64,000 nt of DNA from Candidatus Daviesbacteria bacterium. Lineage in GTDB: Bacteria; Patescibacteriota; Microgenomatia; Daviesbacterales; UBA10151. Numbering within the stretch: position 1 is the stretch's first letter; every line of letters begins with the position of its first letter. This document shows positions 1 to 64,000 of the stretch, in pieces. The stretch spans positions 514,619 to 578,618 of the forward strand of contig CP066688.1 in the NCBI GenBank assembly GCA_016432425.1. Direction: 5' to 3'. The position numbers and the translations under genes are program-made. The notes beneath the pieces are model-generated. The model was given only the letters and a program-made list of their open reading frames with translations, made no database searches and had not been told where the DNA came from.

Positions 1-1047
1 CAAAGTCCCCAAAATCCCCAGATATTCATTAAACAAGGCCTTGAAGCGGATGTTCCATAAATTGGTCTGGTTTAGCTCAATGGGTTTATAAATAGTGAAA
101 TTAAACAGGGTAGTGGCCGGGCCGCTGCCCCAAAAAGGGCTGTCCCGGAAGCTGGAGGCAGCGATTTTCCAGGAGGGAATAAAGGGCAGTTGCACTTCCC
201 GGGGGAAGTTTTGGGCCTGTTTGCGCAAGGGACTGTTGGTATTAATGTTTGGTAAAAATGAAACTGCCGCCACCAGGGTTACTAACGCCAAAGGCACCAA
301 CAGATAGGGGTAAAACCGGCGGGCCCCGCTGCGGTGGAGGGTTAAAGTCAGCAGTATGGCCACTCCTGCGCCAATATAGGTGGCCCAGACCCCGGTTAAA
401 GCAATCACCATGCTAAATAAAGTTAAGACTGCCGCAGAGAGAGTTTTGTTAATATGGGTGCTGGTAGACAATATATTGTTTAACAAAAACGGCAGCAGCA
501 GCACCAAAACAGCGGTGGTGGAAAAACTGGAGCCGGTGGGAGTAAAGTTTAGTCCTTGGGCAAAGTTGAAAGGTAAAATTTTCACTCCCAGAAAAGTGAG
601 CAGGCTCATGGTGGCCAGGATGATGCCGGAACCCAATAGAGTATTTAAAATACTGCCATAATCGTTTTGTTGCAGGTTATGGACCAGCAAAAAATAAAGT
701 AGGATTAAAGCCCCCCAAGCAGCTAAAGTGCCGTTAACTTGGGGTAAATTGCCGATTGAGGTGCTGACGGAAGAGCTCAGTAAAGTAGAAACAATGGCCA
801 CTACCAGTAAAACCAGTAGGGGTAAGCTCAAAGGGGTAATTTTTAAGATTACTTTGCCTTCCGAGAGGTTTTTTAAGGCAGATAGGATAAGTAGCACTGC
901 CAGAAATACCATCAACCCTAAAAACTTGGGGGTGTCAAAAAACTCAGTGGTCTGGTTGGCAAATAAAAATAGGGTAGACAAAATCAGCAAGAGTGTACCA
1001 AATCTTTGCACTACTGAGAGGGTTTGGCTAATAGTATTAGTATTCAT
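1..1047 (-). CDS. Polytopic membrane protein, possibly O-antigen ligase (Wzy/WaaL)-like; partial, runs off the window start.
   Basis: Hand translation of the minus strand gives an uninterrupted ORF from ATG (complement of 1045-1047) to position 1. It starts MNTNTISQTLSVVQRFGTLLLILSTLFLF and has many hydrophobic helices. The N-terminus resembles the O-antigen-ligase-like ORF at 60794..62962. The + strand ORFs at 95..1051 are antisense artefacts in a single frame with stops. Confidence 0.5.
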   Translation of the reverse strand, partial: MNTNTISQTLSVVQRFGTLLLILSTLFLFANQTTEFFDTPKFLGLMVFLAVLLILSALKNLSEGKVILKITPLSLPLLVLLVVAIVSTLLSSSVSTSIGNLPQVNGTLAAWGALILLYFLLVHNLQQNDYGSILNTLLGSGIILATMSLLTFLGVKILPFNFAQGLNFTPTGSSFSTTAVLVLLLPFLLNNILSTSTHINKTLSAAVLTLFSMVIALTGVWATYIGAGVAILLTLTLHRSGARRFYPYLLVPLALVTLVAAVSFLPNINTNSPLRKQAQNFPREVQLPFIPSWKIAASSFRDSPFWGSGPATTLFNFTIYKPIELNQTNLWNIRFKALFNEYLGILGTL

Positions 1048-1148
1048 ATAACTTAAACGTAAAGGTTTTTCTCCTTATTTGGCAATAGCTATTATCTATA
1101 TCAATCTATAAATTTAGTAATCATCTTTCTAATATAATAATGTAGGAA

Positions 1149-1730
1149 TCAACTATTTCTCGCTTTCAGACGTTTTTTAAAAAGATTTTCTGTAAAACCG
1201 CCTTCACTAATAAAAGCTTTTTCTAAAGCCTGGAGTTGGCGATCAAGTAAGTAGTTGGCCTGGTGAATTAAGGTGAGGAGTAAATTCCCAGCTTTCTCTG
1301 GGCGCGACAGATAGGTCTTATAAGTCTGATAGGTCGTATCTGTCCGATAGGACAGCGCCCGAAGTTCCTTTGCTTCAGGGCTATCTTTGTCCCAGATGGG
1401 TAAAGACCGTTGTCTTAAAAAATCCTCGTAGTCAATGAGCAGCTCTTCTAAAGAAGCCCTGGCCACTCCTACCAGTTTAATTTCTGTTTTTTTAGAAGTT
1501 GCAGAGGCTTGGGATCCTTCGGCAATGTTTTGTCTGCCGGACCTGGCCGCCTGCACCATTTGGTCAGTGGTTCTAGAACGGGGGTTAATATACAATCGGA
1601 CAAATTCGACAGTTAGGTCATATATGAGAGTGGTGGTTTGGTAAGAGTGGAGAGTCCGGTAACCACCATGCCCTTGTTTTTTATTAGTCGTATCGGTCTG
1701 ATATGTCATATTGGTCTTATTGGCTTTCAT
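1149..1730 (-). CDS. Four-helix-bundle protein (23S rRNA intervening-sequence protein family, TIGR02436-like) with a C-terminal extension.
   Basis: Family signature ...QNIAEGSQAS..SKK..I....ARASLEEL... Overlaps the giant gene's stop by 14 nt. The true start may be the internal Met (MTYQTDTT). Confidence 0.55.
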   Translation of the reverse strand: MKANKTNMTYQTDTTNKKQGHGGYRTLHSYQTTTLIYDLTVEFVRLYINPRSRTTDQMVQAARSGRQNIAEGSQASATSKKTEIKLVGVARASLEELLIDYEDFLRQRSLPIWDKDSPEAKELRALSYRTDTTYQTYKTYLSRPEKAGNLLLTLIHQANYLLDRQLQALEKAFISEGGFTENLFKKRLKARNS

Positions 1731-4700
1731 TTATTATAAACCAGTCAAAGTTAATGTCAGAAGCGGTAGTGAGGGGGACAGAGACAGTAAAACTCTGGTT
1801 TGCTGTCTTTGATAGGACTGATAATGACTGATCTGTCAGATTAGTTGCAGTTACCAACACCCTGGAGTTTAACTTGATTAGGGGAGTAGCAATATCTACA
1901 GATTTAGTTCCGGCCGGAATTTTACCTGTTCCCACAGAGGCTCCGGCTACTGCCTGGTATTCTTTAGCCGATACAGTTTGAGCTGTTAAAATACCTTCCT
2001 TATTTATAGTGACCTTACCATTAAAGATATCTACTAAACTGGCTAGTGGTGAATTTTGAATATACAAAATTCCATTTGTCAAATTAGTCAAATTGGTCTC
2101 ATCAGACCAATAAGAGTTAATGGAGTTTCCGGTAATGGCCAGTGTTCCATCCACTGTGAAATCACCGGCTACTAAGGTATTCCCTAAGGTAGTATGACCT
2201 AAAGATTTAAAGCTGTTTTGAATTTCTGCATCATAGGCAGTTAATTTACCGGAAAAAGTAGCCTCGGAAGTTACTTTAAGATTGGCCAAAGTGGCTGAAC
2301 CAGTGGCCAGCAAAGTATCCGGTGGAGTCAGGTCCAGGCATTCCACCCCCGAGGTGTAATCGCATTTTTTCACCTCGGGGGTGTTTTTAGCTAGCTGGGC
2401 TGAGAGGGAAGCTATTTGGTCGGCTAAGGATTTGGTAGTGGCAGATTGGGTGGCAATGGTAGTTTGCAGATCTGCCAGGGCTCCGGACTGGGTGGCCACC
2501 TTGGCTTCCAGGTTTTGCAGGGACCTGGCCACATCAATACCAAAGCTGATACCTCCATTGATAGAGGTGGCAGATTCATAGGCCAGAACAGAATCCTGAG
2601 CCGGAGGAGTGACATTAAAGTTATAATTTAGCACCAGTTTATCTGCTTTAACACTTGGCATAATTAAGTTGCCTTGATCATCTACAGATAAGGAAGAGAG
2701 GAAATCTCCGGGATCAGCCCAGGAAACATTAACAAAAGTCATAATCTTGCCCTGGCAATTCACCTCGGGGGAGTCAGAGCCCACCCCCGAGGTGTTACAA
2801 CTGAATGCTTCCAGTGCCTTCCCCACAGTTGGGCCGGGACGGGTGGCTTTCATAGCCACACCCGGAGTGGAGGAGGAAGTCAGATAATCTCCCACCTCAA
2901 TGGGGCCATTTTCTGAGGAAACCTTGGTAGGTACTCTTCCTGCCAAAGCTAACATGACAGGCTTGGCTGTTTTTCCTTGCAGGTCCGGGGCTTCCTCATC
3001 CCCTAAAACCAGCCCAGGCTTGGTAGTCATAATGCCCAAAACTTTACCATCATAAGCCTTATCAGATTTCTTAAAACCAATACCCGGTAAATCCGGATCA
3101 GCCACCACCACATCAGCTGCCTCCAGGCTCATATCCAAAGAATAATAAACCTCTGCCAAATCAGCCCCAGTTCCACCGGTCACTGTCCAAACTATCATTT
3201 CACCCCTACCCCCAGCCGCACCAGAACCACCCGTATTAGTGCCTCCACCTCCACCTCCACCTCCACCTCCAGGCACACCACTTGCACCTCCAGCCCCACC
3301 AGTACCGGAATCCTGTGCTCCACCCCCACCCCCACCACTTCCACCTCTGAGAGTACCAGCGCTGCCAGCACCTCCGGCACCGCCATTAGTAGTACCGGCA
3401 GTACCTCCTCCGCCAGACGAATAAGAGTTGCCGCTACCACCTGCTCCACCAGCAGTTTCGGTATTGGAGCTATTAAGTCCACCACCACCCCCACCACCTG
3501 CGCCTCCCCAGCGGGAGCTACCACCTGCAACACCATCACCTCCTGCTCCACCTCCACCTCCACCTCCTCCTCCTCCAAAGTCAGCGCTTCCACCTCCACC
3601 AGGACCACCACTCCCACCACTTGCTCCAGCACTGCCGGTGACACTTGCACCACTTGTTGCACCCCCATCATTAGTTCCACCTCCACCACCGCCTGGAGTA
3701 CCATTCCCTATACAACAGTCTCCACCTTGGGAACCACCAGTACCACCTTTACCACCTAAAGCAGTAAACCAACTACTGCCAAAGGTGGTATCCCCCCCAT
3801 TACCCCCAGTACCGCCATTACTGCTTGATCCAGCAGTCCCTGCAGTCCCAGCTGTTCCGATGCTTACTGTTTCGGTTGATCCGACAGATGCAGCGTTAAA
3901 TATTCCCCTCTCAAAGTGGCCACCTCCTCCACCCCCACCACCATTTCGTCTGGTTCCGGCAGCTGCTCCTGCTCCACCCCCCCCTCCACCACCTGCACCG
4001 ATAGCTTGCACAACTACTAATATTGCTCCACTTGGTTTGGTATAAGTACCATTAGCAGTGAAGGTTTGCACGCTGGCTCCGGCATCAGTGCCGCAGGCCA
4101 AGACTCCGGAGGAGTTAGTGTCAATAGTGTTGCAGGAAACCAGTCCGGAAAAAGTAATGGTGCCGGAGGAGGTAATACCGGTCAGGCCCGAGGCAACACC
4201 GGCCCCTGTGACATCCCAGGTATTGCTGTTGATGACGACGTTATCACCGTTGTCCCCTAAATTAACAACACCGTTAGCGGTCAAGGTGCCGTTGGCGGTA
4301 ATCGTACCGGAAGCAGTCAGGGCGGCTGCGGTGATTGTGCCGGTAAGTGTTGGTGATGCGCTCATAACCACGTTGCCTGTTCCGGTAATGGCATTGGAAA
4401 CTAAATTCTTGGATGCATCTGTAAAAACAGCCTGGGAAGCAGTCAGACCGGAGAAGTTAATAGTGCCGGAGGAGGTAATACCGGTGGCGCCGGTGATGGC
4501 TCCGGCCCCGCTAATATCAATGGAGCCGGAGTTTAGGATATTGCCCAAGGTGCCGGTAATTAAGATACCGTCTGTGATGGTGCCTGCGGTTTCTGCAATC
4601 TGTATGGCATTGGTGAGGGTGCCGGCCCCTGTTTGTTCTATCAGCAGCCCATTGGTAACTGTTTCATTAATATCCCGGTTATCTATATGCTGCATGGTTT

Positions 4701-7700
4701 CCAAGGTGCCTGTGGTTAACGAGTCATTTAAGTTGGCTATGACAAAAGCTCTTTGGGTGCTGGCATCTGTGGTGGCATCATTGGTGAAAGTGATAGTTAA
4801 ACCGTCAAAAGCAGCAGCAGTGGCTGCCGTATTCCAATCAAGAGTCTGGACTGTTTCTGCCATGGCTATTGCCCCATTGCCTGTTGGGTCGCCAATGGTG
4901 TTCCAGGTGGTTCCTCCTCCGCCAAAGCTGGCCCAGGTATTGGTATCAGTGCAGCCTTTGTAGGCATTGTCAAAATCATTAAAATAGATATCACCCACGC
5001 TGCAGCTGGCCGGGTCTCCGGTGTCTGTTTTGCCTGCTGAAACATTAACAAAAGAATAAGTTCCCTGGTCTTTTAAGGCCAGCATGGCATTGGTGCCGTC
5101 ATTAAAAGTCAAAGTCCCGGCATTGGCAAAAGAGAGAATAGGGGTGGAGTCGGCAAAGTTAATATCCGTGTCCCAGGTGGTGCCGATAGTTAAGGCAGTG
5201 TCAGTCCCATTGGAGGTGGTAATGTTGTCAATCTTAATGGCGTTGATAGTGCCGCCGGCAGTGGTGGTGGCGGGAGGGGTAATGAGCAGGCCGTTTAAAG
5301 TGCCGGCCCCTACTGCAGTCATGGAAGCAGAGAGCATATTTTCTGTGCCTCCGGTAGTGATGGTGCCGTTTGATACTAATACTCCTGAGGCAGTGATGGT
5401 GCCGCCAGCTGACTGGGTAATATTAGGCAGCTGGATATTGGCTCCTCTCCAGGCAAAAGAGCCGGCTGTAGCATTGGTAATGGCTCCGGTGGTACCTAAA
5501 TTAAAGCCGGTATAGACTGTATCATTGGAAGTAGTGGAGGCAACCGGCAACTGGAGATCGTATCCGGTGATATTTTGGCCGGCAGCCGGGGTAGTGAGGT
5601 TGGTATTGAGATTAAGAGACATGCCTGTAATGGTGGCTGCTCCCTGGGTGGTGGCTCCTCCAAAGTCGGCATTGACCAGGGTGCCCGAGGTCCAGGCGGT
5701 TTCTAAGGTAAAGTCCAAATATGTGCCGGTGGTTTGAGGGTCAATGGTGACGGCGCCGGTTGCTCCGGCCACATCAAAGTAGGTCAGATCAATGTTGGCG
5801 GTGGTACCGATAATATTGTTGTCGCCGATATTTAAGGAGTTGGTGTAGTCGGTGTCTGTTATGGTGATTGCGGTGGTTACTGCCGCGTCCGGGCTGAACG
5901 TCATGGCTCCGGTTGCGGTTAACTGCACATTCTGGGCGGTGATAATTAAATCTTCGCCTGCCGCGTCTCCGCCTGAAGCGTTAAGAGTAAGCGTTCCTGA
6001 CGTGGTGGTGGAAATGGAGAGGTCTCCAGATGTTGAGTTAATGCTCCTGGTCCCTGCCCCGGCAATTTCAATGGCATCCCCTGTGCCGGCATTCTCTACA
6101 TGAAGAACGTCTCCCGAGGAGGTTGAGTAGTTCTGGTCAACCACCAGGACATTACCGGTATGGGTTAGGGTTCCTGTAGTTTGTGTAGAAGTATCGGAAA
6201 TTGATACCAGTGCTCCTGAAACTGTTAAGGTAGAGGCAAAAAGGGAGTTGGTGGTGACTGACCTGCTTATATCTAATACTTGTCCCGAGATTGCGGGGGT
6301 AGTTACTGCTGTGGAGTAGGTAGGAGAGAAGGAGATGTTGGCAGTATCAGCAGATAAGGTGGTGTCGGTGGCAGCGGTTGCTGATTGGGCCACATTCAAA
6401 AGCACCCCCGAGTCAATGGCATTGCTAGTTGAGGTAATATCCAAACCCTTGCCGGTGGTTAAGGCGTCAACCGAGAGAGTCAGAGCCGTCCCGCTGGAGA
6501 TACTGTCTGTGGTTATATCAATGGCATTAACAGTGGCTGCTCCACTGTTTATATCAAAGGTGGTGGCTACCCCGGTATTACCCAGAGTAATGGCATCAGC
6601 ATTGGTGGCACCGGTGCCGATATTGATGGTATCGCCAGCAGTACCGGTGCCTAAATTAATAGTTTTGGTGGTATTGGCAGTAAACAGGTTGCCGGTGGTG
6701 GTCGAGGAACCGGCCACCGGTAGGTCTAAGGTTACAGAGGTGGTTGTATCAGATGTTGATATATTGAGATAGTTATCTGTGCCTTGCTGAATATCCAGAG
6801 CATCAGCTAAATTATCAGGAATATTGCCGGTGATGCCGGCATTAGAGGTGGCATTAATGGTGACTCCGTCATCACCTGTGATGGTTAACAGGCCATTTGA
6901 GGTAGACCAGGTGGAGGCATTGTTAGCAGTTAGGGTAAGAGCTTGGGCTGCTCCGGCAGCCACAGTTAAAGCCCCGCCGGCAGGACCGGTAATGGTGGCA
7001 GCCCCATCTGCATCCACAAAAGTAATATCTCCCACACTACTAAACTGGATGGAATCTGTACCGTTACCTATTTCTAAAGGTGCAGATGGGGTAGCGTCCC
7101 CAATGCCCACATTACCATTTTCCACAATCAGCCCATAATTGGCAGTAGTAGCCCCGGAAGCTGAAAAATATCCGGCTACATTGGTGCCTGATGTGGCATT
7201 GGTATTGGTAACTGCAGAATATATGCCATAAGCTGTATGGGCCAGTTGGGCATTGGCTCCGGATCGGGCCAGATTTAATAACTTTGATGTTCCTGATGCT
7301 CCTCCTGCAGTTGAGGTTGAAGAGACATCCACAGCAGTACCGGTTGAGAGGGCATCAGCGGAAATGATCAAAGCTGTACCTGTTGAGATTGAGTCAGCCA
7401 GATAGGACAAAGGATTGGTTGTTGTAGCTGTGGTGTTAATGGTAGTGGTCTCATCAATATCCAAAGTATTATCCAAATCATCAAAATCTATACAGTCAGT
7501 ACAGTTGAAGGCTGTCACATCAGTGGCTGTCAGGGTGGTAGCCCCGCCCAGAGTTAAGGTATCTGTGGAGTGAGTTAAAGTCACATCACCGTTGTTAAAA
7601 TTAATTACTCCACCACTGGCTAAAAACAGATCAGACCACATCAGGGCAGTAGTGCCTAAAGCATTACCATCAGAGGTGGAGGGGGAAAGGGAGGTGGCAT

Positions 7701-10700
7701 CAAGTGTTAGCTCATTAGTCCCCCCGATACCAATCTCTAAAGAGGTGGTGGCATTAATATCGCTGTCCCAGCCAGTTCCTATTGACAAAGCAGTGGTTGC
7801 TGAGTTGGTGGTAGTGGTGTTGCCAATGTTTACTGCAGTAAAAGTATCTGCATCAGTAGATTCTGTCCAGGTAATGTTTAACCCGGTATTTGCATCTGCC
7901 CCGGTATCTGCAGTTGAAGTTACTGCTATGGTCAATCCATTGATGGCATTTACTGATGTGCCTGCAATATTTGCCACATCTCCTGCATTAGCCCCAGTCT
8001 TGGATATATTGGCAGTGTCTCCGCCGTCCAAGGTGACATTAAAGTCTCCACCTGATAGATCTAAATCACCATCGTTAACTAAAATATCTCCAGCTGTAAT
8101 GTATAGGGCATCTGTTCCATCAGCAGAACCTGCTATAACCAGGTTTCCCTCTGTTGGGCTAGAGTCCCCAATGCCCACATTACCATTTAGGAAAGTGGCA
8201 GCATAAGTAGTATCAGAGGCATTGGCAGTGGATACATCAACATATAATCCATAAACAGTGTTGGCCAAGGATCCTGCATCTGTTAAACCAATATCAAAAA
8301 CCCTTAAGGTATTGGCATTGGTTGAGGGGGAGTTAGTGATGTTTATATCCATTGCAGACTGTGTCCCGCCGGCAGTTGGTGTATAAGTGGCTGTTAAATC
8401 AAAGATGTCCCCGGTGGTGTGGGCAGCAGAGGTTGCCAGTACCAAAAGCGGTTGGGTAGTTAAAGAGGTAGTGCCTGTTAAGTTAATTGAAGAGTTAAAA
8501 TCCAGCTCATCATTGGTGGAGTCCCATAAAATGACAGCATTGGGGGTGGTGTCGCCGCGCTCAAACGCCAGCGAAGCATCTTCGGTATCGAGGGTGTTGT
8601 TATCAGAGTTGATGGTCCAGGAGCTGGAGGTGGTGGAACCACCTGTCACTGTTCCTGCTAGATTGGTCGCATCAACTGTATCAAACCAACCGGTGGCAAA
8701 GCGGGTGCCGGAGGAGCCAACATCAGTCCCTGCGCCTTGCGCTAAGATATCAGAGCCTGTTGACATTTGGATGTTACCCCCAAATTGGGCAGCCCAGTTG
8801 GTGGTGGCACCTGAGGCTGTGAAATAGCCGCCGATATTGGTGCTGGTAGTGCCGGTATTGGTGACAGCAGAGTAGAGCCCATAAGCTGTGTGGGTGGCAT
8901 TGGCATTAGCACCGGAGCGGGCCAGATTAAGTAAAATTGAGGATGAAGAACCTGTCCCTGCGGTGGAGCTTGATGCCAGATTAACTAACCCGTTGGTGGT
9001 GCCATTGCCGGTCCAGGTATTGCCGGTGGTGGCAATATCCAAAAGCCTGCCTGTGGTGACAGCATCAGTGGTCAGATACAGACCGGTTCCTGAAGTGATG
9101 GCGGTGGCATCAAAGACAAAACCAGAGGTAGTGGTGGCACCTGTTGCCACATTGGAGGTAAAAGTTTGAGAGCCGGTGCCGGAGGTTAAAGCCAGGGAAC
9201 TGGTAGAGGCATTGTTGCCGATGGTGATAGTGTCTGCTCCTGTTCCACCAGTACCAATATTGATGGTATCTGCCCCTGTTGCACCGGTGCCGGCCATGTT
9301 GATGGTGTGAGTTCCGGAACCGGAACCTAGGTTGATGGCAGTGTAGTTGCCTGAACCATTACCCAGATCCAGCAGAGTGGTGGCAGCTCCACCCAAAGAG
9401 AGAGTGGTGGCTGTGGCGTTAAAGATGGTGGCAGTTGTTGTAGTTGTTGTTATATCAGCAGAAGTTGCGCCATTAACAGCCAGGTCTCCGGTGATGGTAG
9501 TATCAGCATCGAATGAATACCCGGAAGAGGCCCCGGCAAAAGCCAGGGTATCTGTGGAATGGGTTAAAGTTACATCCCCATTATTAAAGTTAACTACTCC
9601 ACCACTGGCTAAAAACAGATCAGACCACATCAGGGCAGTAGTGCCCAGGGCATTCCCGTCAGAGGTGGAGGGGGAAAGGGCAGTGGCAGTTAAGGTCAGT
9701 TCATTACTCCCCCCAATCCCCAGGTAAAGGGTGCCGGCGCTGTTTAGGGATAAATCACCTGAGGTGGCTGTGGAGATAGTTAAGTTCCCAGAGGTATTAG
9801 TCCAGGCAGAGGTGCCGCCGGAAGCCAAAGTTAGCGCTCCGGTGGAATTGCCCAGGGTGGTGGTGGAACCGGCTCCGGTAGAATAGGTATGAGCTCCTGA
9901 TGCTCCGGTGCCTAAGGTGGTATTACCGGAGGAGGTCAGGGTGGTGAAAGCCCCGGTCCCGGCAGTAGTGGCCCCAAGGGAAACAAAGTTGGCAGCCCCG
10001 GCCCCGGTAATATTCCAGTTGTCATCATTTAAAGCCAGGGAAGAGGAGGCAGTGGTGGTACCGATGGTAATGGAGTTGGCCACCGCTCCTGTGCCAATGG
10101 CGATAGTATCTGCTGTAGTTATTCCGGTGCCAATGTTAATGGTATCAGCAGCAGTACCGGTGCCTAAATTAATGGTCTTGGTGGTATTGGCAGTAAAAAG
10201 ATTACCGGTGGTGGTAGAGGAGCCGGCTACCGGTAAATCAATGGTTACAGAGGTAGTAGTATCAGAAGTAGATATATTGATATAGTTATCAGTGCCTTGC
10301 TGGATATCCAAGGCAGGAGAAGTGTTATCTGGAAGATTGATGGTGGTAGTACCACTGATGGTTAAGGTATCAGAGGTGGCATTGCCCAAGGTGGTGTTGC
10401 TGTCAACTGTTAAATTGCCGGTAGTGGACAGGTCTCCGCCGGTTGATAAAGTTGTACCTTGGACTGTTAAAGATTGGGCAATGGTGACTGAACCGGAAAA
10501 ATCCCCGTCTTTTCCCCACAGTTTATTCCAGCGGGTAGAAGATGAGCCCAGATTATAGAAACTGTCACTGAGCGGATTAAGGTTAGTCCCGACTGACCCG
10601 CTTAAATTAACAGTGCCGTTGAAAGTGGCTGCATCACTGATAGTCATCTTGCCGGCAAAATTGGCATTACCTTCTTTGTCAATGGAGGAGTTAGACAAAT

Positions 10701-12210
10701 AAAGGGATTGGAAGCGGCTCCCGGTGGTGCCAATGGAACCGGTTTTGGTTAAATAGGGGTAGATGTCACCGCCGGCTGTTACCCAAACAGAACCGTCACC
10801 GATGGCTGATGAGGCCCCGTAAGGCCTAACCTGGGCAAAACCGGAAGCCCCCACTTCTGTCACTGACACATCATCTAAATAAACTACTCCCGAAGATAAA
10901 TTCGGGAACTCTATAACCGGGAACCAGTTTTCCCCTTGGCCCGGGCCGGGGGAGTTCATATCAAACTCCAGGAGCTGCCAGCCATTTTGCAGGTTAGTCA
11001 AATCTGAGCTGGTTAACTGTTTAGTAGTAGTGCCGGTTCGTTGCTTAGACACCGGGTCCCAGAAGCTAATCTGGAGATCAAAGGCGCTACTTTGATATGC
11101 TTTGAGGTAGAAAGCTAGATGATATGGACGAGATTCCCCGGTGACAGTATCCGGGTTTAAGATGCCTAAGTTGGAGGTGCCTCCCACAAACTTTAAGCTG
11201 TTATAGCCGGAGCGGGCCAGTTCATTGGTCAGAAATGTATTGGCAGAGGTGGAATTTCCTAAATAAATCCAGCGGTTAGGCAGACCGTTGTTGTTAGCTT
11301 CAAAAGAAGAGTTGGGCAAGAGGTTGGGGGAGGAGGTATCCGAAAGATTTGAGCTTAGAGCTTGGAGGCTAACTTGAGCATTCTTTTTGTCATCCTGATC
11401 CGCCAGCTGGCGGAGAAGAATTTCTTCTTCAGCCTCAACTAATCTTCGGCTGATCTCATTGATCCTGTCAGTTTGCACATTAACTACCTGGGCTACATCC
11501 GGAAAGCCTAAATCTTGGGCAGTTTGGGGGGAAGTGACCTGGATAGCCTTTTGGGAAAGAAAATTAAAGGGAGAGAGAATTTTACTTCCCACAGCTTGTA
11601 ACAGACCCAGGGTATCACTGGCTGCTCCCAGCACTTCACCCTTTTGGGCAGTACTGGCAGAGGCTGCAGACGCCAGGGCAATCTTTTTAGTAGTTTCAGG
11701 AAACTTTAAATAACCAACAGTTAAAACGGCAGTCAGGATAAAAGTGATGGCCCCGGCAGTAAGGATTGATTTAGCGATCCAAGAGGGCACTGTTGCGGGA
11801 GTTTCAGGTTGGCTTAAATTTTGCGCCAGAGACTCCAGTAAAAGCTGGTTTTGTTGTTGGGGGTTAAATGAGAGAGGGGTTAATCGTTTGACATCTTTGA
11901 CACTGTAAGACCGCTCACCGGTAGAGGACCTTTGGGCAGGGAACTTACCTTCTTTATCCCAGCGCCTTAAGGTTTTAATGGACACCCCTAATTTATCAGC
12001 TGCTTGTGAAATAGGGATTTGAGTCCTGCCTTTGGCGGGATGCTTGTGAAATTTGAGGAGGTTTGGTAGGTAAAACAGCCTGGTCCCGCCCGGAGTTTTG
12101 ATGGAGGAAATCTTGCCGGCTTTTTCCCAGCGGCGGAGGGTGTCAATGGAGACTCCTAAAACCTTGGCAGCTTGACCAATTTTGATGTAGTTGTCAGACG
12201 GATTTTGCAT
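1717..12210 (-). CDS. Giant (3,497 aa) membrane-anchored surface protein. Two N-terminal excisionase/MerR-type HTH domains, one TM helix, a CBM4/9-like carbohydrate-binding module, a long Thr/Gly/Ser-rich beta-helix/tail-fiber-like repeat region, a poly-Gly tract, a coiled coil and C-terminal globular domains.
   Basis: Single uninterrupted ORF. HTH1 KIGQAAKVLGVSIDTLRRWEKAGKI and HTH2 ISQAADKLGVSIKTLRRWDKEGKF. TM WIAKSILTAGAITFILTAVLTVGYL. CBM-like NLLPNSSFEANNNGLPNRW...YLDDVSVTEV. Repeats of GTGxxADTINIGTG type. Internal duplication ALSPSTSDGNALGTTALMWSDLFLASGGVxNFNNGDVTLTHSTDTL. TFTANGTYTKPSGAILVVVQAIGAGGGGGGG glycine-rich motif. Confidence 0.8.
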   Translation of the reverse strand: MQNPSDNYIKIGQAAKVLGVSIDTLRRWEKAGKISSIKTPGGTRLFYLPNLLKFHKHPAKGRTQIPISQAADKLGVSIKTLRRWDKEGKFPAQRSSTGERSYSVKDVKRLTPLSFNPQQQNQLLLESLAQNLSQPETPATVPSWIAKSILTAGAITFILTAVLTVGYLKFPETTKKIALASAASASTAQKGEVLGAASDTLGLLQAVGSKILSPFNFLSQKAIQVTSPQTAQDLGFPDVAQVVNVQTDRINEISRRLVEAEEEILLRQLADQDDKKNAQVSLQALSSNLSDTSSPNLLPNSSFEANNNGLPNRWIYLGNSTSANTFLTNELARSGYNSLKFVGGTSNLGILNPDTVTGESRPYHLAFYLKAYQSSAFDLQISFWDPVSKQRTGTTTKQLTSSDLTNLQNGWQLLEFDMNSPGPGQGENWFPVIEFPNLSSGVVYLDDVSVTEVGASGFAQVRPYGASSAIGDGSVWVTAGGDIYPYLTKTGSIGTTGSRFQSLYLSNSSIDKEGNANFAGKMTISDAATFNGTVNLSGSVGTNLNPLSDSFYNLGSSSTRWNKLWGKDGDFSGSVTIAQSLTVQGTTLSTGGDLSTTGNLTVDSNTTLGNATSDTLTISGTTTINLPDNTSPALDIQQGTDNYINISTSDTTTSVTIDLPVAGSSTTTGNLFTANTTKTINLGTGTAADTINIGTGITTADTIAIGTGAVANSITIGTTTASSSLALNDDNWNITGAGAANFVSLGATTAGTGAFTTLTSSGNTTLGTGASGAHTYSTGAGSTTTLGNSTGALTLASGGTSAWTNTSGNLTISTATSGDLSLNSAGTLYLGIGGSNELTLTATALSPSTSDGNALGTTALMWSDLFLASGGVVNFNNGDVTLTHSTDTLAFAGASSGYSFDADTTITGDLAVNGATSADITTTTTTATIFNATATTLSLGGAATTLLDLGNGSGNYTAINLGSGSGTHTINMAGTGATGADTINIGTGGTGADTITIGNNASTSSLALTSGTGSQTFTSNVATGATTTSGFVFDATAITSGTGLYLTTDAVTTGRLLDIATTGNTWTGNGTTNGLVNLASSSTAGTGSSSSILLNLARSGANANATHTAYGLYSAVTNTGTTSTNIGGYFTASGATTNWAAQFGGNIQMSTGSDILAQGAGTDVGSSGTRFATGWFDTVDATNLAGTVTGGSTTSSSWTINSDNNTLDTEDASLAFERGDTTPNAVILWDSTNDELDFNSSINLTGTTSLTTQPLLVLATSAAHTTGDIFDLTATYTPTAGGTQSAMDINITNSPSTNANTLRVFDIGLTDAGSLANTVYGLYVDVSTANASDTTYAATFLNGNVGIGDSSPTEGNLVIAGSADGTDALYITAGDILVNDGDLDLSGGDFNVTLDGGDTANISKTGANAGDVANIAGTSVNAINGLTIAVTSTADTGADANTGLNITWTESTDADTFTAVNIGNTTTTNSATTALSIGTGWDSDINATTSLEIGIGGTNELTLDATSLSPSTSDGNALGTTALMWSDLFLASGGVINFNNGDVTLTHSTDTLTLGGATTLTATDVTAFNCTDCIDFDDLDNTLDIDETTTINTTATTTNPLSYLADSISTGTALIISADALSTGTAVDVSSTSTAGGASGTSKLLNLARSGANAQLAHTAYGIYSAVTNTNATSGTNVAGYFSASGATTANYGLIVENGNVGIGDATPSAPLEIGNGTDSIQFSSVGDITFVDADGAATITGPAGGALTVAAGAAQALTLTANNASTWSTSNGLLTITGDDGVTINATSNAGITGNIPDNLADALDIQQGTDNYLNISTSDTTTSVTLDLPVAGSSTTTGNLFTANTTKTINLGTGTAGDTINIGTGATNADAITLGNTGVATTFDINSGAATVNAIDITTDSISSGTALTLSVDALTTGKGLDITSTSNAIDSGVLLNVAQSATAATDTTLSADTANISFSPTYSTAVTTPAISGQVLDISRSVTTNSLFASTLTVSGALVSISDTSTQTTGTLTHTGNVLVVDQNYSTSSGDVLHVENAGTGDAIEIAGAGTRSINSTSGDLSISTTTSGTLTLNASGGDAAGEDLIITAQNVQLTATGAMTFSPDAAVTTAITITDTDYTNSLNIGDNNIIGTTANIDLTYFDVAGATGAVTIDPQTTGTYLDFTLETAWTSGTLVNADFGGATTQGAATITGMSLNLNTNLTTPAAGQNITGYDLQLPVASTTSNDTVYTGFNLGTTGAITNATAGSFAWRGANIQLPNITQSAGGTITASGVLVSNGTITTGGTENMLSASMTAVGAGTLNGLLITPPATTTAGGTINAIKIDNITTSNGTDTALTIGTTWDTDINFADSTPILSFANAGTLTFNDGTNAMLALKDQGTYSFVNVSAGKTDTGDPASCSVGDIYFNDFDNAYKGCTDTNTWASFGGGGTTWNTIGDPTGNGAIAMAETVQTLDWNTAATAAAFDGLTITFTNDATTDASTQRAFVIANLNDSLTTGTLETMQHIDNRDINETVTNGLLIEQTGAGTLTNAIQIAETAGTITDGILITGTLGNILNSGSIDISGAGAITGATGITSSGTINFSGLTASQAVFTDASKNLVSNAITGTGNVVMSASPTLTGTITAAALTASGTITANGTLTANGVVNLGDNGDNVVINSNTWDVTGAGVASGLTGITSSGTITFSGLVSCNTIDTNSSGVLACGTDAGASVQTFTANGTYTKPSGAILVVVQAIGAGGGGGGGAGAAAGTRRNGGGGGGGGHFERGIFNAASVGSTETVSIGTAGTAGTAGSSSNGGTGGNGGDTTFGSSWFTALGGKGGTGGSQGGDCCIGNGTPGGGGGGTNDGGATSGASVTGSAGASGGSGGPGGGGSADFGGGGGGGGGGAGGDGVAGGSSRWGGAGGGGGGGLNSSNTETAGGAGGSGNSYSSGGGGTAGTTNGGAGGAGSAGTLRGGSGGGGGGAQDSGTGGAGGASGVPGGGGGGGGGGTNTGGSGAAGGRGEMIVWTVTGGTGADLAEVYYSLDMSLEAADVVVADPDLPGIGFKKSDKAYDGKVLGIMTTKPGLVLGDEEAPDLQGKTAKPVMLALAGRVPTKVSSENGPIEVGDYLTSSSTPGVAMKATRPGPTVGKALEAFSCNTSGVGSDSPEVNCQGKIMTFVNVSWADPGDFLSSLSVDDQGNLIMPSVKADKLVLNYNFNVTPPAQDSVLAYESATSINGGISFGIDVARSLQNLEAKVATQSGALADLQTTIATQSATTKSLADQIASLSAQLAKNTPEVKKCDYTSGVECLDLTPPDTLLATGSATLANLKVTSEATFSGKLTAYDAEIQNSFKSLGHTTLGNTLVAGDFTVDGTLAITGNSINSYWSDETNLTNLTNGILYIQNSPLASLVDIFNGKVTINKEGILTAQTVSAKEYQAVAGASVGTGKIPAGTKSVDIATPLIKLNSRVLVTATNLTDQSLSVLSKTANQSFTVSVPLTTASDINFDWFIINESQ

Positions 12211-12616
12211 TTAAGCTTGCATACATCTACTCTGCCTAGATTTGGGTATGCATCCAAATTCCGTCTGTAGATTCAGCATATCCATATATAATAAGATTTG
12301 TCAAGCCTTTAATTGTATAAGTATGGGATATGAAAAATATTTCCACAAAATCTTTTGTTTAAGCTAAATGATGCCTATGCCTGGTGGTTACTATAAGATT
12401 GAAAATTTGTTATTGATAATGTGCATCAATCTACAATCAACTGTATCAATTTTTTTAACGCACAGGCAAGAATTAGGGTTAAGGGATTAGTAGTAACTAT
12501 TACGGGAAGGTCAAATATCTCTCAGAATATATCAAAAGATGTCCACTAAGTAGTTAATTTATATATGTGAAAAAACGTGTGAAAATGTAACATCATTCTG
12601 AGTATTCTTAATTCTT

Positions 12617-12650
12617 TCAATTCGGTCAACGATCGTTGAATGAATTGAAT
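12617..12650. promoter_or_regulatory. 34-bp near-perfect palindrome TTCAATTCgGTCAACGATCGTTGAaTGAATTGAA (family-1, CGATCG-centred) in the divergent leuS / giant-gene intergenic region.
   Basis: Core TCAACGATCGTTGA is perfectly self-complementary and the flanks TTCAATTC/GAATTGAA also pair. Same family as the sites at 16422, 21781 and 22334. Confidence 0.5.
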
Positions 12651-12738
12651 GTATGATCACATTGGCAGATTTGCAATTTGAGATCTCAGGTTTGAGATGT
12701 TACAATCAAGCTTATAAGGGGAACCCTCTAATTACATT

Positions 12739-12756
12739 ATGAAGGGGACCTTCTAA
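12739..12756 (+). promoter_or_regulatory. Leader mini-ORF ATG AAG GGG ACC TTC TAA (MKGTF*) with embedded hairpin GAAGG-gga-CCTTC, 7 nt upstream of the leuS ATG. Part of a 27-bp tandem duplication (ctctaattacattatgaaggggacct x2).
   Basis: Direct reading. The identical peptide/hairpin unit recurs at 51601 and 49315 (minus strand). Confidence 0.45.
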
Positions 12757-12763
12757 TTACATT

Positions 12764-15331
12764 ATGAAAAAATATATTCCCCATGACATTGAACCTAAAT
12801 GGCAGCAAAAGTGGCAGAAGGATGCTCTCTACAGCGTTGACTTGGATAAATCTAAAAACCCCTATTATTTGTTAGTGGAATTTACTTATCCTTCCGGGGA
12901 TTTGCATATTGGTCATTGGTTTGCCTTTGCTGTGCCTGATATTTTAGGCAGGATGAAGAGAATGCAGGGGTTTACAGTGTTTTACCCTAATGGCTTTGAT
13001 GCTTTTGGGTTGCCCGCAGAAAATGCTGCCATCCAACGGGGTATTCATCCCAGAGATTGGACTTTGTCAAATATAGAAAATATGAAAAAGCAATTTTCCT
13101 TAATGGGGACCATTCATGATTGGGGAAATAGCGTCATTACTTGTCTATCAAACTATTACAAATGGAATCAATGGATTTTCTTAAAGATGTTGGAGAAAGG
13201 TTTGGCTTACAAAGGTAAAACTTTATCTAACTGGTGCCAGCATTGTCAAACTGTTTTGGCCAATGAAAATGTAGAAGCTGGTAATTGTTGGAGATGTCAT
13301 AATCCGGTAGTGCAAAAAGAGGTAGAACAATGGTTTTTAAAGATTACAGATTATGTCCAGAGGCTCCTTTGGGGCGAAGGTGGTAATGGGGTAGATTGGC
13401 CAAAAGCTCTGATGGAGGGGCAGAATAATTGGATTGGCAAAAGTCAGGGACAAGTGATTAAATTTGATGGCATTGAAGTGTTTACGACCCGTCAGGACAC
13501 GATTTTTGGGGCTACCTTTATCGTTATCAGTCCAGAACATCCACTGCTAAGTAAATTTGTTACATTTGAAAATAAAGAAAATGTCCAAAAATATTTAAAA
13601 TCCGTCCAGAAAAAGTCGGAACTGGAAAGAAAAGAAGAAAAAGTCAAATCTGGCGTTTTTACAGGTTCATTTGTGAGTAATCCCTTGACTGGTGAGCAGA
13701 TTCCGATTTGGATTGCTGATTATGTTTTGATGGGATATGGAACAGGGGCAATAATGGGAGTACCGGCCCATGACGCGCGGGACTTTGAATTTGCCAAAAA
13801 GTACGATTTACCTATAAAAACTGTTATCCAACCAGCGGGTCATACCGACTCACCGTCACCCGCTAATCAGGTACCAGATCAAGCCTACGTTTTGACGAAG
13901 TCAAAAGGCAAGGTTCTGCCAAAGGCAGGTTCTTATGATTTGACGAAGTCAAAAGGCAAGGTTCTGCCAAAGGCAGGTTCTTATGAAGGGGAGGGAGTTA
14001 TGGTAAACAGTGGTGAATATGATGGTATGAGTAGTAATGAAGCTCGGGAAAAGATATCAAACTATCTTGAAGAACATCATTTAGGTCAGAGAAAAGTTAA
14101 TTACCACCTCCATGACTGGTCCATCTCCCGTCAAAGGTACTGGGGTACCCCCATCCCCATTATCTACTGTGAAAAATGCGGCAGCGTACCGGTACCGGAA
14201 AAAGATCTGCCGGTGGAACTACCTTACGAAGTAGATTATCATCCTACCGGTAAACCGCCTTTGGCCACTAATGAGGCTTGGCTTAATGTGAAATGCCCTC
14301 GCTGTCTTGGTTCAGCCAAGAGGGACACTGAAACCATGGATACTTTTGTAGATTCATCCTGGTATTTCTTGCGTTATTTAGATAATAAAAATGACCAGGA
14401 AATTGTTAGTTCAAAACGACTCCGAACTTGGATGCCGATAGACATATATTTTGGCGGGGCAGAGCACACGCTGGGGCATACCTTATATTCCCGGTTTTTT
14501 GTGAAATTCCTAAAAGACATTGGAGTAGTGGATTTTGAGGAATATGCCAAAAAGAGAGTTAACCATGGAGTGATTTTGGGCTCGGATGGCTCCCGGATGA
14601 GTAAATCCCGGGGTAATGTGGTTAACCCAGATGAGCAGGTTCGCCAGTTCGGAGCAGATGCAGTCAGGTTATATTTAGCTTTTATCGGTCCTTATGATAT
14701 CGTTTCTCCTTGGAATCCATCAGCTATTAATGGTGTTTACCATTTTTTGCAAAGAGTTTGGTCGCTTTACGACAAAATAGCCTCGATCGGCAACAAGTTG
14801 TCGTCAGAAGACTTACGAATAATGCACAAAACTATCAAAAAAGTGACAGAAGACCTGGAGGATATTAAGTTTAATACGGCTGTGGCAGTTTTGATGGAGT
14901 GGTTAAACTACTTAAGTCGTAAGGAAAACGTGACCAGGGAAGAGTATAAAACTTATCTACTGCTCTTGGCCCCCTTTGCCCCTCATATTACGGAAGAACT
15001 ATGGTCCTTCGACAAAGTTTACACTGAGCGAACCTGTGGTGAGTGTAGTCGAACCAGTCGAAGTGCTCAGGATCAACAAATCTGGTCTATCCATCAGCAG
15101 TCTTGGCCTATCTTTGATAAACAATATTTAGAGGAAGCAGAAGTGGCTGTGATTGTCCAGGTCAATGGGCGGCTGCGGGATATTTTGATGATACAAAAAG
15201 ATATATTAAATGATAAAGAAGCTGTAGAAAAATTAGCTCGGGCAAGCCAAAAGGTGGCTAAATACTTAGATGGGCAAACTGTTAAAAAGGTGATTCACGT
15301 CTCCGGGAAACTAATCAATTTTGTTGTTTAG
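12764..15331 (+). CDS. leuS: Leucyl-tRNA synthetase.
   Basis: 855 aa. Class I HIGH (HIGH-like HIGHWF) and KMSKS (RMSKSRGN) motifs and LeuRS-typical editing/anticodon-binding regions. Contains a 70-nt in-frame repeat insertion at 15006..15075. Confidence 0.95.
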   Translation: MKKYIPHDIEPKWQQKWQKDALYSVDLDKSKNPYYLLVEFTYPSGDLHIGHWFAFAVPDILGRMKRMQGFTVFYPNGFDAFGLPAENAAIQRGIHPRDWTLSNIENMKKQFSLMGTIHDWGNSVITCLSNYYKWNQWIFLKMLEKGLAYKGKTLSNWCQHCQTVLANENVEAGNCWRCHNPVVQKEVEQWFLKITDYVQRLLWGEGGNGVDWPKALMEGQNNWIGKSQGQVIKFDGIEVFTTRQDTIFGATFIVISPEHPLLSKFVTFENKENVQKYLKSVQKKSELERKEEKVKSGVFTGSFVSNPLTGEQIPIWIADYVLMGYGTGAIMGVPAHDARDFEFAKKYDLPIKTVIQPAGHTDSPSPANQVPDQAYVLTKSKGKVLPKAGSYDLTKSKGKVLPKAGSYEGEGVMVNSGEYDGMSSNEAREKISNYLEEHHLGQRKVNYHLHDWSISRQRYWGTPIPIIYCEKCGSVPVPEKDLPVELPYEVDYHPTGKPPLATNEAWLNVKCPRCLGSAKRDTETMDTFVDSSWYFLRYLDNKNDQEIVSSKRLRTWMPIDIYFGGAEHTLGHTLYSRFFVKFLKDIGVVDFEEYAKKRVNHGVILGSDGSRMSKSRGNVVNPDEQVRQFGADAVRLYLAFIGPYDIVSPWNPSAINGVYHFLQRVWSLYDKIASIGNKLSSEDLRIMHKTIKKVTEDLEDIKFNTAVAVLMEWLNYLSRKENVTREEYKTYLLLLAPFAPHITEELWSFDKVYTERTCGECSRTSRSAQDQQIWSIHQQSWPIFDKQYLEEAEVAVIVQVNGRLRDILMIQKDILNDKEAVEKLARASQKVAKYLDGQTVKKVIHVSGKLINFVV
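15006..15075 (+). mobile_element. 70-nt interspersed repeat copy A, inserted in-frame inside leuS. 100% identical to copy B at 26865..26934 (opposite orientation).
   Basis: ccttcgacaaagtttacactgagcgaacctgtggtgagtgtagtcgaaccagtcgaagtgctcaggatca. It encodes ~20 extra residues (FDKVYTERTCGECSRTSRSAQDQ) between the conserved EELW and SIHQQSWP LeuRS segments. The termini are inverted (cttcgac...gtcgaag). Confidence 0.7.
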
Positions 15332-15367
15332 CATGTTATACGTGTTATAATAGTGTAAGAAATCCCT

Positions 15368-15784
15368 ATGCAAACTGTGAGAGACAATAAATGGCTGCTC
15401 TATCGTCTCAACGAGATTTGGGACCGTTACTTCCCGGAGATTAAAGAATCTAATCCGGTGGTAATTAAATTTGGCCGTTATTCTAAATATCGGCTCGGCT
15501 CAATTAGGCTGGATAGAAAAGTCAATTTAAGCCTGATTACTATTACCGGTATGTTTAAAAACCTGCAAATACCCCAGGCAGTGGTTGATCACACCATTGC
15601 CCATGAGTTGGTGCATTATACCCACGGTTTTTCTTCGCAGCGGCAAAGGTTGCTGCGTTATCCCCATGCCGGTGGAGTAGTCAAACGAGAGATGGAAGAG
15701 CGGGGTTTGGGGCATTTGTACCAGGCTTACCGTGATTGGATAAAAGAGTACCAAAAACTGTTGCGGACTGCCCAAAATGGATAA
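15368..15784 (+). CDS. YgjP/DUF45-like zinc metallohydrolase (SprT/M48-like fold).
   Basis: HExxH-containing motif IAHELVHYTHGFSS typical of DUF45. Confidence 0.55.
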   Translation: MQTVRDNKWLLYRLNEIWDRYFPEIKESNPVVIKFGRYSKYRLGSIRLDRKVNLSLITITGMFKNLQIPQAVVDHTIAHELVHYTHGFSSQRQRLLRYPHAGGVVKREMEERGLGHLYQAYRDWIKEYQKLLRTAQNG

Positions 15785-16364
15785 TTTAGTCCCCACCCTT
15801 GAGCGTTATAAACTGCCTGTGGCTTTAAGTTTAGTGGGCATAGTTTTAATTTTGGGAGGAGTGTTTATCTCTAATTCTAAATCTTCCCAAAAGCAGTTTC
15901 CCCAGGAAAGTGTAGTAACCGGTAGCCTTCAGCTGGCCATTGATGTTTCCGGGGCAGTGGAAAAGCCCGGGGTGTATAAATTAGAGGCTAGTTCCAGAGT
16001 GGAAGATGCCATTAACGCTGCTGGGGGATTTACTGACCAGGCCAATATAATATTTATTTCTAAGCAGTTAAATTTAGCCAGAAAATTAACTGATGGAATG
16101 AAAATTTATGTACCCTTTGTGGGGGAGAAGGATACAGATTTGGCTGTTTCCCAAAATGTGGCCGGGGTTTCCGCCACTAGCACTGCTCCGGTTAATATTA
16201 ATGCTGCTTCCCAGAATGATTTAGAAGCTTTGCCTGGAATTGGTCCCACTACTGCCGGGAAAATTATCAGTAACAGGCCATACCAAAGCATAGAGGAACT
16301 TCTCAATAAGAAAATTGTCGGTAAGGCAGTATTTACTAAAATTAAGGATCAGATTAGTATATGA
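15777..16364 (+). CDS. comEA: Competence protein ComEA (membrane-anchored helix-hairpin-helix DNA-binding protein).
   Basis: N-terminal TM. SLBB-like middle domain. C-terminal HhH pair LEALPGIGPTTAGKIISNRPYQSIEEL. Confidence 0.75.
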   Translation: MDNLVPTLERYKLPVALSLVGIVLILGGVFISNSKSSQKQFPQESVVTGSLQLAIDVSGAVEKPGVYKLEASSRVEDAINAAGGFTDQANIIFISKQLNLARKLTDGMKIYVPFVGEKDTDLAVSQNVAGVSATSTAPVNINAASQNDLEALPGIGPTTAGKIISNRPYQSIEELLNKKIVGKAVFTKIKDQISI

Positions 16365-16421
16365 AAATTAGATTAGTATATAAAAATAGTCATTAGTTAA
16401 CCCTCAATTTAATATTCAATC

Positions 16422-16439
16422 TTGACACGATCGTATCAA
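16422..16439. promoter_or_regulatory. Family-1 palindrome TTGACACGATCGTATCAA immediately upstream of the comEC ATG. The -10-like TATCAAT ends 2 nt before ATG, so the mRNA is probably leaderless.
   Basis: Direct reading. 17/18 positions are self-complementary. Confidence 0.4.
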
Positions 16440-16441
16440 TA

Positions 16442-17428
16442 ATGAAACAATTTAAGAATCAAATACCACTAATCCTCGCTATACTACTTTATATTTTGAT
16501 ATATTTTGTGAGATGGCAGCAAGAGGGATGGGAAATTAAGTTAGACTTATTCCCAGAGTTTAGAGCGCAGCTGGATAAAAAAATTAGCTTGCTTTTACCC
16601 TCACCTCAAGCGCAACTATTATCAGGAATTGTCTTGGGGGAGAAAAAAGATTTGCCTTTTGACTTCAAATTGGCTTTAAGAGACACCTCTACCCTTCATA
16701 TGGTGGTAGTGTCAGGCCAGAATTTATCTCTGCTGGCTGTGCTGCTGCTGAAATTATCAGGGTTTTTAACCAGGAAAGTGGCTATCGTGCTGACATTTTT
16801 AGTCATTGTAGGCTATGTAATCTTAACCGGTGGGCAAATTCCGGTGATCAGGGCAGCCTTGATGGCGCTTTTGGCAGGTTTGGCCCAGCTTTTTGGCAGG
16901 CAAAATGATGGTTTTTGGGCTCTCGTTTTGGTAGCTGCTATTCTTTTGCTAATAAACCCTGCCTGGATTTCGGACCTATCTTTTCAACTATCTTTTTTGG
17001 CTACCTTTGGGGTAATAGTAGTAGCCCCTGTTTTAGCTTCATATTTAAAGAGGTGGCCGCCCTTTTTAAGGGAAAATTTATCAGTGACGGTAGGGGCGCA
17101 ACTGGCTGTTTTCCCGGTGATCGTCCAAAATTTTCACCAGCTTTCCTTGGTGAGTGTTCCGGCTAATCTGCTCACCCTGTGGACCATTCCTTATATTATG
17201 AGTTGGGGGCTAGCTATGTTGATTCTGACAGCTGTTTCTGATTTATTGGCTCGTTTTATTGCGGTGGGGTTGAACTTAATTTTGACCTATTTTATATACG
17301 TAGTGACATTTTTTGCTTCCTTGCCTTTTGCCTGGGAATATGTAGGGGAACAGGTATGGATTGTATGGGTAGGGTACTATCTGGTGATGGGAGGGATGTT
17401 ATTGGCCTTGAATAAAACCAAAGAATAA
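16442..17428 (+). CDS. comEC: ComEC/Rec2 family DNA-uptake channel, short core-only form.
   Basis: 328 aa polytopic protein with ComEC competence-domain signature (LRDTSTLHMVVVSGQNLSLLA). Lacks a beta-lactamase-like domain. Confidence 0.65.
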   Translation: MKQFKNQIPLILAILLYILIYFVRWQQEGWEIKLDLFPEFRAQLDKKISLLLPSPQAQLLSGIVLGEKKDLPFDFKLALRDTSTLHMVVVSGQNLSLLAVLLLKLSGFLTRKVAIVLTFLVIVGYVILTGGQIPVIRAALMALLAGLAQLFGRQNDGFWALVLVAAILLLINPAWISDLSFQLSFLATFGVIVVAPVLASYLKRWPPFLRENLSVTVGAQLAVFPVIVQNFHQLSLVSVPANLLTLWTIPYIMSWGLAMLILTAVSDLLARFIAVGLNLILTYFIYVVTFFASLPFAWEYVGEQVWIVWVGYYLVMGGMLLALNKTKE

Positions 17429-17468
17429 TTTTAAATTTTAGATTTTAAAATTGTGTTATCATTAATCT

Positions 17469-19244
17469 ATGTTAAAACAGAAATTATTAGAGGATTTACA
17501 AAAAACAGTGGAGGATTTGGGCTACCCGTCAACTGATATACTTTTATCTATTTCTAAAAATCCGGAGTTTGGAGACTATACCACAAATATCGCTTTACAA
17601 CTTGCTAATTTAGAAATCGGAAAACTTCATCACTCGCCAGTTGAGATTGCTAATGAAATTAAAAATGCTTTAGAAAAACTAGTAATTGGTGACAAAGAGC
17701 GAAACTATTTAGAAAAAGTAGAGGTAGCTGGACCTGGTTTTATTAATTTTTACCTTAAGACGGCGGCCTTAATAAAAAATTTACCCTTAGTTTGTAATTA
17801 TACAGCCATGGTTGACCCTCAAATTAAGGTAGCGGGTGAAAAAAGAAAAATTTTAGTTGAATATGCCAGTTTTAATGCTTTAAAACCTGTTCATGTAGGG
17901 CATTTAAGAAATATTGTGCTAGGGGAAAGTTTGGTCAGATTGCTTAAATCTACGAACAATGAGGTTTTTAAAGTCACCTACACTTCTGATATTGGTCTGC
18001 CCACAGCTAAAACTATTTGGGCGGTTCAGCAACTAAAGAAACAGTACCAACAAGCTCAAAAAGCTGCTCTTTCCGAAAAAGCAGATTTTTTGGGCCAAGC
18101 CTATGCTTTTGGATCAGAAAAATACAATGAAGATGAGGTAGTTAAAAAAGAAATTAATGAACTGAATAAAAAAATTTACGCCAGAGATAAAGAGATCAGC
18201 AAACTATGGCAGGAGATTTTAGGCTGGAGCTTCGATTATTTTAATTATATTTATGAGCTAGTAGGTACAAAATTTGACAAAGAATTTTTGGAGTCGGAAG
18301 TAGAAGGAGAAGGCAAAGAAATTGTTTTAAAAAATATAGACAAGGTTTTTAAAGAGGACCAGGGGGCAGTAATTTTTAGGGGAGAAGAACATGATCTCCA
18401 CAACAGAGTTTTTGTCACTTCTGCCGGGAATCCTACTTATGAAGCCAAAGAGATGGCTTTAGCCAAACAGGAATATAAGGCTTTCCCTTTTGATCTGGCA
18501 ATCCATGTAGTAGCTAACGAACAGTTGGAGTATTTTAAGGTAGTTTTTAAGGCTTTGTCACTGCTGGATAAAAATTTGGCTAAAAAAGAAAGACATTTAT
18601 CTTACGGGTATGTCACTTTGTCTTCCGGCAGGATGTCTTCCCGCAAGGGTAATGTCATTATTCTGGAGTATATTTATGATAAGGTGAGGAGAGCTGTTGA
18701 GGAAATTATGAAAAAATCAGCTACAGTTAAGGATATCAGTGAGAATGAACGCCAACAAATTATTAATATGGTCAGCCTGGGGGCGATAAAATTCTCCCTG
18801 CTTAAATATTCCCCCAAAACAGATGTGGTTTTTGATCTAAAAAAATCAGTTTCCTTAACTGGTGACAGCGGGCCTTATGTGCAATATAGCTATGCCCGGG
18901 CCAAATCAGTTTTGCGGACTGCCCATTATGATTATGAAGCTAAAAAATCAGGGCAACCGAAGAAAGTTGGGAAAATGGCTTTAGAATTAGAAGAACGAAT
19001 GATACTGCGCAGAATAGAGCAATTTCCACAGTTGGTTAAAGAAGCCTCTGATAGTTTTGCCCCTCAGACAGTAGCTAATTTCTTACTGAGCTTAGCTAAA
19101 GAATTTAATTTGTTTTATCAAAAACACCCTATTATTAAGGCTAAGGACAGTGGCGAGTTTAGGTTAGCTTTGACTTGTGCAGTGGCAGTAGTCTTAAAAC
19201 AGGGATTGTATTTATTAGGTATTGAAGCACCGGAAAGAATGTAA
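17469..19244 (+). CDS. argS: Arginyl-tRNA synthetase.
   Basis: 591 aa. N-terminal Arg_tRNA_synt_N region. HVGH class I motif (PVHVGHLRN). C-terminal DALR-type anticodon-binding domain. Confidence 0.9.
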   Translation: MLKQKLLEDLQKTVEDLGYPSTDILLSISKNPEFGDYTTNIALQLANLEIGKLHHSPVEIANEIKNALEKLVIGDKERNYLEKVEVAGPGFINFYLKTAALIKNLPLVCNYTAMVDPQIKVAGEKRKILVEYASFNALKPVHVGHLRNIVLGESLVRLLKSTNNEVFKVTYTSDIGLPTAKTIWAVQQLKKQYQQAQKAALSEKADFLGQAYAFGSEKYNEDEVVKKEINELNKKIYARDKEISKLWQEILGWSFDYFNYIYELVGTKFDKEFLESEVEGEGKEIVLKNIDKVFKEDQGAVIFRGEEHDLHNRVFVTSAGNPTYEAKEMALAKQEYKAFPFDLAIHVVANEQLEYFKVVFKALSLLDKNLAKKERHLSYGYVTLSSGRMSSRKGNVIILEYIYDKVRRAVEEIMKKSATVKDISENERQQIINMVSLGAIKFSLLKYSPKTDVVFDLKKSVSLTGDSGPYVQYSYARAKSVLRTAHYDYEAKKSGQPKKVGKMALELEERMILRRIEQFPQLVKEASDSFAPQTVANFLLSLAKEFNLFYQKHPIIKAKDSGEFRLALTCAVAVVLKQGLYLLGIEAPERM

Positions 19245-20314
19245 TGTTTAGAAGAAGACAAAAACGATCTATTAATTTACCTTTTGTTATATTTAGGTTG
19301 GGATTAAGCCTAACCATGTTTGCCCTGCTTTTGGGTGGAGGTTATTACGCTTTTCGTTATTTTTCCGGAGTTGACCCCTTAAAAATTGCTCCCCAAACCG
19401 CCTTTTTATCTGCTTTGGCTAGCAACAAAGACTTAAGCCAAACAATAGATAAATTAATTAATCAGCTTAATTTGCCCAAAATTTCCTTAAGTCAACACAA
19501 TCAAATCCAGGGAACGAGCAGCAGCTTGCCGCCGGATAAAAGTGTCAATCAATCTGGTGTTAAGTCCACTAAACCCGTCACCATACTTTTTAAATTTGCC
19601 TTGGTGGCAGATTCCCATAATGAAAATGATTACCTGGGGCGGGCTTTGCAACAAGCTAAGCTTTCCGGAGCTAATTTTGTCATTGGCTTGGGAGATTATA
19701 CTGATACCGGTACTACCCAGGAACTTAAAAAAACCAAAGATAGTTTTGATGCTGTTGGTCTTAGGTATTATTTAACAGCAGGAGATCATGATTTGTGGGA
19801 TTCCCGCAACCGCCAAGTTCAGGCCACCACTAATTTTAGTAATCTTTTTGGCCCGCCCTTTCAATCTTTTACGGTCCAAGGGGTGAAATTTATCATGGTT
19901 TATAACTCGGATAATTATGAAGGGTTAAGTACAGACCAGTTTGATTGGCTAAAAACTACTTTTGAGCAGATAAAAAGTCAAGGTAGCCAAAGTGACTTTC
20001 CGGATAAGTTAATTTTGGTGCTAACTCATGAACCGTTTTACCACCCGGTTTCTGATCATATGATGGGTAGGGTGAATCCGAAATTAGTCAGTCAAGCTAA
20101 GGAGTTGATTAAAATGTTTAAAGATAACGGGGTGGCAGAAGTGTTTACCGGGGATCTGCATTTTTATAGCCAATACAGTGATCCGGATTCTAAATTAAAG
20201 ATGACTACAGTAGGGGCAGTCACTGCTCTAAGAAATCTGCAAAATCCCAGATTTTCCCTGGTAACTGTCTATAGTGATTATTCTTACTTGGTAGAGGATG
20301 TGGAAATTAAGTAA
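19244..20314 (+). CDS. Membrane-anchored calcineurin-like metallophosphoesterase.
   Basis: Motifs ADSHNEN, GDYTDTG, GDHD and THEP. N-terminal TM. Start overlaps the argS stop (TAATG). Confidence 0.7.
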   Translation: MFRRRQKRSINLPFVIFRLGLSLTMFALLLGGGYYAFRYFSGVDPLKIAPQTAFLSALASNKDLSQTIDKLINQLNLPKISLSQHNQIQGTSSSLPPDKSVNQSGVKSTKPVTILFKFALVADSHNENDYLGRALQQAKLSGANFVIGLGDYTDTGTTQELKKTKDSFDAVGLRYYLTAGDHDLWDSRNRQVQATTNFSNLFGPPFQSFTVQGVKFIMVYNSDNYEGLSTDQFDWLKTTFEQIKSQGSQSDFPDKLILVLTHEPFYHPVSDHMMGRVNPKLVSQAKELIKMFKDNGVAEVFTGDLHFYSQYSDPDSKLKMTTVGAVTALRNLQNPRFSLVTVYSDYSYLVEDVEIK

Positions 20315-20381
20315 AAGAGAGCTCGTATTTACAAACTAAACGCTATGCGCTAATATCTAAAAGAATTAATTTATTGTTTAT

Positions 20382-20984
20382 ATGATACAGAGGACATTAA
20401 TTCTTATAAAACCTGATGCCATGGAGCGAGGGGTGGTGGGAGAGATTATCTCCCGTTTTGAAAGAGTAGGACTTAGGATTTTAGAAGGCAAAATGGTAAC
20501 GGTCACAGAAGATTTAGCCACGGAACATTATCCAGTGACTGACGAGTGGCTTAATAAAGTAGGCAATAATACTATTTCTGATTGTGAAAAGTATGGTTTG
20601 GATGTGAAAGTTACCATGGGTACTGATGACCCGATTGAGATTGGCAGATTAGTTCATTCCTGGAACAAAGATTGGTTAATGAGCATGCCTATTTTGGCCC
20701 TGGTTTTACAAGGTATTCATGCGGTGGAGGTAGTGCGCAAGCTGTGTGGCCCCACCTTGCCGCTTTTGGCCCCTCCGGGGACTATCAGAGGAGATTTTTC
20801 TTCTGCATCAGCTATTTCAGAAAATATTAATAAAAAACCGATCAGGAATTTGGTCCATGCTTCCGGGACTGTGGAAGAGGCTGATCGAGAAATTAATTTG
20901 TGGTTTCCAGAGCTTAAAAATAAAACAACTCATAAAAAGAGCGCGGTCGTGATGGATGATTCGCTGTTAAAAGCTAATCAGTAA
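20382..20984 (+). CDS. ndk: Nucleoside-diphosphate kinase, extended form.
   Basis: N-terminus RTLILIKPDAMERGVVGEIISRFERVGLRI matches the NDK consensus. ~200 aa with a C-terminal extension. Confidence 0.75.
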   Translation: MIQRTLILIKPDAMERGVVGEIISRFERVGLRILEGKMVTVTEDLATEHYPVTDEWLNKVGNNTISDCEKYGLDVKVTMGTDDPIEIGRLVHSWNKDWLMSMPILALVLQGIHAVEVVRKLCGPTLPLLAPPGTIRGDFSSASAISENINKKPIRNLVHASGTVEEADREINLWFPELKNKTTHKKSAVVMDDSLLKANQ

Positions 20985-20993
20985 AACTAAGTT

Positions 20994-21482
20994 ATGTCGA
21001 AATCTGCCCAAATATTACATGAAGTAGCCATTACAGCAATTATTCATCGAGGTCCCAAATATTTAATCATCCAAAGATCCCGGTCTAAAAAAAGATTTCC
21101 TACCAAATGGACTGTACCAGGAGGAAAACTGGAAACCTCTGATTACACTAGTTTGCCCAAAGACACAAAAGATTATTGGTACAATGTTTTGGAAAAAACT
21201 CTGAGAAGGGAAGTTAAAGAGGAGGTGGGGATAGAGATTAAAGATGTAGAGTATCTGACTAGTTTGGCCACAGTTCACCAAGATGGAGCTCCGTCTTTGG
21301 TTATTTCCTGCTTGGCTAAATATAAGAAGGGTAAGGTTAAGTTACAGCCAGAGGAAGCAGATGATTTTGCTTGGGTAACTCTTAAAGAAGCCAGGAAATA
21401 TGATTTAATAGATGGAATTTATGAGGAGTTGGTCATGGCTGAAAGGAAGCTTTCCGGCAAGTCTGCAATTTGGAAAAGATAA
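20994..21482 (+). CDS. Nudix hydrolase.
   Basis: Nudix box GGKLE(x7)REVKEEVGIE. Confidence 0.75.
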   Translation: MSKSAQILHEVAITAIIHRGPKYLIIQRSRSKKRFPTKWTVPGGKLETSDYTSLPKDTKDYWYNVLEKTLRREVKEEVGIEIKDVEYLTSLATVHQDGAPSLVISCLAKYKKGKVKLQPEEADDFAWVTLKEARKYDLIDGIYEELVMAERKLSGKSAIWKR

Positions 21483-21499
21483 GTCGGGGACCAGGGAAT
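21483..21499. repeat. Direct repeat of the 3'-terminal 17 nt of tRNA-Pro (19 nt including the flanking aa). The second copy is 21636..21652, inside the tRNA.
   Basis: aagtcggggaccagggaat occurs at 21481..21499 and 21634..21652. The spacing of 136 bp contains an 8-bp-stem hairpin (21603..21624). Confidence 0.6.
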
Positions 21500-21602
21500 A
21501 AGATCGTTTGCTTCACTCTCTAACCTTTCCTTCCGCCTTCGGCGAAACGTTGAACCGCTCTAGTGAGCTAGAATTAATTCTTATCAATCCCTTTGCCTTA
21601 AA

Positions 21603-21624
21603 GACCTCAGACAAGCCTGAGGTC
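21603..21624 (-). terminator. Hairpin gacctcag-acaagc-ctgaggtc (8-bp stem) just downstream of tRNA-Pro on the minus strand. Possible terminator or processing signal.
   Basis: Perfect inverted repeat. No U-run follows. Confidence 0.3.
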
Positions 21625-21636
21625 CCCTAAGCCAAG

Positions 21637-21708
21637 TCGGGGACCAGGGAATTGAACCCTGTACTTCTCGAACCCGAATCGAGCGTTCTACCGATGAACT
21701 AGTCCCCG
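21637..21708 (-). tRNA. tRNA-Pro (anticodon CGG).
   Basis: Hand-folded cloverleaf: acceptor CGGGGAC/GTCCCCG, D-stem GTTC/GAAC, anticodon stem CTCGA/TCGAG with loop TTCGGGT, T-stem CAGGG/CCCTG with loop TTCAATT. CCA is not encoded. Confidence 0.8.
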
Positions 21709-21774
21709 TAACTTTTAAAATTATACCTCTAGTATCTTTTTCAATCTACTGTCTACTGTTGTTATTGTTGATTG

Positions 21775-21812
21775 TTGACACATTTCATTCAACGATCGTA
21801 TAATGAAATGTT
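21775..21812 (+). promoter_or_regulatory. Promoter of PaaX-like gene 1. TTGACA - 18 nt - TATAAT with a 30-bp family-1 palindrome (CATTTCATTcaACGATCGTatAATGAAATG) occupying the spacer and -10. The ATG lies 8 nt after the -10, so the mRNA is leaderless.
   Basis: Direct reading. The 9-bp arms are perfect. Confidence 0.5.
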
Positions 21813-22331
21813 ATGAGGGGTATTTACAAAAAAAGTTTAAGTGAGGCTATTCTATTAGCTTTGGAAAAAGCTGTAGATGGATATGTTAGGTATGACGATT
21901 TAATTCATCACCCATCTTCATATGCCTGGGGAAGTGGTTGGGATAAACAGTTAAAAAAGCCTACTCTTTCTCAAGCCTTAAAAAGGCTGAGAGAGCGTGG
22001 TTTAATACAGGAGGATAAAGTAGATACGAACAAAGTTATTTTTAAATTAACTGAAGCAGGGAAAGATGCCTTGGGAGTGGGATTTTTTGATGAAAAGAGT
22101 TGGGATGGAAAGTGGAGGATTGTAATATTTGATATTCCGGAACAGAAAAGGTTGGTTAGAGACCTTTTTAGGAGAAATCTTAAAAAATGGGGTTTTAAGC
22201 ATTTACAGAAAAGTGTTTTGGTTAGTAAGCAGGACATTTTTTCTAAACTAACTGCTTATGTTAAAGAATTGGGGATCGAGAGATGGGTGGTGGTAATAGA
22301 ATCAGATAGATTGAGCAATCACAATTCATAA
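21813..22331 (+). CDS. PaaX-like winged-helix transcriptional regulator, paralog 1 (172 aa).
   Basis: N-terminal wHTH (ILLALEKAVDGYVRYDDL). C-terminal PaaX_C-like motif WDGKWRIVIFDIPEQKR...LRR.L...GF..LQKSV. ~50% identical to the 52746..53264 paralog. Confidence 0.55.
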   Translation: MRGIYKKSLSEAILLALEKAVDGYVRYDDLIHHPSSYAWGSGWDKQLKKPTLSQALKRLRERGLIQEDKVDTNKVIFKLTEAGKDALGVGFFDEKSWDGKWRIVIFDIPEQKRLVRDLFRRNLKKWGFKHLQKSVLVSKQDIFSKLTAYVKELGIERWVVVIESDRLSNHNS

Positions 22332-22345
22332 CACGATCGTACACA
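22329..22345. promoter_or_regulatory. Second family-1 site (aacACGATCGTacacaaattg) immediately downstream of PaaX-like gene 1 and ~70 bp upstream of tRNA-Arg.
   Basis: Shares the ACGATCGT core. Weaker arm symmetry. Confidence 0.35.
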
Positions 22346-22408
22346 AATTGTTACAAGCGCAAATAGTTTTCTTTAATTTGAAGAGATTTAATAGTAAAAT
22401 TATACAAT

Positions 22409-22481
22409 GGCCCTGTAGCTCAGTAGATAGAGCGGTCCCGTCCTAAGGGAAAGGTCGGGGGTGCAACTCCCTCCAGGGCCG
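22409..22481 (+). tRNA. tRNA-Arg (anticodon CCU).
   Basis: Acceptor GGCCCTG/CAGGGCC, D-arm GCTC-AGTAGATA-GAGC, anticodon loop GTCCTAA (CCT), T-arm GGGGG-TGCAACT-CCCTC, discriminator G. Confidence 0.75.
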
Positions 22482-22489
22482 CTTAAAAA

Positions 22490-23170
22490 ATGAGCACCTA
22501 TTATAAATTAGTTTTATTTGTCAGGTTCCTGGGATATTTTAGTTTACTAACCGGGCTGCTGGCTTTGTTATTTATTTTGGGTCCGCTGGGACTGGCAGAA
22601 GCTCGTTATAGGTCAGATCAACTATTGGGGGTTAAAAGAACTCTGCCTAAAATTATCAAATCAGATCAAACACAAGCAACCACCTCTGCCACCCCTCTTC
22701 CTAAAGTGTCGTTGACACCTTTAAGCATTGATCCGATAGATACCAACTTTGGGATTGTCATAGAAAAAATTAATGCCAATTCAAAAGTAATTGCTGATGT
22801 TAGTCCAACTGATGAAAGGCAATATGGCAGAGCGCTGTTGCAAGGGGTGGCTCATGCCCAAGGGACAGCTTATCCAGGGCAAAAAGGGAATATTTATCTT
22901 TTTTCCCATTCTACTGATGCTCCCTGGAATATTATCCGGTTTAATGCAGTATTTTACTTACTCCGAGAGTTAGAGCCAGGAGATAGAGTAGTGATGTTTT
23001 ATCAAAATAAAAGGTATGATTACCTTGTTTATGATAAAAGGGTAGTTTCTTCTACAGATGTTAGTTTTTTAACTAACCAATATGATCAATCAGTGCTAAC
23101 TTTACAAACCTGTGATCCTCCGGGAACACTAATTAATAGGCTTATCATTAGGGCAAAGTTGGAAGAGTAA
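22490..23170 (+). CDS. Sortase-family transpeptidase.
   Basis: N-terminal TM. Catalytic-cysteine motif TLQTCDPPGT and upstream His region (YLFSHS). Confidence 0.7.
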   Translation: MSTYYKLVLFVRFLGYFSLLTGLLALLFILGPLGLAEARYRSDQLLGVKRTLPKIIKSDQTQATTSATPLPKVSLTPLSIDPIDTNFGIVIEKINANSKVIADVSPTDERQYGRALLQGVAHAQGTAYPGQKGNIYLFSHSTDAPWNIIRFNAVFYLLRELEPGDRVVMFYQNKRYDYLVYDKRVVSSTDVSFLTNQYDQSVLTLQTCDPPGTLINRLIIRAKLEE

Positions 23171-23207
23171 TTGTCCTATTTGTTTTTTTGTTATACAATC
23201 AAAATTA

Positions 23208-24371
23208 ATGGTCAGCAAAAGATTTCTTTTCACTGTCTTCACCGTATTGGTGATCTTAACGGGAGCCACTATAGCTGTTTTTTTAGCTAAGGGCTATACT
23301 TTTTCTCCCCAAGAAAAAAGATTAGTCGGCACCGGGATTATTTCTGTGACTTCCACTCCTGATGCTGCTTCTGTTTATGTTGATGGCCACTTAACAACTG
23401 CCACCAACTCGACCGTGACGCTTTCTCCCCGTGATTACACGGTCAAAGTAATTAAAGAAGGTTTTATTCCTTGGGAGAAAAAAGTAACAGTTAAAGAAGG
23501 TTTGGTAACTGACCTTAAAATAACTCTTTTTCCTGCCATCCCCACCATTTATCCTTTAACTTTTACCGGGATTGCCAGTCCAGTTTTATCTCCGGATTTT
23601 GGCCAGTTGGCTTATGTTGTACCACTTACTACCAACAACTCTAAAAAAGCTGGGGTTTGGGTTTGGTCAATGACTGATAACCGCCCCATTGCTTTTGCCA
23701 GAGGAGCTCAGCCCCATCAAATTGCCTCCTCTTTAATTACGGATTATTCTAAAGCAAAACTGCACTGGTCTGCTGACTCTAAACAGGTTTTGGCAACAGT
23801 AGAAGCCAATAATTATTTGCTAAACGCTGATTCTCTCAATTCTGATCCCCGGGACATTACTCCCACTCTCGCTACTACCTTGAAAGGTTGGGAAACTGAC
23901 CAAAAAACAGCTGATAATGCCAGGATTAATGTTATCCCTGACCAAAACTTACGTCAAATTGCCTCTAATTCAGCTGTATTAAAGTGGTCACCGGATGAAA
24001 CTAAATTTATGTTCGCGGCTGCTGAGCAGCCTGGCGACAAGCGAGCAACAAGTAACGAGCAACCAGAAACGAATCGCGATGAGACGAATCTAAAATTTAA
24101 AGTGGCAGATTTAGAAACCGGCGATCAATATGATTTGCCGTCTGCTAAGTTACATTTTTGGCTGCCGGATTCCCGCCATGTAGTTTTGGTGGAAGAGAGC
24201 CAAGTTTCCATTGCTGATTTTGACGGAACTAATAAAGCTGTTATTTATGCCGGGAATTTCTTAGATAGTTTAGTTTTTGCCTGGCCGGATTATTCCCGTT
24301 TAGTAATAGTAAGTTCTGTGCCCACCCCTACAGCCTCTGAGCCCAACTTGTTTGGGATAAATCTTAAGTAA
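23208..24371 (+). CDS. Membrane-anchored PEGA-domain protein with a C-terminal beta-propeller-like region.
   Basis: N-terminal TM. PEGA motif SVYVDGHLTTATNSTVTLSPRDYTVKVIKEGFIPW. Repeated SPD/WS.D blade-like motifs. Confidence 0.6.
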   Translation: MVSKRFLFTVFTVLVILTGATIAVFLAKGYTFSPQEKRLVGTGIISVTSTPDAASVYVDGHLTTATNSTVTLSPRDYTVKVIKEGFIPWEKKVTVKEGLVTDLKITLFPAIPTIYPLTFTGIASPVLSPDFGQLAYVVPLTTNNSKKAGVWVWSMTDNRPIAFARGAQPHQIASSLITDYSKAKLHWSADSKQVLATVEANNYLLNADSLNSDPRDITPTLATTLKGWETDQKTADNARINVIPDQNLRQIASNSAVLKWSPDETKFMFAAAEQPGDKRATSNEQPETNRDETNLKFKVADLETGDQYDLPSAKLHFWLPDSRHVVLVEESQVSIADFDGTNKAVIYAGNFLDSLVFAWPDYSRLVIVSSVPTPTASEPNLFGINLK

Positions 24372-24436
24372 TTTTAAAATCTAAATTTCCAATTTTAAAT
24401 CAAATCTAAATGTTTTAAAACTTAAAATTTAAAATT

Positions 24437-24455
24437 CTGAATCATTTTGATTCAG
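24437..24455 (+). terminator. Perfect 8-bp-stem hairpin ctgaatca-ttt-tgattcag between the PEGA gene and mreB. A weak terminator candidate (no U-run follows).
   Basis: Direct inverted repeat. Confidence 0.3.
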
Positions 24456-24503
24456 ATAGTGTATCTTGTGACCAGGTAGAAGTTAAGGTATATTTGTCTC
24501 GCT

Positions 24504-25526
24504 ATGTTTAACCTCTCCTTTACTAAACGTATTGGTATTGATTTGGGGACTGCTAACTCTTTAGTTTATGTGGCTGGAGTAGGAATTGCTCTGAATGAGC
24601 CTACTGTAGTGGCCATTTCTACTGATGACCATAAAGTTTTGGCAGTAGGGAACGAAGCCAAAGAGATGTTGGGACGGACCCCGGGAAACATTATGGCCTC
24701 CCGTCCCATGAGAGAAGGAGTAATTGCTGACTACGTCATTACCGAGGCTATGATTCGTTATTTTTTAGACAAAGTTTGTGGTTCCTCCCGGCTGTTTAAA
24801 CCGGAGGTGATGGTTTGTGCCCCGGCCGGAGTAACTTCCGTGGAAAAGAGGGCCATTCTGGATGCTACCTTATCAGCGGGAGCGAAAACTGCCTTTTTAA
24901 TTGATGAGCCGCTGGCTGCAGCCATTGGAGCCCGTATTCCCATCGCCAACCCTTCCGGGAATATGATTGTCGATATTGGTGGCGGAACAACTGAGGCAGC
25001 TGTGATCTGTTTGGGTGGTGTAGTGGTACATAACAGTGTTCGGGTAGGTGGTAATAAAATTGATGAGGCCATTCAAACTTATGTCAGAAAAAAATACAAT
25101 CTGATTATCGGGGAGAGGATGGCCGAAGAGGTTAAAATCAAGATCGGTTCAGCTATAAAAATGGCGGAGAAAGATAATTTAATTACAGAAGTAAGGGGGA
25201 GGGATGCCTTCTCAGGATTACCCAAGACGATTACACTCTCCACCAATGAAATTGTTGAGGCTACTGCCGAGCCGGTGCAAAAAATTATTGGAGCCATGAA
25301 AGGGGTATTAGAACAAATTCCACCCGAGTTAGCCTCTGATATTATTGACAAGGGAATTGTGATGAGTGGAGGAACCTCGCTCTTAAAAAATTTAGACCAT
25401 TTAGTAACAGATACCTTAGGGGTGCCGGCAGCGCTGGCAGAGAATCCCTTACTTTGCGTGGCTTTAGGAACCGGCATTGCCCTGGAAAACCTGGATCTTT
25501 ATAAAAGAAGTGTCTCTAAGCGATGA
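24504..25526 (+). CDS. mreB: Rod-shape protein MreB (actin-like ATPase), paralog 1.
   Basis: IGIDLGTANSLVYV phosphate-1 motif, DIGGGTTE phosphate-2 motif. Full length 340 aa. Confidence 0.9.
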   Translation: MFNLSFTKRIGIDLGTANSLVYVAGVGIALNEPTVVAISTDDHKVLAVGNEAKEMLGRTPGNIMASRPMREGVIADYVITEAMIRYFLDKVCGSSRLFKPEVMVCAPAGVTSVEKRAILDATLSAGAKTAFLIDEPLAAAIGARIPIANPSGNMIVDIGGGTTEAAVICLGGVVVHNSVRVGGNKIDEAIQTYVRKKYNLIIGERMAEEVKIKIGSAIKMAEKDNLITEVRGRDAFSGLPKTITLSTNEIVEATAEPVQKIIGAMKGVLEQIPPELASDIIDKGIVMSGGTSLLKNLDHLVTDTLGVPAALAENPLLCVALGTGIALENLDLYKRSVSKR

Positions 25527-25673
25527 TCTGGTTTGATATTCTTGAAAAATTCAATTAAATTAAAAAAGGATTGTCAGAATAAGCTATTTTAAACACCGAA
25601 TTTTCTTATCACTCTAAATTTAATATTGCTAGTCTACCTGTGTTAAACAGGGGGTTTATGCTAAACTAAAGAT

Positions 25674-26867
25674 ATGGTAGCGGGTTTTGATGGATCCCGG
25701 GCTTTTGTAAAAAATCGGACCGGGACAGAAAATTATTCTTATCAGTTATTAAAAAACTTGGCCAAAATTGATCAAAAAAATCAGTATGTGGTCTATTTAA
25801 GACCAGGGAACGAGGTTAAAGAAAAGTGGCCCAGTAATTTTGAATTTAAGGTTTTAAATTATCCTCGTTTATGGACTCAAATAGGTTTGGCCAAACAAAC
25901 TTTTCAAGATAAATTAGATGTATTGTTTGTGCCAGCTCATACCTTACCCATTGTGAGACGTCCAGGCTTAAAAACTGTCGTGACCGTGCATGATTTAGGC
26001 AGTGAATTCCTGCCTAAAACCCATCAAATTAAGCAGAGATTGTACTTATCATTTATGCAGCAAGTACAACTTAAGGGCGCGACTAAGCTTATTGCAGTTT
26101 CCAAAGCTACCAAAAATGATTTAGTTCAAAAAATTGGTCTAGATCCAAAGAAAATAGAGGTAGTTTATGAGGGATTTGATAAAAACCTATTTAAACCAGT
26201 CAAAAACTTGTCCCGAGCGACTTATCCTGAGTTATATCGAAGGAAGTCGAGGGATGATGCACTAGTTAATAGTTTGAAACAGTTTGGATTAAGACCCAAA
26301 GAATATTTTTTATTTGTTGGAACAATTCAACCCAGAAAAAATCTAGAAAGACTAATTAAAGCTTTTGGCTTAATCGCTCGAAGACCTGTCGCTACGCAGC
26401 CCCGCTCCGCGCCACCCCTCACTACACGATTAGTCTTAGTTGGAAGTAAAGGTTGGTTAAGTGAGGAAATTTATGAACTGCCCAGAAAATTAGGAATTGA
26501 AAAACAAGTTAAATTTTTAGGTAGAGTAGATGATGAAGATTTACCAGCTTTGTATTCCGGAGCTATAGCCTTAGTTTTCCCTTCCCTTTTTGAAGGCTTT
26601 GGTTTACCCATTTTAGAGGCCCAAGCTTGCCAGGTTCCAGTGATTACCTCTAATTTGTCTTCTATGCCGGAAGTAGCTGGTCCGCCAGCTAGCGGAGGAG
26701 CCATTTTAGTTGATCCATACAGTGAAAAAGAAATTGCAAATGCTATGATAAAGGTAATAAATCCAAAAGTAAGAGCGGATTTAATAAAAAAAGGATTACA
26801 AAACTTGAAGCGTTTTTCCTGGGAAAAATGCGCCAGGGAAACTTTAAAGGTGTTATTGTCATCCTGA
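25674..26867 (+). CDS. GT4-family glycosyltransferase (GT-B fold).
   Basis: EX7E-type motif region FPSLFEGFGLPILEAQACQVPVI. The stop codon TGA is provided by the first 3 nt of repeat copy B. Confidence 0.8.
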   Translation: MVAGFDGSRAFVKNRTGTENYSYQLLKNLAKIDQKNQYVVYLRPGNEVKEKWPSNFEFKVLNYPRLWTQIGLAKQTFQDKLDVLFVPAHTLPIVRRPGLKTVVTVHDLGSEFLPKTHQIKQRLYLSFMQQVQLKGATKLIAVSKATKNDLVQKIGLDPKKIEVVYEGFDKNLFKPVKNLSRATYPELYRRKSRDDALVNSLKQFGLRPKEYFLFVGTIQPRKNLERLIKAFGLIARRPVATQPRSAPPLTTRLVLVGSKGWLSEEIYELPRKLGIEKQVKFLGRVDDEDLPALYSGAIALVFPSLFEGFGLPILEAQACQVPVITSNLSSMPEVAGPPASGGAILVDPYSEKEIANAMIKVINPKVRADLIKKGLQNLKRFSWEKCARETLKVLLSS

Positions 26868-26934
26868 TCCTGAGCACTTCGACTGGTTCGACTACACTCA
26901 CCACAGGTTCGCTCAGTGTAAACTTTGTCGAAGG
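26865..26934 (-). mobile_element. 70-nt interspersed repeat copy B, 100% identical to copy A in leuS, in reverse orientation. It forms the 3' end and stop codon of the GT4 gene and the intergenic spacer before the tagA-like gene.
   Basis: Reverse complement of 26865..26934 equals 15006..15075 at 70/70. Confidence 0.7.
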
Positions 26935-26956
26935 GGAAGGATCTCTAGGATTATTT

Positions 26957-27682
26957 ATGAAAGTTAATATTTTAGGAGTTAATATTGATGATGTATCAGA
27001 AAATAAGGCTATTGATATAGTTAAGTCATGGTTAAAAGATAAAACAAAAAGGTATATAGTTACTCCTAATCCGGAATTTCTGATGTTGGCTCAAAAAGAC
27101 AGCGAATTTAAAAGGGTTTTGAACCAGGCTGATTTGGCTATTCCGGATGGGGTGGGGTTAAAAATGTCTGGCAAGATTAAAAATACCACCCCCGGGGTGG
27201 ACTTAATGGAGAAGTTAATTTCTAAAAGTGAGGATTGGGGCGCTACAATAGGCTTTTTGGGAGGCAAGAAAGGGGTAGCAGAAAAATTAGCTGAGTGCTT
27301 ATTAGCAAAATACCCTAGCCTAAAGATTACATTTGCAAGCGACGGGGGAATAATTAATAAAGATGGGAATATGGTTGGGCAAGTAGATAGTAGTAAGTAT
27401 CCAGCTACCGATTTATTGTTTGTGGCTTTTGGGCAGGGGAAACAGGAAAAATGGATTGCCCGGAATTTGCCTAAAATTCCTGTTAAAGTAGCTATGGGGG
27501 TAGGTGGATCTTTTGATTACCTCTCAGGTAACATTACCAGGGCTCCTAAAGTATTAAGGAAATTGGGATTAGAGTGGCTTTTTAGACTCATTACCCAGCC
27601 TTGGAGAGCCTCTAGACAATTAGTTTTGATCCAGTTTGTGTTACTACTTTGGTGGAAACGTATCATAAGTATGGTACACTGA
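26957..27682 (+). CDS. WecB/TagA/CpsF-family glycosyltransferase.
   Basis: Family-typical N-terminus MKVNILGVNIDDVSENKAIDIV and a C-terminal conserved region. The ORF-track start at 26828 reads through the repeat copy. The ATG at 26957 gives the canonical N-terminus. Confidence 0.7.
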   Translation: MKVNILGVNIDDVSENKAIDIVKSWLKDKTKRYIVTPNPEFLMLAQKDSEFKRVLNQADLAIPDGVGLKMSGKIKNTTPGVDLMEKLISKSEDWGATIGFLGGKKGVAEKLAECLLAKYPSLKITFASDGGIINKDGNMVGQVDSSKYPATDLLFVAFGQGKQEKWIARNLPKIPVKVAMGVGGSFDYLSGNITRAPKVLRKLGLEWLFRLITQPWRASRQLVLIQFVLLLWWKRIISMVH

Positions 27683-27686
27683 AAGT

Positions 27687-28193
27687 ATGATAGTCTCGCA
27701 CAGCTTAGATAAATTAAAAGAAGTTTTAATGGATCCTAAGGTAAAGGGAGTAAAGAAACCTTATTTTGTAATTAAAGGAGAAGACCAAAATATTACCATT
27801 CTGGCTCCTGGCAAAAATGGGTTGGAATATAATAAAACTTATGGTCATTTCCATAATTACCAAGGGGTAGAAATTTACCATTGCTTATACGGCCAGGGGA
27901 TTTTAGTGATGCAGAGAAATGATGAAAATGGGGAGGCTAAAGAATTTAAGGTAGTTAGCTTAAGCGCTGGTAAGCAAGCAGAAATTCCAGCCGGGTATGG
28001 TCATAGTTTAATCAATGTCGGTAAGGGGTTTTTGGCAGTTTTAGATAATGCTCCGGATGATCTAAGGGCCCATAACTATGAACCAGTGAAAGAAAAAAGG
28101 GGTTTTGCTTATTATGTAGTAGAGAAAAAAGGGGAAATTAGCTTTGATCAAAATCCCAACTATCGCGTACACCCTCAAATTACAGTAGAATAG
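27687..28193 (+). CDS. Cupin-type glucose-6-phosphate isomerase (cPGI).
   Basis: Signature TYGHFHNYQGVEIYHCLYGQG (TxGHxHx5-7EIY), plus the second His region GYGHSLIN. Confidence 0.7.
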   Translation: MIVSHSLDKLKEVLMDPKVKGVKKPYFVIKGEDQNITILAPGKNGLEYNKTYGHFHNYQGVEIYHCLYGQGILVMQRNDENGEAKEFKVVSLSAGKQAEIPAGYGHSLINVGKGFLAVLDNAPDDLRAHNYEPVKEKRGFAYYVVEKKGEISFDQNPNYRVHPQITVE

Positions 28194-28281
28194 TCCTTTG
28201 ATTTTACTCAGGATAAACTTTTCGGCTTTACAACAACCTTTTTGATATCAATTAGCAGAGTGATTAACCAAAGTGCTAATC

Positions 28282-28518
28282 TTAATAAGAGCTTGAAGAG
28301 CCGGAGTCGCTGGAGCCGGATTTTTGGGTAATTCCTAACAGCCACAAAACTGCCTCTTTTTTGTAACGACGGTCACCTCGAGAATTAATCCTAATTGCAG
28401 GCAACTTGCCTCTTTTGCCCCAACGCTTAATGGTTAAAGGGGAGACACGCAGGACTTCTGCTACTTCTTTAACTGTTAATAAATCCGGAAGATTTTCGAG
28501 TGATATTTTGTCTGCCAC
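28282..28518 (-). CDS. Small excisionase/MerR-type HTH DNA-binding protein.
   Basis: LTVKEVAEVLRVSPLTIKRWGKRGKLPAIRI. Same HTH type as the N-terminus of the giant protein. The C-terminal tail is Ser/Gly-rich. Confidence 0.65.
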   Translation of the reverse strand: MADKISLENLPDLLTVKEVAEVLRVSPLTIKRWGKRGKLPAIRINSRGDRRYKKEAVLWLLGITQKSGSSDSGSSSSY

Positions 28519-28632
28519 TGTAAGTCAATATATATCATACATACTAAATAGATGTCAATATACTTCTTCTTTCACCAGAGCATATTTTATTCCACTATTG
28601 ACTATAGCAAAATTTTTTGCTATTTTTTGGAC
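28519..28632. promoter_or_regulatory. Divergent intergenic region with a direct repeat (gtcaatata x2) and a palindrome TAGCAAAAtTTTTTGCTA. Candidate operator for the adjacent HTH protein.
   Basis: Direct reading. Confidence 0.3.
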
Positions 28633-28836
28633 ATGAGATCACCTGAAAATTCACCAGTCATGGCAAAGCCGCGGGTTCCTTTAGAAGTACCAAGAAGGCG
28701 AGAAAATCCGGATGTAGCTAATCCATTTCCAGACAGAAGACTGCCTAAGCCTAATAAAACATCAGAGCCAATGGTTGTACCAGTTGAACCAGAACCAGTG
28801 AGAATAAATCCCAGAGAGCCCGTCCGAGTAGGATGA
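28633..28836 (+). CDS. Small Pro/Arg-rich hypothetical protein. Start uncertain (ORF-track start 28552).
   Basis: ORF ends 16 nt before the 494-aa gene. Low-complexity composition, weak support. Confidence 0.3.
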   Translation: MRSPENSPVMAKPRVPLEVPRRRENPDVANPFPDRRLPKPNKTSEPMVVPVEPEPVRINPREPVRVG

Positions 28837-28851
28837 TAATTTACAGAGGTT

Positions 28852-30336
28852 ATGAATTACCAGGAGAGTTTATACAATCAGGCTGTTAGAAAATTTAGCT
28901 CGGAGCTTCCTTACAATATGGGTATTAATCCAGATTTATCTCATTTGCCTCAGGAAGTACAAGATTTTCATTTTGCCATGGGCTGTAATGGTTTTTTTCA
29001 GCTCCCAAATGAGGAATGGTTTTATTCTTCAGCTGCTGCAGAACCATTCCGCCGTGAATTTAAGGGGCAAAATGTAGCATTTTTCGGGCCAAATGGGGTG
29101 AACCCCTTTTTTAAAGATATATTTCCCCATCATCATCCCAGGGAACTTTCCCTTGTTTTTTCGAACCCCGCAGTTATTAGGGCAATTAGAAAATACAGGG
29201 GGCTTGATGAAGATCAGGCAGCCAGGATAGCCTTTTTATTGGGTGGAATGGTACGTCAATTAGAAGATTCAAAGATGATATTTCCTCAAAGTGTAGAGAA
29301 GGCAGAATTTGTGGCCAGAATGGCTATGTTAGGAGAGCAAAAAAGCGGAGAGGCGGTGGTTTCTGCCATGGCGATGTATGTTTTATCAGGTGGTTCTACT
29401 AGTGAAGAGAAAGATTTCATGGGGGGAGTGTATCGGATGAGTGAAGCCATTAGGGGAGATAGTATTATACCTACCCAAACAAAAGATCTAGGTTTGTCTC
29501 AAGTGGCTCGGCTGAGAAACTTTTTAAATAGAGGAGAATATGATTTTTTCCCTGACAGCACAGATTCCTACGGTGTCTTAGATGGTTTTCCCACTGTGGG
29601 GGCGGAATTTCATTTTTCTCCTGATGCTGCCCAAGAATTTCCTCGCCTTTGGCAAAGACTGGCGCTTTTAAATATGTCTCAATATCAAAGAGACTCTTAT
29701 GTGCAGTTTTCTAGAAATGACCAGGATGTGATTGAAATAAGGATGAATCCTTCTATTTATCCCATTACCATAGCTAACTGGCGCCACATGAGATTACTCC
29801 TCCCAGAACTTGACCGGGCTTTTTTTACTATTACTTTGAATCGTCCCACGGATAATTTTCAGTGGAAAAATTCTTATGATGTTGATTTATTAAACCGGTT
29901 GCGGACTTTAGGGTTACTTACTTATGCCGGTTTATTTGAAACTGCTCCCAATAGAGCGGATCCGGGGGAGATAGATTTTGGAGCAATTTATTTAGGTCAA
30001 ACTGTTAAAATTTTAGACGGAAAGTATAATTTTTCAGGTAATTGGGGTGGCAAAGAAGGACAGTTTGGCCAACTTGGCCTCTATGTAGGTTTTGGTGATA
30101 ATTTACCTCATCTGGCTTATTACCTTTCTATGGCTTTAGCAAATCCTTTTCTTTTGTCAGCATTAGCACACAAAAAATTTTGGCTTAATGTTAGAACTTT
30201 GCCTGATGCTCTAAAGACGCCGCCAAGAGTGAGAAGAAATGTTATGACGCGGCTACAGGAGTTAATTAATCATAATCAAAGGTTAAAACAGGCCTCCGAT
30301 GCAGGAGAGCAAATTGTTGAGTATTTACGCCCTTAG
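28852..30336 (+). CDS. Hypothetical cytoplasmic protein (494 aa), no recognised domain.
   Basis: Long clean ORF with normal composition and no TM or signal peptide. Forms a module with the upstream HTH gene. Confidence 0.65.
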   Translation: MNYQESLYNQAVRKFSSELPYNMGINPDLSHLPQEVQDFHFAMGCNGFFQLPNEEWFYSSAAAEPFRREFKGQNVAFFGPNGVNPFFKDIFPHHHPRELSLVFSNPAVIRAIRKYRGLDEDQAARIAFLLGGMVRQLEDSKMIFPQSVEKAEFVARMAMLGEQKSGEAVVSAMAMYVLSGGSTSEEKDFMGGVYRMSEAIRGDSIIPTQTKDLGLSQVARLRNFLNRGEYDFFPDSTDSYGVLDGFPTVGAEFHFSPDAAQEFPRLWQRLALLNMSQYQRDSYVQFSRNDQDVIEIRMNPSIYPITIANWRHMRLLLPELDRAFFTITLNRPTDNFQWKNSYDVDLLNRLRTLGLLTYAGLFETAPNRADPGEIDFGAIYLGQTVKILDGKYNFSGNWGGKEGQFGQLGLYVGFGDNLPHLAYYLSMALANPFLLSALAHKKFWLNVRTLPDALKTPPRVRRNVMTRLQELINHNQRLKQASDAGEQIVEYLRP

Positions 30337-30367
30337 TATGAGTCTAAAGCCTCTATTTCACTTTCGT

Positions 30368-31111
30368 TCAATATAAGACTATTCCTCCTGTGGGATCAGG
30401 GAATTCTGGCCTGGTATTTTGGGCAAATGCATAAAAGGGCGCTTGGCTCATAATTCTACCATTGGTCTTTCCTCTAAAATTATGGTCGCAGTTTGGAATA
30501 AGAAACAACTGCCTCAAACTGGCGGCGGTTGCTAAATTATAGAAAGCTTTTCCTGTTTCTGGTCCTACATTAGTGTCATTTTCCCCAATAATCACAAATA
30601 CTTCTCCTGGAAACCGGGATAAGCCCCTTTCGATTTGTCCCATCCCCATGTTGGCTCCAGGTGCCATGAGCAGGAGTCTTTTAACTGCCTCGTATTCATA
30701 AGCAATGGCTGCTGCTGCTCCTCCTCCGGCTGAAGTGCCAATAATTAAAACTTCCGGTCTTTGTGCATCACAAATAGCTTGGGCATTTTCCAGGGCATAT
30801 TCAATCATTTTCCGAAGTTGAACATCTTCGGTAAAACCATCAAAATCAGGCCAGCCCGGTCCTTTACCTCTCACCACCGCTCCCAACCCTTCTCCCTGCA
30901 TATACTGGGCTAATTTTCTATGTTTATCCATATAGCCTTCTCTTTCTCCATGATAGCCTGGATAGTTAATAATAATTCTTTTAGAAGAGTTGGGATGAAT
31001 GGCTAGATCCAGGCCTAAAAGATGAAATGATTTAGAGCCCTTAGGTTGAGCGGTCCAGCTTAAATGGACTTCTTCTATAGGTTGATGTTCATAATCTTCT
31101 GCTCTTGCCAT
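30368..31111 (-). CDS. Alpha/beta-hydrolase (dienelactone hydrolase / esterase-like).
   Basis: Nucleophile elbow IIGTSAGGGAA (GxSxG). His near the C-terminus (CDHNF). Confidence 0.7.
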   Translation of the reverse strand: MARAEDYEHQPIEEVHLSWTAQPKGSKSFHLLGLDLAIHPNSSKRIIINYPGYHGEREGYMDKHRKLAQYMQGEGLGAVVRGKGPGWPDFDGFTEDVQLRKMIEYALENAQAICDAQRPEVLIIGTSAGGGAAAAIAYEYEAVKRLLLMAPGANMGMGQIERGLSRFPGEVFVIIGENDTNVGPETGKAFYNLATAASLRQLFLIPNCDHNFRGKTNGRIMSQAPFYAFAQNTRPEFPDPTGGIVLY

Positions 31112-31135
31112 ATTAAGGATTATAACGCTAATGAT

Positions 31136-31747
31136 TTACTGTAATTCTACAGTTCCACCAGCGGCGGTTAACTTGGTTTTTGCCTCATCTGCACTCTCCT
31201 TATTAACTCCTTCTAACACTGGTTTAGGAGCACCTTCCACTAAATCTTTAGCTTCTTTCAAGCCTAAAGTGGGAACCAGCTCTCTAACTGCTTTAATTAC
31301 TGAAATTTTATTAGCTCCACCACTGCTTAAAATTACATTAAAGGTGGTTTTGCCTTCATCAGCTGCTTCTCCGTTAGCGGCGGAAGCACCGGCGGCAGCT
31401 ATTGCTACCGGAGCAGAAGCAGAGACACCAAATCTATCCTCTAAAGCATGAACTAAATCAGCCAGTTCTAAAACAGAAAGTTTTTCAATTTGTTCAATGA
31501 TCTTTTCCAAATCTTTTGAAACAACTTTTGAAGCCTTTTTTGGTTCTTCTGCTTTTGCCTCTTCAGCTTTAGGTTCCTCTTTGGCTGATTCAGCGACTTC
31601 TTCTGTTTTGCTCACCTCGGAGGAGTCACCTCCTTCGTCGGTGCCACCATCCGAGGTGGTTGCAGGAGCTTCTTCAATTGGAGCTTCAGCGACTTCTTCA
31701 GTTTGAACTTCTTTTTGAACAGGATCATTTTGTGGTTCGTCTGCCAT
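31136..31747 (-). CDS. rplL: Ribosomal protein bL12 (L7/L12) with an ~75-aa acidic N-terminal extension.
   Basis: Canonical dimerisation and CTD regions ([30 protein letters not shown] ... [15 protein letters not shown]). Strong SD GAGGAGGTG 8-10 nt upstream of the ATG at 31747. No alternative start exists before the core, since the Val codons are GTT. Confidence 0.85.
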
Positions 31748-31749
31748 AT

Positions 31750-32277
31750 TTAAACACCTCCTCTCGTTTTTTGGATTTCACTAAGCGCGTATACTAGATT
31801 TCTTAAGTTTCCTTGCAACACTCCTACTATACCTTGCAATGGAGCAACTAATACTCCTACAGTTTTAGCTCGCAGTTCATCTTTGGAAGGTAGACTGGCA
31901 AGCTGTTGGATTTTGCCCTCATCTAGAATGGTTTCTCCTAAAAATCCTGCTTTAACTTTTCCCACTCCGGCATCTTTTAAAACCTTAACCAAGATTTTAA
32001 TAGGGGTAACTTCATCACCATAAGCTAAAAGTGCCGCAGTAGGACCCTCTAGGTTGGAAGTTGGAAATGGGAAGTTGGAAGTGGGAAGCGCGCGTTGTAA
32101 CAGGGTATTTTTAGTGACAGTAAATTCACTGTCAGACTCTGCCAGTTGCATTCTTAAATTAGCCAGTTGCGGCATGGTCAAGCCTTTATAGTCAGTTAAG
32201 ACTACAGCCTTGGCCCGGCCTAATTTATTAGTAATATTTTCAACAGTTTGTTGCTTTTGTGCTCTTGTTTTAGGCAT
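31750..32277 (-). CDS. rplJ: Ribosomal protein uL10.
   Basis: 175 aa, L10 family. Stop is 2 nt before the rplL ATG. Confidence 0.85.
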
Positions 32278-32507
32278 CCTTCGACTCGCTTCGCTCGCTC
32301 AGGACTATAGTACTAAAAAAGCGCCTTTCTGAGGCGCATGTAATAGAATAATGAATTATGAATTATTCATCATTCATATTGCTTTATTCTAATTTAAACG
32401 CCTCGGTGAGACTTATGCTTCGACTACGCCAAGTCTGACTTGGCTACGCTCAGCACTCACTGTCTTAAGCTAAAACATTGTAGCTTAAAGTTCTATATTT
32501 TGTCAAC
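32278..32507 (-). promoter_or_regulatory. rplJ 5' leader region (candidate L10-leader autoregulatory structure). Contains repeat-family fragments (ccttcgactcgcttcgctcgctcagg abutting the ATG, and cttcgactacgc...gctcagcactcactg) and an 8-bp hairpin gccaagtc-t-gacttggc.
   Basis: 230-nt untranslated region upstream of rplJ on the minus strand. The structure call is inferred. Confidence 0.35.
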
Positions 32508-35500
32508 TTATGGATTTGGAGAGGGGGCCGGTTCAGAAGGTGCAGGCGCAGGCTCTGAGGTGGTGGGTGCAGGTTCAGAGGTGGATGTAGTAGGTGTAGG
32601 TTCTGTTGTGGTTGTGGTTGTAGGAGAAGGTGAAGGTGACGTGGTGGTAGTGGAGGTTGAAGTAGAGGTGCTGCCACCGCCATCAGACATACACCAGCCG
32701 CCATTATCGCTCATCCAGTGATAACCTGAAGGACAGGAGCCGCTTGACGAGGTAGATCCACCTGAAGTAGTTGTTGAGGTACTGGTAGAAGATGATGTTG
32801 ACTGGCGGCAGGTACAGGCAGCTGAATCAAAGTACCAGCCTGATCCGCAACTTGATGCTGAAACATTATAACAACCTTGTGATGAAGCCTGTTTGCATGA
32901 ACAGGATGAGCTGTCAAACCAGCCTGATCCGCAACCTCCGGCCGGCGGGGAGCAGCTGGAAGTCCCGGTGGAAGTTCCGCTGCCGCCATAATAAGTAGAG
33001 GAACCCCGGCATGAACAGGAGCCATAGTCCCAATAAGCACTGGTGCCGCATCCGCCTCCCGGAGGGGTACAGGAACCATAAGTATCAGTGGGGCTTGTAC
33101 GGATACAACCCCTGCCATCCCAGTAATACCCTGGGCCGCAGCTGGATTGGTTAAGGTTAGGAGAATAGTAGTTATAACTACCCGTTCCACTTGGATAAGA
33201 CGAGGTTGATGACCCACTAGGCACATAGGTTGGTCCATCAGACATGCACCAGCCTCCGGAATCAGACATCCAATGGTAGCCGCTTGGGCACTGTCCGGGA
33301 GCAGTGGGCCTGGGTCCTGAACCGGGCACAGTCCCGGCAGGAGGGTTGGTAGTGTAATAGCTGGGGGCCGGGCCATAATAACTGGGGGCAACATATGAGT
33401 AAGGTGAAGGCTGATAACCGGAGCCTCCGACAGGATAACCAAAACTGGCAGGAGGAGCTCCGGGAGCAGTGTAATAAGGACTATAAGGAGTATATCCGGC
33501 TCCGGTGCCTGTTGGGGTATAAGAATAAGAAGATCCATAGCTGCCGCCGTCACTCATACACCAGCCTCCTGAGTCATACATCCAGTGATACCCGGAAGGA
33601 CAAACCCCCGCGCTTTCAGCTTTTGGCCCCTGGCCATAAACTAGCGGTTTGCCGTCTTTATCCAAAGAGGGAGTGGGTACTGAATAGGATACTGAACCGG
33701 GCCCGCCGGTTGGTTGGGCATAATAAGAACTAATTGGTATGGCTGCGCCCGGGGCCGGACAAGGAGTATTGGCCGGGAAAGGCGGGGTGGGCAAATAACA
33801 GGGTCCTGCCTGGTTTCTGACCCCCAGGCTGTATGAGAGGGCTTCAATTCTGGCCAAATCATAGGGTAGGGGGGAGTTGGGATTTCTTCTTCTAAACTCT
33901 GCCACCTGAGAGAAAGATTCTCTGGTTGGCCTGAACTCTTCCTGTAAGGTGGCTACTGCCAAAACCACATCTTTGCGGTTTTGAAAATCTTCCAGTTTAA
34001 CAATATCCGGCCTGATAGTCTGGGTGACCTCTTCTATTCTGGTCAGTCTCACATAAGGACGAATCTCTGCCGGAATTTTTTGACCCGGTTCAAATGTTTT
34101 TTGGAACTCACCCAGTTTGGTCACAATATCTTCATTTTTTCCTATCTTCTCATCAATTTCTTGTTTTTGATCGGTAATATCGGCAATTTCGGCCAGTTTA
34201 CTAAGCTCCTCCAAGGGAACTACAGCTTTCGCCTCAACATTGTTAAAATTCTCATTCAGGAAGGCGGTATCTGCTGAAGTCAGACCACCTACTGACACCA
34301 GTGAACCAACTGTCGATCTAACCTCCACTCTGGAACTTGTTTCCAGTAGCTTCTTTTTGTCTTCTTCGGAAATCATCTCAGCCGGCAAGCCTTCAATCTT
34401 AGCTTTAACATCATCGGGAATAGGTGGCTCGCCCAAAACATCAGCCGCCCTGTCAACTACCAAAATCGGCATGGAAGTGGCAGCTTGAATAATTTCATCG
34501 GCTTCTTCTTTGGCCCAAGCCGACAGTTTCGATAGCATCAGGTTCTGTTCAACAGACCCATCACTCAAACCTTTGGCAATTTCCTGCTTGGCTCCTTCGG
34601 ATAGATTCTCCCGGGATACATCAGCCACTGTATCCTGTATCATCGAGATATAAGCAGTAATGGCAGCTTTGACTCCTGCTTTATCGTCTTTTTTCAGGGC
34701 ATCGGCTGCTTCAGCTAATCTTTCCTTGGCTTGGGCTAGCCTAACCTCCACGCTGGCCTGGGGAGTAAAAGCAAAAGTTCGCTGCAAACCCTCACCCCAC
34801 TGTTTAACAAAATAGAGGGGATTGCCTGGAGGGACAAAAGTTGGCTGGGGAATATTTATCTCCTGAATACCTCCCTCAATCGGTTTAGGCCAAGTACATT
34901 TACCGTCCGACCAGCTCCAATAAGCATTTGGATCTTGGCAAGAAGGCACGAAGTCGTTGGGAGAAACCTCACCCGGCTTGGGATAAGGAACACATTTGAA
35001 CTGACTAAAAGAATAATACTGATTGTTCTTACAGTTGTAATCTGTGGAATCAGCAACTTTTTTGCCATTATTATCCCATACACAACCATTTGACGCTTGG
35101 TAGGATGAGCCTTGAGGACAAGACTCCGAATCTCCCGGACCAGGAGTGGGTGTGGGAGTCGGCAAGGGAGTAATTCCACCAGTTTTAGTCTGACAGCTTT
35201 GGCTCTGCCAAGCCCAAGTATAGCCGGCCGGACAAATAGGAGAAGCATCTTCACCAAACCCCTGACCTTTTTGGTACGGTACACACTCTTTGGCAGCAAA
35301 AGAATAATACTGGCCCGGACCCTCACATCTGTATTGTTCGTAATCATTAAGTTTCTTGCCGGTATCAGCCCAGACACAACCTTCCCCGCTCTTGAAAGTG
35401 GCCCCAACTGGACAGGTGGTTAAAACTGCATCTGTTGGAGCTGGGGGTTGAGCTCCGAATTGACCCCTGTTAACAGGCCTGCTCGGATTTTCAGATGCCA

Positions 35501-37595
35501 ATTTATCATAAGTCGCCTTTAAATCATCCCTGCCTGCAAGATCCTCGGGTTTGATTAAGGAAATATCAATGCTTTCCGTTAAACTTTTTTCTCTTTGAGT
35601 CAAAGCTTCGGCATTGCTTTTCAGGGTGGGAGTTTGAGCCAAATCAGTCTGGACTGAGCGTAAAGTTTGCAACTCTTCTACCTTTCTCACCTCTACCAGT
35701 TGGTTATAATCTGAGGGAGAGGTAAATGTCTGGGTCTCATCCAGTTTTTTACTATCTGCCAAAGGAAAAGTATTTAACTCTACCAGTTTTCTGATTTTAC
35801 CTCTAACTTCTTCTCGAGAGGAAGAGTTGACTAGGTCTTGGGCTTCCTCAGGCAAAATCAACCCCTGGGTCTCCAGATCACCCAGGCGCGCTGAGAGTGC
35901 CGGAGGCAGAGCCGGATGATTCAAAACATCGGCGCTTCTGTCCATGGCATCCTCGGTTGCTTTAATGATTTCAACCACCAGTTTGGGATCATCAGTTGGG
36001 GTGGGCAGCAGGCCCTTTTCAAAGACTACTTCATGTCTGCCTGCAAGAGCTTCCAGTTTTTCCGCCACTATTTCAGCTGCTTTAGGGTTTTTGACTTCTT
36101 TAATAAGCCTGGAGGCCTCAGCCATGGTGGATTGGTAATTTTTAAGGGTAGATTGATAGAGGGAAGCTTTTTTAGGGTCTTGGGAAAGAGCTTGAGCTTC
36201 AGCCAGGCGTCGTTCAGCTTGCTGCATCTTGAGTTTGGCTTTTTCAGCGGCATCAAAAGTGAAGGTATAGGCAAGTCCTTCTCCGAAGCTTTTTATAATA
36301 TATGTAGGATCACCGGGTAAAGCTCCCACTGTATCTGTCAGATAAGGTTGGGCAGTAGGTCCGCCAGCTGGCGGAGTGGGAGATGGGGATGGGCTGGCTA
36401 CCACTGTGTTATCATCAGTTGTAGGAGTTGGTGACGGGCTAGGAGTGGGAGAGGGAGAAGGAGGAGGAACATAGGTAGGATTACTGGAGGCAGCCTGGGG
36501 ATAGAATTTAACCAGTTCTGTTTGTTGATCTGGGGAAAAATTTGTTAAATCTACTTCTTTGGCCAAATCCTGGGCCCGGTTATACCAAAGATACGGTTTG
36601 ATATCATTTGATGGGGTAACTTGGGGACTATCTTGCCATTTTTTTAACTCATCGACTATTTTAGTGTCAGGCTGGGGCAGGCTCTGATAGGACTTTAATT
36701 CCAACACCTGCAGGTTGGTTAAATATTGTTGGTGAATATCAGGAAACTTTTGGGCTACTGCCTCATCCAATTTGATTATTTCAGAGGGCGGGAGCTGGTT
36801 TGAGGAAGTCAGTTTGTCCAGTTCATCCCTAACTTCGCTTCGATTTTTGAGAGCATATAATTTATTGCTTTCTTCCTCCGAAATTAACCCTTGTTCTTTT
36901 AGTTTCTGGATACCTTCTGAGACTCCCTCGGGAATGGCAGGTTCACCCTGGGCCGTGGCAACTTGATCAAGAACTTCTCTGGTGGCTGAAACAGCCTGGG
37001 TCCAGGCTTCTGCTTGAGCAGGAGAAGAGCTCAAACTTAAATTAGTAGCTAATACTGTATGGACAGCAGCAGTTTCTTCCACCTTGTTAATTAGCTCCTC
37101 TGAGGCGGTATCAGTTCTTTGGGCCAAAGTGGCCAGATTTTGGCTGAGAGTTACTAAGGTTTGGCTGTAATCATCCAGGGCCGCTGATGCGGCAGTAACT
37201 TGACCTTTCTCCATCAAGGTTTTAGCCTCAGAGAGCCTTTCTGAGGCAATATCCAGTCTTAGAGCTTCTTTCCTGACCGGGTCAAAAGTGAAAGTAAGCT
37301 GGATATTTTCTACTGTTTTTTCAAAAGGATAAAGAAAGTTTCCCGGCAGAATACCGCTGGCTTGCGGGGGGATAATTCCATCAGGAATTTGAGGAGCAGG
37401 CAAATTCTCCAGATTGGAGAAGGAAAAACCTAAAACTTGAGAATTTCCATAATATGGCCCAAAGTCATAATATTGACTGTTTAAAGCAAAAACAGGGTTT
37501 GGAAATAAAATCCCTAAGGCAAGGATAAGGAAACTGAAGATAATTAGTAGCAGTGAAGATCTTTTTGGGCCAGCCATTTTCTGACCCGTCTGCAT
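32508..37595 (-). CDS. Giant secreted protein (1,695 aa). Signal/TM anchor, three DUF5667-like coiled-coil modules, Pro/Thr linkers, and a C-terminal array of Cys-rich repeats.
   Basis: N-terminus MAGPKRSSLLLIIFSFLILALGILFPNPVFA. Modules of type TFTFDPVRKEALRLDIASERLSEAKTLMEKGQ. Repeated CPSGYHWMSDSGGWCMSDG (x3) and YxC..G.YYSF...CVPY (x2). Confidence 0.8.
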   Translation of the reverse strand: MQTGQKMAGPKRSSLLLIIFSFLILALGILFPNPVFALNSQYYDFGPYYGNSQVLGFSFSNLENLPAPQIPDGIIPPQASGILPGNFLYPFEKTVENIQLTFTFDPVRKEALRLDIASERLSEAKTLMEKGQVTAASAALDDYSQTLVTLSQNLATLAQRTDTASEELINKVEETAAVHTVLATNLSLSSSPAQAEAWTQAVSATREVLDQVATAQGEPAIPEGVSEGIQKLKEQGLISEEESNKLYALKNRSEVRDELDKLTSSNQLPPSEIIKLDEAVAQKFPDIHQQYLTNLQVLELKSYQSLPQPDTKIVDELKKWQDSPQVTPSNDIKPYLWYNRAQDLAKEVDLTNFSPDQQTELVKFYPQAASSNPTYVPPPSPSPTPSPSPTPTTDDNTVVASPSPSPTPPAGGPTAQPYLTDTVGALPGDPTYIIKSFGEGLAYTFTFDAAEKAKLKMQQAERRLAEAQALSQDPKKASLYQSTLKNYQSTMAEASRLIKEVKNPKAAEIVAEKLEALAGRHEVVFEKGLLPTPTDDPKLVVEIIKATEDAMDRSADVLNHPALPPALSARLGDLETQGLILPEEAQDLVNSSSREEVRGKIRKLVELNTFPLADSKKLDETQTFTSPSDYNQLVEVRKVEELQTLRSVQTDLAQTPTLKSNAEALTQREKSLTESIDISLIKPEDLAGRDDLKATYDKLASENPSRPVNRGQFGAQPPAPTDAVLTTCPVGATFKSGEGCVWADTGKKLNDYEQYRCEGPGQYYSFAAKECVPYQKGQGFGEDASPICPAGYTWAWQSQSCQTKTGGITPLPTPTPTPGPGDSESCPQGSSYQASNGCVWDNNGKKVADSTDYNCKNNQYYSFSQFKCVPYPKPGEVSPNDFVPSCQDPNAYWSWSDGKCTWPKPIEGGIQEINIPQPTFVPPGNPLYFVKQWGEGLQRTFAFTPQASVEVRLAQAKERLAEAADALKKDDKAGVKAAITAYISMIQDTVADVSRENLSEGAKQEIAKGLSDGSVEQNLMLSKLSAWAKEEADEIIQAATSMPILVVDRAADVLGEPPIPDDVKAKIEGLPAEMISEEDKKKLLETSSRVEVRSTVGSLVSVGGLTSADTAFLNENFNNVEAKAVVPLEELSKLAEIADITDQKQEIDEKIGKNEDIVTKLGEFQKTFEPGQKIPAEIRPYVRLTRIEEVTQTIRPDIVKLEDFQNRKDVVLAVATLQEEFRPTRESFSQVAEFRRRNPNSPLPYDLARIEALSYSLGVRNQAGPCYLPTPPFPANTPCPAPGAAIPISSYYAQPTGGPGSVSYSVPTPSLDKDGKPLVYGQGPKAESAGVCPSGYHWMYDSGGWCMSDGGSYGSSYSYTPTGTGAGYTPYSPYYTAPGAPPASFGYPVGGSGYQPSPYSYVAPSYYGPAPSYYTTNPPAGTVPGSGPRPTAPGQCPSGYHWMSDSGGWCMSDGPTYVPSGSSTSSYPSGTGSYNYYSPNLNQSSCGPGYYWDGRGCIRTSPTDTYGSCTPPGGGCGTSAYWDYGSCSCRGSSTYYGGSGTSTGTSSCSPPAGGCGSGWFDSSSCSCKQASSQGCYNVSASSCGSGWYFDSAACTCRQSTSSSTSTSTTTSGGSTSSSGSCPSGYHWMSDNGGWCMSDGGGSTSTSTSTTTTSPSPSPTTTTTTEPTPTTSTSEPAPTTSEPAPAPSEPAPSPNP

Positions 37596-37732
37596 TTTAA
37601 GCTTAAAATAAACTTTTATTATTTGTCAAGTGCAGAGATTTTACAGATTTCCAAGATTATCCACTATTTGAATGGAGAGAATCCCAAGGTCAACCCCACC
37701 GCAAGAGTAATTTTCCACTTTATTATTATTTA

Positions 37733-39061
37733 TTATTTGCTCTGAGATGCTTCCATAAAGTCTGCCCTGATCCAGCCAATTTTAGGAGGATCAAAAGGAA
37801 GCCAAACTGTGGCCCAATCTCCGGTGTCAGTTTTAACTTGATAGTCCCATTTTGCCTCAACTTTGTACATATCTGTTGCTTCCTGGTAATGACGAAATAA
37901 CACTGTCTTTGGCCCTTCTAAAACTGTCACCCTCTCTCCATCTTCTACATAAGGTCTGGTTGGGTCTAAACCTGGCTCTGGTTTTTCTCTTAGTATAATC
38001 CCAAAATCATATCTATTTAATCTGGCAGCAGGGTCGAGTATGGTAGCATTCTCACCAGGAGCAAAATTCCTAATTTCTACAGGTATGCCGTATCGGGAAA
38101 TATCTACTCCCAGCCAATTTCTGACTATATCATATTCTGCTTGAGTAAAATAACCTTTTACTAGATTAGGTTTATCAGTGAGTTGTGCGTATAAAACCTC
38201 ATTTCTAAGCTCTGTACCATTAGTTAAAAATCTTCCCACCAGGGTTGTTAATATATAGTCAAGAGAGCGATCGTCCATCTGGGTGCCGATCAACCTTTTA
38301 TATTTATCAAAAAGATTATGATCATACCCATAATATCTGCCTAAGCTGTTCGCCATAGAATGACCCAGGACAATAGTGTCTTCATCTGCTGCCACATTAA
38401 GGTTATTAGGATCACTGCTAACTAAAGCTTTATGTGGTACCTTCTTGCCTTGTTGCTCCATAGTTTGGAGAGTAAGATGAAGTTGGGCTAAATTCTGCGG
38501 GGGAACAAAATAAGTCTGGTCCGGATTAATAAATGTTAATCTATCCCTTAGAGCTTGAATATATGGAGTAACTTGATAGCCGGTATATCCCAAATTAAAC
38601 TCTTGCCTAGTCTCTTGTTGGAAGTATTTTTCTTGTAAATGGCTTTCCACCAGGGCATTGACGTAGATTGCATCATTGGGGTTATTTATATCGGGTAACT
38701 GAGGTCCAGGAAATCTGGCGCTCAATCTAAGTTTTTGGCCATCAAAACGTAAAAAAGGGTCAGCAAAATTACTAAAAAAGTCTGCGAGTCTTTGTAATCT
38801 ATTAAAAGTCAGACTACCTTCATTGGGATTGGGCCTTATTTCTCGACCATAAGCTTGATAACCCAAGAGACGATATAATTCTTCGAGTTGAGTTGGTGTA
38901 ATAGAGGAATCTCTGACTATTTTGGGAGAATTATCTGGTTTATCAGCCAGTTGTACAATCGGGGCTGCTTTTTGAGCATCGTTAACTCCTAAATGCCAGC
39001 CTCCTAATATAGCTAGGGCGCTTATTGTTCCTGCCCCGATAGCTATTTTAGTTTCTTTATC
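37733..39061 (-). CDS. Hypothetical secreted/membrane-anchored protein with a C-terminal SH3-like segment. The ORF extends to 39193, but the Met at 39061 precedes the signal/TM.
   Basis: MDKETKIAIGAGTISALAILGGWHLG signal-anchor. C-terminus ...GDWATVWLPFDPPKIGWIRADF. Confidence 0.55.
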   Translation of the reverse strand, partial: DKETKIAIGAGTISALAILGGWHLGVNDAQKAAPIVQLADKPDNSPKIVRDSSITPTQLEELYRLLGYQAYGREIRPNPNEGSLTFNRLQRLADFFSNFADPFLRFDGQKLRLSARFPGPQLPDINNPNDAIYVNALVESHLQEKYFQQETRQEFNLGYTGYQVTPYIQALRDRLTFINPDQTYFVPPQNLAQLHLTLQTMEQQGKKVPHKALVSSDPNNLNVAADEDTIVLGHSMANSLGRYYGYDHNLFDKYKRLIGTQMDDRSLDYILTTLVGRFLTNGTELRNEVLYAQLTDKPNLVKGYFTQAEYDIVRNWLGVDISRYGIPVEIRNFAPGENATILDPAARLNRYDFGIILREKPEPGLDPTRPYVEDGERVTVLEGPKTVLFRHYQEATDMYKVEAKWDYQVKTDTGDWATVWLPFDPPKIGWIRADFMEASQSK

Positions 39062-39106
39062 CATTGACAGGATTGTATGGCACTTTGAACTGATAGTCAA
39101 TATAGA

Positions 39107-39138
39107 GACAAACATTACACGGCCGTGATACTTTTGTC
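39107..39138. promoter_or_regulatory. Family-2 palindrome GAGACAAACATTACACGG|CCGTGATACTTTTGTCTA (CGGCCG-centred), ~50 bp upstream of the 37733..39061 gene start.
   Basis: 21/22 identical to the site at 53264..53296 over ACGGCCGTGTAATRTTTGTCTC. Confidence 0.45.
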
Positions 39139-39989
39139 TACAAATCAGGCATCCACAACCAATAACCACCGGAGCGGGAAGCCTCCGGTCCACCCTGGGA
39201 CAAACCTCCGGTGGGAGTAGATTGCCAAACCCCGGATTGTCCGGTCGTTCCTAAGTTTTTAATAATGTAGGCTAAATCCGCGCTATTAATGATGCCATCT
39301 TTATTAAGGTCCACATTATCATTCCAATTATTGGAGGTAGTAGTGGTTCCATACAAACCTTTGGCAATGGCAAAATCAGCGCTATTGATAGAGTTATCAT
39401 CATTTAAATCTCCGCTAAGGAGAGTTAAGGCTTGGCCGGAGTTTAAATCAGTAGCGGAAGGGTTCAAAGTAAAAGCAGAAGAGGTGGCAATTTGGGCCGG
39501 GCCTTTAATATAAGCAGAATAGCCTGTGCCGGTAGTTAACCCGGCCATAGATAACCCGCTAAATAAACCACTGGCCGGTAAATCAATAGTAAAACTCAGC
39601 AAGTATTTAGGGCTGTTAACAGGGGAACCTTCAGCTATACCTACAAAAACTTTGGCTGTCTGGTTATTAGGAGGTCTACCTTCCAGAATTAATTTTAAAT
39701 TTAAGGTCGGGCCAAAAGAAATGGCAGAAGAGCTGGTAGATTCTTCTATTTTAGTTAATCCAGAGTCCGAATCTAGAGAGGAACTGGTGGCCACTTTTTG
39801 AGAGAGATTTTTTAAGGCATCTAAAGCAGAAAGATTAGCGGAGTTGGTAGCTTGTTTGGTCACCTTTTTGTCACTGGCTTTGGAGCTAACATTCTGTTGC
39901 TGAGAGGCCATGTAAGCTCCCAAAGGGATAGATAGGATTAAAAAAACATAAACAGCTAAAATAATCTTGTATTTAGTAGTTTGAAACAT
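39138..39989 (-). CDS. Secreted dockerin-domain protein.
   Basis: N-terminal signal anchor. Tandem dockerin-type Ca-binding repeats DLNDDNSINSADFAIAKGLYG and DLNKDGIINSADLAYIIKNLG. Confidence 0.6.
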   Translation of the reverse strand: MFQTTKYKIILAVYVFLILSIPLGAYMASQQQNVSSKASDKKVTKQATNSANLSALDALKNLSQKVATSSSLDSDSGLTKIEESTSSSAISFGPTLNLKLILEGRPPNNQTAKVFVGIAEGSPVNSPKYLLSFTIDLPASGLFSGLSMAGLTTGTGYSAYIKGPAQIATSSAFTLNPSATDLNSGQALTLLSGDLNDDNSINSADFAIAKGLYGTTTTSNNWNDNVDLNKDGIINSADLAYIIKNLGTTGQSGVWQSTPTGGLSQGGPEASRSGGYWLWMPDL

Positions 39990-40063
39990 AACTTCATTGT
40001 GTCAACAACTCTATTGTACATGGAATATTTGACTTTTGACAATTGAAAATTGACAATTGAATA

Positions 40064-41062
40064 ATGAAAATCCTCTGGCGGATCGCAGTTAATACTTTAA
40101 TTGGACTTTTTTTAATCTGGATCTGGCTAAAATTTGTAAATTTAGGGGAGATTGGGCAAATTTTATCGAAAATAGAGCTTCAATATTTAGGTTTAATTTT
40201 TCTGATGATGTTTTTATCACCGGCTATCCGGGCAGTCAGGCTCAAGTTTTTCCTCAAACCAGTTAAAAATTTACCGATTAAAGATTTAATCTTTTTAAAC
40301 GGCTTTGCCACCCTCTTGAATTTTGTTATTCCCCTTAGGGCAGGGGAGATTGCTAAAGGGGTTTATCTACAACAAAATTATGATTTGCCTTTAGGCAAGG
40401 CAGTAATTTGGATATTTTTGGATCGTTTTATTGATTTTTTAGTAATTTTGTTTCTTATTTCAATTTTTTCTTTTAAGATCATCACTAATTTACCAGATAA
40501 TTTTATCTTCATCTCCAGTTTACTTTTTATAGGAACTTTAACTCTAACTTATTTATTTATTTATAAATCAGGATTCTTAAGAAAAATCTTTCAATTTCTG
40601 AGCTATCTATTAATAGTGGGTATTATAAAGATATACTTTGAGCGGTTTCTCAATTTCTTAATTGAAACTTTTACCCTGTTAAAAAGAAAACCGGGGGAGA
40701 TGTTGTTATTTATTTTTTTAAGTGTACTGGCTTATGGGGTGGATGGCGCAATTTGGTATTATTCTTTTTTAAGCTTGGGCAGCTTACAGAATTTTGGCCA
40801 AATGTATTTTGGCCAGCTTCTATCAGCTTTAACTTATCTAATACCGGCTGCTCCTATGTATGTGGGTTCGGCTGAGGCTTCCGGGCTGTTAATTTTATCA
40901 GGTATATTGGGGATAAAACCTAGTTTAGCTTCCGCGATGATTATTTTATTGCATCTTTTAACAGCTGTTTTTGTTATAATTTTTGGTTTAGTTTCCCTCT
41001 ATCTGCTTAAACTGGATTTGGGGTTAATTTTAAAGAAAGCCTTAAAAAGAACTGAAATCTAG
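40064..41062 (+). CDS. Lysylphosphatidylglycerol-synthase-TM-like / flippase-like (UPF0104) membrane protein.
   Basis: 8 TM helices and family-like N-terminus (LGEIGQILSKIELQYLGLIFLMMFLSPAIRAVRLKFFL). Confidence 0.6.
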   Translation: MKILWRIAVNTLIGLFLIWIWLKFVNLGEIGQILSKIELQYLGLIFLMMFLSPAIRAVRLKFFLKPVKNLPIKDLIFLNGFATLLNFVIPLRAGEIAKGVYLQQNYDLPLGKAVIWIFLDRFIDFLVILFLISIFSFKIITNLPDNFIFISSLLFIGTLTLTYLFIYKSGFLRKIFQFLSYLLIVGIIKIYFERFLNFLIETFTLLKRKPGEMLLFIFLSVLAYGVDGAIWYYSFLSLGSLQNFGQMYFGQLLSALTYLIPAAPMYVGSAEASGLLILSGILGIKPSLASAMIILLHLLTAVFVIIFGLVSLYLLKLDLGLILKKALKRTEI

Positions 41063-41881
41063 TTTTACAGAGGGGCCCATGGTGGGGGCAAGAGAAACTT
41101 TGAGGATTTTGGATTTACCCAGCGTTTGCAGCAGGGTTCTAACATTGGCAGATAGTTCCTCGGTAGGTTGGTTTAATTTACCCAAAGCCAAATGGATGAT
41201 TGGGGATTTACTTTCTGTTTTAAATTCAGTTTTACCACCCTGGAAACCTTCTAGAGCTTTTTTCAGGTCATTAGTAATGGTGCCGTTTTTGGGATTGGGC
41301 ATTAAACCCCGGGGACCTAGGATTTTAGCAACTTTGGTAAGTTTAGCCATCCACTCCGGGGTAGTGACAATAATATCAAAATTAATCTGACCTTTTTCTA
41401 TCTGGGTAAGGGTGGAATCGTCACCAACAATATCCGCACCAGAGCTTGGAGCGTTCTTGCCAAAGGCTAAGACGCGAATTTTTCTGCCGGACGCAAAAGG
41501 CAAGGAGATCAAACCGCGAACGCCTGTCTGCGCCGTGATTATATGGGCCTCTAAGGATCCATTAAATTTAGAATAGGACAGTTTTTTGACCATGTCAACT
41601 GCCTCACTGACAGGATAGCTTTTGGAGCGGTCCAAGTCTTTGGAAATCTCCTGGTATTTTTTAGATCTGACTTTTTTTGAGGTTGGATGTTTGACTTTGG
41701 AAGTTGGTTTAGGAGGTTGGATATTAGAAGTTGGAGTTTCCACCTTCAAATCTCTAACTTCTTCATCTATTTTCTCATTTCCAACATCTAGCTTCTGTTT
41801 TGCAGAAGTTTTTTTCTTCTTAGCTTCCGGTTGTGAATCATCAATGATTTTAGTTTTTGTTTTTCCCATGGTTCGACTCAC
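41042..41881 (-). CDS. rplA: Ribosomal protein uL1 with an ~65-aa Lys-rich N-terminal extension. Start is GTG at 41881 or ATG at 41869.
   Basis: Core from RSKKYQEISKDLDRSKSYPVSEAVDMVKK matches L1. C-terminal L1 consensus is present. Confidence 0.8.
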   Translation of the reverse strand: MSRTMGKTKTKIIDDSQPEAKKKKTSAKQKLDVGNEKIDEEVRDLKVETPTSNIQPPKPTSKVKHPTSKKVRSKKYQEISKDLDRSKSYPVSEAVDMVKKLSYSKFNGSLEAHIITAQTGVRGLISLPFASGRKIRVLAFGKNAPSSGADIVGDDSTLTQIEKGQINFDIIVTTPEWMAKLTKVAKILGPRGLMPNPKNGTITNDLKKALEGFQGGKTEFKTESKSPIIHLALGKLNQPTEELSANVRTLLQTLGKSKILKVSLAPTMGPSVKLDFSSF

Positions 41882-41937
41882 TTCGTTCGCTCACCACAAG
41901 TTCTTGTCGAACCACCCTGAGCGATAGTCGAAGGGTT
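41870..41937. repeat. Interspersed-repeat family copy D. It fills the rplK-rplA intergenic spacer and abuts the rplA start. It shares modules with copies A/B, and its terminal 23-mer ccctgagcgatagtcgaagggtt matches 51380..51402 at 21/23.
   Basis: Direct comparison of words ggttcgact, ctcaccaca, cctgagcg, gtcgaaggg. Confidence 0.5.
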
Positions 41938-41951
41938 TTCCTTTCTTTATT

Positions 41952-42377
41952 TTAACCTATTTTTACTCCCATCGAACGGGCTGTTCCCTCCACAATTTTC
42001 ATGGCAGCTTCAATATTTTTGGTATTCAAATCCGGCATTTTAGCTTTGGCAATTTCTTCTACTTGAGCTTGGGAAATGGTACCTACAGGTTCTTTTAAAG
42101 CTTTGCCGGAGCCTTTTTCTAATTTGGCAGCTTTTTTGATCATTTCAGCCACCGGCGGCTCTTTAGTAATAAAAGAAAAAGTCCGGTCTTCAAATACCGT
42201 AATTACCACCGGTAAAATATCCCCCATGCGGTCTTTAGTCCGCTCATTAAAAGCTTTGACAAACTCCATGATAGGCAGCCCATGGGGGCCCAAAGCAGTA
42301 CCCACGGGGGGAGCAGCAGTAGCTGAGCCTGCCGGCACATTTAGTTTAATATAAGTTTTAATCTTTTTAACAGCCAT
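41952..42377 (-). CDS. rplK: Ribosomal protein uL11.
   Basis: 141 aa. PPVGPALG-type motif ([12 protein letters not shown]). Confidence 0.9.
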
Positions 42378-42378
42378 A

Positions 42379-42960
42379 TTAGATTTTCTGTATCTGTAAA
42401 AAATCTAACTCCACTGGGGTTTCCCGGCCAAAAATAGACACCAATACTTTGACCTTGCCCCGTTCCTCATCTACTGAGTCTACTTTGCCAATAAAGTCAG
42501 CGAATGGTCCATCAACAATTTTAACAGTATCGGAAACTGTGAAAACTTGTTTGAAGGTGGGCTGTTCAGCCTCAGCAAACCTGACAATGGTGGCTACTTC
42601 AGTATCAGAAATAGGGGTGGGTTTGTTACCGATACCCACGAAAGAAGTTACCCCCTGAATAGTTCTGACAGCCAGCCAGGAATTATCATCCAAAACCATC
42701 TTGACTAAAATATAGCCGGGAAAGATTTTTTCTTTCACTGTTAATTTCTTGCCACCTTTAATTTCAATTTTATCCTGGGTGGGGACCAGTACTTCCACAA
42801 TTTTATCTTCCAGGTGCTCGGATCCGATTTTTTGCTTTAAGGCAGCAGCCACTTTATTTTCATGGCCGGAATAAGTATGGACTACATACCAGCGGGCCCC
42901 GTTCCCGGAAGCCTCATCAGTGTTATTCTGATCTAATGGTTGTTCGGTAGCGTCATTCAT
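42379..42960 (-). CDS. nusG: Transcription antitermination factor NusG.
   Basis: NGN domain ([14 protein letters not shown]) and C-terminal KOW. Confidence 0.85.
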
Positions 42961-43202
42961 AAGTCACCCTGTATTAAAAAGTTAGTAAATAAGGTTAAAA
43001 TATAGTCCAAGCCTCCCAGAAAGAGCCCTACCACTACGGCCACGGTGATGACCAAAATAGTGTAGCGGACAGTTTGATCGCGAGTCGGCCAAACTACCTT
43101 ATTTAATTCCTCTTTAACTTCTTTTAAAAAAGTGACTGGTTTAGGCATTTCTAAAATTACCCTTCGTCCAAAATTAAAAAATCCTCCATTTTTGGAGGAC
43201 AT
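42957..43202 (-). CDS. secE: Preprotein translocase subunit SecE.
   Basis: 81 aa, single C-terminal TM. Positioned immediately upstream of nusG. ATGA overlap with nusG. Confidence 0.65.
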   Translation of the reverse strand: MSSKNGGFFNFGRRVILEMPKPVTFLKEVKEELNKVVWPTRDQTVRYTILVITVAVVVGLFLGGLDYILTLFTNFLIQGDL

Positions 43203-43253
43203 ATGTCAAGTATAGCAAAAGACCAAAAGAATAGCAACAAGTTGAATAAGGGG

Positions 43254-44627
43254 TTATCTGCGCAGGATTGGGGCCACGTTGCTTCGAGGTGAGCAGGCAG
43301 CGCCGTTACAGGCGAATACTCTGTATTGAACCAAACCTGTAGGAGGGGTGGGGTCGGTAAAGGTGGTTATATCTGCGCCAACTGTCCCGATTTGTCCAAA
43401 GACTCCTCTCACTCCTGACCTTCTTTCTATACGAAACTCTGTCTCAGCGGTGCTTCTGTCTCTCCAATTGAGCACCACTCCTCCTGCGGTATCAGCAGGC
43501 CTGGCAAGAATTGGAGACATCAGACCAGAAGGTACCGGAGGTGTTCCTCTGACAAAAAGTCTGACCGGAGTGCTAAGGGGAGAGCAACCGGCGCCATTGC
43601 AGGCTTCCACTCTATAAAAGTTTGTGCCTCTGGGGGCAGAAGTATCAATAAACAGGGTGGTATTTGCTCCTGAGGTGCCGATTTGGGTAAAAGCGCCTCT
43701 TAGACCGGTAGCTCTGGAGATTCTGAACTCAGTCTCATTATCATTGGTATCAGCCCATCTGACCTCTACTCCTCCTGCCGTTTGCAAGGCAGTCACACCG
43801 GAGGGAACATTAGCCGGAGGGAGGGGAGGGGGAGGTGGAGGTAGTCCGGGGCCGGGAGGAGGCGGGGGAGCGCCGGCAAACAGCTTACCTGAGACTGTAA
43901 AGAGATTGGTCTGCAAGCCTCCCGGAGGCAGCCCGGGACCCTCTATCTTTACAAAATTATTACCGGTGGGTGAACCAATCACAGAATGTGCGGTGATAGC
44001 ATCACCCAAATACCCCGGTGGGGCACCGACATCCCATCTGAGAAAGCTTTGGAAAACTCTGCTAGCTAATGCCAGAGAGAAATCACAAGGCCCAACTTCA
44101 CAACCAATATCCTCTGTGGAGGAATTTCTGGGCATTACCCCTACAGCATTGGTCACATAGGTATCTACTCCATATGGATGAGTAACAGTATAGGTAGAGT
44201 TAGGAACTAAACCGTTGCCGGTGGCTCGCAGTCTGCCAAAGACCATCTGACCGCCAGCTTCAGGGTCTTCATTAAGAAATGCTCCCTCCACTGCCATTCT
44301 GAACATAAATTTACCACCGGTGTCAGGAATTGCGATTTGATCTGATTCTGCAATCCAGTAGAAAAACTCCGATGGGAAGTTGGCGGGAAACACTGTAGGC
44401 TGGTTAGGGTCAAAGTTTGGCTCCTCACCTGCTCCGGGCAAAACACAGATTGGGTCTAAACCGGCAAGGCAGGCCCCTACTATATTACTCACATCATCTG
44501 CATAAGAATCGGGGAAACCGTTTAGAGGGTCAACTACTCCGGCGCTTTTGGCTGCATGGACCGGAGAGGATTGGGTCACTAACAAGATAATAATGGAAAC
44601 CAGGAATAATAAGATCAGTCTTTTCAT
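43254..44627 (-). CDS. Secreted protein with a Pro-rich linker and two fibronectin-type-III-like domains.
   Basis: Signal peptide. PPPPPGPGLPPPPPPLPP linker. Two ~90-aa repeats (...VEVRWADTNDNETEFRISRA...YRVEACNGAGCSP... / ...VVLNWRDRSTAETEFRIERR...YRVFACNGAACSP...). Confidence 0.6.
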   Translation of the reverse strand: MKRLILLFLVSIIILLVTQSSPVHAAKSAGVVDPLNGFPDSYADDVSNIVGACLAGLDPICVLPGAGEEPNFDPNQPTVFPANFPSEFFYWIAESDQIAIPDTGGKFMFRMAVEGAFLNEDPEAGGQMVFGRLRATGNGLVPNSTYTVTHPYGVDTYVTNAVGVMPRNSSTEDIGCEVGPCDFSLALASRVFQSFLRWDVGAPPGYLGDAITAHSVIGSPTGNNFVKIEGPGLPPGGLQTNLFTVSGKLFAGAPPPPPGPGLPPPPPPLPPANVPSGVTALQTAGGVEVRWADTNDNETEFRISRATGLRGAFTQIGTSGANTTLFIDTSAPRGTNFYRVEACNGAGCSPLSTPVRLFVRGTPPVPSGLMSPILARPADTAGGVVLNWRDRSTAETEFRIERRSGVRGVFGQIGTVGADITTFTDPTPPTGLVQYRVFACNGAACSPRSNVAPILRR

Positions 44628-44748
44628 TTTAAAATTTAATGTGACAAGTTTAGAAGATATTAAAACTATTTTATTTGACTAAAGTAAAAATTGGGTAAAA
44701 TAAATAACAGGCTTTGGTAATAATGTATAATTCTCGCAGAGAATTAAT

Positions 44749-45141
44749 ATGAAAAGACATTTAGCTATTTTTAGCAAGGATGTGGGGGAAAAAATTTTAA
44801 CCGGACAAAAAACTATGGAAAGCAGATTCTCCCAAAGTAAAAATGCTCCTTTCCAGCAAATTTCCACTGGAGATTTAGTTTATATAAAACCTTCTGGTAA
44901 AGAAATAATTGGTGAATTTAGAGTAAATAAAGTGATCTTTTTTGACGGTTTAACCCCACAAGATCTTTTAGACATTGAGAAAAGATATGGGGCCGAACTG
45001 GCAGTTGACCAAACCTATTGGGCTAATAAGGCAGCTAGCCGCTACGGCACCTTAATTTGGGTAGGCCAAACCCAACAGTTTTTAACCTCACCGGTGAAGT
45101 TCCCCAAAAAAGACCAGCGTGGTTGGGTGGTTTTAGATTAA
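44749..45141 (+). CDS. ASCH-domain protein (PUA-like RNA-binding fold).
   Basis: ILTGQKTMESRF (GxKTxExR motif). Confidence 0.55.
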   Translation: MKRHLAIFSKDVGEKILTGQKTMESRFSQSKNAPFQQISTGDLVYIKPSGKEIIGEFRVNKVIFFDGLTPQDLLDIEKRYGAELAVDQTYWANKAASRYGTLIWVGQTQQFLTSPVKFPKKDQRGWVVLD

Positions 45142-45152
45142 GCTTTGGTTAA

Positions 45153-47260
45153 TTAATTGGGATTAATTTGGGCCGAGGGAGTGGAAAAGGTAGAGAAACT
45201 ATCGAAAAAAATGATTTTATCTTGCTCTTTTCTCACTTGGACTAAATTTTTGCCGGGATTTTGGTCAATAACCAAATCACGCCGGCCATCCACCATGGCC
45301 TCTTTAATATTAAACGGACGAAGGAAACGCTTGGGAGACTGGTTATCTACCAACAGATGCATAAGTTTATTCCAGATTGGTGAGGCTCCTGTTACTCCGG
45401 AAGTAAGCTCAGGGTTCATGACAGAGCCATCATTATTGCCTACCCAAACTCCCACCACATAATCCGGGGTGTAGCCAAAAGTCCAGTTATCCTTTTTATT
45501 ATCTGAAGTACCGGTTTTGACCCCGACCTCGTGGCCCGGGATATTTAGCAGGGAACTGGGTCCAAAAGCCGGGGTCCTGGCTGAGTTGTCCGCTAAAATG
45601 TTAGTCACCAGAAAAGCTACTTCCGGTTTAACTGTCTGCTGAGGGTTGTCGGCAAACTGTTCTAAAATATTTCCTTCCCAGTCCAGTACTTTCAAAATTC
45701 CTGTGGGTACTCTCTTGGCACCCATTTGCGAGAGCGTTCCGTAAACAGACATCATGTCAATCATTTTGACTTCTGCTCCTCCCAAAGTGATAGACAGGCC
45801 GTAATTTTGCGGTTGGGTAAAAGTGGTAATACCCAGTTCCCGAGCGGTGTCAATCATTTTATCCATTCCCACGATACCGAGCATTTTTACTGCCGGGATA
45901 TTGTAGGAACTGCCCAAGGCCACCCGGATGGAAACCGGGCCATGGAATTTTCCGTCATAATTAACAGGAGAGTAACGACCCCCGGGAGTTCTAAAAGTTA
46001 CCGGGGTATCTAAGATGGTATTGCCGGGGCTGAATCCTTGATTAAAGGCAGCCAGATAGGTAACTACTTTAATAGAGGAGCCGGGTTGGCGCAGAGCCAG
46101 GGTAGTATTATAGTTGCCAAAATTCGGCCAGTCATAACCCCGGGCCCCCACCATCGCCAAAATCTGGCCGGTTTTAGCATCAGTGATCATGGCTGCCCCA
46201 TTGTGGACATTAAGGGCGGCTAAATTATTAATCTCATCCGAGACAATTTTTTCTGTCTTTAATTGTAAACTTAAATCCAGGGTAGTGTAAATTTTTAAAC
46301 CTCCCTGAGAAACTACCCGGGAGCCATATTTTTGGCTTAAAACATCTTTTATATACATCACAAAATGGCCGGCTTTAATATTATTGGTAGGAGGGATAAT
46401 ATTTAAAGTTTCTTTTTCCGCCTCCTCTTGCTGTTTTTTAGTAATATAGCCTTGAGATTGCATCTCCTTAAGGACCATTTTTTGGCGGTTTAGGCTTAAA
46501 TCTGGGCGAGTGCCATAGGGAGAAAATTGGGTCGGGGAAGCTGGCAGGCCGGCTAAGAAAGCAGCTTCAGCTAAGGTTAAATCTTTGGCAGACTTGCCAA
46601 AATAAGTTTGGGCAGCTGCTTCAATACCCCAGGCCGGTCCGCCATAAGGAGCTTCATTCAAATACATTTGTAAAATTTGCTCTTTAGAATAAATCCGTTC
46701 TGCCCATAAGGCCAAGATAATCTCTTTAGTTTTACGGGAAAAAGTTTTTTCCGGCGTAAGCAGAGTATTTTTAATCAATTGTTGGGTTAAGGTAGAGGCG
46801 CCTTCTAAATTTTCATTGCCCAAGTTATGGATCATCGCCCGCAAAATACCAAGGGGGTCGATACCGGGGTGATGGTAAAAATTTTTATCTTCAATGGCGA
46901 TGGTGGATTGGGCCACAAAGTTAGGCAAGTCTTTTAAGGTTACTAAAGTGCGGTTTTGGCCTTCATAAATCCGATAAAGCAGGATACCATTGCGGTCATA
47001 AAACTCAGTGGTTAAAGGTTTACTGGCAGTAGTCAGGCGGGAAGGGTTGGGCAGGGTGTAGGCTAAACTAAAAGTCAAAGAAGTGTAGGAAAAAAAGATT
47101 AACATTAAAATAGTGAACAAAATGGCTACCCTAACTTTGCGAGGAATCCTTTTATAACGGCTTTTTATCTTCTTAATTAATAATGAAATGGTAAGAGGAT
47201 GGCGGGGACGGCCCCGGCCGCGCTGAGGCTTTGACAAGTTTTGTAATGGCAACAAAATGA
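45153..47260 (-). CDS. Class A penicillin-binding protein (PBP1A: GT51 transglycosylase plus transpeptidase). The ORF is open up to 47612, but the ATG at 47260 (MRSF...) gives a typical short cytoplasmic tail.
   Basis: GT51 motifs (EDKNFYHHPGID, GASTLTQQL). Transpeptidase SxxK (STLK-like) and KTGT motifs. A leaderless-type TACAAATT box sits immediately before the ATG at 47260. Confidence 0.75.
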
Positions 47261-47681
47261 ACGATCGCATAATTTGTATCCAAGCAAATTTAAGTCTTTT
47301 CTTTTTCACTGTCACTTTGGCTGGTTTTTTCTTGAAGTGAGGTTTAGTTTTTTGGGCAGGTAAGTTAATAGAGGGAAGTTTATTTGGCAGGGTAGCTATT
47401 TGTTTGACAGTCCAGGTGAGGGTAGTTGCTAGTGATTCCAGAAACAAGATTGAGAGCTTGCCAATAGTAATGAGCGCTACTTCAATAAGGAGCAGAGTAA
47501 TTTTTGTGACCTTAGCTATATTCAAATGAGTTGCCTGTTTTGACCGACGTACCATATCCCAGAGTAGAGTAACTTTCAAGGGCATTCTAATAAATTTAAG
47601 GAACAGCGACAAGATGGCAATTATATTTGACCTGGGGAAGAATTTGACAAATTAAGTCCCATAGTATATAATTTATCTAAT

Positions 47682-48242
47682 ATGTTTTTTATTGAAGAAG
47701 AACTTCGTCGTGTAGGAAGTTTTGGTTCCGAGGGAAGGAGACTTCCTCCTACAAGCTGGGCTATAAGAGCGGCATTGCTTTTAGGCGGCACCGGGCTTTT
47801 GATGTTTGGTTTAGCTGATGTGTGTAACTCCAAACTAGAGGATCATATTAATTCTTGGCAGACAGGTATGGCTCAAAGATTAGCCAATGACCCCGAACAT
47901 AATTTATTAGCAGGAGAGAAATTTTATGATAGGGTTAGGGTAATTTTCCCTACCCTGGGTGCAAATGAAACTCCTTTTAAAAAAAGAATCAATGTTAGAG
48001 TTTTGCCTAGTACACACTTTGGAGTGCCATTACCTCTAATTGAAGGTGATAATTTTACCATCTGGGATACCCCTGTTGTGGGAACTGTAGATGAGGGATC
48101 AGTTGTAAATATGGTAGTAATGGGTAAAGGATGGGGTGTGGCATATTGTACAGACTTCCAGGGGTTGGTGCCAACAAATTCAGGAAAACCCTCTCCTGAG
48201 GTTTGTGCGATTAATGACGAGTATATAATGGCTGTTAAGTAA
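47682..48242 (+). CDS. Hypothetical protein (186 aa), one N-terminal TM.
   Basis: Clean ORF, no recognisable domain. Confidence 0.45.
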   Translation: MFFIEEELRRVGSFGSEGRRLPPTSWAIRAALLLGGTGLLMFGLADVCNSKLEDHINSWQTGMAQRLANDPEHNLLAGEKFYDRVRVIFPTLGANETPFKKRINVRVLPSTHFGVPLPLIEGDNFTIWDTPVVGTVDEGSVVNMVVMGKGWGVAYCTDFQGLVPTNSGKPSPEVCAINDEYIMAVK

Positions 48243-49307
48243 TTAAATCTTACTCCTAAAAAGAGCCTTGGCTTTTTCCAAATATTCCGGATGGCCTGCT
48301 TTAGCCATAAAATACCACCATTCCACTCCCCACAGGTAGGCGCTGTCAAAGCCGGTTTTCTCCGCAAATTCAATATTATCCTGCAAATCTTTAAGATTAA
48401 AAATTTTCGTTTGTTCCTCAATGGGGGTTTGAGTGACTCCTTTAAATAACCAGGGTTCAGCCTGGAGTTCGACAATAATGGTTTTTTTGTTTTGGGGAGC
48501 AAATAAATTTCTGACTAAAGCTGACTTGAGGGAATAAAAGATGGGCGGAAAGGGATAGGTAAAATCAAAATTAAAAGGGGTTTTAACTCTTCGATATAAG
48601 GTGGTGCCGAAAATATCAGATAATTTCATCGCTGTCACCCATGGCCTTAGTTCCCCGGAATCAGACAAAATAATGGGTTTTTGGCTGTAAGAGCGGACTA
48701 AGTCAACTTCTTTTTTAATAAATTCCCGGGAATCTAACTGACAGTTGCCAAAAGGTAACAGCGGTTCGTTTTCAATTTGAAAGGCGGCAATATTAGTAAA
48801 ACTCCGGTAATGCTTGACCGCCTCTTCTAACATGATGAGCTGGCGGCTTTGTCTTAAAGAGTTATTTTGGCTGTCCAGCCAGCCAGGGTAGTAACATTCC
48901 GGCCAGCGGGGAATTTTGTGGCCCAATACTAAGATAACTTGGGCCTGGTATTTGGCAGCTTGATTAATATAATAATCCAAATCTTCAAAATAAAATGGTT
49001 TCCCCTGAGCGCCTGCGGTGAGCGAACCTGTACTGAGTGTAACCGAAGTAGTCGAACTGGAGTCGAAGGGTTCAATTTCATCCCAATAAGCACTTAAACG
49101 GATATTTTTTACTTTGAAATTAGCTAAGATATCCTCAAAAGTGGCTGGGGGATCAAGATTTAGTTCTTTGGCATAGCGGGGGGAGAAAGATAGCCCCCAG
49201 GTAAGATCTTTTTTGACAGGAATGAAAACAGAGTAGGCAGTGCCCAGTAAATATAAACCCACCAGTAATAAGATTAAAGTCAAACTTAAGTTTAAAAGTA
49301 ATTTCAT
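48243..49307 (-). CDS. Secreted glycoside hydrolase, GH5/GH113-like (TIM barrel).
   Basis: NIRLSAYWDEIEP and catalytic-acid-like ENEP motifs. Signal peptide. Contains repeat-family copy C in frame. Confidence 0.65.
   Translation of the reverse strand: MKLLLNLSLTLILLLVGLYLLGTAYSVFIPVKKDLTWGLSFSPRYAKELNLDPPATFEDILANFKVKNIRLSAYWDEIEPFDSSSTTSVTLSTGSLTAGAQGKPFYFEDLDYYINQAAKYQAQVILVLGHKIPRWPECYYPGWLDSQNNSLRQSRQLIMLEEAVKHYRSFTNIAAFQIENEPLLPFGNCQLDSREFIKKEVDLVRSYSQKPIILSDSGELRPWVTAMKLSDIFGTTLYRRVKTPFNFDFTYPFPPIFYSLKSALVRNLFAPQNKKTIIVELQAEPWLFKGVTQTPIEEQTKIFNLKDLQDNIEFAEKTGFDSAYLWGVEWWYFMAKAGHPEYLEKAKALFRSKI
49003..49072. repeat. Interspersed-repeat family copy C (diverged), in-frame inside the GH5-like gene. 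It encodes the low-complexity peptide DSSSTTSVTLSTGSLTAGAQ.
   Basis: cctgagcgcctgcggtgagcgaacctgtactgagtgtaaccgaagtagtcgaactggagtcgaagggtt shares long words with copies A, B and D. Confidence 0.45.
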
Positions 49308-49314
49308 AACGTAG

Positions 49315-49332
49315 TTAGAAGGTTCCCTTCAT
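49315..49332 (-). promoter_or_regulatory. MKGTF mini-ORF (ATG AAG GGA ACC TTC TAA), 7 nt upstream of the GH5 ATG. Its ATG overlaps the TGA stop of the upstream DMT transporter gene (ATGA).
   Basis: Reverse complement of 49311..49332 is atgaagggaaccttctaactac. Confidence 0.45.
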
Positions 49333-50237
49333 TTGACAATTAAATACAATCCCGCACTTAAAATAATGACCCCTAACATTTTTTGTAAAATAACTCCTTT
49401 GGTGAGTCTTTCATCCAATAGAGTGGGGTGTTTTTGGTACAAAATTAGGGCTGCCACCATAATGACTAAATACTGAACTCCAAACAGGGAATTAACCAAG
49501 GCGGGGTTAGTCAGTGAGGTGGCAAAGGATAAAAGGAGTCCTTGCAGTGCCCCCATACTTTGGCCAAGGATCAACCAAAAAACCGTCAGTTTAGTTAAAT
49601 GATATTGATGTTGAGTAAATGTTTTACTCAACTCTCTTCTGACTTGAGGAAGTATCAGCCAGCTAAGAGCAAAAAAAGCTGAGCCTAAATTTTTATTGAC
49701 CAAAGTAGTCACAAAATTAACTTGTAAAAAAGATTGACGCAGCAGCACATAGGATATGCCAAAGAAAAGTCCTGCCCCCATCATCCAGATAATATTGGGG
49801 GTAAAAATATACCTGGTCCGTTGTCTTTGCAGGCTGACCACTAAAGCTCCTAAAACCAAAATGCCGACTGCGGCAGTTTGGGTAAGGGTGAGATTTTGCC
49901 CAATAAGTGTGCCTATTAGGAGGGCAAACAAAGGATTTAGGCCTCCGACCACGGGACCTACAATAGAGGCTTCATTTTTGGACAAACTGACAAAAAAGGC
50001 CAGCAGGCCGATAGTAAAGGTAACTCCCGAAGTTACTGCCAGCATTAGGGTATTATCAATGGTGGGGAGATAACCAAAAGGGATAAACACCACAATCAAA
50101 AATGACAAAATACTAATGGTAAAAGCATAGGCTAGGGGCTGCGGAATAGCTTTTTTTAAAAGGATTTTATCAATTAAAATTGACCCGGCATTAAAAGCAT
50201 AAGCTAAAATTGAGATGGGTAGAAAGGAGATCATCAA
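49329..50237 (-). CDS. DMT-superfamily (EamA-like) transporter, 10 TMS.
   Basis: 302 aa with two 5-TMS halves. ATGA overlap with the upstream GH1 gene. Confidence 0.6.
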   Translation of the reverse strand: MMISFLPISILAYAFNAGSILIDKILLKKAIPQPLAYAFTISILSFLIVVFIPFGYLPTIDNTLMLAVTSGVTFTIGLLAFFVSLSKNEASIVGPVVGGLNPLFALLIGTLIGQNLTLTQTAAVGILVLGALVVSLQRQRTRYIFTPNIIWMMGAGLFFGISYVLLRQSFLQVNFVTTLVNKNLGSAFFALSWLILPQVRRELSKTFTQHQYHLTKLTVFWLILGQSMGALQGLLLSFATSLTNPALVNSLFGVQYLVIMVAALILYQKHPTLLDERLTKGVILQKMLGVIILSAGLYLIVK

Positions 50238-51541
50238 TGGTCCTTTTTCATAATATCTTTGAGCTCCGCTTCTACATCAATGCCGTGGCCCAGTAATTTT
50301 AATAATTTATGCTCAATCCCGTTATGTTTAATAATTTCCGCATACACTTTTGAAGAGGGTCGGGGAGTCCTTTTTTGGGTGGCAAAATCTACTTCCACCA
50401 GTCCAAACCGGGGTACGAAGCCGTCCGCCCATTCAAAATTATCAATCAAGCTCCAATGGAAATAACCCCTCACATCAGCCCCAGTTTGAATGGCATGGTA
50501 AATTTCTTTTAAATAAGAAATCAAAAAACGGACCCGCCGGTCATCATTGGTGGAAGCCAGGCCGTTTTCTGTAATATAAATGGGTTTGTGGTAATCAGAA
50601 AAGTCCATTAGCACATCAAAAATTCCTTCCGGATAAACTTCCCAACCCAAATCAGAAGTGTCTTTTTTGGTAGTGGCAATATCCACAAAAGAAGGAAAAC
50701 GGGAGTGAGTGTTAAAGCTCAAATATTGATTAAAATAATAATTTAACCCCAAGAAATCGTGAGTCTGTATGCCTGTCATCTGATAAAACAGGTGGTTGTT
50801 GATAATATCCAAAGCCCAGACGCCGATTTCTTCCCGCAATGAATGGTGATGGAAAGCATCAAAAGAGGAAACATTGTTGGCAATACCTACTTTAGCATTG
50901 GGAACAAGTTGGTGAATTGCCTTGTAGGCTTTTTTGTGGGCCCTGGCTAAATTCCAATAAACCCTGATTCCGGTGGGGAAACTCTTTTTTTGAGGAGGCC
51001 AAACCCCAATTAAGTAGCCCTGGAACATTAATACCCCTGGTTCATTAATAGTGATCCATAAATCTACATAGTCTTTTAATTCCGGTACTACCTTTTTGAC
51101 AAAGCGCTCGAATCTTTTTGGTGCCCCAAAACTTTCCCAGCCGCCTTTTTTGGCAAACCAGGCCGGGTTGGTAAAATGATGCAGAGTGAGCATGACTGTA
51201 AAACCCTGATCTTTTAAGGATTTAAGAACTTGTTTGTAGTGATCAATTTCGTTTTGGTTAAATTGGTCTTCCTCTGGTTCAATCCTGGCCCACTCCAGAG
51301 AGAGCCGGTGAGCATTATGGTTTAAGTCCTTAGCTAAAGCAAAATCTTCTGCATAACGATTATATTGGTCACAGGCTTGCCCTGAGCGTAAGTCGAAGGG
51401 TTGGTGATTTACTTCCCACTGCCACCAGTCACTGTACATGTTATTCCCTTCCACTTGGTAGCTGGAGGTAGCTGCTCCCCACAGAAAGCCTTGGGGAAAT
51501 TCTAATTGGGCATGGTCGTGTTTAGGCTCCGGAGTATCCAT
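50234..51541 (-). CDS. GH1 beta-glucosidase/beta-galactosidase.
   Basis: Catalytic motifs TINEPG (acid/base) and ITENGLA (nucleophile), plus NAHRLSLEWARIEP N-terminal signature. Confidence 0.85.
   Translation of the reverse strand: MDTPEPKHDHAQLEFPQGFLWGAATSSYQVEGNNMYSDWWQWEVNHQPFDLRSGQACDQYNRYAEDFALAKDLNHNAHRLSLEWARIEPEEDQFNQNEIDHYKQVLKSLKDQGFTVMLTLHHFTNPAWFAKKGGWESFGAPKRFERFVKKVVPELKDYVDLWITINEPGVLMFQGYLIGVWPPQKKSFPTGIRVYWNLARAHKKAYKAIHQLVPNAKVGIANNVSSFDAFHHHSLREEIGVWALDIINNHLFYQMTGIQTHDFLGLNYYFNQYLSFNTHSRFPSFVDIATTKKDTSDLGWEVYPEGIFDVLMDFSDYHKPIYITENGLASTNDDRRVRFLISYLKEIYHAIQTGADVRGYFHWSLIDNFEWADGFVPRFGLVEVDFATQKRTPRPSSKVYAEIIKHNGIEHKLLKLLGHGIDVEAELKDIMKKDH
51380..51402. repeat. 23-nt repeat-family fragment copy F (ccctgagcgtaagtcgaagggtt) inside the GH1 gene.
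   Basis: 21/23 identical to 41915..41937. Confidence 0.4.
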
Positions 51542-51600
51542 ATCTTCATATTAGGCTAGATTTTGTGCGCTGTAAAGCTTAGAGGTGTTATGATTAAATT

Positions 51601-51618
51601 ATGAAGGGAACCTTCTAG
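51601..51618 (+). promoter_or_regulatory. MKGTF mini-ORF (ATG AAG GGA ACC TTC TAG) with hairpin GAAGG-gaa-CCTTC, 7 nt upstream of the 51626 gene ATG.
   Basis: Direct reading. Third occurrence of the unit. Confidence 0.45.
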
Positions 51619-51625
51619 TTTCATT

Positions 51626-52327
51626 ATGAGAAAATTTCTGCCTGTGGGGATTGCCCTGCTGGCTGCTTTAATTTTAGCCGCTTTGACTTTTCGTTTTTTT
51701 CTGGCCCCCAATCAAGAGGAAAATAGTGCCCTTCCACCTGAGAGTAGCCAAACTCCTGCTGTAGAGGAACTGACTCAGCCAGTACCCACATCTACCCCCA
51801 TCTCTGAGATTTCTAACCAAGTAGCTACTCTGTCAGATAAAGTGAACAAAATTGACTCCACGGTTAATGATCTAAAAAGCCGGGTAGTGGTATTGGAATC
51901 AAAGCAAAATACTACCCCAGCTCAAACCAGTACTACCACTACCAACACTCCTACCTCTACCAGTAAAGCCCCGGTGTATATTCCTTTGGCTGCCAGTGGC
52001 AGCAGCTCAGCGGGTGACTGGGCTAATATTTCCGGGACAGTAGCCACTATTGATACTGCTGATTACCCCGGTTATACCAGCATGCAATTTGAGGCGAATA
52101 TTCAAATTTTCCAGCAAGGGACAGCTTTTGCCAGGATGGGTAATAAAACTGATGGGACAGCAGTTTTGAGCTCGGAAATTTACACTACCTCTACCAGTTA
52201 TACTTATATTACTTCCTCTAAATTTACTTTGCCTGCAGGAAAGAAAGATTATCAGCTGCAGTTAAAATCCCTGGTTGCTAACTATGCCGCCTCCATCCAA
52301 AATGCCAGGGTTAAAGTTAATTTCTAG
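51626..52327 (+). CDS. Hypothetical membrane-anchored/secreted protein (233 aa) with a coiled-coil and a Thr-rich linker.
   Basis: N-terminal TM. Clean ORF. Confidence 0.5.
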   Translation: MRKFLPVGIALLAALILAALTFRFFLAPNQEENSALPPESSQTPAVEELTQPVPTSTPISEISNQVATLSDKVNKIDSTVNDLKSRVVVLESKQNTTPAQTSTTTTNTPTSTSKAPVYIPLAASGSSSAGDWANISGTVATIDTADYPGYTSMQFEANIQIFQQGTAFARMGNKTDGTAVLSSEIYTTSTSYTYITSSKFTLPAGKKDYQLQLKSLVANYAASIQNARVKVNF

Positions 52328-52568
52328 AAGGGGGATTTATATTAATTATTCTAAGGAAAGTGTCAGGATTTTTACCTGCTTCTCTGATTAGTTCCCTAAA
52401 ACATGCCAGGTGGTAAAAAAAGCCAGGAGTAGATGGGCTTTGTAAGGCTTCTTCGCCAGCCTTAATTAACTTATTTGAACATCCTTCCTTCACGCATTGG
52501 GTATCCCAGGGTAGAGAAACCACAATTGTTTCTATAAATCTAGGCTGATCTTCTGCTCTCTCTGGCAT
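52317..52568 (-). CDS. Possible small Cys-containing protein (83 aa) downstream of tRNA-Trp. The longer ORF-track version overlaps the tRNA and is rejected.
   Basis: ORF from the internal Met (MPERAED...) with CVKEGCS ... HLAC. Weak support. Confidence 0.25.
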   Translation of the reverse strand: MPERAEDQPRFIETIVVSLPWDTQCVKEGCSNKLIKAGEEALQSPSTPGFFYHLACFRELIREAGKNPDTFLRIININPPSRN

Positions 52569-52576
52569 ATTAACTG

Positions 52577-52649
52577 CAGGGGCGGGAGGGGTCGAACCTC
52601 CGACCGCTCGTTTTGGAGACGAGTGCTCTACCAACTGAGCTACACCCCT
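52577..52649 (-). tRNA. tRNA-Trp (anticodon CCA).
   Basis: Acceptor AGGGGTG/CGCCCCT, D-arm GCTC-AGTTGGTA-GAGC, anticodon stem CTCGT/ACGAG with loop CTCCAAA, T-arm GGAGG-TTCGACC-CCTCC. Confidence 0.75.
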
Positions 52650-52691
52650 AAGTTTCCTAATTGTACCCAAAACTTGTCAGTAACACAATGA

Positions 52692-52727
52692 TAGACAAAT
52701 ATATAACGGCCGTGGTATAAATGTCTT
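52692..52727 (+). promoter_or_regulatory. Promoter of PaaX-like gene 2. TAGACA - 18 nt - TATAAAT with the family-2 palindrome GACAAATATATAACGG|CCGTGGTATAAATGTC spanning -35 to -10.
   Basis: Direct reading. Confidence 0.5.
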
Positions 52728-52745
52728 AAGATAGCAAAAAAATGT

Positions 52746-53264
52746 ATGGGTAAATTACCTGATAGTAAGAAGAAAAAAGTTACAAACTTTATCCTGTTGG
52801 CACTTGAGAAATCTATTGATGGGTATGTTAGATATGACGACCTAATTCATAAACCAAAATATTATGCCTGGGGAAGTAGTTGGGATTATCCATTAAAGAA
52901 AGTTTCTTTGGCAAAAGCACTGCAAAGGCTGCGAAAAGGAGGTTTCATTGAATTGATTGATGATAAGGAGTTAATGCTTAGGTTAACAGATAAGGGTAAA
53001 GAAAAAGCTATTTTGGCGCAGCTACAGTATTCTGAGAAAAAATGGGATGGTAAATATAGAATAGTGATTTTTGATATTCCGGAAAAAAGACGGGCAGCCA
53101 GGGATTTATTGAGACATAATCTTAAAAGTTGGGGATTTACTCCTTGGCAGCAAAGTGTTTGGGTGACAAAGAAAAATTGTACAAAACTTTTAAGGAAATA
53201 TATTGAGAATATTGGAATTGAGGATTGGGTATTGGTAATAGAGTCAGATAATATCGGCCGCTAG
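52746..53264 (+). CDS. PaaX-like winged-helix transcriptional regulator, paralog 2 (172 aa).
   Basis: WDGKYRIVIFDIPEKRR...LRHNLKSWGF..WQQSVW. Same length and architecture as 21813..22331. Confidence 0.55.
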   Translation: MGKLPDSKKKKVTNFILLALEKSIDGYVRYDDLIHKPKYYAWGSSWDYPLKKVSLAKALQRLRKGGFIELIDDKELMLRLTDKGKEKAILAQLQYSEKKWDGKYRIVIFDIPEKRRAARDLLRHNLKSWGFTPWQQSVWVTKKNCTKLLRKYIENIGIEDWVLVIESDNIGR

Positions 53265-53297
53265 ACAAATGTTGTACGGCCGTGTAATATTTGTCTC
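53262..53297. promoter_or_regulatory. Second family-2 palindrome (TAGACAAATgttgtACGG|CCGTgtaATATTTGTCTC). It overlaps the stop codon of PaaX-like gene 2 and has promoter-like TAGACA-17-TAATAT spacing.
   Basis: Direct alignment with 52692..52727 and 39107..39138. Confidence 0.45.
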
Positions 53298-53356
53298 AAA
53301 GAAATTGTTTTGCAACAAGCTAATCAGGGAAAAACTACCCTGCCAGTTTCATTGGG

Positions 53357-53428
53357 AGCCGAAGACGGGAATCGGACCCGTGACCTCGTTCTTACCAAGA
53401 ACGCGCTCTACCACTGAGCCACTTCGGC
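53357..53428 (-). tRNA. tRNA-Thr (anticodon GGU).
   Basis: Acceptor GCCGAAG/CTTCGGC, D-arm GCTC-AGTGGTA-GAGC, anticodon stem CGTTC/GAACG with loop TTGGTAA, T-arm ACGGG-TCCGATT-CCCGT. Confidence 0.75.
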
Positions 53429-53434
53429 ACTTTG

Positions 53435-53505
53435 AGCCTCCTGACAGAATCGAACTGTCGTCGACGGTTTACAAAACCGCTGCTTTGCCACTAAGCTAAG
53501 GAGGC
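53435..53505 (-). tRNA. tRNA-Thr (anticodon UGU).
   Basis: Acceptor GCCTCCT/AGGAGGC, D-arm GCTT-AGTGGCA-AAGC, anticodon stem GCGGT/ACCGT with loop TTTGTAA, T-arm GACAG-TTCGATT-CTGTC. Confidence 0.75.
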
Positions 53506-53534
53506 AATTGATAAATTAGATTATATCAGCTTAA

Positions 53535-53564
53535 TTGACATAAGCAAAACTGATTAGATATAAT
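53535..53564 (+). promoter_or_regulatory. Sigma-70-type promoter for rpmG: TTGACA - 18 nt - TATAAT. ATG is 7 nt downstream (leaderless or near-leaderless).
   Basis: Direct reading. Confidence 0.5.
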
Positions 53565-53571
53565 CAATGCC

Positions 53572-53745
53572 ATGGCTAAAAAAGGTAATCGACAATTAAT
53601 AGGACTAATTTGCTCTGTTTGCAAAAACAGAAACTATACCAGTTCTAAAAATGTCATTAATATTAAAGACAAAATTACTTTGCAGAAATTTTGTACTCAT
53701 TGTAAAAAATACAACCAACACACTGAGATTTCTAAACTACACTAA
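53572..53745 (+). CDS. rpmG: Ribosomal protein bL33 (zinc-ribbon type). 57 aa, below the ORF-track size cutoff.
   Basis: MAKKGNRQLIGLICSVCKNRNYTSSKNVINIKDKITLQKFCTHCKKYNQHTEISKLH, with CxxC...CxxC and the L33 consensus (RNY.T.KN...KFC..C..H.E.K). Confidence 0.75.
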   Translation: MAKKGNRQLIGLICSVCKNRNYTSSKNVINIKDKITLQKFCTHCKKYNQHTEISKLH

Positions 53746-53766
53746 AATTTTTGTTATACTGTAGGG

Positions 53767-54624
53767 ATGCTTTATCTAGTTATCTTTATTCTTTATATTA
53801 TAGCCATGACCGGAGTAATGATCTGGCAGGGCATTGGCATTGCCCCGGACCGTTATGCCATGATTTTGCTAGTGGGAAGCTTGCTGATTAAGCGGACCAG
53901 GCAGTTTTTGATGGATTGGATTCCCTTCCTCTTTATTTTAATTGCCTATGATTTCCTGCGGGGTTTTTCCGATAATTTAAATTTACGGGTCCATATCAAC
54001 GAGCTGATCAGTTGGGAAAAAACTATTTTTGGCGCAGTTCCCACCCAAGCTCTGCAGGAGAAATTTTTCCAATTAGGATCCCTGCAGTGGTATGATTACC
54101 TAGCCACCGTGTTTTATTTCCTCCACTTTGCCCTGCCTTTGGCTTTTGGCTATCTGTTGTGGCTTAAAAGCCGGGTTAAATTTAGGCAATTTATTTTAGC
54201 CCTGCTGCTGATGTCCTATGCCGCTTGGATTTCCTTTTTAGTTTATCCGGCCGCTCCGCCTTGGTATGCTCATGACCAAGGGTATTTGCCCCAAATAACT
54301 AAAATTTTGGACCAGACCCTGGCTGCTTTTCCGGAAAAAATTGCCTTACCCACTGTTTATCATCAACTCAATCCTAACCAAGTCGCCGCTATTCCTTCCA
54401 TGCATGCCGGATATCCGACTTTGGTATTTTTATTTAGTTTAAGTTTTTTTGGGTTGCGGGCACTGATATTTTTGCCTTATATGGTAGCTGTTTTTCTCTC
54501 TACAGTTTATCTGGGAGAACATTATGTAATTGATCTGCTGTTTGGGATGGTTTATGCCTTAGGATTCTTCTTCCTGGGGAAGCTAGTATTGTTTAAAAAA
54601 ATTAAATATTTTAAAGCTACTTAA
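53767..54624 (+). CDS. PAP2-superfamily (IPC-synthase/aureobasidin-resistance-like PAP2_3) integral membrane protein.
   Basis: Six TM helices. C-terminal PAP2-like motifs (...SMHAGY ... GEHYVIDLLFG). Confidence 0.55.
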   Translation: MLYLVIFILYIIAMTGVMIWQGIGIAPDRYAMILLVGSLLIKRTRQFLMDWIPFLFILIAYDFLRGFSDNLNLRVHINELISWEKTIFGAVPTQALQEKFFQLGSLQWYDYLATVFYFLHFALPLAFGYLLWLKSRVKFRQFILALLLMSYAAWISFLVYPAAPPWYAHDQGYLPQITKILDQTLAAFPEKIALPTVYHQLNPNQVAAIPSMHAGYPTLVFLFSLSFFGLRALIFLPYMVAVFLSTVYLGEHYVIDLLFGMVYALGFFFLGKLVLFKKIKYFKAT

Positions 54625-54715
54625 GAACCTTGCGGCTTAAGCTTTAAAGATAATTCCTCCCTACGCTAGCCGTTAACTTAAAAGTTTTCTTCCCACAATT
54701 TAGGTGGGAATCCTG

Positions 54716-54739
54716 ATCAAATAACCACGGTTATTTGAT
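54716..54739. repeat. Near-perfect 24-bp palindrome ATCAAATAACCacGGTTATTTGAT (11-bp arms) in the 328-bp intergenic region downstream of the PAP2 gene. A second hairpin CCCAC-aattta-GGTGGG lies at 54693..54709.
   Basis: Direct reading. Function unknown (terminator or protein-binding site). Confidence 0.3.
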
Positions 54740-54952
54740 ACTTTGGATTGACCCTCAAAGAGTCAAATAGCGAAGAAAAATGCTTAAGTTTTGAACGAAC
54801 TAAGTAGGGCAAACCCTAACTTGGGCAGTTCCTTGATCATTTATTGCGTAGCAAAAACTACTTCATTAAACGATCTTAGAACAGCCTTATTATCCAAAAA
54901 AAGATAAAAAAAGTCAAGTCGGACAAACTATATCAACTCTGCCTAAGGAGTA

Positions 54953-55576
54953 TTAAAGGCCCAGTAATTTCAGCAGGGTGGAGACAACAAACCCCAGGAT
55001 TAATTGGGGAATGCCGGTTACCAAAAGGAGAATTAAAATAATAAAACCTTGCTGTTCCAAACGTCCAAATGTCCTGGCCAAATTATAAGGTAATTGAGAC
55101 AGTAAAATCTTTGATCCGTCAAGGGGTGGAATGGGAAAAAAGTTAAACACCCCTAACACTAAATTAATAGTGACTGTAAACTTAAGCAATTCTGCCAAAA
55201 GGGCAGGAAAAGTTTGAGGTAAGATATTGAGGATATGGTAGGTAGTAGCTGCCCCAGCGGCTAGGGCAAAATTTGCCGCAATTCCGGCTGCTGAGACAAA
55301 AAGCTCCCCTTTTCTTAAGTTGGAAAAATTTAAGGGGTTGACCGGAACTGGTTTGGCCCAACCCAGTAAAAAGGGAGAGCCGGAAATAATTAGCAGGGTT
55401 GGCAAAAGAACTGTACCGATAGGGTCAATATGAGGGATGGGGTTGAGGGTGAGCCGGCCCATTCTTTGGGCAGTACTATCTCCAAACTGCAGGGCCACCC
55501 AGCCATGCATGACCTCATGGAGAATGACTGAAAAAAGCAGTATGACTAATGAGAAAGCTAGAAATTCCGGGTTCAT
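54953..55576 (-). CDS. Small M50-family (site-2-protease-like) zinc metalloprotease. The ORF extends to 55663, but the Met at 55576 (MNPEFLAF...) avoids overlap with rpmB.
   Basis: HEVMHG (HExxH) in a TM helix, multiple TMs, downstream LDG motif region (PPLDGSKIL). Confidence 0.65.
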   Translation of the reverse strand: MNPEFLAFSLVILLFSVILHEVMHGWVALQFGDSTAQRMGRLTLNPIPHIDPIGTVLLPTLLIISGSPFLLGWAKPVPVNPLNFSNLRKGELFVSAAGIAANFALAAGAATTYHILNILPQTFPALLAELLKFTVTINLVLGVFNFFPIPPLDGSKILLSQLPYNLARTFGRLEQQGFIILILLLVTGIPQLILGFVVSTLLKLLGL

Positions 55577-55604
55577 TATGATATAGTGTACCATATAAAA
55601 CATT

Positions 55605-55841
55605 ATGTTAATCTGTAATCGTTGTGGCAAAGGTAAAAATGTGCAAGCCTTTAGCAGGCACAAGAAAGGTTCCTCCGGTGGTGGAGGAGTCTGGTCTTTA
55701 CGTGCTCCAATTTCCAGAAAAGTTCAAAAACCAAATTTACATGTTTTTAAAGGTAAAAAATATTGCACTAAGTGCTTAAGGATTGTAAAGGCTTCAATTA
55801 AACCTTCAGCGATAGTCGCGTCAGTCTCAGTTGTAAGCTAA
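55605..55841 (+). CDS. rpmB: Ribosomal protein bL28 (zinc-binding type).
   Basis: CNRCGKGKNVQAFSRHKKGS...PNLHVFKGKKYCTKCLR. CxxC...CxxC with the L28 consensus (SH...K.R.F.PNL). A TATAAA box lies 5 nt before the ATG. Confidence 0.7.
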   Translation: MLICNRCGKGKNVQAFSRHKKGSSGGGGVWSLRAPISRKVQKPNLHVFKGKKYCTKCLRIVKASIKPSAIVASVSVVS

Positions 55842-55868
55842 AACTTATTGTGCTACTCTTTATCCTAA

Positions 55869-57752
55869 ATGTTAGATAGACGGGAAGTATTACCTGCTCA
55901 AAAAGAAACCCAATCTCCGGTTTGGTCAGGTAACCGTGCCCAAAGACGCAAGAATAAGGATTGGCGACCCTTTGCACAATCAGCATTGGTAGGGCAATAC
56001 AACCGCTTTGAACATTCGATAGCTGAGACTGTCGGGAGATGGAATCAGGTAGTTGGTGGGCATGATAATAATTTGACAAAGGCTTTATACCAGGGTGAAC
56101 CCTTTATAGGGCGCTGGCTGGAGGTAAGAAGAAAACTCCCCTTTTTTCTTGAACAAGCACAGCTAAAAAATCTGGATCCCGCTAATCGGTTTGTTTCAAC
56201 CGCGACCTTAAACAGATTTGATGAACAGGATTATTATTCCAGGGAATTAGGCGTTCCCAGCTTCCTGGGAGTGCCTCTTTCAACAGGCACCTCGCTGTTT
56301 GATATTGAACAGATGCCTTTATTAAAATCAACCTCTGATGGAAGAGAACGTTTTCAACTTCAAGCAGTAGATATTCAAAGAATTAACGGGATGTTTCATG
56401 AAGGCCAATCAAGAAGACCAGGCAGGGATACTTCGGTGGTTCTTTTGAGCATGATATATCTTGCCTCCCAAGAATTTGCCAGGCCGGATGAAAAAACGCC
56501 TCTGCCTCAAAGTTTGCATCCTCTGCGGGACAGGCTGGTGGCATATTTTGATTATTATCAGGATTTAATGACCAGTTTCGGTTTCAGTTTAAAAGATGAA
56601 TATTCTTTTCTGGGAGCTTTACAGTATACCAAACCGTGGTTGCCTCACGCCCTAGGTATGTTTATGCCTGCGCGTTTAGGGATAACTCCAGCCTCGGCTG
56701 TCAAACTTTTTCAAACCCGTTCGGAACTTTCTTCATCCCCACTCTTTTGGCGGACTAGTGGAATATTAAAAACTTTGGAATTGAGCGCAGCAGATGCTCA
56801 CAGAGAGAAAAATTTACCTACGAATTTACAAAGATATCAGGATTATGATAGAGATACTGATAACGAAGCATTGAGGCAACTGTGGCAATTCTACGGTGGA
56901 GCTGATCTATCAGAGCAAGAATTAGCCAGAGTTTATACTGATTCAACAAATTTATTGGATAAATTAATAGATTTATACTTTAAGGATGTATATTCTGATA
57001 TTATGCGTTCACCCCAAAGGCAGTTAAAGCTTGCCATGCCACAAGATCATTTAATAAAAGAGGTGACTTTGACTTGTCAAAATAAACAAGTATTGATTTT
57101 TATTTTACATTTTGCTGATGGTAAAACTCATCTAACCTTAGAACTTAGCCAAGGTGATAAATTTTACGGTATGCCTGCTAAAGCAGTGAAAGATAACCCT
57201 CATTTTATCTCATTTATTTTTGCAGATATTCTTCCTCCTGTGCTAGAAGCAGCCAAAAAAAGACACCCCGACAGGGAGCCTATCAGGTTGTCTGATTACC
57301 GCAGAACAGAGCCACTAATGGTTCAGACCGTTGTTTTTGATCAACTGCCGACACCATCGGTAGAATTGCCGGTGCCAAAAAGAGTCCGTAGCAGACCAAG
57401 GAGGTTGCTGACTCCGTTAGCTCAATATTTGAGCGGACCTAAACCGGTTGATCATCAAGATTCTCCCGAGTTTAAATATTCGGTAATACATTCTAAAGCT
57501 TTAGTAGAAGAGAAGATGGGGCGCGGGGCAAGACCTAATGATGTTGAGAGAGTAATGGAGCATATCAGGAGATTTGAATTAGGATTTACACCGATTAAGA
57601 TGATTGATTGGTCGGAAGGCAAGAGAGTGGTTGGCAGGGTGGGAGATTTGAGGATAGTTTATAACCACTTAGGCAATGGGGTTTATGCCTTAGAAGCTAT
57701 TGGTGATAGGGAATATATTTATAAGCATTATGGTGATTATAAAGTTGATTAA
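55869..57752 (+). CDS. Hypothetical cytoplasmic protein (627 aa). The C-terminal ~80 aa show weak RelE/ParE-toxin-like features.
   Basis: Clean long ORF. C-terminus ...KRVVGRVGDLRIVYNHLGNGVYALEAIGDREYIY resembles the RelE/ParE beta-sheet core (G.YRiiY....v.vl.ig.R..iY). Similarity judged by eye only. Confidence 0.6.
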   Translation: MLDRREVLPAQKETQSPVWSGNRAQRRKNKDWRPFAQSALVGQYNRFEHSIAETVGRWNQVVGGHDNNLTKALYQGEPFIGRWLEVRRKLPFFLEQAQLKNLDPANRFVSTATLNRFDEQDYYSRELGVPSFLGVPLSTGTSLFDIEQMPLLKSTSDGRERFQLQAVDIQRINGMFHEGQSRRPGRDTSVVLLSMIYLASQEFARPDEKTPLPQSLHPLRDRLVAYFDYYQDLMTSFGFSLKDEYSFLGALQYTKPWLPHALGMFMPARLGITPASAVKLFQTRSELSSSPLFWRTSGILKTLELSAADAHREKNLPTNLQRYQDYDRDTDNEALRQLWQFYGGADLSEQELARVYTDSTNLLDKLIDLYFKDVYSDIMRSPQRQLKLAMPQDHLIKEVTLTCQNKQVLIFILHFADGKTHLTLELSQGDKFYGMPAKAVKDNPHFISFIFADILPPVLEAAKKRHPDREPIRLSDYRRTEPLMVQTVVFDQLPTPSVELPVPKRVRSRPRRLLTPLAQYLSGPKPVDHQDSPEFKYSVIHSKALVEEKMGRGARPNDVERVMEHIRRFELGFTPIKMIDWSEGKRVVGRVGDLRIVYNHLGNGVYALEAIGDREYIYKHYGDYKVD

Positions 57753-57765
57753 ATTTGTGGGGGTA

Positions 57766-58254
57766 TTAAAAATGTCTGTTGAGTATAATAGTAATATAAT
57801 AGTCTATAATCTGGTGAATAGTCACTAAATCTAACTGGTTGTTTTCCTCTAGGGCAAACAGCCTGCTGGCAATTGCTTCTTTATCAGCCAATGGTGATTT
57901 GATGATACATTCCAAATGCCGCTGTTCAGACAAGTATTGAGGATAGATAGCTCTATTTAAGAAGTATAGTTTAAAGCCGATGATTCGAAAGGGAATTTGG
58001 TCTATTGAATGTAGAGCGTAAGCTTGATTAGCGAAGGAGATATCTCCCGGCGGCAAAATTCTAAGAGAAGGAAATTGACTTACTATATCTAACATGCGGG
58101 CATGGGAATCTTTACCACCCCAGGCGGACTCTAGTCTAAGAGTGCTGATAGCTCGGTCATCAAACCGGGGTAGAAGAAGCAATTTGCGTTCCTCATTTGG
58201 TGGTTTTTCCAGATAAAAACCTCCGTTTTGAGGGGTCCACAACTCATGATTCAT
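57766..58254 (-). CDS. Hypothetical protein (162 aa), last gene of the def-fmt operon.
   Basis: ORF 15 nt downstream of the 287-aa gene, same strand. No recognisable domain. Confidence 0.5.
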   Translation of the reverse strand: MNHELWTPQNGGFYLEKPPNEERKLLLLPRFDDRAISTLRLESAWGGKDSHARMLDIVSQFPSLRILPPGDISFANQAYALHSIDQIPFRIIGFKLYFLNRAIYPQYLSEQRHLECIIKSPLADKEAIASRLFALEENNQLDLVTIHQIIDYYITIILNRHF

Positions 58255-58269
58255 GGGCAGGTTACTTTA

Positions 58270-59133
58270 TCATCCGCTGACTTTTTCGCTGCTGTCTTCT
58301 AATCTACCAAAATATTTCACCATCTTAGATAAAGCCGGGGTAGTTAAAGAGCCATTTTTAATATGTTCTAAGAGTTGCTGGTGAAGTTGTTCAAAAGTAG
58401 GCAGATTAATAGCCAGTCCAGCCCACATACTAACGAAATTGTGAGCGTGTGGCATAGTTAGAAGTAGATATGGGTTAGTGGTTAGTTGTAGTTCTCCCAC
58501 AGTTGCTTCAAAGAAAATTGATTGATCCGCTATCATTAACCTAAAGCGGAGTGGGGTATTAGGAACTGTATGCAATTTACCGTCAGAGCTGATTTCAGAT
58601 AAGCCTTGAGTTAGGGAAGGTGCTAGCTGATATCCGGTAGAATCAAATTTGAAGATAGGATGAGGGGGAGAGGTTGGATTTTGAAACATCAACTTGACTC
58701 CTTCTGGTGTTATTACACAATGAGGAAAACCAGAGAATATATCAAGTTGTGCATTAGCCTGGCTATCAGGGTTTAATTCATCCAGTGAGGCTTGGATAAT
58801 TTGAGGCATCCTATGTTCAGTCAGAGTGGGGGCCAGCGAGATTTGGTAATCAGTGACTGTATTTGAGCCATCTGCAAAAAAAGTTAAATAGTATCCTCCA
58901 CTTAAAATTGGCTGTTTTCCACCCAGAACTGATCTGCTTTGAGGAGTTTCTTCCTGCTCTATTTTTCTGCCAACCGTGTCAACTAATGGTGACTCACTGC
59001 GTGGCCGTATTACAAAGTATTCATTATGCTCTTCTAACTCTGAGTTTAAAAGAAGAGGACTCCAAAAAGAGGGTCGGGGAGCATCTTGGGCAAATTTTAA
59101 AATAGGTATAAGGCGGTGTTCTTGGTTTTCCAT
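58270..59133 (-). CDS. Hypothetical protein (287 aa), co-oriented 21 nt downstream of fmt.
   Basis: Clean ORF. No recognisable domain. Confidence 0.55.
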   Translation of the reverse strand: MENQEHRLIPILKFAQDAPRPSFWSPLLLNSELEEHNEYFVIRPRSESPLVDTVGRKIEQEETPQSRSVLGGKQPILSGGYYLTFFADGSNTVTDYQISLAPTLTEHRMPQIIQASLDELNPDSQANAQLDIFSGFPHCVITPEGVKLMFQNPTSPPHPIFKFDSTGYQLAPSLTQGLSEISSDGKLHTVPNTPLRFRLMIADQSIFFEATVGELQLTTNPYLLLTMPHAHNFVSMWAGLAINLPTFEQLHQQLLEHIKNGSLTTPALSKMVKYFGRLEDSSEKVSG

Positions 59134-59154
59134 TTTGGTTGGATTATATGCCTT

Positions 59155-59973
59155 TTAATTTTTAGCTGCAATAAGGGGAAAGTCTGGGTAGCCATTGAGA
59201 AAATCTTTGATAGAGACAGGTTTTTTGCCTTCCATCTGAATTCTATTCTCTGGTAAAAACTTGACAATTTTCCCTTCCCATTTTGTCCAAACTCCCGGCC
59301 AGGGATGATAGGCTCTAATCATTCGGTTTAAACTTTTCTGATCCACAGGGTTATTAATATCAAAATACCCGTCTTCTTTTTTGATTAATTTACAAAAAGT
59401 AGCCTGGGAATGATCTTGTTCTACTGAAGTAATTTTCCCGGCCAAAAACTGGGGGATAATATCAACCAAAAGCTTTACTCCTTCTTGAAACAATTTTGTA
59501 ATCAAAGTAGAAAAATCTTCTTGTCCGGACAAGATAATCTGCTTTGTTGAAATGATTGGTCCGTGATCCATTTTTTCATCCATTTTGATGATGGTAACTC
59601 CGGTTTTTTTGTCTCCGGCTAAAATGGTGGCAGGAACCGGGGAAGCCCCGCGATATTTGGGCAGCAGTGACGGATGGACATTTAAAGACCCAAATTGAGG
59701 GATATCCAATAAACTTTGAGGTAAAATTTTGCCATAAGAGGCGACCACAAACAAATCAGCAGTTAGTAATGAGTAGTTAGCGGCTGTAAAAGTCTCATCT
59801 AATTTATCAGGGGTTAAAGTAGGGATGCCTAATTTTGCCGCTACTTTGGCTGTGGCAGAATCTATTGCTGTTACTACTGCCTGGACAGTAAAATTTTCCT
59901 CCAAAACCTGCAGGACTGGAATAACAAAGCTATCACTACCAAAAAAGACAATGGTGGTTTTTTCTGATGACAT
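59155..59973 (-). CDS. fmt: Methionyl-tRNA formyltransferase (short form).
   Basis: N-terminal formyl-transferase domain (IVFFGSDSFVIPVLQ... SLLPKYRGASPV...) immediately downstream of def. Start overlaps the def stop. Confidence 0.8.
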   Translation of the reverse strand: MSSEKTTIVFFGSDSFVIPVLQVLEENFTVQAVVTAIDSATAKVAAKLGIPTLTPDKLDETFTAANYSLLTADLFVVASYGKILPQSLLDIPQFGSLNVHPSLLPKYRGASPVPATILAGDKKTGVTIIKMDEKMDHGPIISTKQIILSGQEDFSTLITKLFQEGVKLLVDIIPQFLAGKITSVEQDHSQATFCKLIKKEDGYFDINNPVDQKSLNRMIRAYHPWPGVWTKWEGKIVKFLPENRIQMEGKKPVSIKDFLNGYPDFPLIAAKN

Positions 59974-60503
59974 TACAATGTTACCTCCTCAAAGATATCC
60001 TCATTGGTTTTAGGGTCTTTGCCGGTGAATTTAAAAAACCGTCCCCCTTGTTCTAAAACCCGGTCCGGAAAGAGTTTTCCTTCCAAATGGTCCATTTCAT
60101 GCTGGAAAATCCAGGCTGGGATTCCTTTTAGGGTTTTAGTAACAATTTGCCCAGTTTCATCCATGTAGCTAACTTTAATTTGAGTAGCCCGCTGGACCTG
60201 CCCCCAATAATTAGGAATAGACAAACACCCTTCAAAATATTTTTTAGTCCTTTTACCCCAAAAAAAGATTTTAGGGTTAATAAAAGCTTGGAATTTTTGA
60301 CCATTTTTGGCCACAAAAAACCGCTCTTTTAAACCAATTTGAGTGGAGGCCAGCCCCACCCCTTCCGGGTCATGAAAAGATCTTGTCAATTTGACCATTT
60401 GTTTTAAAGTGGTCAGCAATGAAGGCCCCACCTTTTTAACAGGTTTAGTCTTGGCCCTTAAAACTTCATTTGGCGCTTTAACAACTTTCATATATGTGGG
60501 CAT
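59973..60503 (-). CDS. def: Peptide deformylase.
   Basis: Motifs GVGLASTQIG, EGCLSIP, HEMDHL. Confidence 0.9.
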   Translation of the reverse strand: MPTYMKVVKAPNEVLRAKTKPVKKVGPSLLTTLKQMVKLTRSFHDPEGVGLASTQIGLKERFFVAKNGQKFQAFINPKIFFWGKRTKKYFEGCLSIPNYWGQVQRATQIKVSYMDETGQIVTKTLKGIPAWIFQHEMDHLEGKLFPDRVLEQGGRFFKFTGKDPKTNEDIFEEVTL

Positions 60504-60530
60504 TGTAGCAAAAAAATTGGCTTTTTGCTT

Positions 60531-60797
60531 CTAAATGAGATTTTGTTTAAGTTGTTGCAGTTTCCACATAAAGACTCTGGCTTTGTTTTTAGCTCCATAA
60601 TAATCCTTGGTATAGTTGAGCGCTTCCTCCAGCAGCCCTCTGGGTAGTTCTTTAGCTAATTTAATATAAAAGGAATAATGTTTGGTGTCCTGCAAAGTTT
60701 CTGCCAGATAGACCCCATAAACTTGGAATTCCCGGGAAAGGTTTTTGGGCCGGTCTTTAAATTTAGTTTCCGCAATAACTTTCGCTAAAGATTTCAT
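60531..60797 (-). CDS. Small hypothetical protein. The ORF opens at 60830, but the Met at 60797 gives an ATGA overlap with the upstream gene.
   Basis: ATG (complement 60795-60797) overlaps TGA (complement 60794-60796) of the 722-aa gene. Confidence 0.45.
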   Translation of the reverse strand: MKSLAKVIAETKFKDRPKNLSREFQVYGVYLAETLQDTKHYSFYIKLAKELPRGLLEEALNYTKDYYGAKNKARVFMWKLQQLKQNLI

Positions 60798-62962
60798 TTT
60801 GACTCGGGCACTATTCCTTTTTTGCCCCAATCATTTAAATAAGACAAGGCTTCTGGGTCATTGGGAACAAGACGTAAAACTTTATTCATGTTCTCGACCG
60901 CTGCCGGATAATTTTTTTGGTCAAAGTAAAAAAGCCCTAAGGCAACATAAGCTTCCCGGTAGTTATTTTTTAACTGTATTGCTTGTTGGAGGTTTTTAAT
61001 AGCCTCCTCCTGTTTATCATCTTGGCCCAAAATAATGGCTTTATTATATAAAAGTTTGGGGTCACTGGGAGATAGTTTGATAGTTTGATCTAAGGCAGTC
61101 AAGGCTTGATTAGTAAAAGTTGGATCAAAGGTAGAAAGGAGATAGAAAGTGCGGATAGCAGTTCGGTAAAAAGAGACATTTCTGGGGTGTTCCCGTAAGA
61201 TCGTTTCCGTAGTAGTAACAGCCTGATTTTTTAGCTGTCCGGAAAGGGTGGCATCAGTGTCTTTTAATCCCACTGCCACTGCTGCGGCAGCATAACCTAA
61301 TTCTGACCTAAAAAAAGGCTCAAGCGGATTTAAAATGGCGGCCTCAGAGATAGTGGTATAAGCTTGGGTAATTTCTCCCAGATCAGTAAATTTTTCTCCC
61401 TGGGCAAACAGGGTGTCAGTGTACCAGTATTTTAAAACAGTAAAAAATAAGAAAATGCTAATTAAAATTAACAGCGGTGAGGCTATCTTACTGGTCAACC
61501 CCAATTTAATCGGGGTCAAGAATTGTTTTAAGAGCGCAATTTGCAAAAACCGGGGGAGCTTACTAAATTTAAGGTCCTCTACTGCTAAAATGGCTAAAGC
61601 CGGAAAGAGGTAGAAAAAGAGGGCGATCACTACCACTGAAAAGCCTACCAAATTTTGGACAAGATAAGAGGTGTATGATGCAGTTATAGCAATAATTAGC
61701 AATTTTTCTTCTGTATGTGTTTTAGAATTTTCAATTTTCAATTTTAAATTTAAAATTTTACTTAAAGACCATGCTATAAATGTTAAAACCACTGTGGAGT
61801 ATGTTAGAAAACCGACTAGTCCTGTGGTAGCTAAATAATTAAGATATTCATTGTGGGCTTTGTTGTAGAGAAAATCCCATTCCGAAACTAAATTATGGGC
61901 TGGGGGACGGAACTGGTAATAAATATAAGCAAAAGTTTCTACTCCTGAACCAAACAAGGGATAGTGTTTGAAAATATCCACCGCCCCCTGCCAAACAATT
62001 AACCTGATTTTGCCTGACTCAGTCCCCCCATTTTCCAGTTGGGTTAATTGAGCCGAGCTGTTGGCTTGGGTAGTAGTAGGAGTGGTAGTTGGTGATAAAA
62101 ATTGGGAAAGTTGGAAACGAGTGATAGCTGAACCAAAAACTAAATTAATGAGCAGAAAAACTAGTAATACTATGAGTAGCGGTTTAATAGTGATTAGTTT
62201 GCCGCCTCCACCCTTGGGGTGGAAAGCTAAAATTAAGGGTGCGAAAAATACCGCCAGCCCGATTAAAAATCCCAAGGTGGCCCCCCGGGAATAGGTAAAA
62301 GTAAAAGCTAAATACATGATCATAACTGATATGTAATAGGTGATCCGTGCTTTTTTATTTTTGGCTGTTAATAAAAAGTATAGTGCCGGGAAAATTAACA
62401 TTGACAAGTATGAGGCCAACCAATTCGGTTGGCCCAGCGTGGCAAAAACCCGAGCCTCTACATCCTGGACCCAGCAACTGGCATTAAACTGCCCATGCAA
62501 AATAATACAAGAAGGAGAAACCCCAAAATGTTCCGGAATGGCCCACAAAGAAACCGCCAATCCTCCTGCCAGCCCTGCTTTTAAAAATTTGGGCACATCA
62601 GCTTTTGTGAAATTGCTAACCAGAGCAAAATATAATAAGAAGTAGGAGAGGATAGAGAGTAGCCCGCCGTTGGAGCGGGAGTAATAACCAAAGACAGAAG
62701 TATAAAGGTCAATGGAAAAAATAGTGGATAAAATATTAGCCCCTAAAAAGGCTAGCAAAGGAATATTTAAAGGGGTATTTTTTAAAAGCAGCTTTTTTTG
62801 AGAAATCATTTTTAGTACCCAGGCAGTGGTGATAACAATGGTTATTAGGTACACAAAAATCATTTTGTTGTACTCAAACAGTTCATAATTCAAAGGAGTC
62901 CAAATTAAGGGGGTTAAGAAAAAGAGTAGGTAGAAAGAAAAGCGGATGATTTTCTCCAACAT
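60794..62962 (-). CDS. O-antigen-ligase (Wzy_C)-like polytopic membrane protein with C-terminal TPR repeats.
   Basis: ~12 TM helices in the N-terminal 2/3. C-terminal TPR-like repeats (ALTALDQTIKLSPSDPKLLYNKAIILGQ..., AIKNLQQAIQLKNNYREAYVALGLFYF...). Confidence 0.7.
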   Translation of the reverse strand: MLEKIIRFSFYLLFFLTPLIWTPLNYELFEYNKMIFVYLITIVITTAWVLKMISQKKLLLKNTPLNIPLLAFLGANILSTIFSIDLYTSVFGYYSRSNGGLLSILSYFLLYFALVSNFTKADVPKFLKAGLAGGLAVSLWAIPEHFGVSPSCIILHGQFNASCWVQDVEARVFATLGQPNWLASYLSMLIFPALYFLLTAKNKKARITYYISVMIMYLAFTFTYSRGATLGFLIGLAVFFAPLILAFHPKGGGGKLITIKPLLIVLLVFLLINLVFGSAITRFQLSQFLSPTTTPTTTQANSSAQLTQLENGGTESGKIRLIVWQGAVDIFKHYPLFGSGVETFAYIYYQFRPPAHNLVSEWDFLYNKAHNEYLNYLATTGLVGFLTYSTVVLTFIAWSLSKILNLKLKIENSKTHTEEKLLIIAITASYTSYLVQNLVGFSVVVIALFFYLFPALAILAVEDLKFSKLPRFLQIALLKQFLTPIKLGLTSKIASPLLILISIFLFFTVLKYWYTDTLFAQGEKFTDLGEITQAYTTISEAAILNPLEPFFRSELGYAAAAVAVGLKDTDATLSGQLKNQAVTTTETILREHPRNVSFYRTAIRTFYLLSTFDPTFTNQALTALDQTIKLSPSDPKLLYNKAIILGQDDKQEEAIKNLQQAIQLKNNYREAYVALGLFYFDQKNYPAAVENMNKVLRLVPNDPEALSYLNDWGKKGIVPESK

Positions 62963-63021
62963 GAGGTGATCTTAACAAAAAATCCTTGTGAGGGGCAAGA
63001 CTACTATGTTAAACTCGCTTC

Positions 63022-64000
63022 ATGCTGAATAGAATTTGGGCACTTTTTTCTGAAGATGTGGGAATAGACTTGGGGACAGTTAATACCTTGGTTTTTGTTA
63101 AAGGTAAAGGTATTGTCATTCGCGAGCCCACAGTGGTAGCTATTCACAGGAAAACCCGCCAAGTTTTAGCTATTGGTAGCCAGGCCAAAAGGATGTTGGG
63201 GCGCACTCCGGCGGCTATTGAAGCAGTCAGGCCTTTGCGTGATGGGGTGATTTCTGATTTTGATACTACTGAGGCCATGTTGCGCTATTTTATTCATCAA
63301 GTTCACCAAACTCCTGGTAAATCATTTTTGGGGGGAATTAGAATTCCTAAACCCCGGATAGTAGTAGGGATTCCCTCAGGTGTGACTGAGGTAGAAAGAA
63401 GGGCAGTTCAGGATGCCTGTCTATCAGCGGGAGCTAGAGAAGCTTATCTAATTGAGGAACCGATGGCAGCTGCCATTGGAGCAAAACTTCCCGTAGAAGA
63501 ACCAGAAGGGGTCATGATTGTAGATATAGGGGGTGGGACTTCCGAGATTGCCGTCATCTCCCTAGGAGGAATGGTAATTAACCGCTCCTTGCGGGTGGCA
63601 GGCGATGAAATGGATGAGGATATTATCAATTATTTGCGGATGAGATATGGGCTCTTGATTGGTGAAAAAACTGCGGAAGAGGTTAAATTAGAAATTGGCA
63701 GTGCGGTGGAGGATTGGTCAGACAAAAACCATCATCTGGAGACAATTGTCAGGGGTAGGGATCTTTCCAATGGATTACCTAAGTCTTTAAAGATTAGTGA
63801 GGTGGAAATTAGGGAAGCTCTGTCGAATACCATTAACCAAATAGTAGGGGTTATTCAGGAAGTTTTGGAAGAAACCCCGCCGGAGCTGTTAACAGATATT
63901 GTCAGCCGGGGAATTGTGTTGGCAGGGGGAGGAGCACTGGTTAGGGGTTTGGATAAAAAAATCTCCCAGGAAACTAAGCTGCCGGTTTTAGTGGCTGATG
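63022..64000 (+). CDS. mreB: MreB actin-like protein, paralog 2. Partial, runs off the window end.
   Basis: [26 protein letters not shown]..., DIGGGTSE. ~50% identical to the 24504..25526 paralog. Confidence 0.85.

Follow-up and report, generated by a model that had tools for sequence, protein, structure and literature searches.

The stretch of DNA analysed here, referred to below as the window, comprises 64,000 nucleotides from Candidatus Daviesbacteria, a tiny groundwater bacterium of the CPR/Patescibacteria. All features described lie on its minus strand. A giant fibre gene (1717..12210) encodes, as the earlier note had stated, a protein of 3,497 aa (QQG43090.1) in a single uninterrupted frame. 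From the N to the C terminus this protein consists of two winged HTH (wHTH) domains, one TM helix and a Thr/Gly/Ser/Ala-rich remainder of ~3,330 aa, in which a helical stalk, a CBM-like jelly roll, mosaic repeats, a glycine-rich domain and a C-terminal module follow one another. About 65 bp upstream of the start is a promoter-like site, TTGACA-18-TATGCT (12275..12304), identified by consensus match only; the -35 sequence 'TTGACAAATC' recurs upstream of orthologues. Downstream, the gene for a 193-aa four-helix-bundle protein of the PF05635 family (1149..1730) shares 14 nt with the 3' end of the fibre gene. Beyond it is the gene for a Wzy_C/O-antigen-ligase-like multi-TM protein (1..1047), which is cut by the window edge.

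The two N-terminal domains had been proposed to be HTHs of the excisionase/MerR type, and both match profiles of DNA-binding HTH families. The first (aa 8-52, 12055..12189) is of the MerR/excisionase/BldC type and the second (aa 64-110, 11881..12021) of the MerR/RacA type. The Pfam MerR model matches two stretches (aa 10-46 and aa 66-110, E=3.3e-24); HTH_17 (1.6e-9) supports the first domain and MerR_1 (3.3e-16) the second, and all three models exceed their curated cut-offs. The first domain also matches the NCBIfam excisionase domain TIGR01764 with 37.4 bits, where the cut-off is 28.8. The NCBIfam BldC subfamily model gives E=7e-12, yet stays under its cut-off. Among solved structures the DNA-binding domain of RacA is the closest relative (5i41, E=2.7e-6 with the second HTH), and Foldseek aligns the second HTH to the RacA-DNA complex with 39% identity over 49 aa and an rmsd of 1.8 A. 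In the AF2 model both domains are beta-helix-helix-wing-helix units with pLDDT >90. In the alignment, the basic residues of both the recognition helix and the wing are conserved (R26, R27, K30, K33, R44 and the GGTR wing). The solved relatives, namely RacA, BldC, MerR regulators, TnrA and CarH, all bind DNA; BldC has neither dimerisation nor effector domains and forms head-to-tail multimers on direct repeats (PMC5859096). A standalone HTH of 78 aa (28282..28518) is indeed of the same type as those of the fibre protein (phmmer E=3e-6), with orthologues of 82-94% identity in L021, L042 and L024.

A hydrophobicity scan of the whole protein finds one segment, aa 144-168, with a Kyte-Doolittle value of 1.95 (next best 1.36). 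It corresponds to a single TM helix (aa 143-169, 11704..11784), modelled by AF2 as a helix with pLDDT ~82-85 and presumed to be a signal anchor. The N-terminus is occupied by the first HTH, so there is no N-terminal signal peptide. Thus the single TM helix and the missing signal peptide of the earlier note both stand, but the helix lies at aa 143-169 and not at ~150-175. The topology claimed there, with cytoplasmic HTHs and ~3,300 aa outside, is supported indirectly. An N-in/C-out (type II) orientation is suggested by the N-terminal domain, which is folded, basic (net +14) and without a signal peptide; homologous ectodomain modules found behind signal peptides, the very low K/R content of the ectodomain and the adjacent Wzy_C gene likewise point to an external location. 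The positive-inside rule, however, gives an ambiguous local result for this protein, with 1 K/R flanking the helix on its N-terminal side and 3 on its C-terminal side.

The ectodomain contains 18-22% T, 9-17% G and 0-2% K+R. It begins with an extracytoplasmic helical stalk (aa 171-289, 11344..11700), delimited by alignment and by AF2 helices at aa 171-187, 200-226 and 239-289, whose juxtamembrane motif SPFxxL...I/V..P..AxxLGF is kept in Daviesbacteria relatives. Next comes a beta-sandwich (aa ~296-455, 10846..11325) that resembles CBM4/16/22 by fold only. Its AF2 model (pLDDT 45-76) has CBM16, CBM4, CBM22 and CBM15 jelly rolls as top Foldseek matches, with E~1e-4 and TM ~0.45. The CBM4/9-like module of the earlier note is therefore retained at the level of fold, on a weak model, but has no Pfam match, and a word-indexed search found no homologue; a similar sandwich is present in P0336. 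The following Thr/Gly/Ser/Ala/Asn-rich fibre region (aa ~460-2690, 4141..10833), defined by composition and self-comparison, has no Pfam or PHROG match. The repeats of more than 2,000 aa reported earlier amount to ~2,200 aa of mosaic duplications scattered along the region and do not form a tandem array; aa 625-716 and 1796-1887, for instance, share 79% identity, and aa 819-896 and 1482-1559 share 77%.

The glycine-rich domain (aa 2714-3001, 3208..4071) is 47% Gly and was thought to be reminiscent of phage structural proteins. It does align to the mycobacteriophage Bxb1 gp33 'tail wing brush' (9D93), with E=4.7e-4 under heavy compositional bias, and the alignment takes in the PxGA...GAGGGGG lead-in; Pfam Gly_rich_2 gives a weak match in the orthologue P0316. 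By analogy with the gp33 fold (PMC13243192), the domain is probably a polyglycine-II/PPII helix bundle. The coiled coil and beta-rich domains expected at the C-terminus are also borne out by the AF2 model. A conserved beta domain, 'ADLAEVY...GDYLTSSSTPGVAMKA' (aa 3016-3170, 2701..3165; AF2 pLDDT >90), is related to the phage preneck-appendage/Peptidase_G2 region, with BFVD matches down to 2e-10 that include a preneck appendage protein. It is followed by a probable coiled coil, modelled as one long helix (aa 3224-3276, 2383..2541; helix 223-275 of the C-terminal AF2 model), with a weak SlyX-type coiled-coil Pfam match. Last is a distal segment 'LTPPD.LLATGSA...' with a terminal beta-sandwich (aa 3290-3497, 1720..2343). 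PF24146 is found in homologues. The last 70 aa are modelled by AF2 with pLDDT ~95, and the sandwich resembles the K1-lyase_C/tailspike C-terminus, with Foldseek matches to the Pam1 and Sf6 tailspikes, K1 lyase and the R2 pyocin fibre. In its predicted structure the conserved C-terminal module thus resembles the C-termini of phage preneck appendages and tailspikes.

The plan of one or two wHTHs, a single TM helix and a giant ectodomain is shared by at least 26 representative CPR proteins of 1,122-4,471 aa, 24 of which have one strongly hydrophobic segment, and no more, at the threshold applied. Relatives of the fibre protein are thus frequent among these bacteria. Giant forms also include L033 (3,392 aa), L037 (2,706 aa) and L021 (2,261 aa), and P0316 has the complete domain order of the window protein. 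Complete short forms of 785-930 aa (P0122, P0124, P0126, P0128, L011 and L039) keep the HTH-HTH-TM start and share the C-terminal module (43-45% identity across 97% of the module). The search for orthologues with the same N-terminal fusion, proposed beforehand as a check, thus yielded many, and these relatives, with the profile searches and the AF2 models, bear out the architecture as a whole. Metagenome assemblies frequently break or mis-join giant repetitive genes, and database homologues are often partial. Nevertheless, it is very improbable that separate HTH-TM and fibre genes were joined by mis-assembly or sequencing error, or that the giant ORF is unexpressed: dozens of assemblies independently contain the fusion, short non-repetitive versions included, the 10.5-kb frame is stop-free throughout, the source sequence is an 820-kb genome record, and the gene start is backed by homologue alignment and the promoter-like site. 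On these comparisons the fusion is genuine. A literature search found no paper describing or testing this family of HTH-TM-giant-fibre proteins.

Both halves of the protein also occur in other combinations. The (wHTH)n-TM cassette is found on short ectodomains (P0005 and P0007, 243 aa each) and, in P0038, on an ectodomain that contains SH3. The fibre module lies behind signal peptides or plain anchors in P0133, L056, L073 and L079, and in L062 behind an integrase-SAM-like DNA-binding domain (E=1.8e-8) and a TM helix. Such modularity is typical of signalling proteins. In at least 27 related loci a Wzy_C gene lies close to the fibre gene, mostly on the same strand and directly downstream, and this synteny suggests that the fibre is glycosylated; genes for PglL-type O-oligosaccharyltransferases are described as often adjoining those of their substrates (PMC3643930).

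The earlier note's proposals, a link from surface contact to transcription or a tether for DNA, are plausible. Most likely the protein binds DNA while tethered to the membrane at the base of an adhesin-like fibre, and would serve either to regulate transcription as a transmembrane regulator or to tether DNA. We tentatively favour a type II giant fibre protein whose cytoplasmic wHTH pair binds DNA, with transcription control as its most likely role. Regulation needs signal transfer along a fibre of >3,000 aa to the cytoplasm, and this was counted against it. A doubtful but substantial alternative is that the tandem wHTHs bind the chromosome with little specificity or at dispersed sites and couple the nucleoid to the fibre base, much as RacA links the chromosome to the cell pole and Noc links DNA to the membrane, possibly to position DNA at the attachment site or to stabilise the anchor. 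The RacA match of the second HTH fits such a tether, but reflects a generic MerR-like wHTH fold and sequence without RacA-specific features, and the DivIVA-binding C-terminal coiled coil of RacA is absent. The recognition helix is almost invariant in many distant members of the family, so that a common, generic target, whether nucleoid DNA or some conserved protein, fits at least as well as gene-specific regulation; yet in L033 and L039, paralogues of one genome, it differs (VHIDTLRRWE in the one, LSPDTLRNWE in the other), as it should if their specificities are distinct. Chains carry from 1 to 8 HTHs, and the 8 before the TM helix of P0226 resemble avidity-driven DNA tethering more than a classical regulator; a trimeric fibre of the window protein would gather 6. 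The integrase SAM-like head at the same position in other members also suits tethering, whereas a structural tether makes less sense for the 243-aa proteins. Upstream regions of seven family genes contain no common motif beyond shuffles, which favours the tether as well. The orthologue L033 has 3 copies of the 10-mer AATCTATGCA within 21 kb (expected 0.08), none of them farther than 150 bp upstream from the giant gene; this motif is not enriched in the window.

In HTH-TM proteins such as RodZ, the HTH serves protein binding. We consider it unlikely that the HTH pair is similarly an interaction or assembly domain, connecting the fibre with a protein of the cytoskeleton, of secretion or with another partner, as the RodZ HTH binds MreB. 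RodZ-type HTH_25 makes up 11% of catalogued transmembrane transcription regulators (5,597/50,302), RodZ is described as a cytoskeleton linker (PMC9804626), and the four-helix-bundle gene that overlaps the fibre gene, and whose synteny extends to at least 13 related loci, could provide a co-transcribed partner. The conserved basic residues, the DNA binding of every solved relative and the standalone copies of the same HTH, in the window and 190 bp upstream of P0316, argue otherwise. Slightly less probable again is regulated proteolysis, in which the ectodomain would be shed or autoprocessed and intramembrane cleavage would turn the tandem HTH into a free, soluble transcription factor, in the manner of RsgI, anti-sigma or Notch-type receptors. 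No conformational signal need then pass along the fibre, the juxtamembrane motif has an invariant (S/D)-P, Hint/intein motifs occur in P0121, L006 and P0232, and the distal module is related to phage-fibre autoprocessing domains (Peptidase_G2 in the homologues P0133 and P0158; Peptidase_S74 also among homologues). However, the window protein itself has no Pfam G2 or S74 match, no cleavage site was found, and the locus has no linked site-2 protease.

Under the favoured regulatory reading, the ~3,330 outside residues would build a long surface filament that resembles a phage tail fibre, is probably trimeric and has its anchor at the N-terminal end, with the stalk, CBM-like sandwich, Thr/Gly-rich shaft, glycine-rich bundle and distal module arranged from the membrane outwards. 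The shaft would probably be O-glycosylated by the adjacent Wzy_C protein, and the distal preneck-appendage/tailspike-type module may drive oligomerisation, bind a target surface, or both. At the membrane the tandem BldC/RacA/excisionase-type wHTHs would bind DNA, probably at direct repeats as BldC does, and could regulate their own or surface genes depending on how much fibre there is or what state it is in. With a wHTH pair that binds DNA at the membrane, the protein would count as a giant representative of the transmembrane transcription regulator-like class. This class, MerR-type members included, is already catalogued (PMC10269533), so the 'unusual one-component architecture' claimed earlier holds for the ectodomain and not for the class: the unusual features are the giant tail-fibre-like ectodomain and a family that has expanded in CPR bacteria.

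The gene at 1717-12210 on the minus strand is one unbroken ORF of 3,497 aa, in which an N-terminal pair of helix-turn-helix units (HTH1, aa 8-52; HTH2, aa 64-110) is followed by a transmembrane (TM) segment and an ectodomain of about 3,330 aa. The observation stands and can be clearly delimited; the fusion of the HTH-TM start to a fibre is itself real and conserved, and the protein is part of a large, undescribed CPR family. The exact protein is present in public collections as QQG43090.1, on a contig of 820,589 bp, with the title 'helix-turn-helix domain-containing protein [Candidatus Daviesbacteria bacterium]'; other family proteins carry the same name or that of 'DNA-binding transcriptional MerR regulator'. 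The G+C content of the gene (0.48-0.52) is higher than that of its surroundings (0.38-0.43), as expected given its Thr, Gly and Ala content. Its neighbourhood is a housekeeping one, comprising LeuRS, ComEA, ComEC, ArgRS, tRNAs and a giant DUF5667 protein. A prophage origin of the locus was ruled out on the basis of the LeuRS, ComEA, ComEC and ArgRS neighbours and of the PHROGs search, which matched the protein in the HTH region only. A promoter-like element, TTGACA-18-TATGCT, is located 65 bp upstream of the gene and its -35 context is seen again in orthologues.

The head of the protein (aa 1-135) had been read in the earlier note as two excisionase-type HTH domains, and profile searches bear this out. 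The Pfam models MerR (E=3.3e-24, 84.9 bits against a cut-off of 28.2; aa 10-46 and 66-110), MerR_1 (E=3.3e-16, 59.6 bits against 21.6) and HTH_17 (E=1.6e-9, 38.4 bits against 27) each match two stretches, and the NCBIfam excisionase model TIGR01764 scores 37.4 bits, above its cut-off of 28.8. Sub-threshold NCBIfam matches are to BldC, the IS607 transposase, HspR and RacA. In the AF2 model both units adopt a beta-helix-turn-helix-wing-helix fold with pLDDT >90. The best solved relative is the RacA DNA-binding domain (E=2.7e-6), followed by MerR regulators, CarH-like proteins, TipA, BldC and TnrA, all of them DNA binders, and Foldseek overlays one wHTH on a RacA-DNA complex with 39% identity and an rmsd of 1.8 A. 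Canonical MerR regulators have a dimerisation helix and an effector domain; the protein lacks both and so is not one of them. HTH1 is followed directly by HTH2, after which a helix of 17 residues and a linker lead to the TM, with no coiled-coil dimerisation helix; the Pfam matches span only positions 1-46 of the 69-position MerR_1 model; no C-terminal effector-binding domain was detected, the HTHs being followed by the TM and ectodomain; and the NCBIfam equivalogs (ZntR, CueR, MerR, SoxR and others) all score far under their cut-offs. The head is a minimal module of the BldC/RacA/excisionase kind, present as a tandem duplicate.

Two of these relatives invite closer comparison. BldC of Streptomyces (PDB 6AMA/6AMK) is likewise a minimal MerR-like wHTH lacking the coiled-coil dimerisation helix and effector domain, although it is a soluble protein of 68 aa with neither membrane anchor nor ectodomain, whereas the window protein is anchored and 3,497 aa long. 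BldC binds direct repeats as head-to-tail multimers (PMC5859096), which provides a natural model for how two linked HTHs on one chain might bind. RacA of Bacillus subtilis (PDB 5I41/5I44) is the closest solved relative of HTH2 in both sequence and structure and ties DNA to a fixed envelope site, but it is soluble, has no TM or ectodomain and reaches the membrane via DivIVA through a C-terminal coiled coil. The window protein falls outside both families, its scores being under the cut-offs: the NCBIfam BldC model (NF033787) gives E=7e-12 and 44.9 bits against 77 (the PDB match to BldC has E~3e-3), and the RacA models give 22.7 bits against 170.

A single hydrophobic segment is found in the protein, at aa 144-168 (Kyte-Doolittle 1.95, all others <=1.36), and AF2 models a helix at aa 143-169. 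The flanking Lys and Arg residues, one before and three after, run against an N-in orientation in this protein, while the counts over 22 family members (53 vs 40) lean slightly towards it. No signal peptide precedes the N-terminal domain, which is folded and carries a net charge of +14. Ectodomain-module homologues start with classical signal peptides or short anchors (protein P0133 and loci L056, L073, L079, L035 and L063-65, where P-numbers denote homologous proteins and L-numbers related genomic loci), and the ectodomain, with 0-2% Lys plus Arg, has an extracellular-type composition. These features, together with the synteny with a Wzy_C gene described below, support a predicted N-in/C-out topology. 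Cleavage by signal peptidase after the TM is unlikely, as by inspection the closest AxA motifs lie 12-18 residues past the hydrophobic core.

Proceeding outwards from the membrane, the ectodomain begins with helices (aa 171-289) that carry a juxtamembrane motif, SPF..L...I..P..A..LGF, common to the Daviesbacteria relatives. A putative beta-sandwich follows at aa ~296-455. Foldseek searches with its AF2 model, for which pLDDT is 45-76, placed CBM16, CBM4-2, CBM22 and CBM15 on top (E~1e-4, TM ~0.45). No Pfam family, CBM_4_9 included, matched aa 291-480 at E<=0.1, and a word-indexed homologue search with the region returned nothing; the exhaustive search showed that this CBM-like region is shared by P0336 (2,301 aa). 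The term 'CBM4/9-like' used previously for this module is thus plausible by fold, from a weak model, and finds no counterpart in Pfam. The shaft (aa ~460-2690, some 2,200 aa) is rich in Thr, Gly, Ser, Ala and Asn and contains dispersed mosaic duplications, which were exposed by windowed self-BLAST; neither a tandem repeat finder nor self-BLAST of the protein as a whole was informative on repeats. Beyond it lies a block of 47% Gly (aa 2714-3001). In both lead-in and spacing it can be aligned to the 'tail wing brush' gp33 of mycobacteriophage Bxb1 (9D93), in a strongly biased match (E=4.7e-4, bias 117 bits). The gp33 structure is a PPII/polyglycine helical bundle, like that of the tail-spike (tail-fibre adhesin) domain of Salmonella phage S16, PDB 6F45 (PMC13243192). 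The Pfam model Gly_rich_2 (PF21722) does not match the window protein and matches its orthologue P0316 weakly. The proposed likeness of this block to phage structural-protein domains may hold for gp33, lead-in included, with the reservation that the composition is biased and that Pfam gives no match.

The ectodomain ends in a conserved distal module of 496 aa (aa 3002-3497; AF2 mean pLDDT 69.7), made up of a beta domain (aa 3018-3166, pLDDT >90), a helix of 53 residues (aa 3224-3276), a poorly modelled segment and a terminal beta-sandwich (pLDDT ~95). Its matches in the PDB are weak (best 1.4e-3) and all are from phage structures: the Pam1 and Sf6 tailspikes, K1 lyase, the K64-1 depolymerase, the R2 pyocin fibre and capsid decoration proteins. 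Among the predicted viral structures of BFVD there are 54 matches at E<=1e-3 (best 2e-10); a 'preneck appendage protein' (TM 0.62 on the target) is among them, as are K1-lyase_C and tail-fibre proteins. In Pfam, aa 3002-3497 have no match at E<=1, Peptidase_G2 (PF11962) and K1-lyase_C (PF24146) included; among the homologues, P0133 matches Peptidase_G2 (4.4e-9) and P0137 matches K1-lyase_C (4.5e-5, under its cut-off). Overall, the distal module and, more tentatively, the Gly-rich domain resemble phage fibres and tailspikes (phi29 gp12, K1 lyase, Sf6, Pam1, S16 gp38, Bxb1 gp33) in fold and, weakly, in sequence. The polarity is also that of phage tail fibres, with the N-terminus as anchor and the C-terminus distal, but the gene has a housekeeping rather than a prophage neighbourhood and the anchor is a TM helix rather than a baseplate.

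The N-terminal fusion described in the earlier note recurs: orthologues that share it were found many times, in short forms of 785-852 aa as well as giant ones. A search with aa 1-291 identified 118 relatives, the closest being from Daviesbacteria with fibre-like repeats, one or more HTHs, a TM and the juxtamembrane motif; owing to contig breaks, most of the sequences are incomplete. The C-terminal module as query identified 107 relatives. Among these, complete proteins of 785-852 aa (P0122, P0124, P0126 and P0128) combine the HTH-HTH-TM start with the same end module (43-45% identity over 97%). An exhaustive phmmer search with aa 1-200 against 1.84 billion representatives gave 2,155 matches at E<=1e-3, 370 of these at E<=1e-10. 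Of the 150 best, 26 proteins of 1,122-4,471 aa were inspected, all with one or two N-terminal wHTH; 24 of the 26 have exactly one hydrophobic segment (aa 107-337) at a strict threshold, and 11 share parts of the C-terminal module. The full order of HTH pair, TM, sandwich region, shaft, Gly-rich domain and distal module is kept in P0316 (2,240 aa).

A profile built on a 13-sequence alignment of the distal module identified relatives in at least 551 stretches of GTDB species genomes. The matches with informative titles are from Patescibacteria, barring one Nanoarchaeia bin and one Pseudomonadales bin. Many ENA 'binchicken' MAGs with loci of Patescibacteria type (L001, L002, L006, L008-L010 and others) bear the title 'uncultured Gammaproteobacteria bacterium', which looks like a placeholder or mislabel. 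Many of the genes in the 80 top-ranking loci are longer than 3,700 aa and extend past the 10-kb flank; complete HTH+TM giants in this set are those of L033 (3,392 aa), L037 (2,706 aa), L021 (2,261 aa) and L054 (2,054 aa), and complete short forms are found in L011 and L039. A literature search of limited reach found no paper describing these CPR proteins.

Head and fibre also occur apart. The (wHTH)n-TM cassette is found on small ectodomains in P0005 and P0007 (243 aa, on contigs of 188 kb and 838 kb) and with an SH3-containing ectodomain in P0038, and it reaches eight tandem wHTH (four pairs) in P0226 (623 aa), ahead of one TM at aa ~494 and a tail of ~110 aa. The fibre module is found elsewhere behind signal peptides, plain anchors or another cytoplasmic DNA-binding head. 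In L062 the MerR-type HTH is replaced by a phage-integrase N-terminal SAM-like domain (aa 14-107, E=1.8e-8), followed by a TM; L061 has a weak match to the same domain and L055 has other HTH-like segments. These non-MerR heads suggest that the combination of DNA-binding head, TM and giant fibre arose more than once. A constant cytoplasmic head with swappable outside domains is a mark of signalling proteins.

Several further observations concern the loci and sequences of these relatives. Hint/intein-like sequences (Pfam Intein_splicing; motif 'NNIVAHNT') occur inside the fibre of P0121/L004, L006 and P0232; in P0232 a large basic insert separates fibre segments (Hint/intein-like region aa ~880-1180), and the source annotation of P0121 as 'replicative DNA helicase' is probably owing to such an element. 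P0316 is the closest orthologue with the full architecture; at its locus (L081) a standalone 71-aa HTH_17/MerR_1 gene (367-582, plus strand) precedes the giant gene by 190 bp, and a histidine kinase and response regulator are encoded downstream, on the other strand. The window's own standalone HTH of this type (28282-28518) is 16 kb from the fibre gene. A widespread Patescibacteria family of 239 aa (P0060, P0069 and ~60 similar proteins) has the same N-terminal 'LGVSIDTLRRWDE' HTH joined to a soluble conserved domain of ~190 aa, with no TM; this HTH variant is thus a module that CPR bacteria commonly employ, and in more than one setting.

Downstream, the end of the fibre gene overlaps by 14 nt a gene on the same strand (1149-1730) for a 193-aa four-helix-bundle protein of the Avd/23S-rRNA-IVS protein family (PF05635), which is followed by a gene for a Wzy_C/O-antigen-ligase-like membrane protein (1-1047, minus strand) truncated by the window edge. 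In related loci the four-helix-bundle gene follows the fibre gene in at least 13 and a Wzy_C gene is near it in at least 27, mostly directly downstream on the same strand; the upstream neighbour is frequently LeuRS. The loci that document this three-gene arrangement, in whole or in part, are L001-L013, L019, L020, L026-L032, L039, L040 and L080. PF05635 proteins are often encoded within 23S rRNA, but an rRNA intervening sequence was rejected here, as Rfam finds no rRNA in the window and only five tRNAs. A diversity-generating retroelement, considered in view of the Avd-like gene, was also rejected: the next gene encodes Wzy_C and not a reverse transcriptase, the order is conserved, no reverse transcriptase is nearby, and no template/variable repeat links the 3' end of the fibre gene to the downstream region. 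Enzymes of the Wzy_C family work at the outer face of the membrane. O-oligosaccharyltransferases of PglL type share a family with the O-antigen ligases, and their genes usually adjoin those of their substrates (PMC3643930). By analogy, the Wzy_C synteny suggests that the Thr/Ser-rich fibre may be O-glycosylated or joined to a wall polymer.

An operator common to the family was sought in the 200 bp that precede six of its HTH-bearing genes. On both strands, with k=9 and 10 and one mismatch allowed, no k-mer was enriched beyond the level of shuffles. In L033 the 10-mer AATCTATGCA is present in three copies (expected 0.08), only around the promoter of the giant gene; this is one lead towards an operator, though an anecdotal one. 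The same 10-mer is not enriched in the window (4 copies vs 4.9 expected). A copy with one mismatch, AATCTCTGCA, at 37631-37640 lies 36 bp upstream of the start of a second giant ORF (32508-37595, minus strand; 1,695 aa, three DUF5667 repeats, raised G+C), and another, AATCTAGGCA, at 12233-12242 lies 23 bp upstream of the fibre gene. A separate 25-bp tandem duplication (12717-12741 and 12742-12766) spans the ribosome-binding and start-codon region of LeuRS and has no other copy in the window. Its upstream copy makes a 5-codon mini-ORF (ATG AAG GGG ACC TTC TAA), and the duplication may be a leader, an attenuator or a mere duplication. As a repeat of the LeuRS start region found nowhere else, it was rejected as an operator array.

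A 2023 census of transmembrane transcription regulators (TTRs) by Demey et al. defines the class by a DNA-binding domain and at least one TM region in one polypeptide, and by this operational definition the window protein is a TTR (PMC10269533). The census comprises 50,302 proteins, most commonly single-pass (56%), and already includes MerR (386), MerR_1 (350) and HTH_17 (151) heads; the word 'Patescibacteria' is absent from the available parts of its main text and supplementary files (PMC10269533). The earlier description of an unusual one-component architecture must accordingly be narrowed: the class is known and MerR heads have been counted in it (PMC10269533), and the interest of the protein lies in its coupling of a DNA-binding head to a filament of thousands of residues domesticated from phage fibres. 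The TTRs ToxR, TcpP and CadC have the layout that is predicted for the protein, with the DNA-binding domain at a cytoplasmic N-terminus and one TM leading to a domain outside the membrane. ToxR and CadC have an OmpR-type winged helix and a periplasmic sensor of ~100-250 aa, in contrast to the tandem MerR-like wHTH and the 3,330-aa phage-fibre-like filament found here, and the regulatory role of the window protein is a predicted one. The proposed layout also recalls the RsgI anti-sigma factors of Clostridium thermocellum, in which a cytoplasmic regulatory head is joined through a single TM to an extracellular carbohydrate-binding module, which senses polysaccharide, but the head is an anti-sigma domain that acts via a sigma factor, not a DNA-binding HTH, and the ectodomain is small.

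The domain content, the single TM, the conserved fusion and the synteny are established; the mechanism that follows is inferred. The TM would serve as a signal anchor, so that the HTH pair is kept in the cytoplasm and the remainder is exported; the exported part would form a long fibre, probably trimeric, with the conserved phage-type module at its distal tip, and the HTH pair would bind DNA at the membrane. Extrapolated from phage T4 gp34, in which 1,289 aa span about 70 nm, such fibres may reach ~100-200 nm. Our tentative preference is for a regulatory role, in which the protein would be a giant transmembrane transcription regulator, perhaps autoregulating its own expensive gene or controlling surface genes; we regard this as quite possible rather than probable. 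The recognition helix is close to invariant among distant family members and the upstream regions compared showed no operator in common, which together argue against specific regulation; the paralogues L033 and L039 of one genome have different recognition helices.

The HTH pair could alternatively be a structural tether for DNA or the nucleoid, a role akin to that of RacA at its envelope site, and this we consider rather unlikely. Membership of the TTR class is no proof of regulation, since the census also counts RodZ-type HTH_25 proteins (PMC10269533). RodZ has the same layout as is predicted for the window protein, an HTH at a cytoplasmic N-terminus followed by one TM and a part outside the membrane, but its HTH is of XRE type (HTH_25), binds MreB and is joined to a small periplasmic domain, whereas the HTH here is MerR-like and duplicated; a protein-binding role of this kind appears improbable. 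Release of the HTHs by regulated proteolysis seems about as improbable. Should the HTHs not bind DNA, the family would keep its value as a caution for census-style annotation, given the HTH and MerR names of the current records. The soluble domain of ~135 aa offers a concrete handle for DNA-binding assays.

In this family, modules of phage tail fibres have been turned by CPR bacteria into surface structures of their own cells, and the Wzy_C synteny predicts a glycosylation system dedicated to these fibres. A bolder proposal, which we consider unlikely, is that they represent an unrecognised, organelle-like class of filaments, derived from phage tail fibres and up to ~4,500 aa long, with cytoplasmic wHTH arrays of BldC/RacA type that hold the cell's own DNA. 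CPR cells are only ~200-300 nm across. Were this proposal true, one polypeptide would physically join the site of host or surface contact to the chromosome, contact or tension could be relayed to gene expression, and the nucleoid or a transcribing locus could be brought to the point of attachment, where DNA uptake or transertion might be served. The CPR/Patescibacteria make up a large share of bacterial diversity and the prevailing view is that most of them live on other cells; to our knowledge, little is understood of how hosts are sensed and held by these minimal cells, in which conventional signalling systems are few. If the family works in this way, a single chain that unites a giant phage-fibre-like adhesin with a DNA-binding module would be the most direct conceivable link between surface and genome.

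Follow-up and report, generated by a model that had tools for sequence, protein, structure and literature searches.

The 25-nt sequence that recurs immediately upstream of unrelated genes in the DNA analysed here (a single stretch of 64 kb, referred to as the window; protein accessions QQG43090-QQG43135, locus tags HYW45_) is, judging from sequence comparison, very probably a dispersed insertion at ATGA start codons. It appears to be a lineage-specific insertion, the orthologous junctions of relatives being empty and already leaderless or ATGA-coupled, and we would see in it a tiny, dispersed and probably mobile repeat which leaves the gene able to be expressed, rather than a leader that evolved with these genes. 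The recognition of this small insertion, confined to a lineage and placed at start codons, together with its empty orthologous sites, is what our analysis chiefly adds to an earlier note on this DNA, which had described a mini-ORF encoding MKGTF before three genes. That description was correct: ATGAAGGGRACCTTCTAR matches exactly at 12739 (+), 51601 (+) and 49315-49332 (-), each match stopping 7 nt short of a long ORF's ATG, and a degenerate copy with three mismatches lies at 12714 (+). The three loci are made up of the following parts.

12678..12706, plus strand: leuS promoter, with -35 box TTGAGA, 17-nt spacer and extended -10 box TGtTACAAT (10 of 12 matches, TG present)
12714..12738, plus strand: degenerate first unit, ATAAGGGGAACCCTCTAA followed by TTACATT; ATG lost (ATA), shifted 5-bp hairpin and TAA kept
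12739..12763, plus strand: intact unit before leuS, with mini-ORF 12739-12756 (MKGTF and stop) and hairpin 12741-12753; 51.6 bits
12757-12763, plus strand: spacer of the leuS copy, followed by the leuS ATG at 12764 (LeuS ORF 12764-15331, 855 aa)
48243-49307, minus strand: GH5-like gene, 354 aa, its ATG 7 nt after the mini-ORF stop
49308..49332, minus strand: intact unit between the EamA transporter and GH5-like genes; 49.8 bits
49332-49330, minus strand: mini-ORF ATG of this copy, followed by its stop TAA (49317-49315), spacer (49314-49308) and the gene ATG (49307)
51586..51594, plus strand: extended -10 box TGtTATGAT, 6 nt before the 51601 mini-ORF ATG
51601..51625, plus strand: intact unit, with mini-ORF 51601-51618, stop TAG and hairpin 51603-51615; 50.3 bits
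51619-51625, plus strand: spacer of the 51601 copy, followed by a 233-aa gene (51626-52327)

In the window 0.28 matches to ATGAAGGGRACCTTCTAR are expected by chance, and a count of four was reached in none of 100 dinucleotide-preserving shuffles. A covariance model built on a 31-nt unit and used to scan the window and relatives gave about 50 bits for each intact copy and 28 bits (E 2e-4) for the degenerate one, against a background of at most 11 bits in the window and noise of at most 13 bits over 160 kb; further, more diverged copies were not found by this model in the 160 kb, nor were copies of intermediate divergence in the window. The sequence of the 51601 copy is identical on independent Logan contigs. 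In addition, curated Rfam covariance models found five tRNAs in the window at gathering score and did not match the unit, with nothing at E<=1 in 12600-12850, and a scan of viral contigs for the unit gave no matches. A scan of genome contigs with the 15-mer GAAGGGNACCTTCTA was too unspecific, with at least 119 chance matches in unrelated phyla.

The order reported previously, from ATG through stop and 7 nt to the next ATG, stands, but we take the real repeat to be 25 nt rather than 18 because the 7-nt spacers are also alike between copies (YTWCRTT: TTACATT, TTTCATT and CTACGTT) and ATGA is found on the right, so that ATGA borders the unit on both sides. The unit can be written as A-GGGRACCTTCTAR-YTWCRTT plus a duplicated ATGA. 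Spacer length is invariant, and three of the seven spacer bases differ among copies. Reading of the sites bore out that the same peptide is encoded three times and that the intact 18-mers differ at two sites only, GGG/GGA and TAA/TAG; both are silent for the ORF, which encodes MKGTF in all intact copies with synonymous variation only (of 54 possible substitutions we count 10 as silent, so that two silent ones have a chance of about 0.03). Counting the flank, stops are present in all three frames, namely TGA at bases 2-4, TAA or TAG at bases 16-18 and the TGA overlapping the gene ATG. All four intact copies, the three in the window and one from a second organism (contig L123), end 7 nt before a long-ORF ATG on the same strand. 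No Shine-Dalgarno (SD) motif GGAG or GAGG was found in range (4-15 nt) before the real ATG, the sole purine run being an AAGG 18 nt upstream.

The hairpin GAAGG-N3-CCTTC is indeed present as a 5-bp stem and is predicted in every copy, although it is weak at -4.5 kcal/mol. The possibility that the structure acts and the ORF is incidental, the hairpin serving in RNA as a protein or RNase site or a stabiliser, or in DNA as an operator just past the transcription start, has to be weighed here, given that variation among intact copies falls outside the stem throughout, that the core is identical in organisms of differing GC content, and that the degenerate copy, which has no ATG, still folds a shifted 5-bp hairpin of similar energy (-4.1 kcal/mol) via changes on both arms. 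The loss of the ATG with retention of the hairpin in this copy hints that structure rather than ORF may be preserved. However, the covariation comes from one degenerate copy only, the stem is short and weak and has no Rfam match, and an operator is disfavoured by the two of four loci that are operon-internal and show no recognisable promoter. Furthermore, a hairpin alone leaves the in-frame stop, the exact 7-nt spacing and the ATGA at both ends unexplained. We therefore consider a purely structural role unlikely.

Several other roles for the unit were considered and rejected. An intrinsic terminator or attenuator is not supported, the stem being weak and without a U tract: no terminator was called at leuS, a lax pattern was met by the 51603 copy only, and the tails after the hairpin, TAATTACATT and TAACTACGTT, are not U tracts. 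The SD-sequestering switch raised in the earlier note fails for want of an SD to sequester and because the hairpin is weak, and a hairpin that draws a distant SD near the start fails since no SD lies upstream of it. A -10 promoter inside the unit is contradicted by the hexamers TCTAAT, TCTAGT and TCTAAC, in which either the conserved A of position 2 or the T of position 6 is missing, while hexamers of TAATTA type stand too close, at 4 nt from the ATG. Cleavage by a MazF-type enzyme at ACA was rejected because the spacer contains ACA at leuS only. Nothing supports excision of the unit as a mini-intron at the RNA level, which we find scarcely credible; to our knowledge, bacteria do not possess the endonuclease that this would need.

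Evidence for insertion comes from orthologous sites that are empty. At leuS, two relatives (L124 and L125) have TGcTACAAT, 6 nt and then ATGAAGAA, a plain leaderless layout without the unit. The window has gaTGtTACAAT (TTGAGA 17 nt upstream), 7 nt, two 25-nt units and then ATGAAAAAATAT; its box matches that of the relatives, and the start after the second unit reads ATGAAAAA. The tandem duplication described before leuS is real, the two units standing in direct tandem with a 25-nt period and the first copy beginning ATA. At the junction between the EamA and GH5-like genes, the relative L133, which is syntenic with the window (shared order GH1-EamA-GH-PBP), shows a direct ATGA overlap without the unit, ...gccaaATGAAACTG, or written out ...atcgccaaATGAAACTG. 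The corresponding junction in the window reads ...gtcaaATGAA[GGGAACCTTCTAACTACGTTATGAA]ATTACT, or in another notation ...attgtcaaATGAA[GGGAACCTTCTAACTACGTTATGAA]ATTACT. When the 25 nt are removed, the flanks of L133 and the window are identical at 43/60 and 37/60 positions, whereas without removal the right flank matches at 19/60. The size differences at these two empty orthologous sites are thus exactly 50 nt at leuS and 25 nt at the EamA/GH5-like junction. Removal of the 51601 unit in silico leaves TGtTATGAT, 6 nt and ATG, a canonical leaderless start. No copy was found when about 64 kb from five relatives were scanned with the covariance model; in protein comparison LeuS of the window is 100% identical to a protein of a Candidatus Daviesbacteria MAG (CPR, Microgenomates), and the next relatives are only 59-68% identical.

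The neighbourhoods of these genes have features of their own. Divergent from leuS lies a giant protein of 3497 aa (window 1717-12210, minus strand) with two N-terminal MerR-type HTH domains, and homologues of 2677+ and 3758 aa occupy the same neighbourhood in relatives (L124 1-3300). EamA and the GH5-like protein are separate coupled genes in the window and in L133, and in some relatives (L134 413-2179; P0281, P0334, P0370) they form one fused ORF of about 590 aa. The 354-aa protein itself has no Pfam match; its homologues have GH5/GH42 Pfam matches and are named as cellulase-family, and for this reason the label 'GH5' is acceptable.

A metagenome scan with a 26-nt pattern, in which the AT of the mini-ORF ATG was left free, gave one further copy, on contig L123 from another Daviesbacteria-like organism; the contig has a GC content of 35.6% compared to 42.8% in the window. 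Its sequence is gatttaaaATGAAGGGAACCTTCTAATTTCATTATGagt, in which the AT of the mini-ORF ATG is present though not required by the pattern, and it is also found on contigs of three further independent assemblies. Here the mini-ORF ATG overlaps the TGA of a cyclophilin gene, whose relatives are Daviesbacteria/Microgenomates (nearest 68% identity), and the TAA is followed after 7 nt by the start of an unrelated ORF of 242 aa. L131, which comes from a relative of that organism, has neither the unit nor the 242-aa gene between cyclophilin and nrdR. This might suggest that the unit marks a cassette boundary, a reading we rejected: L131 lacks gene and unit together, but at leuS and the GH5-like gene only the unit differs. 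The region 4509-9407 of L131 also contains a ribonucleotide reductase with a LAGLIDADG intein and, two genes downstream, a Y1 transposase gene (PF01797); at the corresponding place the L123 organism has a GIY-YIG gene (L127 5880-6143).

With this copy included, the downstream proteins are LeuS, the GH5-like enzyme and the 233-aa and 242-aa membrane proteins, which are mutually unrelated. Given that the four are unrelated, the unit is not an orthologously inherited leader, and a conserved orthologous leader was accordingly rejected. Could the repeat nevertheless be a chance fragment whose position at start codons is coincidental? The known loci number only four, those of the 64-kb window plus L123, and start-codon placement has been read from these; moreover, local duplication could be favoured by the ATTATGA-like sequence common to AT-rich gene starts. 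Against this, the observed count was never reached by shuffling, true copies reach about 50 bits where noise stays at 13 bits or less, the identical 18-mer recurs with the same architecture in a second organism, and two orthologous sites are empty with exact differences of 25 and 50 nt. We regard coincidence as highly improbable and close to refuted.

How an insertion at the start codon could be tolerated may be understood from the gene starts of the host. A TANNNT box lies 5-9 nt upstream of 19 of the 46 gene starts in the window compared to 10.9% of control ATGs (p = 1e-7), a GGAGG-type SD is present at only about five window genes, and several operon junctions in the window are stop/start overlaps. 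From these three features we infer that the host relies largely on leaderless mRNAs and translational coupling. Starts of leaderless type include those at 17469, 21813, 23208 and 53767 and those of the minus-strand genes 30368-31111, 45153-47612 and 50234-51541, and the layout is conserved at orthologous genes in L125 (ArgS, PaaX_M).

Other starts in the window are of separate interest. The sortase gene begins, with its ATG at 22490, 8 nt downstream of a tRNA gene (22409-22481; region 22409-22492), an arrangement also seen in L125 at about 19140-19218, and tRNA 3' processing could yield a near-leaderless sortase mRNA. The promoters of ComEC and of a PaaX_M/Cas2-like gene have ACGATCGT, with a CGATCG palindrome, directly before the -10 box (window 16420-16441 and 21790-21812; L125 upstream of 12941 and 18469); it is conserved in both genomes and could serve as an operator or be methylated. 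The PaaX central Cas2-like domain (PF20803) is found in two small paralogues, at 21813-22331 and 52746-53264, which each adjoin tRNA genes, and L125 likewise holds two PF20803 proteins. The L7/L12 ORF (31136-31747, minus strand) has 203 aa, of which about 75 at the N-terminus are extra, and its ATG is preceded at 9 nt by a GGAGG; the L1 ORF (41042-41881, minus strand) has 279 aa from a GTG with the domain beginning at residue 113; these long ORFs are either unusual extensions or start-site ambiguities. A 193-aa ORF (1149-1730, minus strand) has a sub-threshold match to PF05635 (23S rRNA intervening-sequence protein) at 29 bits, the cut-off being 33.8.

On balance, and with modest conviction, we favour a reading in which the start-codon insertion unit also carries a translated mini-ORF from which re-initiation takes place. 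The MKGTF mini-ORF would presumably be translated and the ribosome would presumably re-initiate, so that the unit probably hands ribosomes over to the gene proper in a manner resembling the mycobacterial MIRUs. The left ATG sits where ribosomes would have started before the insertion, that is, on the predicted first base of a leaderless transcript (51601) or in an ATGA overlap (49332 and L123). Insertion would leave the gene's old ATG in its loading context, either the 5' end of the transcript or the upstream ATGA overlap. The old ATG would now open the five-codon MKGTF ORF, which the unit would close with TAA or TAG, and the unit would recreate ATGA 7 nt on, where the terminating ribosome could restart on the real gene across a very short gap. 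As a 25-nt insert shifts the frame, a ribosome from the old ATG would misread the gene unless stopped; with stops in three frames, ribosomes of any frame would be released at or just before the real ATG. Such a relay with a regenerated start would allow the unit to precede even the essential leuS without silencing it, and the unit may incidentally lower or tune translation.

The spacing of stops and starts bears on this proposal. At two loci the spacing into the mini-ORF is -4 (ATGA), and the spacing out of it is +7 at all loci. The mini-ORF ATG at 49332-49330 overlaps the EamA stop TGA (49331-49329) as ATGA, in agreement with the overlap noted earlier for this transporter ORF. Termination-reinitiation coupling needs overlaps or very short gaps (PMC10666635; PMC6728339) and almost disappears once the gap reaches about 20 nt (PMC10666635). 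Because of this collapse, a bare 21-nt insert at the ATGA junction of EamA and the GH5-like gene should uncouple the two, but two short hops of -4 and +7 need not. The silent variation and the fixed spacer length also fit the relay. Nevertheless, the spacings usual in coupling, -4 or -1, favour it more than +7 does, and leuS presents a further difficulty. The earlier note had placed a -10-like box before the mini-ORF ATG in two cases, making it a 5'-terminal AUG. This was borne out at 51601, where TGtTATGAT lies at 6 nt, but at leuS the promoter points at the ATA copy, with a predicted transcription start at about 12713/12714, and the intact mini-ORF cannot be credited with the 5'-terminal AUG. 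Its AUG lies about 25 nt inside the predicted transcript with no SD. Since the predicted start falls on the ATA copy, ribosomes cannot load at leuS by a simple 5'-terminal relay; either they load on AU-rich leaders without an SD, or the real start differs from the predicted one. The suggestion of a coupling or re-initiation leader thus survives in part: the anatomy fits (ATG placement, in-frame stop 7 nt before the real ATG, no SD), but the unit resembles a dispersed, probably mobile repeat rather than a leader that evolved in place.

An adaptive role for the peptide must also be weighed, in which stalling or drop-off on MKGTF sets ribosome flow and so senses a metabolite, an antibiotic or the supply of charged tRNA. 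The identity of the peptide in all intact copies would be expected of such a sensor, and leaderless short ORFs of mycobacteria act as attenuators (bioRxiv 10.1101/834739). Yet it is difficult to see what signal functionally unrelated downstream genes could have in common, stalling would have neither an alternative RNA structure nor a terminator to act on, relatives have these genes without the unit, and at leuS the codons bear no relation to leucine. We find a sensory leader peptide decidedly improbable.

Returning to the start-codon insertion with its relay, we regard the mycobacterial MIRU as its closest known analogue, although the unit is not a member of the MIRU family. MIRUs measure about 46-101 bp and are not known to have an obvious palindrome, whereas the unit has 25 nt and carries a small palindrome. 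MIRUs are described as apparently mobile and as inserting at start codons, where an ORF inside the repeat becomes coupled in translation to the gene and little harm is done (Supply et al. 1997, Mol Microbiol 26:991, summarised in PMC12548453); the stop of the internal ORF overlaps the gene start (-4 nt) and its start overlaps the upstream stop (PMC12548453). Both are short dispersed repeats, sometimes in tandem and oriented with the flanking genes; the unit, too, is an insertion at gene starts for which orthologous sites without it exist, and the mycobacterial lineage is also rich in leaderless mRNAs (PMC4633059). The mini-ORF start of the unit overlaps an upstream TGA at two loci, and its stop lies 7 nt before the gene ATG without overlap. 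Moreover, the unit is found at 5'-terminal leaderless starts as well as between cistrons, and its phylum is a different one, CPR/Patescibacteria.

The small size of the unit also recalls the SDR repeats of cyanobacteria. We know of no report in which SDRs target start codons or contain a start-stop-restart layout. They are described as dispersed repeats of about 20-27 bp (Elhai et al. 2008, Genome Res 18:1484, as cited in PMC3116915 and PMC2884548). They share with the unit the tiny size, dispersal, occasional tandem arrangement, insertion between homologous sequences, hairpins in some cases and the lack of a known mobilising enzyme; like them, the 25-nt unit is recognised as an insertion by its two empty orthologous sites. 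The SDR families were described from heterocyst-forming cyanobacteria, a different phylum, and the likeness is one of description. REP/REPIN elements are short palindromic repeats that spread by copy-and-paste through RAYT transposases (PMC3116915, PMC3733652), and the unit is likewise a short palindromic dispersed repeat. REPs, however, measure 20-40 bp, start with a GTAG or CGTC head next to an imperfect palindrome that is longer, and are mostly extragenic at 3' ends, often as inverted pairs, whereas the unit has neither GTAG nor CGTC at either end, a palindrome of 5+3+5 nt, a direct tandem and a position strictly 5' of genes. No Y1 (RAYT) transposase was found among the proteins of the window.

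With termination-reinitiation at ATGA/TGATG junctions, ribosome-delivering uORFs (PMC6728339, PMC10666635, PMC12548453) and synthetic bicistronic designs, the unit shares the ATGA overlap, a very short gap, independence of an SD and a short ORF that hands the ribosome on. Those systems are fixed in particular gene pairs or engineered, while the unit is a portable sequence at unrelated genes for which the coupling is predicted. Similarly, the 51601 mini-ORF ATG, as the predicted first base of its transcript, resembles 5'-terminal uAUGs and leaderless short ORFs (PMC4965119; PMC4633059; bioRxiv 10.1101/834739), which are locus-specific; the 25 nt of the unit recur, and two of its four copies are operon-internal.

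Mobility of the unit, most likely by copy-and-paste, is something that we infer from its distribution. Neither a transposase nor any other mobilising enzyme was found among the window's proteins, and we know of no mechanism for moving 25 nt. The ATGA on both sides is either a target duplication or part of the unit; each insertion restores the ATGA target, and this would account for the two units in tandem at leuS. We raise only tentatively the idea of an actively mobile element of 25 nt, among the smallest known, which an enzyme mobilises, whose specific targets are the ATGA start codons of CPR bacteria and whose built-in relay is convergent with that of MIRUs. The relay, consisting of a start, an in-frame stop, three-frame stops and a regenerated start, would let such an element colonise essential genes.

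Translation initiation in uncultured CPR bacteria is almost unknown, and the window suggests that leaderless and stop/start-coupled starts are in use. Our observations suggest that a portable 25-nt cassette exploits these modes of initiation. Gene callers, as well as promoter and 5'-UTR predictions, would need to allow for such units in genomes of this kind. The unit would offer a compact natural case of SD-independent re-initiation and could serve as a natural bicistronic part. If confirmed, it would mean that the MIRU-type strategy of insertion at start codons arose independently in a second lineage rich in leaderless mRNAs.

Follow-up and report, generated by a model that had tools for sequence, protein, structure and literature searches.

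Why should 70 nucleotides recur, letter for letter, inside the coding sequence of an essential aminoacyl-tRNA synthetase and in the spacer between two cell-wall (glycosyltransferase) genes of the same small genome? The question is raised by a stretch of 64,000 nucleotides (the window in the following) from Candidatus Daviesbacteria (CPR), whose genome is available as a single contig of 820,589 bp; the copies discussed below were counted within these 64 kb. To our knowledge, minimal CPR genomes are usually described as nearly without mobile DNA. The reading that we favour, with a probability of about 0.68, is that the 70-mer belongs, as a compound member, to a family of very small dispersed repeats that are palindromic, mosaic and non-autonomous (REP/BIME/MITE-like), and that it is copied as a unit.

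Anatomy of the repeat

The block at positions 15006-15075 of the plus strand (copy A) is the reverse complement of positions 26865-26934 (copy B, read on the minus strand), with 70 of 70 positions identical and no mismatch, exactly as a first-pass annotation of this DNA had reported. The two loci, 11.8 kb apart, account for both occurrences of the exact 70-mer in the window; no such match is expected by chance, and none was found in 100 dinucleotide shuffles. Four of the six reading frames of the block are open, the one used at the first locus reading (S)FDKVYTERTCGECSRTSRSAQD.

The block is assembled from complementary words of 7-8 nt, namely b (CCTTCGAC) and b' (GTCGAAGG), c (CCTGAGC) and c' (GCTCAGG), and a (GTTTAYCC or TGTCATCC) and a' (GGRTAAAC or GGATGACA), which form minimal units of 19-26 nt and blocks of 66-70 nt. 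In the 70-mer the outer frame is b ... c'a', and an inverted second unit together with a short cassette is nested inside it, Russian-doll fashion; inverted unit pairs of the type b-a-c / c'-a'-b' are seen elsewhere (e.g. in the loci L113 and L037). Terminal inverted repeats of 7-8 bp had been proposed. The arms do exist (CTTCGAC at 15007-15013 and GTCGAAG at 15056-15062, 7 bp), but the second one is sub-terminal, falling 13 nt short of the 3' end; canonical relatives have the ends TGTCATCC...GGATGACA. The tetranucleotide GTAG is found in the 70-mer internally only (GAGTGTAGTCGAAC), at a point where canonical relatives have GAAGTCG, GCAGTCG or GTAGTCG interchangeably, and both CGTC and its complement GACG are absent.

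Folding, which had been suggested as a check for a conserved hairpin, gives values for the 70-mer that are no better than those of shuffled sequences (z = -0.7 as RNA and -1.3 as DNA), so that a stable hairpin is not a defining property of this copy. The 70-mer is devoid of the variable hairpin found in the wider set of related repeats, in which compensatory changes are recorded as 196 Watson-Crick, 16 G-T and 5 A-C pairs, the number of different stems being at least 17. A pseudoknot of the H type (b:b' plus c:c') appears to be precluded on steric grounds, because b' is directly adjacent to c', leaving a loop of 0 nt.

The insertion in leucyl-tRNA synthetase

Copy A lies in leuS (12764..15331, plus strand), which encodes a leucyl-tRNA synthetase (LeuRS) of 855 aa, 100% identical to QQG43091.1, with the Pfam domains tRNA-synt_1, the editing domain and Anticodon_1; the frame is unbroken across the repeat. 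The block falls in a loop of 27 aa (SFDKVYTERTCGECSRTSRSAQDQQIW; residues 748-774, positions 15005..15085, plus strand) between the EELW and SIHQQSWP segments, i.e. where the last helix of the anticodon-binding domain leads over to the C-terminal domain. The in-frame addition of about 20 residues at this point, read initially from the sequence of the gene, is confirmed by alignment: insert-free orthologs have 7 aa in the loop (xxLGEKY), the net gain being 20 aa, and the E. coli enzyme is likewise without the ~20 residues. The peptides encoded by the leuS insert include VYTER, TCGECSR and SAQDQQIWSIHQQSWPIFDK. In the AlphaFold model, residues 760-771 have pLDDT values below 50, and the insert loop is one of only two low-confidence segments of the protein. 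An intein or intron was also considered and rejected, the insert being of 20 aa (60-70 nt), without such motifs and without an Rfam intron match.

Other Daviesbacteria LeuRS, distant orthologs included, carry identical outer words at identical codons, with different inner content or none. In close relatives the loop holds unrelated repeat families or nothing; TGGTC is found on both sides of the repeat in leuS alleles only. The loop is thus a hot spot in which several repeat families, unrelated to one another, have settled, and the leuS site is old. Since distant orthologs have these words at the same codons, the 100% identity could stem from conversion and need not mean a new insertion into leuS. 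Recent spread had been deduced from the perfect identity, but the leuS site is not a simple recent hit, the outer words being already in place in the other Daviesbacteria enzymes.

The glycosyltransferase spacer

Copy B separates a GT4 glycosyltransferase gene (QQG43103.1; 25674..26867, plus strand), the product of which has a C-terminus in agreement with its orthologs, from a gene for a WecG/TagA-family glycosyltransferase (26957..27682, plus strand; start ATG at 26957, MKVNILGV). It occupies most of the 89-nt spacer; an open reading frame that starts at 26828 and runs through the repeat is a spurious 5' extension of tagA. The repeat had further been thought to be fused onto the end of the GT4 gene and to supply its stop codon. 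The TGA stop does fall within the identical stretch, at bases 26865-26867, but the same stop and the same C-terminus (...LLSS*, TTGTCATCCTGA) are found in two relatives that are without the 70-mer, L127 and L128, and the proposed fusion must be abandoned. On this comparison, the stop and the C-terminus are either the remnant of an older, degenerate element or the native end of the gene, and the GT4 protein is neither lengthened nor shortened by the new block.

The last GT4 codons (L S S) and the stop, i.e. TTGTCATCCTGA at 26856..26867 (plus strand), common to L127 and L128, form the left arm of a minimal element that is older than the block; its right arm, GGAAGGATCTCT (26935..26946, plus strand), is also kept in both relatives. 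In L127, the closest relative, the unfilled site reads TTGTCATCCTGA/ACATAGT/GAAGGATCTCT; compared with it, the window has equal flanks and an extra block of ~67 nt. In a third relative, L129, the spacer is absent altogether. At the junctions of copy B the outer words are doubled (TCCTGA/TCCTGAGC on one side and GAAGGG/GAAGGA on the other), which indicates that the block came in as one whole unit.

Further copies in the window

A third copy (copy C, 66 nt, 49004..49069, minus strand), with the outer words CCTTCGAC...GCTCAGG, is in frame in an open reading frame of 354 aa (48243-49307). It keeps the outer frame and the 66-nt length, while its inner cassette of ~45 nt is inverted relative to that of the 70-mer and ~83% identical to it. 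The insertion is a clean 20 aa (FDSSSTTSVTLSTGSLTAGA, about nt 49008-49067), absent in 49 of 49 homologs; de novo insertion thus does happen in this repeat family. Together with the GT4-tagA spacer and block-free L127, the 354-aa frame and its element-free homologs give a second pair of filled and empty orthologous sites.

Two shorter relatives adjoin ribosomal protein genes. One (41870..41935, minus strand) consists of a minimal unit, CCTTCGACTATCGCTCAGG, followed by a hairpin, GGTTCGAC...GTCGAACC, in the rplK-rplA spacer next to the probable ATG of rplA (41869-41867); the other is a minimal unit (CCTTCGACTCGCTTCGCTCGCTCAGG; 32278..32303, plus strand) that adjoins the start codon of rplJ (32275-32277, minus strand). 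Units of the form CCTTCGAC...GCTCAGG number 6 in the 64 kb, against 0 expected; outside leuS, none was found in ~72 kb from four related Daviesbacteria. A 19-nt sequence resembling a minimal unit (CCTTCGACTTACGCTCAGG; 51381..51399, minus strand), in frame in a GH1 gene (PFDLRSG), is of doubtful status. It is non-random as DNA, but its classification as a further in-frame insertion was downgraded, since in the alignment with solved GH1 enzymes it coincides with native residues and adds no net length.

Distribution outside the window

At least 120 metagenome contigs, with GC contents of 0.35-0.73, contain the outer words (CCTTCGAC ... GTCGAAGG-GCTCAGGAT). Most of these copies are intergenic, outside long open reading frames or at their ends, but there are also in-frame copies in UvrA, a GT4, an RlmL-like methyltransferase and another LeuRS; the word set is also present on Sphingomonas plasmids. 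A core pattern, TGAGCGAACCTGTNNTGAGTGTA, gave 4 matches in genome contigs (GTDB representatives, the source genome not being among them), one of which is an intergenic Microgenomates copy (L004); the pattern is too strict, and the number is to be read as a strict-pattern count. The termini pattern had 0 matches in viral contigs, and a concatenated four-frame peptide query for proteins that carry the element in frame found none. At the gathering score, Rfam returned tRNAs alone for the window and 14 loci; it gave nothing with E<=10 for positions 14900-15200, and canonical copies had sub-threshold matches to generic hairpin families and no more.

A broader proposal, which we regard as tentative and rather doubtful, is that the 70-mer might be the local, AT-shifted form of a superfamily of ultra-small mosaic elements that extends across phyla and has not been described before. 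Its conserved words would be CCTTCGAC / CCTGAGCG / GTCGAAGG-GCTCAGGAT, combined with variable compensating hairpins; one conserved, hairpin-recognizing machinery would spread or maintain such elements, which would insert into their own hairpins and continually reshape the surface loops of LeuRS, UvrA and other essential proteins, also in minimal CPR genomes. If the conservation of the words across phyla did reflect a shared mobilizing enzyme, these repeats would point to a class of miniature mobile DNA that is very widespread and has so far gone undescribed.

Proposed mechanism and alternatives

The identity, the set of copies, the in-frame insertions and their absence in orthologs, the nested structure and the broad occurrence of the words are observations. 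Mobility, as implied by the terms 'selfish element' and 'recent spread', is what we infer, as well as its act, its direction and the enzyme responsible. A block of ~66-70 nt would be copied whole into or beside hairpin-forming sites, the preferred target being the centre of older copies of its own family. The machinery would act in trans, the likeliest candidates being a single-strand- or hairpin-specific (HUH/RAYT-like) transposase or template switching at hairpins. Coding insertions would be kept only where they preserve the frame, bring in no stop and fall in a surface loop that tolerates them, which would explain their persistence in the linker loop of LeuRS and in a loop of the 354-aa hydrolase-like protein. 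The ~20 encoded residues would then be passengers, presumably neutral: translated, probably disordered and with no function of their own. No transposase, RAYT or Y1_Tnp domain was found among 30 open reading frames of the window (Pfam), which covers 8% of the genome, a low-sensitivity phmmer search with E. coli RayT had no match in ~5,400 open reading frames from ~700 kb of collected loci, and copies A, B and C have no common direct repeat around them that would represent a target-site duplication.

The best surviving alternative is concerted evolution, by which both sites would hold ancient resident copies made identical by recent gene conversion or recombination rather than by transposition, in a family that may no longer be mobile. 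The old outer words at the same codons of distant LeuRS orthologs, the degenerate minimal element that L127 and L128 already have at the 3' end of GT4, the failure to find a transposase in the 30 window frames and ~700 kb of loci, and the short homologies at both borders (ATCCTGA and GAAGGA) all speak in its favour. We nevertheless consider it unlikely, as copy B keeps its own outer words beside the old ones, and the doubling of TCCTGA and GAAGG argues against simple homologous conversion, which would replace rather than duplicate them; moreover, the site of copy C is free of the element in all 49 homologs.

A functional element, be it an RNA or DNA signal (terminator, mRNA stabilizer, leader/operator or protein-binding hairpin) or a useful peptide module of LeuRS, is a good deal less probable. 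The conserved words and compensatory, G-T-biased hairpins of the superfamily could be taken in its favour, as could the mainly intergenic or gene-end position of the copies and the two short ones next to the rplA and rplJ start codons, where autoregulatory leaders are normally located. A post-transcriptional action of REP sequences has also been reported (PMC3733652). Against it, the 70-mer is without the variable hairpin and of no unusual stability, there is no Rfam family match, and the inserted peptide is predicted to be disordered; that the LeuRS loop is filled with unrelated repeats, or with none, in close relatives argues against a required function.

An artefact of assembly or binning, by which a repeat would have been collapsed or made chimeric, is a concern already voiced for assembly in the first-pass annotation and natural for a metagenome-assembled genome, repeats being classic mis-join sites. 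It is effectively refuted and of negligible probability, as each copy has orthologous genes in collinear, syntenic order on both sides, the reading frame is intact, the contig is one 820,589-bp record, and two independent Logan assemblies (SRR12113422 and SRR12113430; n = 2) reproduce the GT4-repeat junction exactly, matching the window from 25050/25060 to 26894 with 0 mismatches and both ending precisely 30 nt inside the repeat, as k-mer graphs do at a true repeat.

Relation to known repeat systems

The likeness to Rickettsia palindromic elements (RPEs) that had been proposed holds: the repeat is dispersed, partly palindromic, of non-coding origin and in frame in an essential aminoacyl-tRNA synthetase. 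Copy C, in frame in another gene, and the block-free orthologous site of L127 strengthen it. Both systems consist of small palindromic repeats of a reduced genome, found between genes and in frame in unrelated genes, including essential ones, where they add a short peptide at positions compatible with the fold, here 20 aa in LeuRS and 20 aa in the 354-aa protein (absent in 49/49 homologs). RPEs are about 105-150 bp long (about 105-146 bp in PMC3184786) and are confined to the families RPE-1 to RPE-10 of Rickettsia (Ogata et al. 2000, 2002, via PMC10969869, PMC3184786), one terminus carrying a CGTC tag (PMC3733652), whereas the present block, set apart from RPE-1 to RPE-10 by description, is of 66-70 nt, has no CGTC, belongs to a Daviesbacteria host and is a mosaic of short words common to many phyla.

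REP, BIME and REPIN sequences share with it short imperfect palindromes, alternating orientation and mosaic structure (PMC3733652, PMC3116915), with units paired in inverted orientation into larger hairpins, a mostly extragenic position downstream of genes with occasional intragenic copies, notably in UvrA, termini that may overlap or supply stop codons, and G-T pairs in the stems. The REP/REPIN palindrome is, however, an imperfect one of 20-40 nt with a terminal GTAG (or CGTC) (PMC3733652, PMC3116915), while here neither tag is terminal, GTAG being internal and in some copies only, and a RAYT gene (IS200/IS605-like Y1 transposase) or TIRYT gene with such repeats at its flanks did not turn up in the 30 window frames and ~700 kb of loci. 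Furthermore, REP families are usually species- or genus-specific, whereas these words are conserved over GC contents of 0.35-0.73. MITEs (Correia, ERIC, BOX, Nezha and Anabaena MITEs; PMC10969869, PMC3184786) are similarly non-autonomous, with inverted-repeat ends, foldable cores, in-frame fusions with host genes and filled/empty sites among relatives. They differ in having clear terminal inverted repeats, target-site duplications and a parent IS that has matching ends and encodes the transposase, whereas the inverted arms are sub-terminal here (canonical relatives ending in TGTCATCC...GGATGACA), with no consistent duplication, no known parent IS and a size at or below the MITE range. Very small nested repeats are also known in cyanobacteria, where small dispersed repeats (SDRs) of ~20-30 nt, reportedly described by Elhai et al. 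in 2008, are said to be mobile, nested in one another and occasionally found in coding DNA; they differ in sequence and host phylum.

No description of such repeats in CPR/Patescibacteria, or of this sequence family, was found in the literature, in line with the original claim that nothing equivalent had been described; the claim goes too far in that intragenic in-frame REPs and MITEs and stop-supplying REP termini are documented in many bacteria (PMC3733652, PMC3184786, PMC10969869) and the word set extends far beyond CPR. The repeat is a new case of a type of selfish repeat that has been familiar for many years in Rickettsia and other bacteria, and it shows that proliferating selfish DNA does occur in a CPR genome of 820 kb. 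Like those of Rickettsia, these repeats make essential proteins vary in length, and they flag protein loops that tolerate insertions. They also interrupt short-read assemblies, and many of the odd low-complexity insertions and spurious open reading frames in CPR and soil-metagenome annotations, such as the false 5' extension of tagA, are explained by them.

The repeat and its organization

The 70-mer CCTTCGACAAAGTTTACACTGAGCGAACCTGTGGTGAGTGTAGTCGAACCAGTCGAAGTGCTCAGGATCA lies at 15006-15075 (plus strand) within leuS (copy A) and recurs as its exact reverse complement at 26865-26934, in the spacer between a glycosyltransferase (GT4) and a tagA-like gene (copy B). The 70/70 identity reported by the first-pass annotation is borne out, with 0 mismatches, and 100 dinucleotide-preserving shuffles gave 0 matches of this kind. 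The LeuRS and GT4 of the host, a Candidatus Daviesbacteria (Microgenomates, Patescibacteria/CPR), are 100% identical to NCBI QQG43091.1 and QQG43103.1, respectively, which are encoded on one 820,589-bp contig. The repeat is no assembly artefact: the stretch 25050/25060-26894, which includes the GT4-repeat junction, is reproduced without mismatch by two independent Logan assemblies of other runs, both terminating exactly 30 nt inside the repeat, the point at which a genuine repeat forces a k-mer graph to fork.

The block is pieced together, as a mosaic, from complementary words, namely b (CCTTCGAC) and b' (GTCGAAGG), c (CCTGAGC(G)) and c' (GCTCAGG), and a (GTTTAYCC or TGTCATCC) and a' (GGRTAAAC or GGATGACA). 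A unit consists, at its smallest, of b-(3-11 nt)-c'a'; the 70-mer runs b, an inverted second unit (a c ... b') and c'a', with a short cassette mid-way, so that units are nested in alternating orientation as in BIME/REPIN mosaics. Its GC content is 0.50 versus 0.43 for the window, and 4/6 frames are open (at least four are open in 6.6% of shuffles). The hairpin check proposed at first reading gave a predicted fold no better than those of shuffles.

The leuS loop

The leuS gene (ORF 12764-15331, plus strand) encodes a complete LeuRS. Across 120 aligned orthologs, 7 aa (xxLGEKY) typically separate the conserved EELW from SIHQQSWP; in this LeuRS 27 aa do (SFDKVYTERTCGECSRTSRSAQDQQIW), which is 20 aa more, net. 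E. coli LeuRS (PDB 3zgz/4aq7 sequence) is also ~20 residues shorter at this point. The claimed addition of ~20 residues with the frame intact is thus confirmed, and native sequence without length difference was not what the orthologs showed. In the AlphaFold2 model (mean pLDDT 83.5) the insert lies between the last anticodon-binding-domain helix and the C-terminal domain, and its residues 760-771 form one of just two segments with pLDDT <50, which places the in-frame, stop-free insert in a loop predicted to be disordered. The other such segment is a second hypervariable loop, after the editing domain (13890-13985, residues ~361-403), with 0 to about 140 extra residues in orthologs and, in the window, a perfect-looking 48-nt tandem duplication (LTKSKGKVLPKAGSY twice) of the small palindromes TTGACGAAGTCAA and GGCAAGGTTCTGCC.

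The same outer words, in identical codons and with differing content, are found in the LeuRS of other Daviesbacteria: a minimal form, TCC TTC GAC TTC GCT CAG GAT AAA CAG AAC TGG (SFDFAQDKQNW), in locus L131 and similarly in L132, in L005 a longer one whose inner hairpin differs, and in L006 a decayed one. At 68% identity the nearest ortholog, L130, reads AILGHKY and carries no insert. A rough neighbour-joining tree intermingles filled, empty and differently filled alleles, the last of which hold other repeat families (e.g. ...SSQLTV...LITDNW, SHFA...SRDxxW), and content can differ even among very close sisters, a sign of turnover in the loop or of its having been occupied repeatedly. Given the outer words at the same codons elsewhere, copy A is no simple recent hit into virgin sequence; its identity to copy B shows a recent renewal, either of the inner content or of the entire block. 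Copies A and B share a C in GGATCAAC where orthologs have GGATAAAC, which is consistent with derivation of copy B either from the one in leuS or from a third, identical copy.

Among the LeuRS orthologs P0004-P0118, several other repeat-derived peptide families occupy this loop across different Daviesbacteria (e.g. QLVHSSQLTV...LITDNW, SHFAPEGASRDGNW, VILRSASDEGS...AQNDE); nearly all filled alleles finish in W, and empty ones have Y or F there.

The GT4-tagA spacer

The GT4 gene (25674-26867) ends in ...LKVLLSS*, as in several orthologs, and WecG/TagA truly begins with MKVNILGV at 26957, a longer reading frame that opens at 26828 being mere read-through of the repeat, which, as first described, forms the spacer. 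Relatives keep the order GT4, tagA, GPI. In L129 the spacer is absent and the genes overlap as ATGA; it reads TTGTCATCCTGA/ACATAGT/GAAGGATCTCT in the closest relative (L127, 70% aa identity), TTGTCATCCTGA/GGCGACTAGCC/GAAGGATCTCT in L128 and TTGTCATCCTGA/TCCTGAGCAC...GTCGAAGGG/GAAGGATCTCT in the window. This comparison suggests that an older degenerate minimal element (opposite strand, ATCCTTC...TCAGGATGACA) was already present at the GT4 3' end, where it would already have supplied the LSS* codons, and that a ~67-nt block was added in its middle after the L127-lineage split. The repeat's first three bases do not, as had been thought, donate the GT4 stop: the TGA within the 70/70 match is an overlap with the older arm. 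New outer words adjoin the old (TCCTGA/TCCTGAGC and GAAGGG/GAAGGA), which points to a block that came in as a unit, not by simple replacement of homologous sequence.

In L128 (8336-8466) a different repeat (…CACTACGTTCAGAATGACAGG) was gained in the same spacer, beside the old minimal element. Like the leuS loop, this spacer has served repeatedly as a landing site. The GT4-end/repeat junction (26856-26870) is identical to TTGTCATCCTGATCC at 11387-11401, in the gene (1717-12210, minus strand) of a giant protein of 3,497 aa, which has two N-terminal motifs of MerR/HTH type, a Gly-rich tract and long internal repeats (D2, D3, D9).

Other copies in the window

At 49004-49069 (minus strand) lies a diverged copy C, again 66 nt long and with the same outer words; the ~45-nt cassette inside it is inverted and about 83% identical. 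Its host, ORF 48243-49307, encodes a conserved protein with no Pfam match and 920 homologs, in which copy C is a clean 20-aa block (FDSSSTTSVTLSTGSLTAGA) present in 0/49 of the aligned best homologs (best 49 of 920). Two observations argue against gene conversion between ancient resident copies, the main rival to insertion of a mobile repeat, as the sole process: the outer words are duplicated at copy B, and copy C sits at a de novo site.

Shorter units lie at 41870-41935 in the rplK-rplA spacer, abutting the probable rplA ATG (GTCGAACC/ATG), at 32278-32303 directly upstream of rplJ (GTCGAAGG/ATG), and, as a 19-mer, at 51381-51399 inside a GH1 gene; the last is doubtful as an in-frame insertion because it brings no net insertion versus solved GH1 enzymes. 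The leuS insert and copy C (verified) and the GH1 19-mer (doubtful) share one orientation and frame, reading xCC TTC GAC ... GCT CAG G. The window holds six CCTTCGAC...GCTCAGG units versus 0 expected, all six above chance; with none outside leuS in about 72 kb from four related Daviesbacteria, the family looks expanded in this genome. Positions upstream of rplA and rplJ are the usual sites of L1 and L10 autoregulatory leaders; Rfam detected neither at these short units. The intergenic copies may have a regulatory RNA or DNA function, but nothing in the data calls for one.

Distribution across phyla

A scan for the termini pattern CCTTCGAC-N25-55-GTCGAAGNGCTCAGGAT gave at least 120 metagenome loci, on contigs of GC 0.35-0.73, and 0 in viral contigs; a canonical copy is intergenic on Sphingomonas parapaucimobilis plasmids. 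Canonical copies run b, a variable hairpin, (a)c, a short variable stretch and b'c'a'. Compensatory changes keep this hairpin paired across at least 17 stem variants, 40 distinct copies together giving 196 Watson-Crick, 16 G-T, 5 A-C and 13 other pairs. Among the matches listed, most metagenome copies sit at ORF ends or outside long ORFs; In-frame copies confirmed with Pfam lie in UvrA, a GT4, an RlmL-like methyltransferase and the LeuRS of another organism, where the site is a different one; the loci are L111 (a high-GC metagenome contig), L029, L071 and L120. The UvrA case echoes the repair-gene bias reported for intragenic REPs (PMC3733652). This cross-phylum conservation and the hot-spot LeuRS loop are worth following up.

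Nature of the element

Graded dispersed copies, filled versus unfilled orthologous sites, nesting and in-frame survival fit a non-autonomous REP/BIME/MITE-like palindromic repeat that behaves like the Rickettsia palindromic elements (RPEs). In genes it would survive only as an in-frame, stop-free addition to tolerant loops, and it would nest into older copies; the most plausible mobilising route would be an HUH transposase specific for hairpins or ssDNA, or else template switching at hairpins. Pfam searches of 30 ORFs of the window turned up no transposase, a search of the comparison loci gave no RayT-like ORF, and the copies compared show no consistent target-site duplication.

In-frame RPEs in Rickettsia, REPs within genes (notably UvrABCD), stop codons supplied by REP termini and MITE-ORF fusions are all documented (PMC10969869, PMC3184786, PMC3733652). 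The 70-mer lacks the terminal CGTC/GTAG that defines RPEs and REPs, differs in size, yielded no RAYT in the loci searched and is without MITE-type duplications, so that it appears to work like these elements yet to stand outside their families. The RPE hallmark seen by the first-pass annotation accordingly applies to behaviour (leuS and copy C, both in frame) but not to family membership (no CGTC terminus, size). No Rfam model was found for the repeat, and no description of these words, or of such repeats in CPR, was found in the literature; the view that nothing equivalent had been described holds for CPR but not elsewhere.

Additional features of the window

A ~30-nt conserved motif, ATGAAGGGrACCTTCTAnyTnCrTTATGA, containing the palindrome GAAGG-N-CCTTC, occurs at 12706-12766, 51593-51628 and 49304-49332 (minus strand), ending in the start codons of leuS (before which the motif stands twice in tandem), ORF 51626-52327 and the 354-aa ORF that carries copy C; possibly the three genes have it in common as a leader, operator or promoter. 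A 36-nt inverted repeat pair (39105-39140/53262-53297; GAGACAAACATTACACGGCCGTGATACTTTTGTCTA), 86% complementary with arms 14 kb apart, bears no relation to the 70-mer family. A PaaX_M/Cas2-like domain is present in two 172-aa paralogues (21813-22331 and 52746-53264), each beside tRNA genes, which have a common 159-nt stretch of 71% identity (repeat D6). Nucleoside diphosphate kinase (20382-20984) is 200 aa long and its Pfam match is split, perhaps a sign of an insertion within it; the protein is also 200 aa in L129 and 137 aa in L128. Ribosomal protein L7/L12 (31136-31747), at 203 aa, is extended by about 75 aa ahead of the dimerisation domain.
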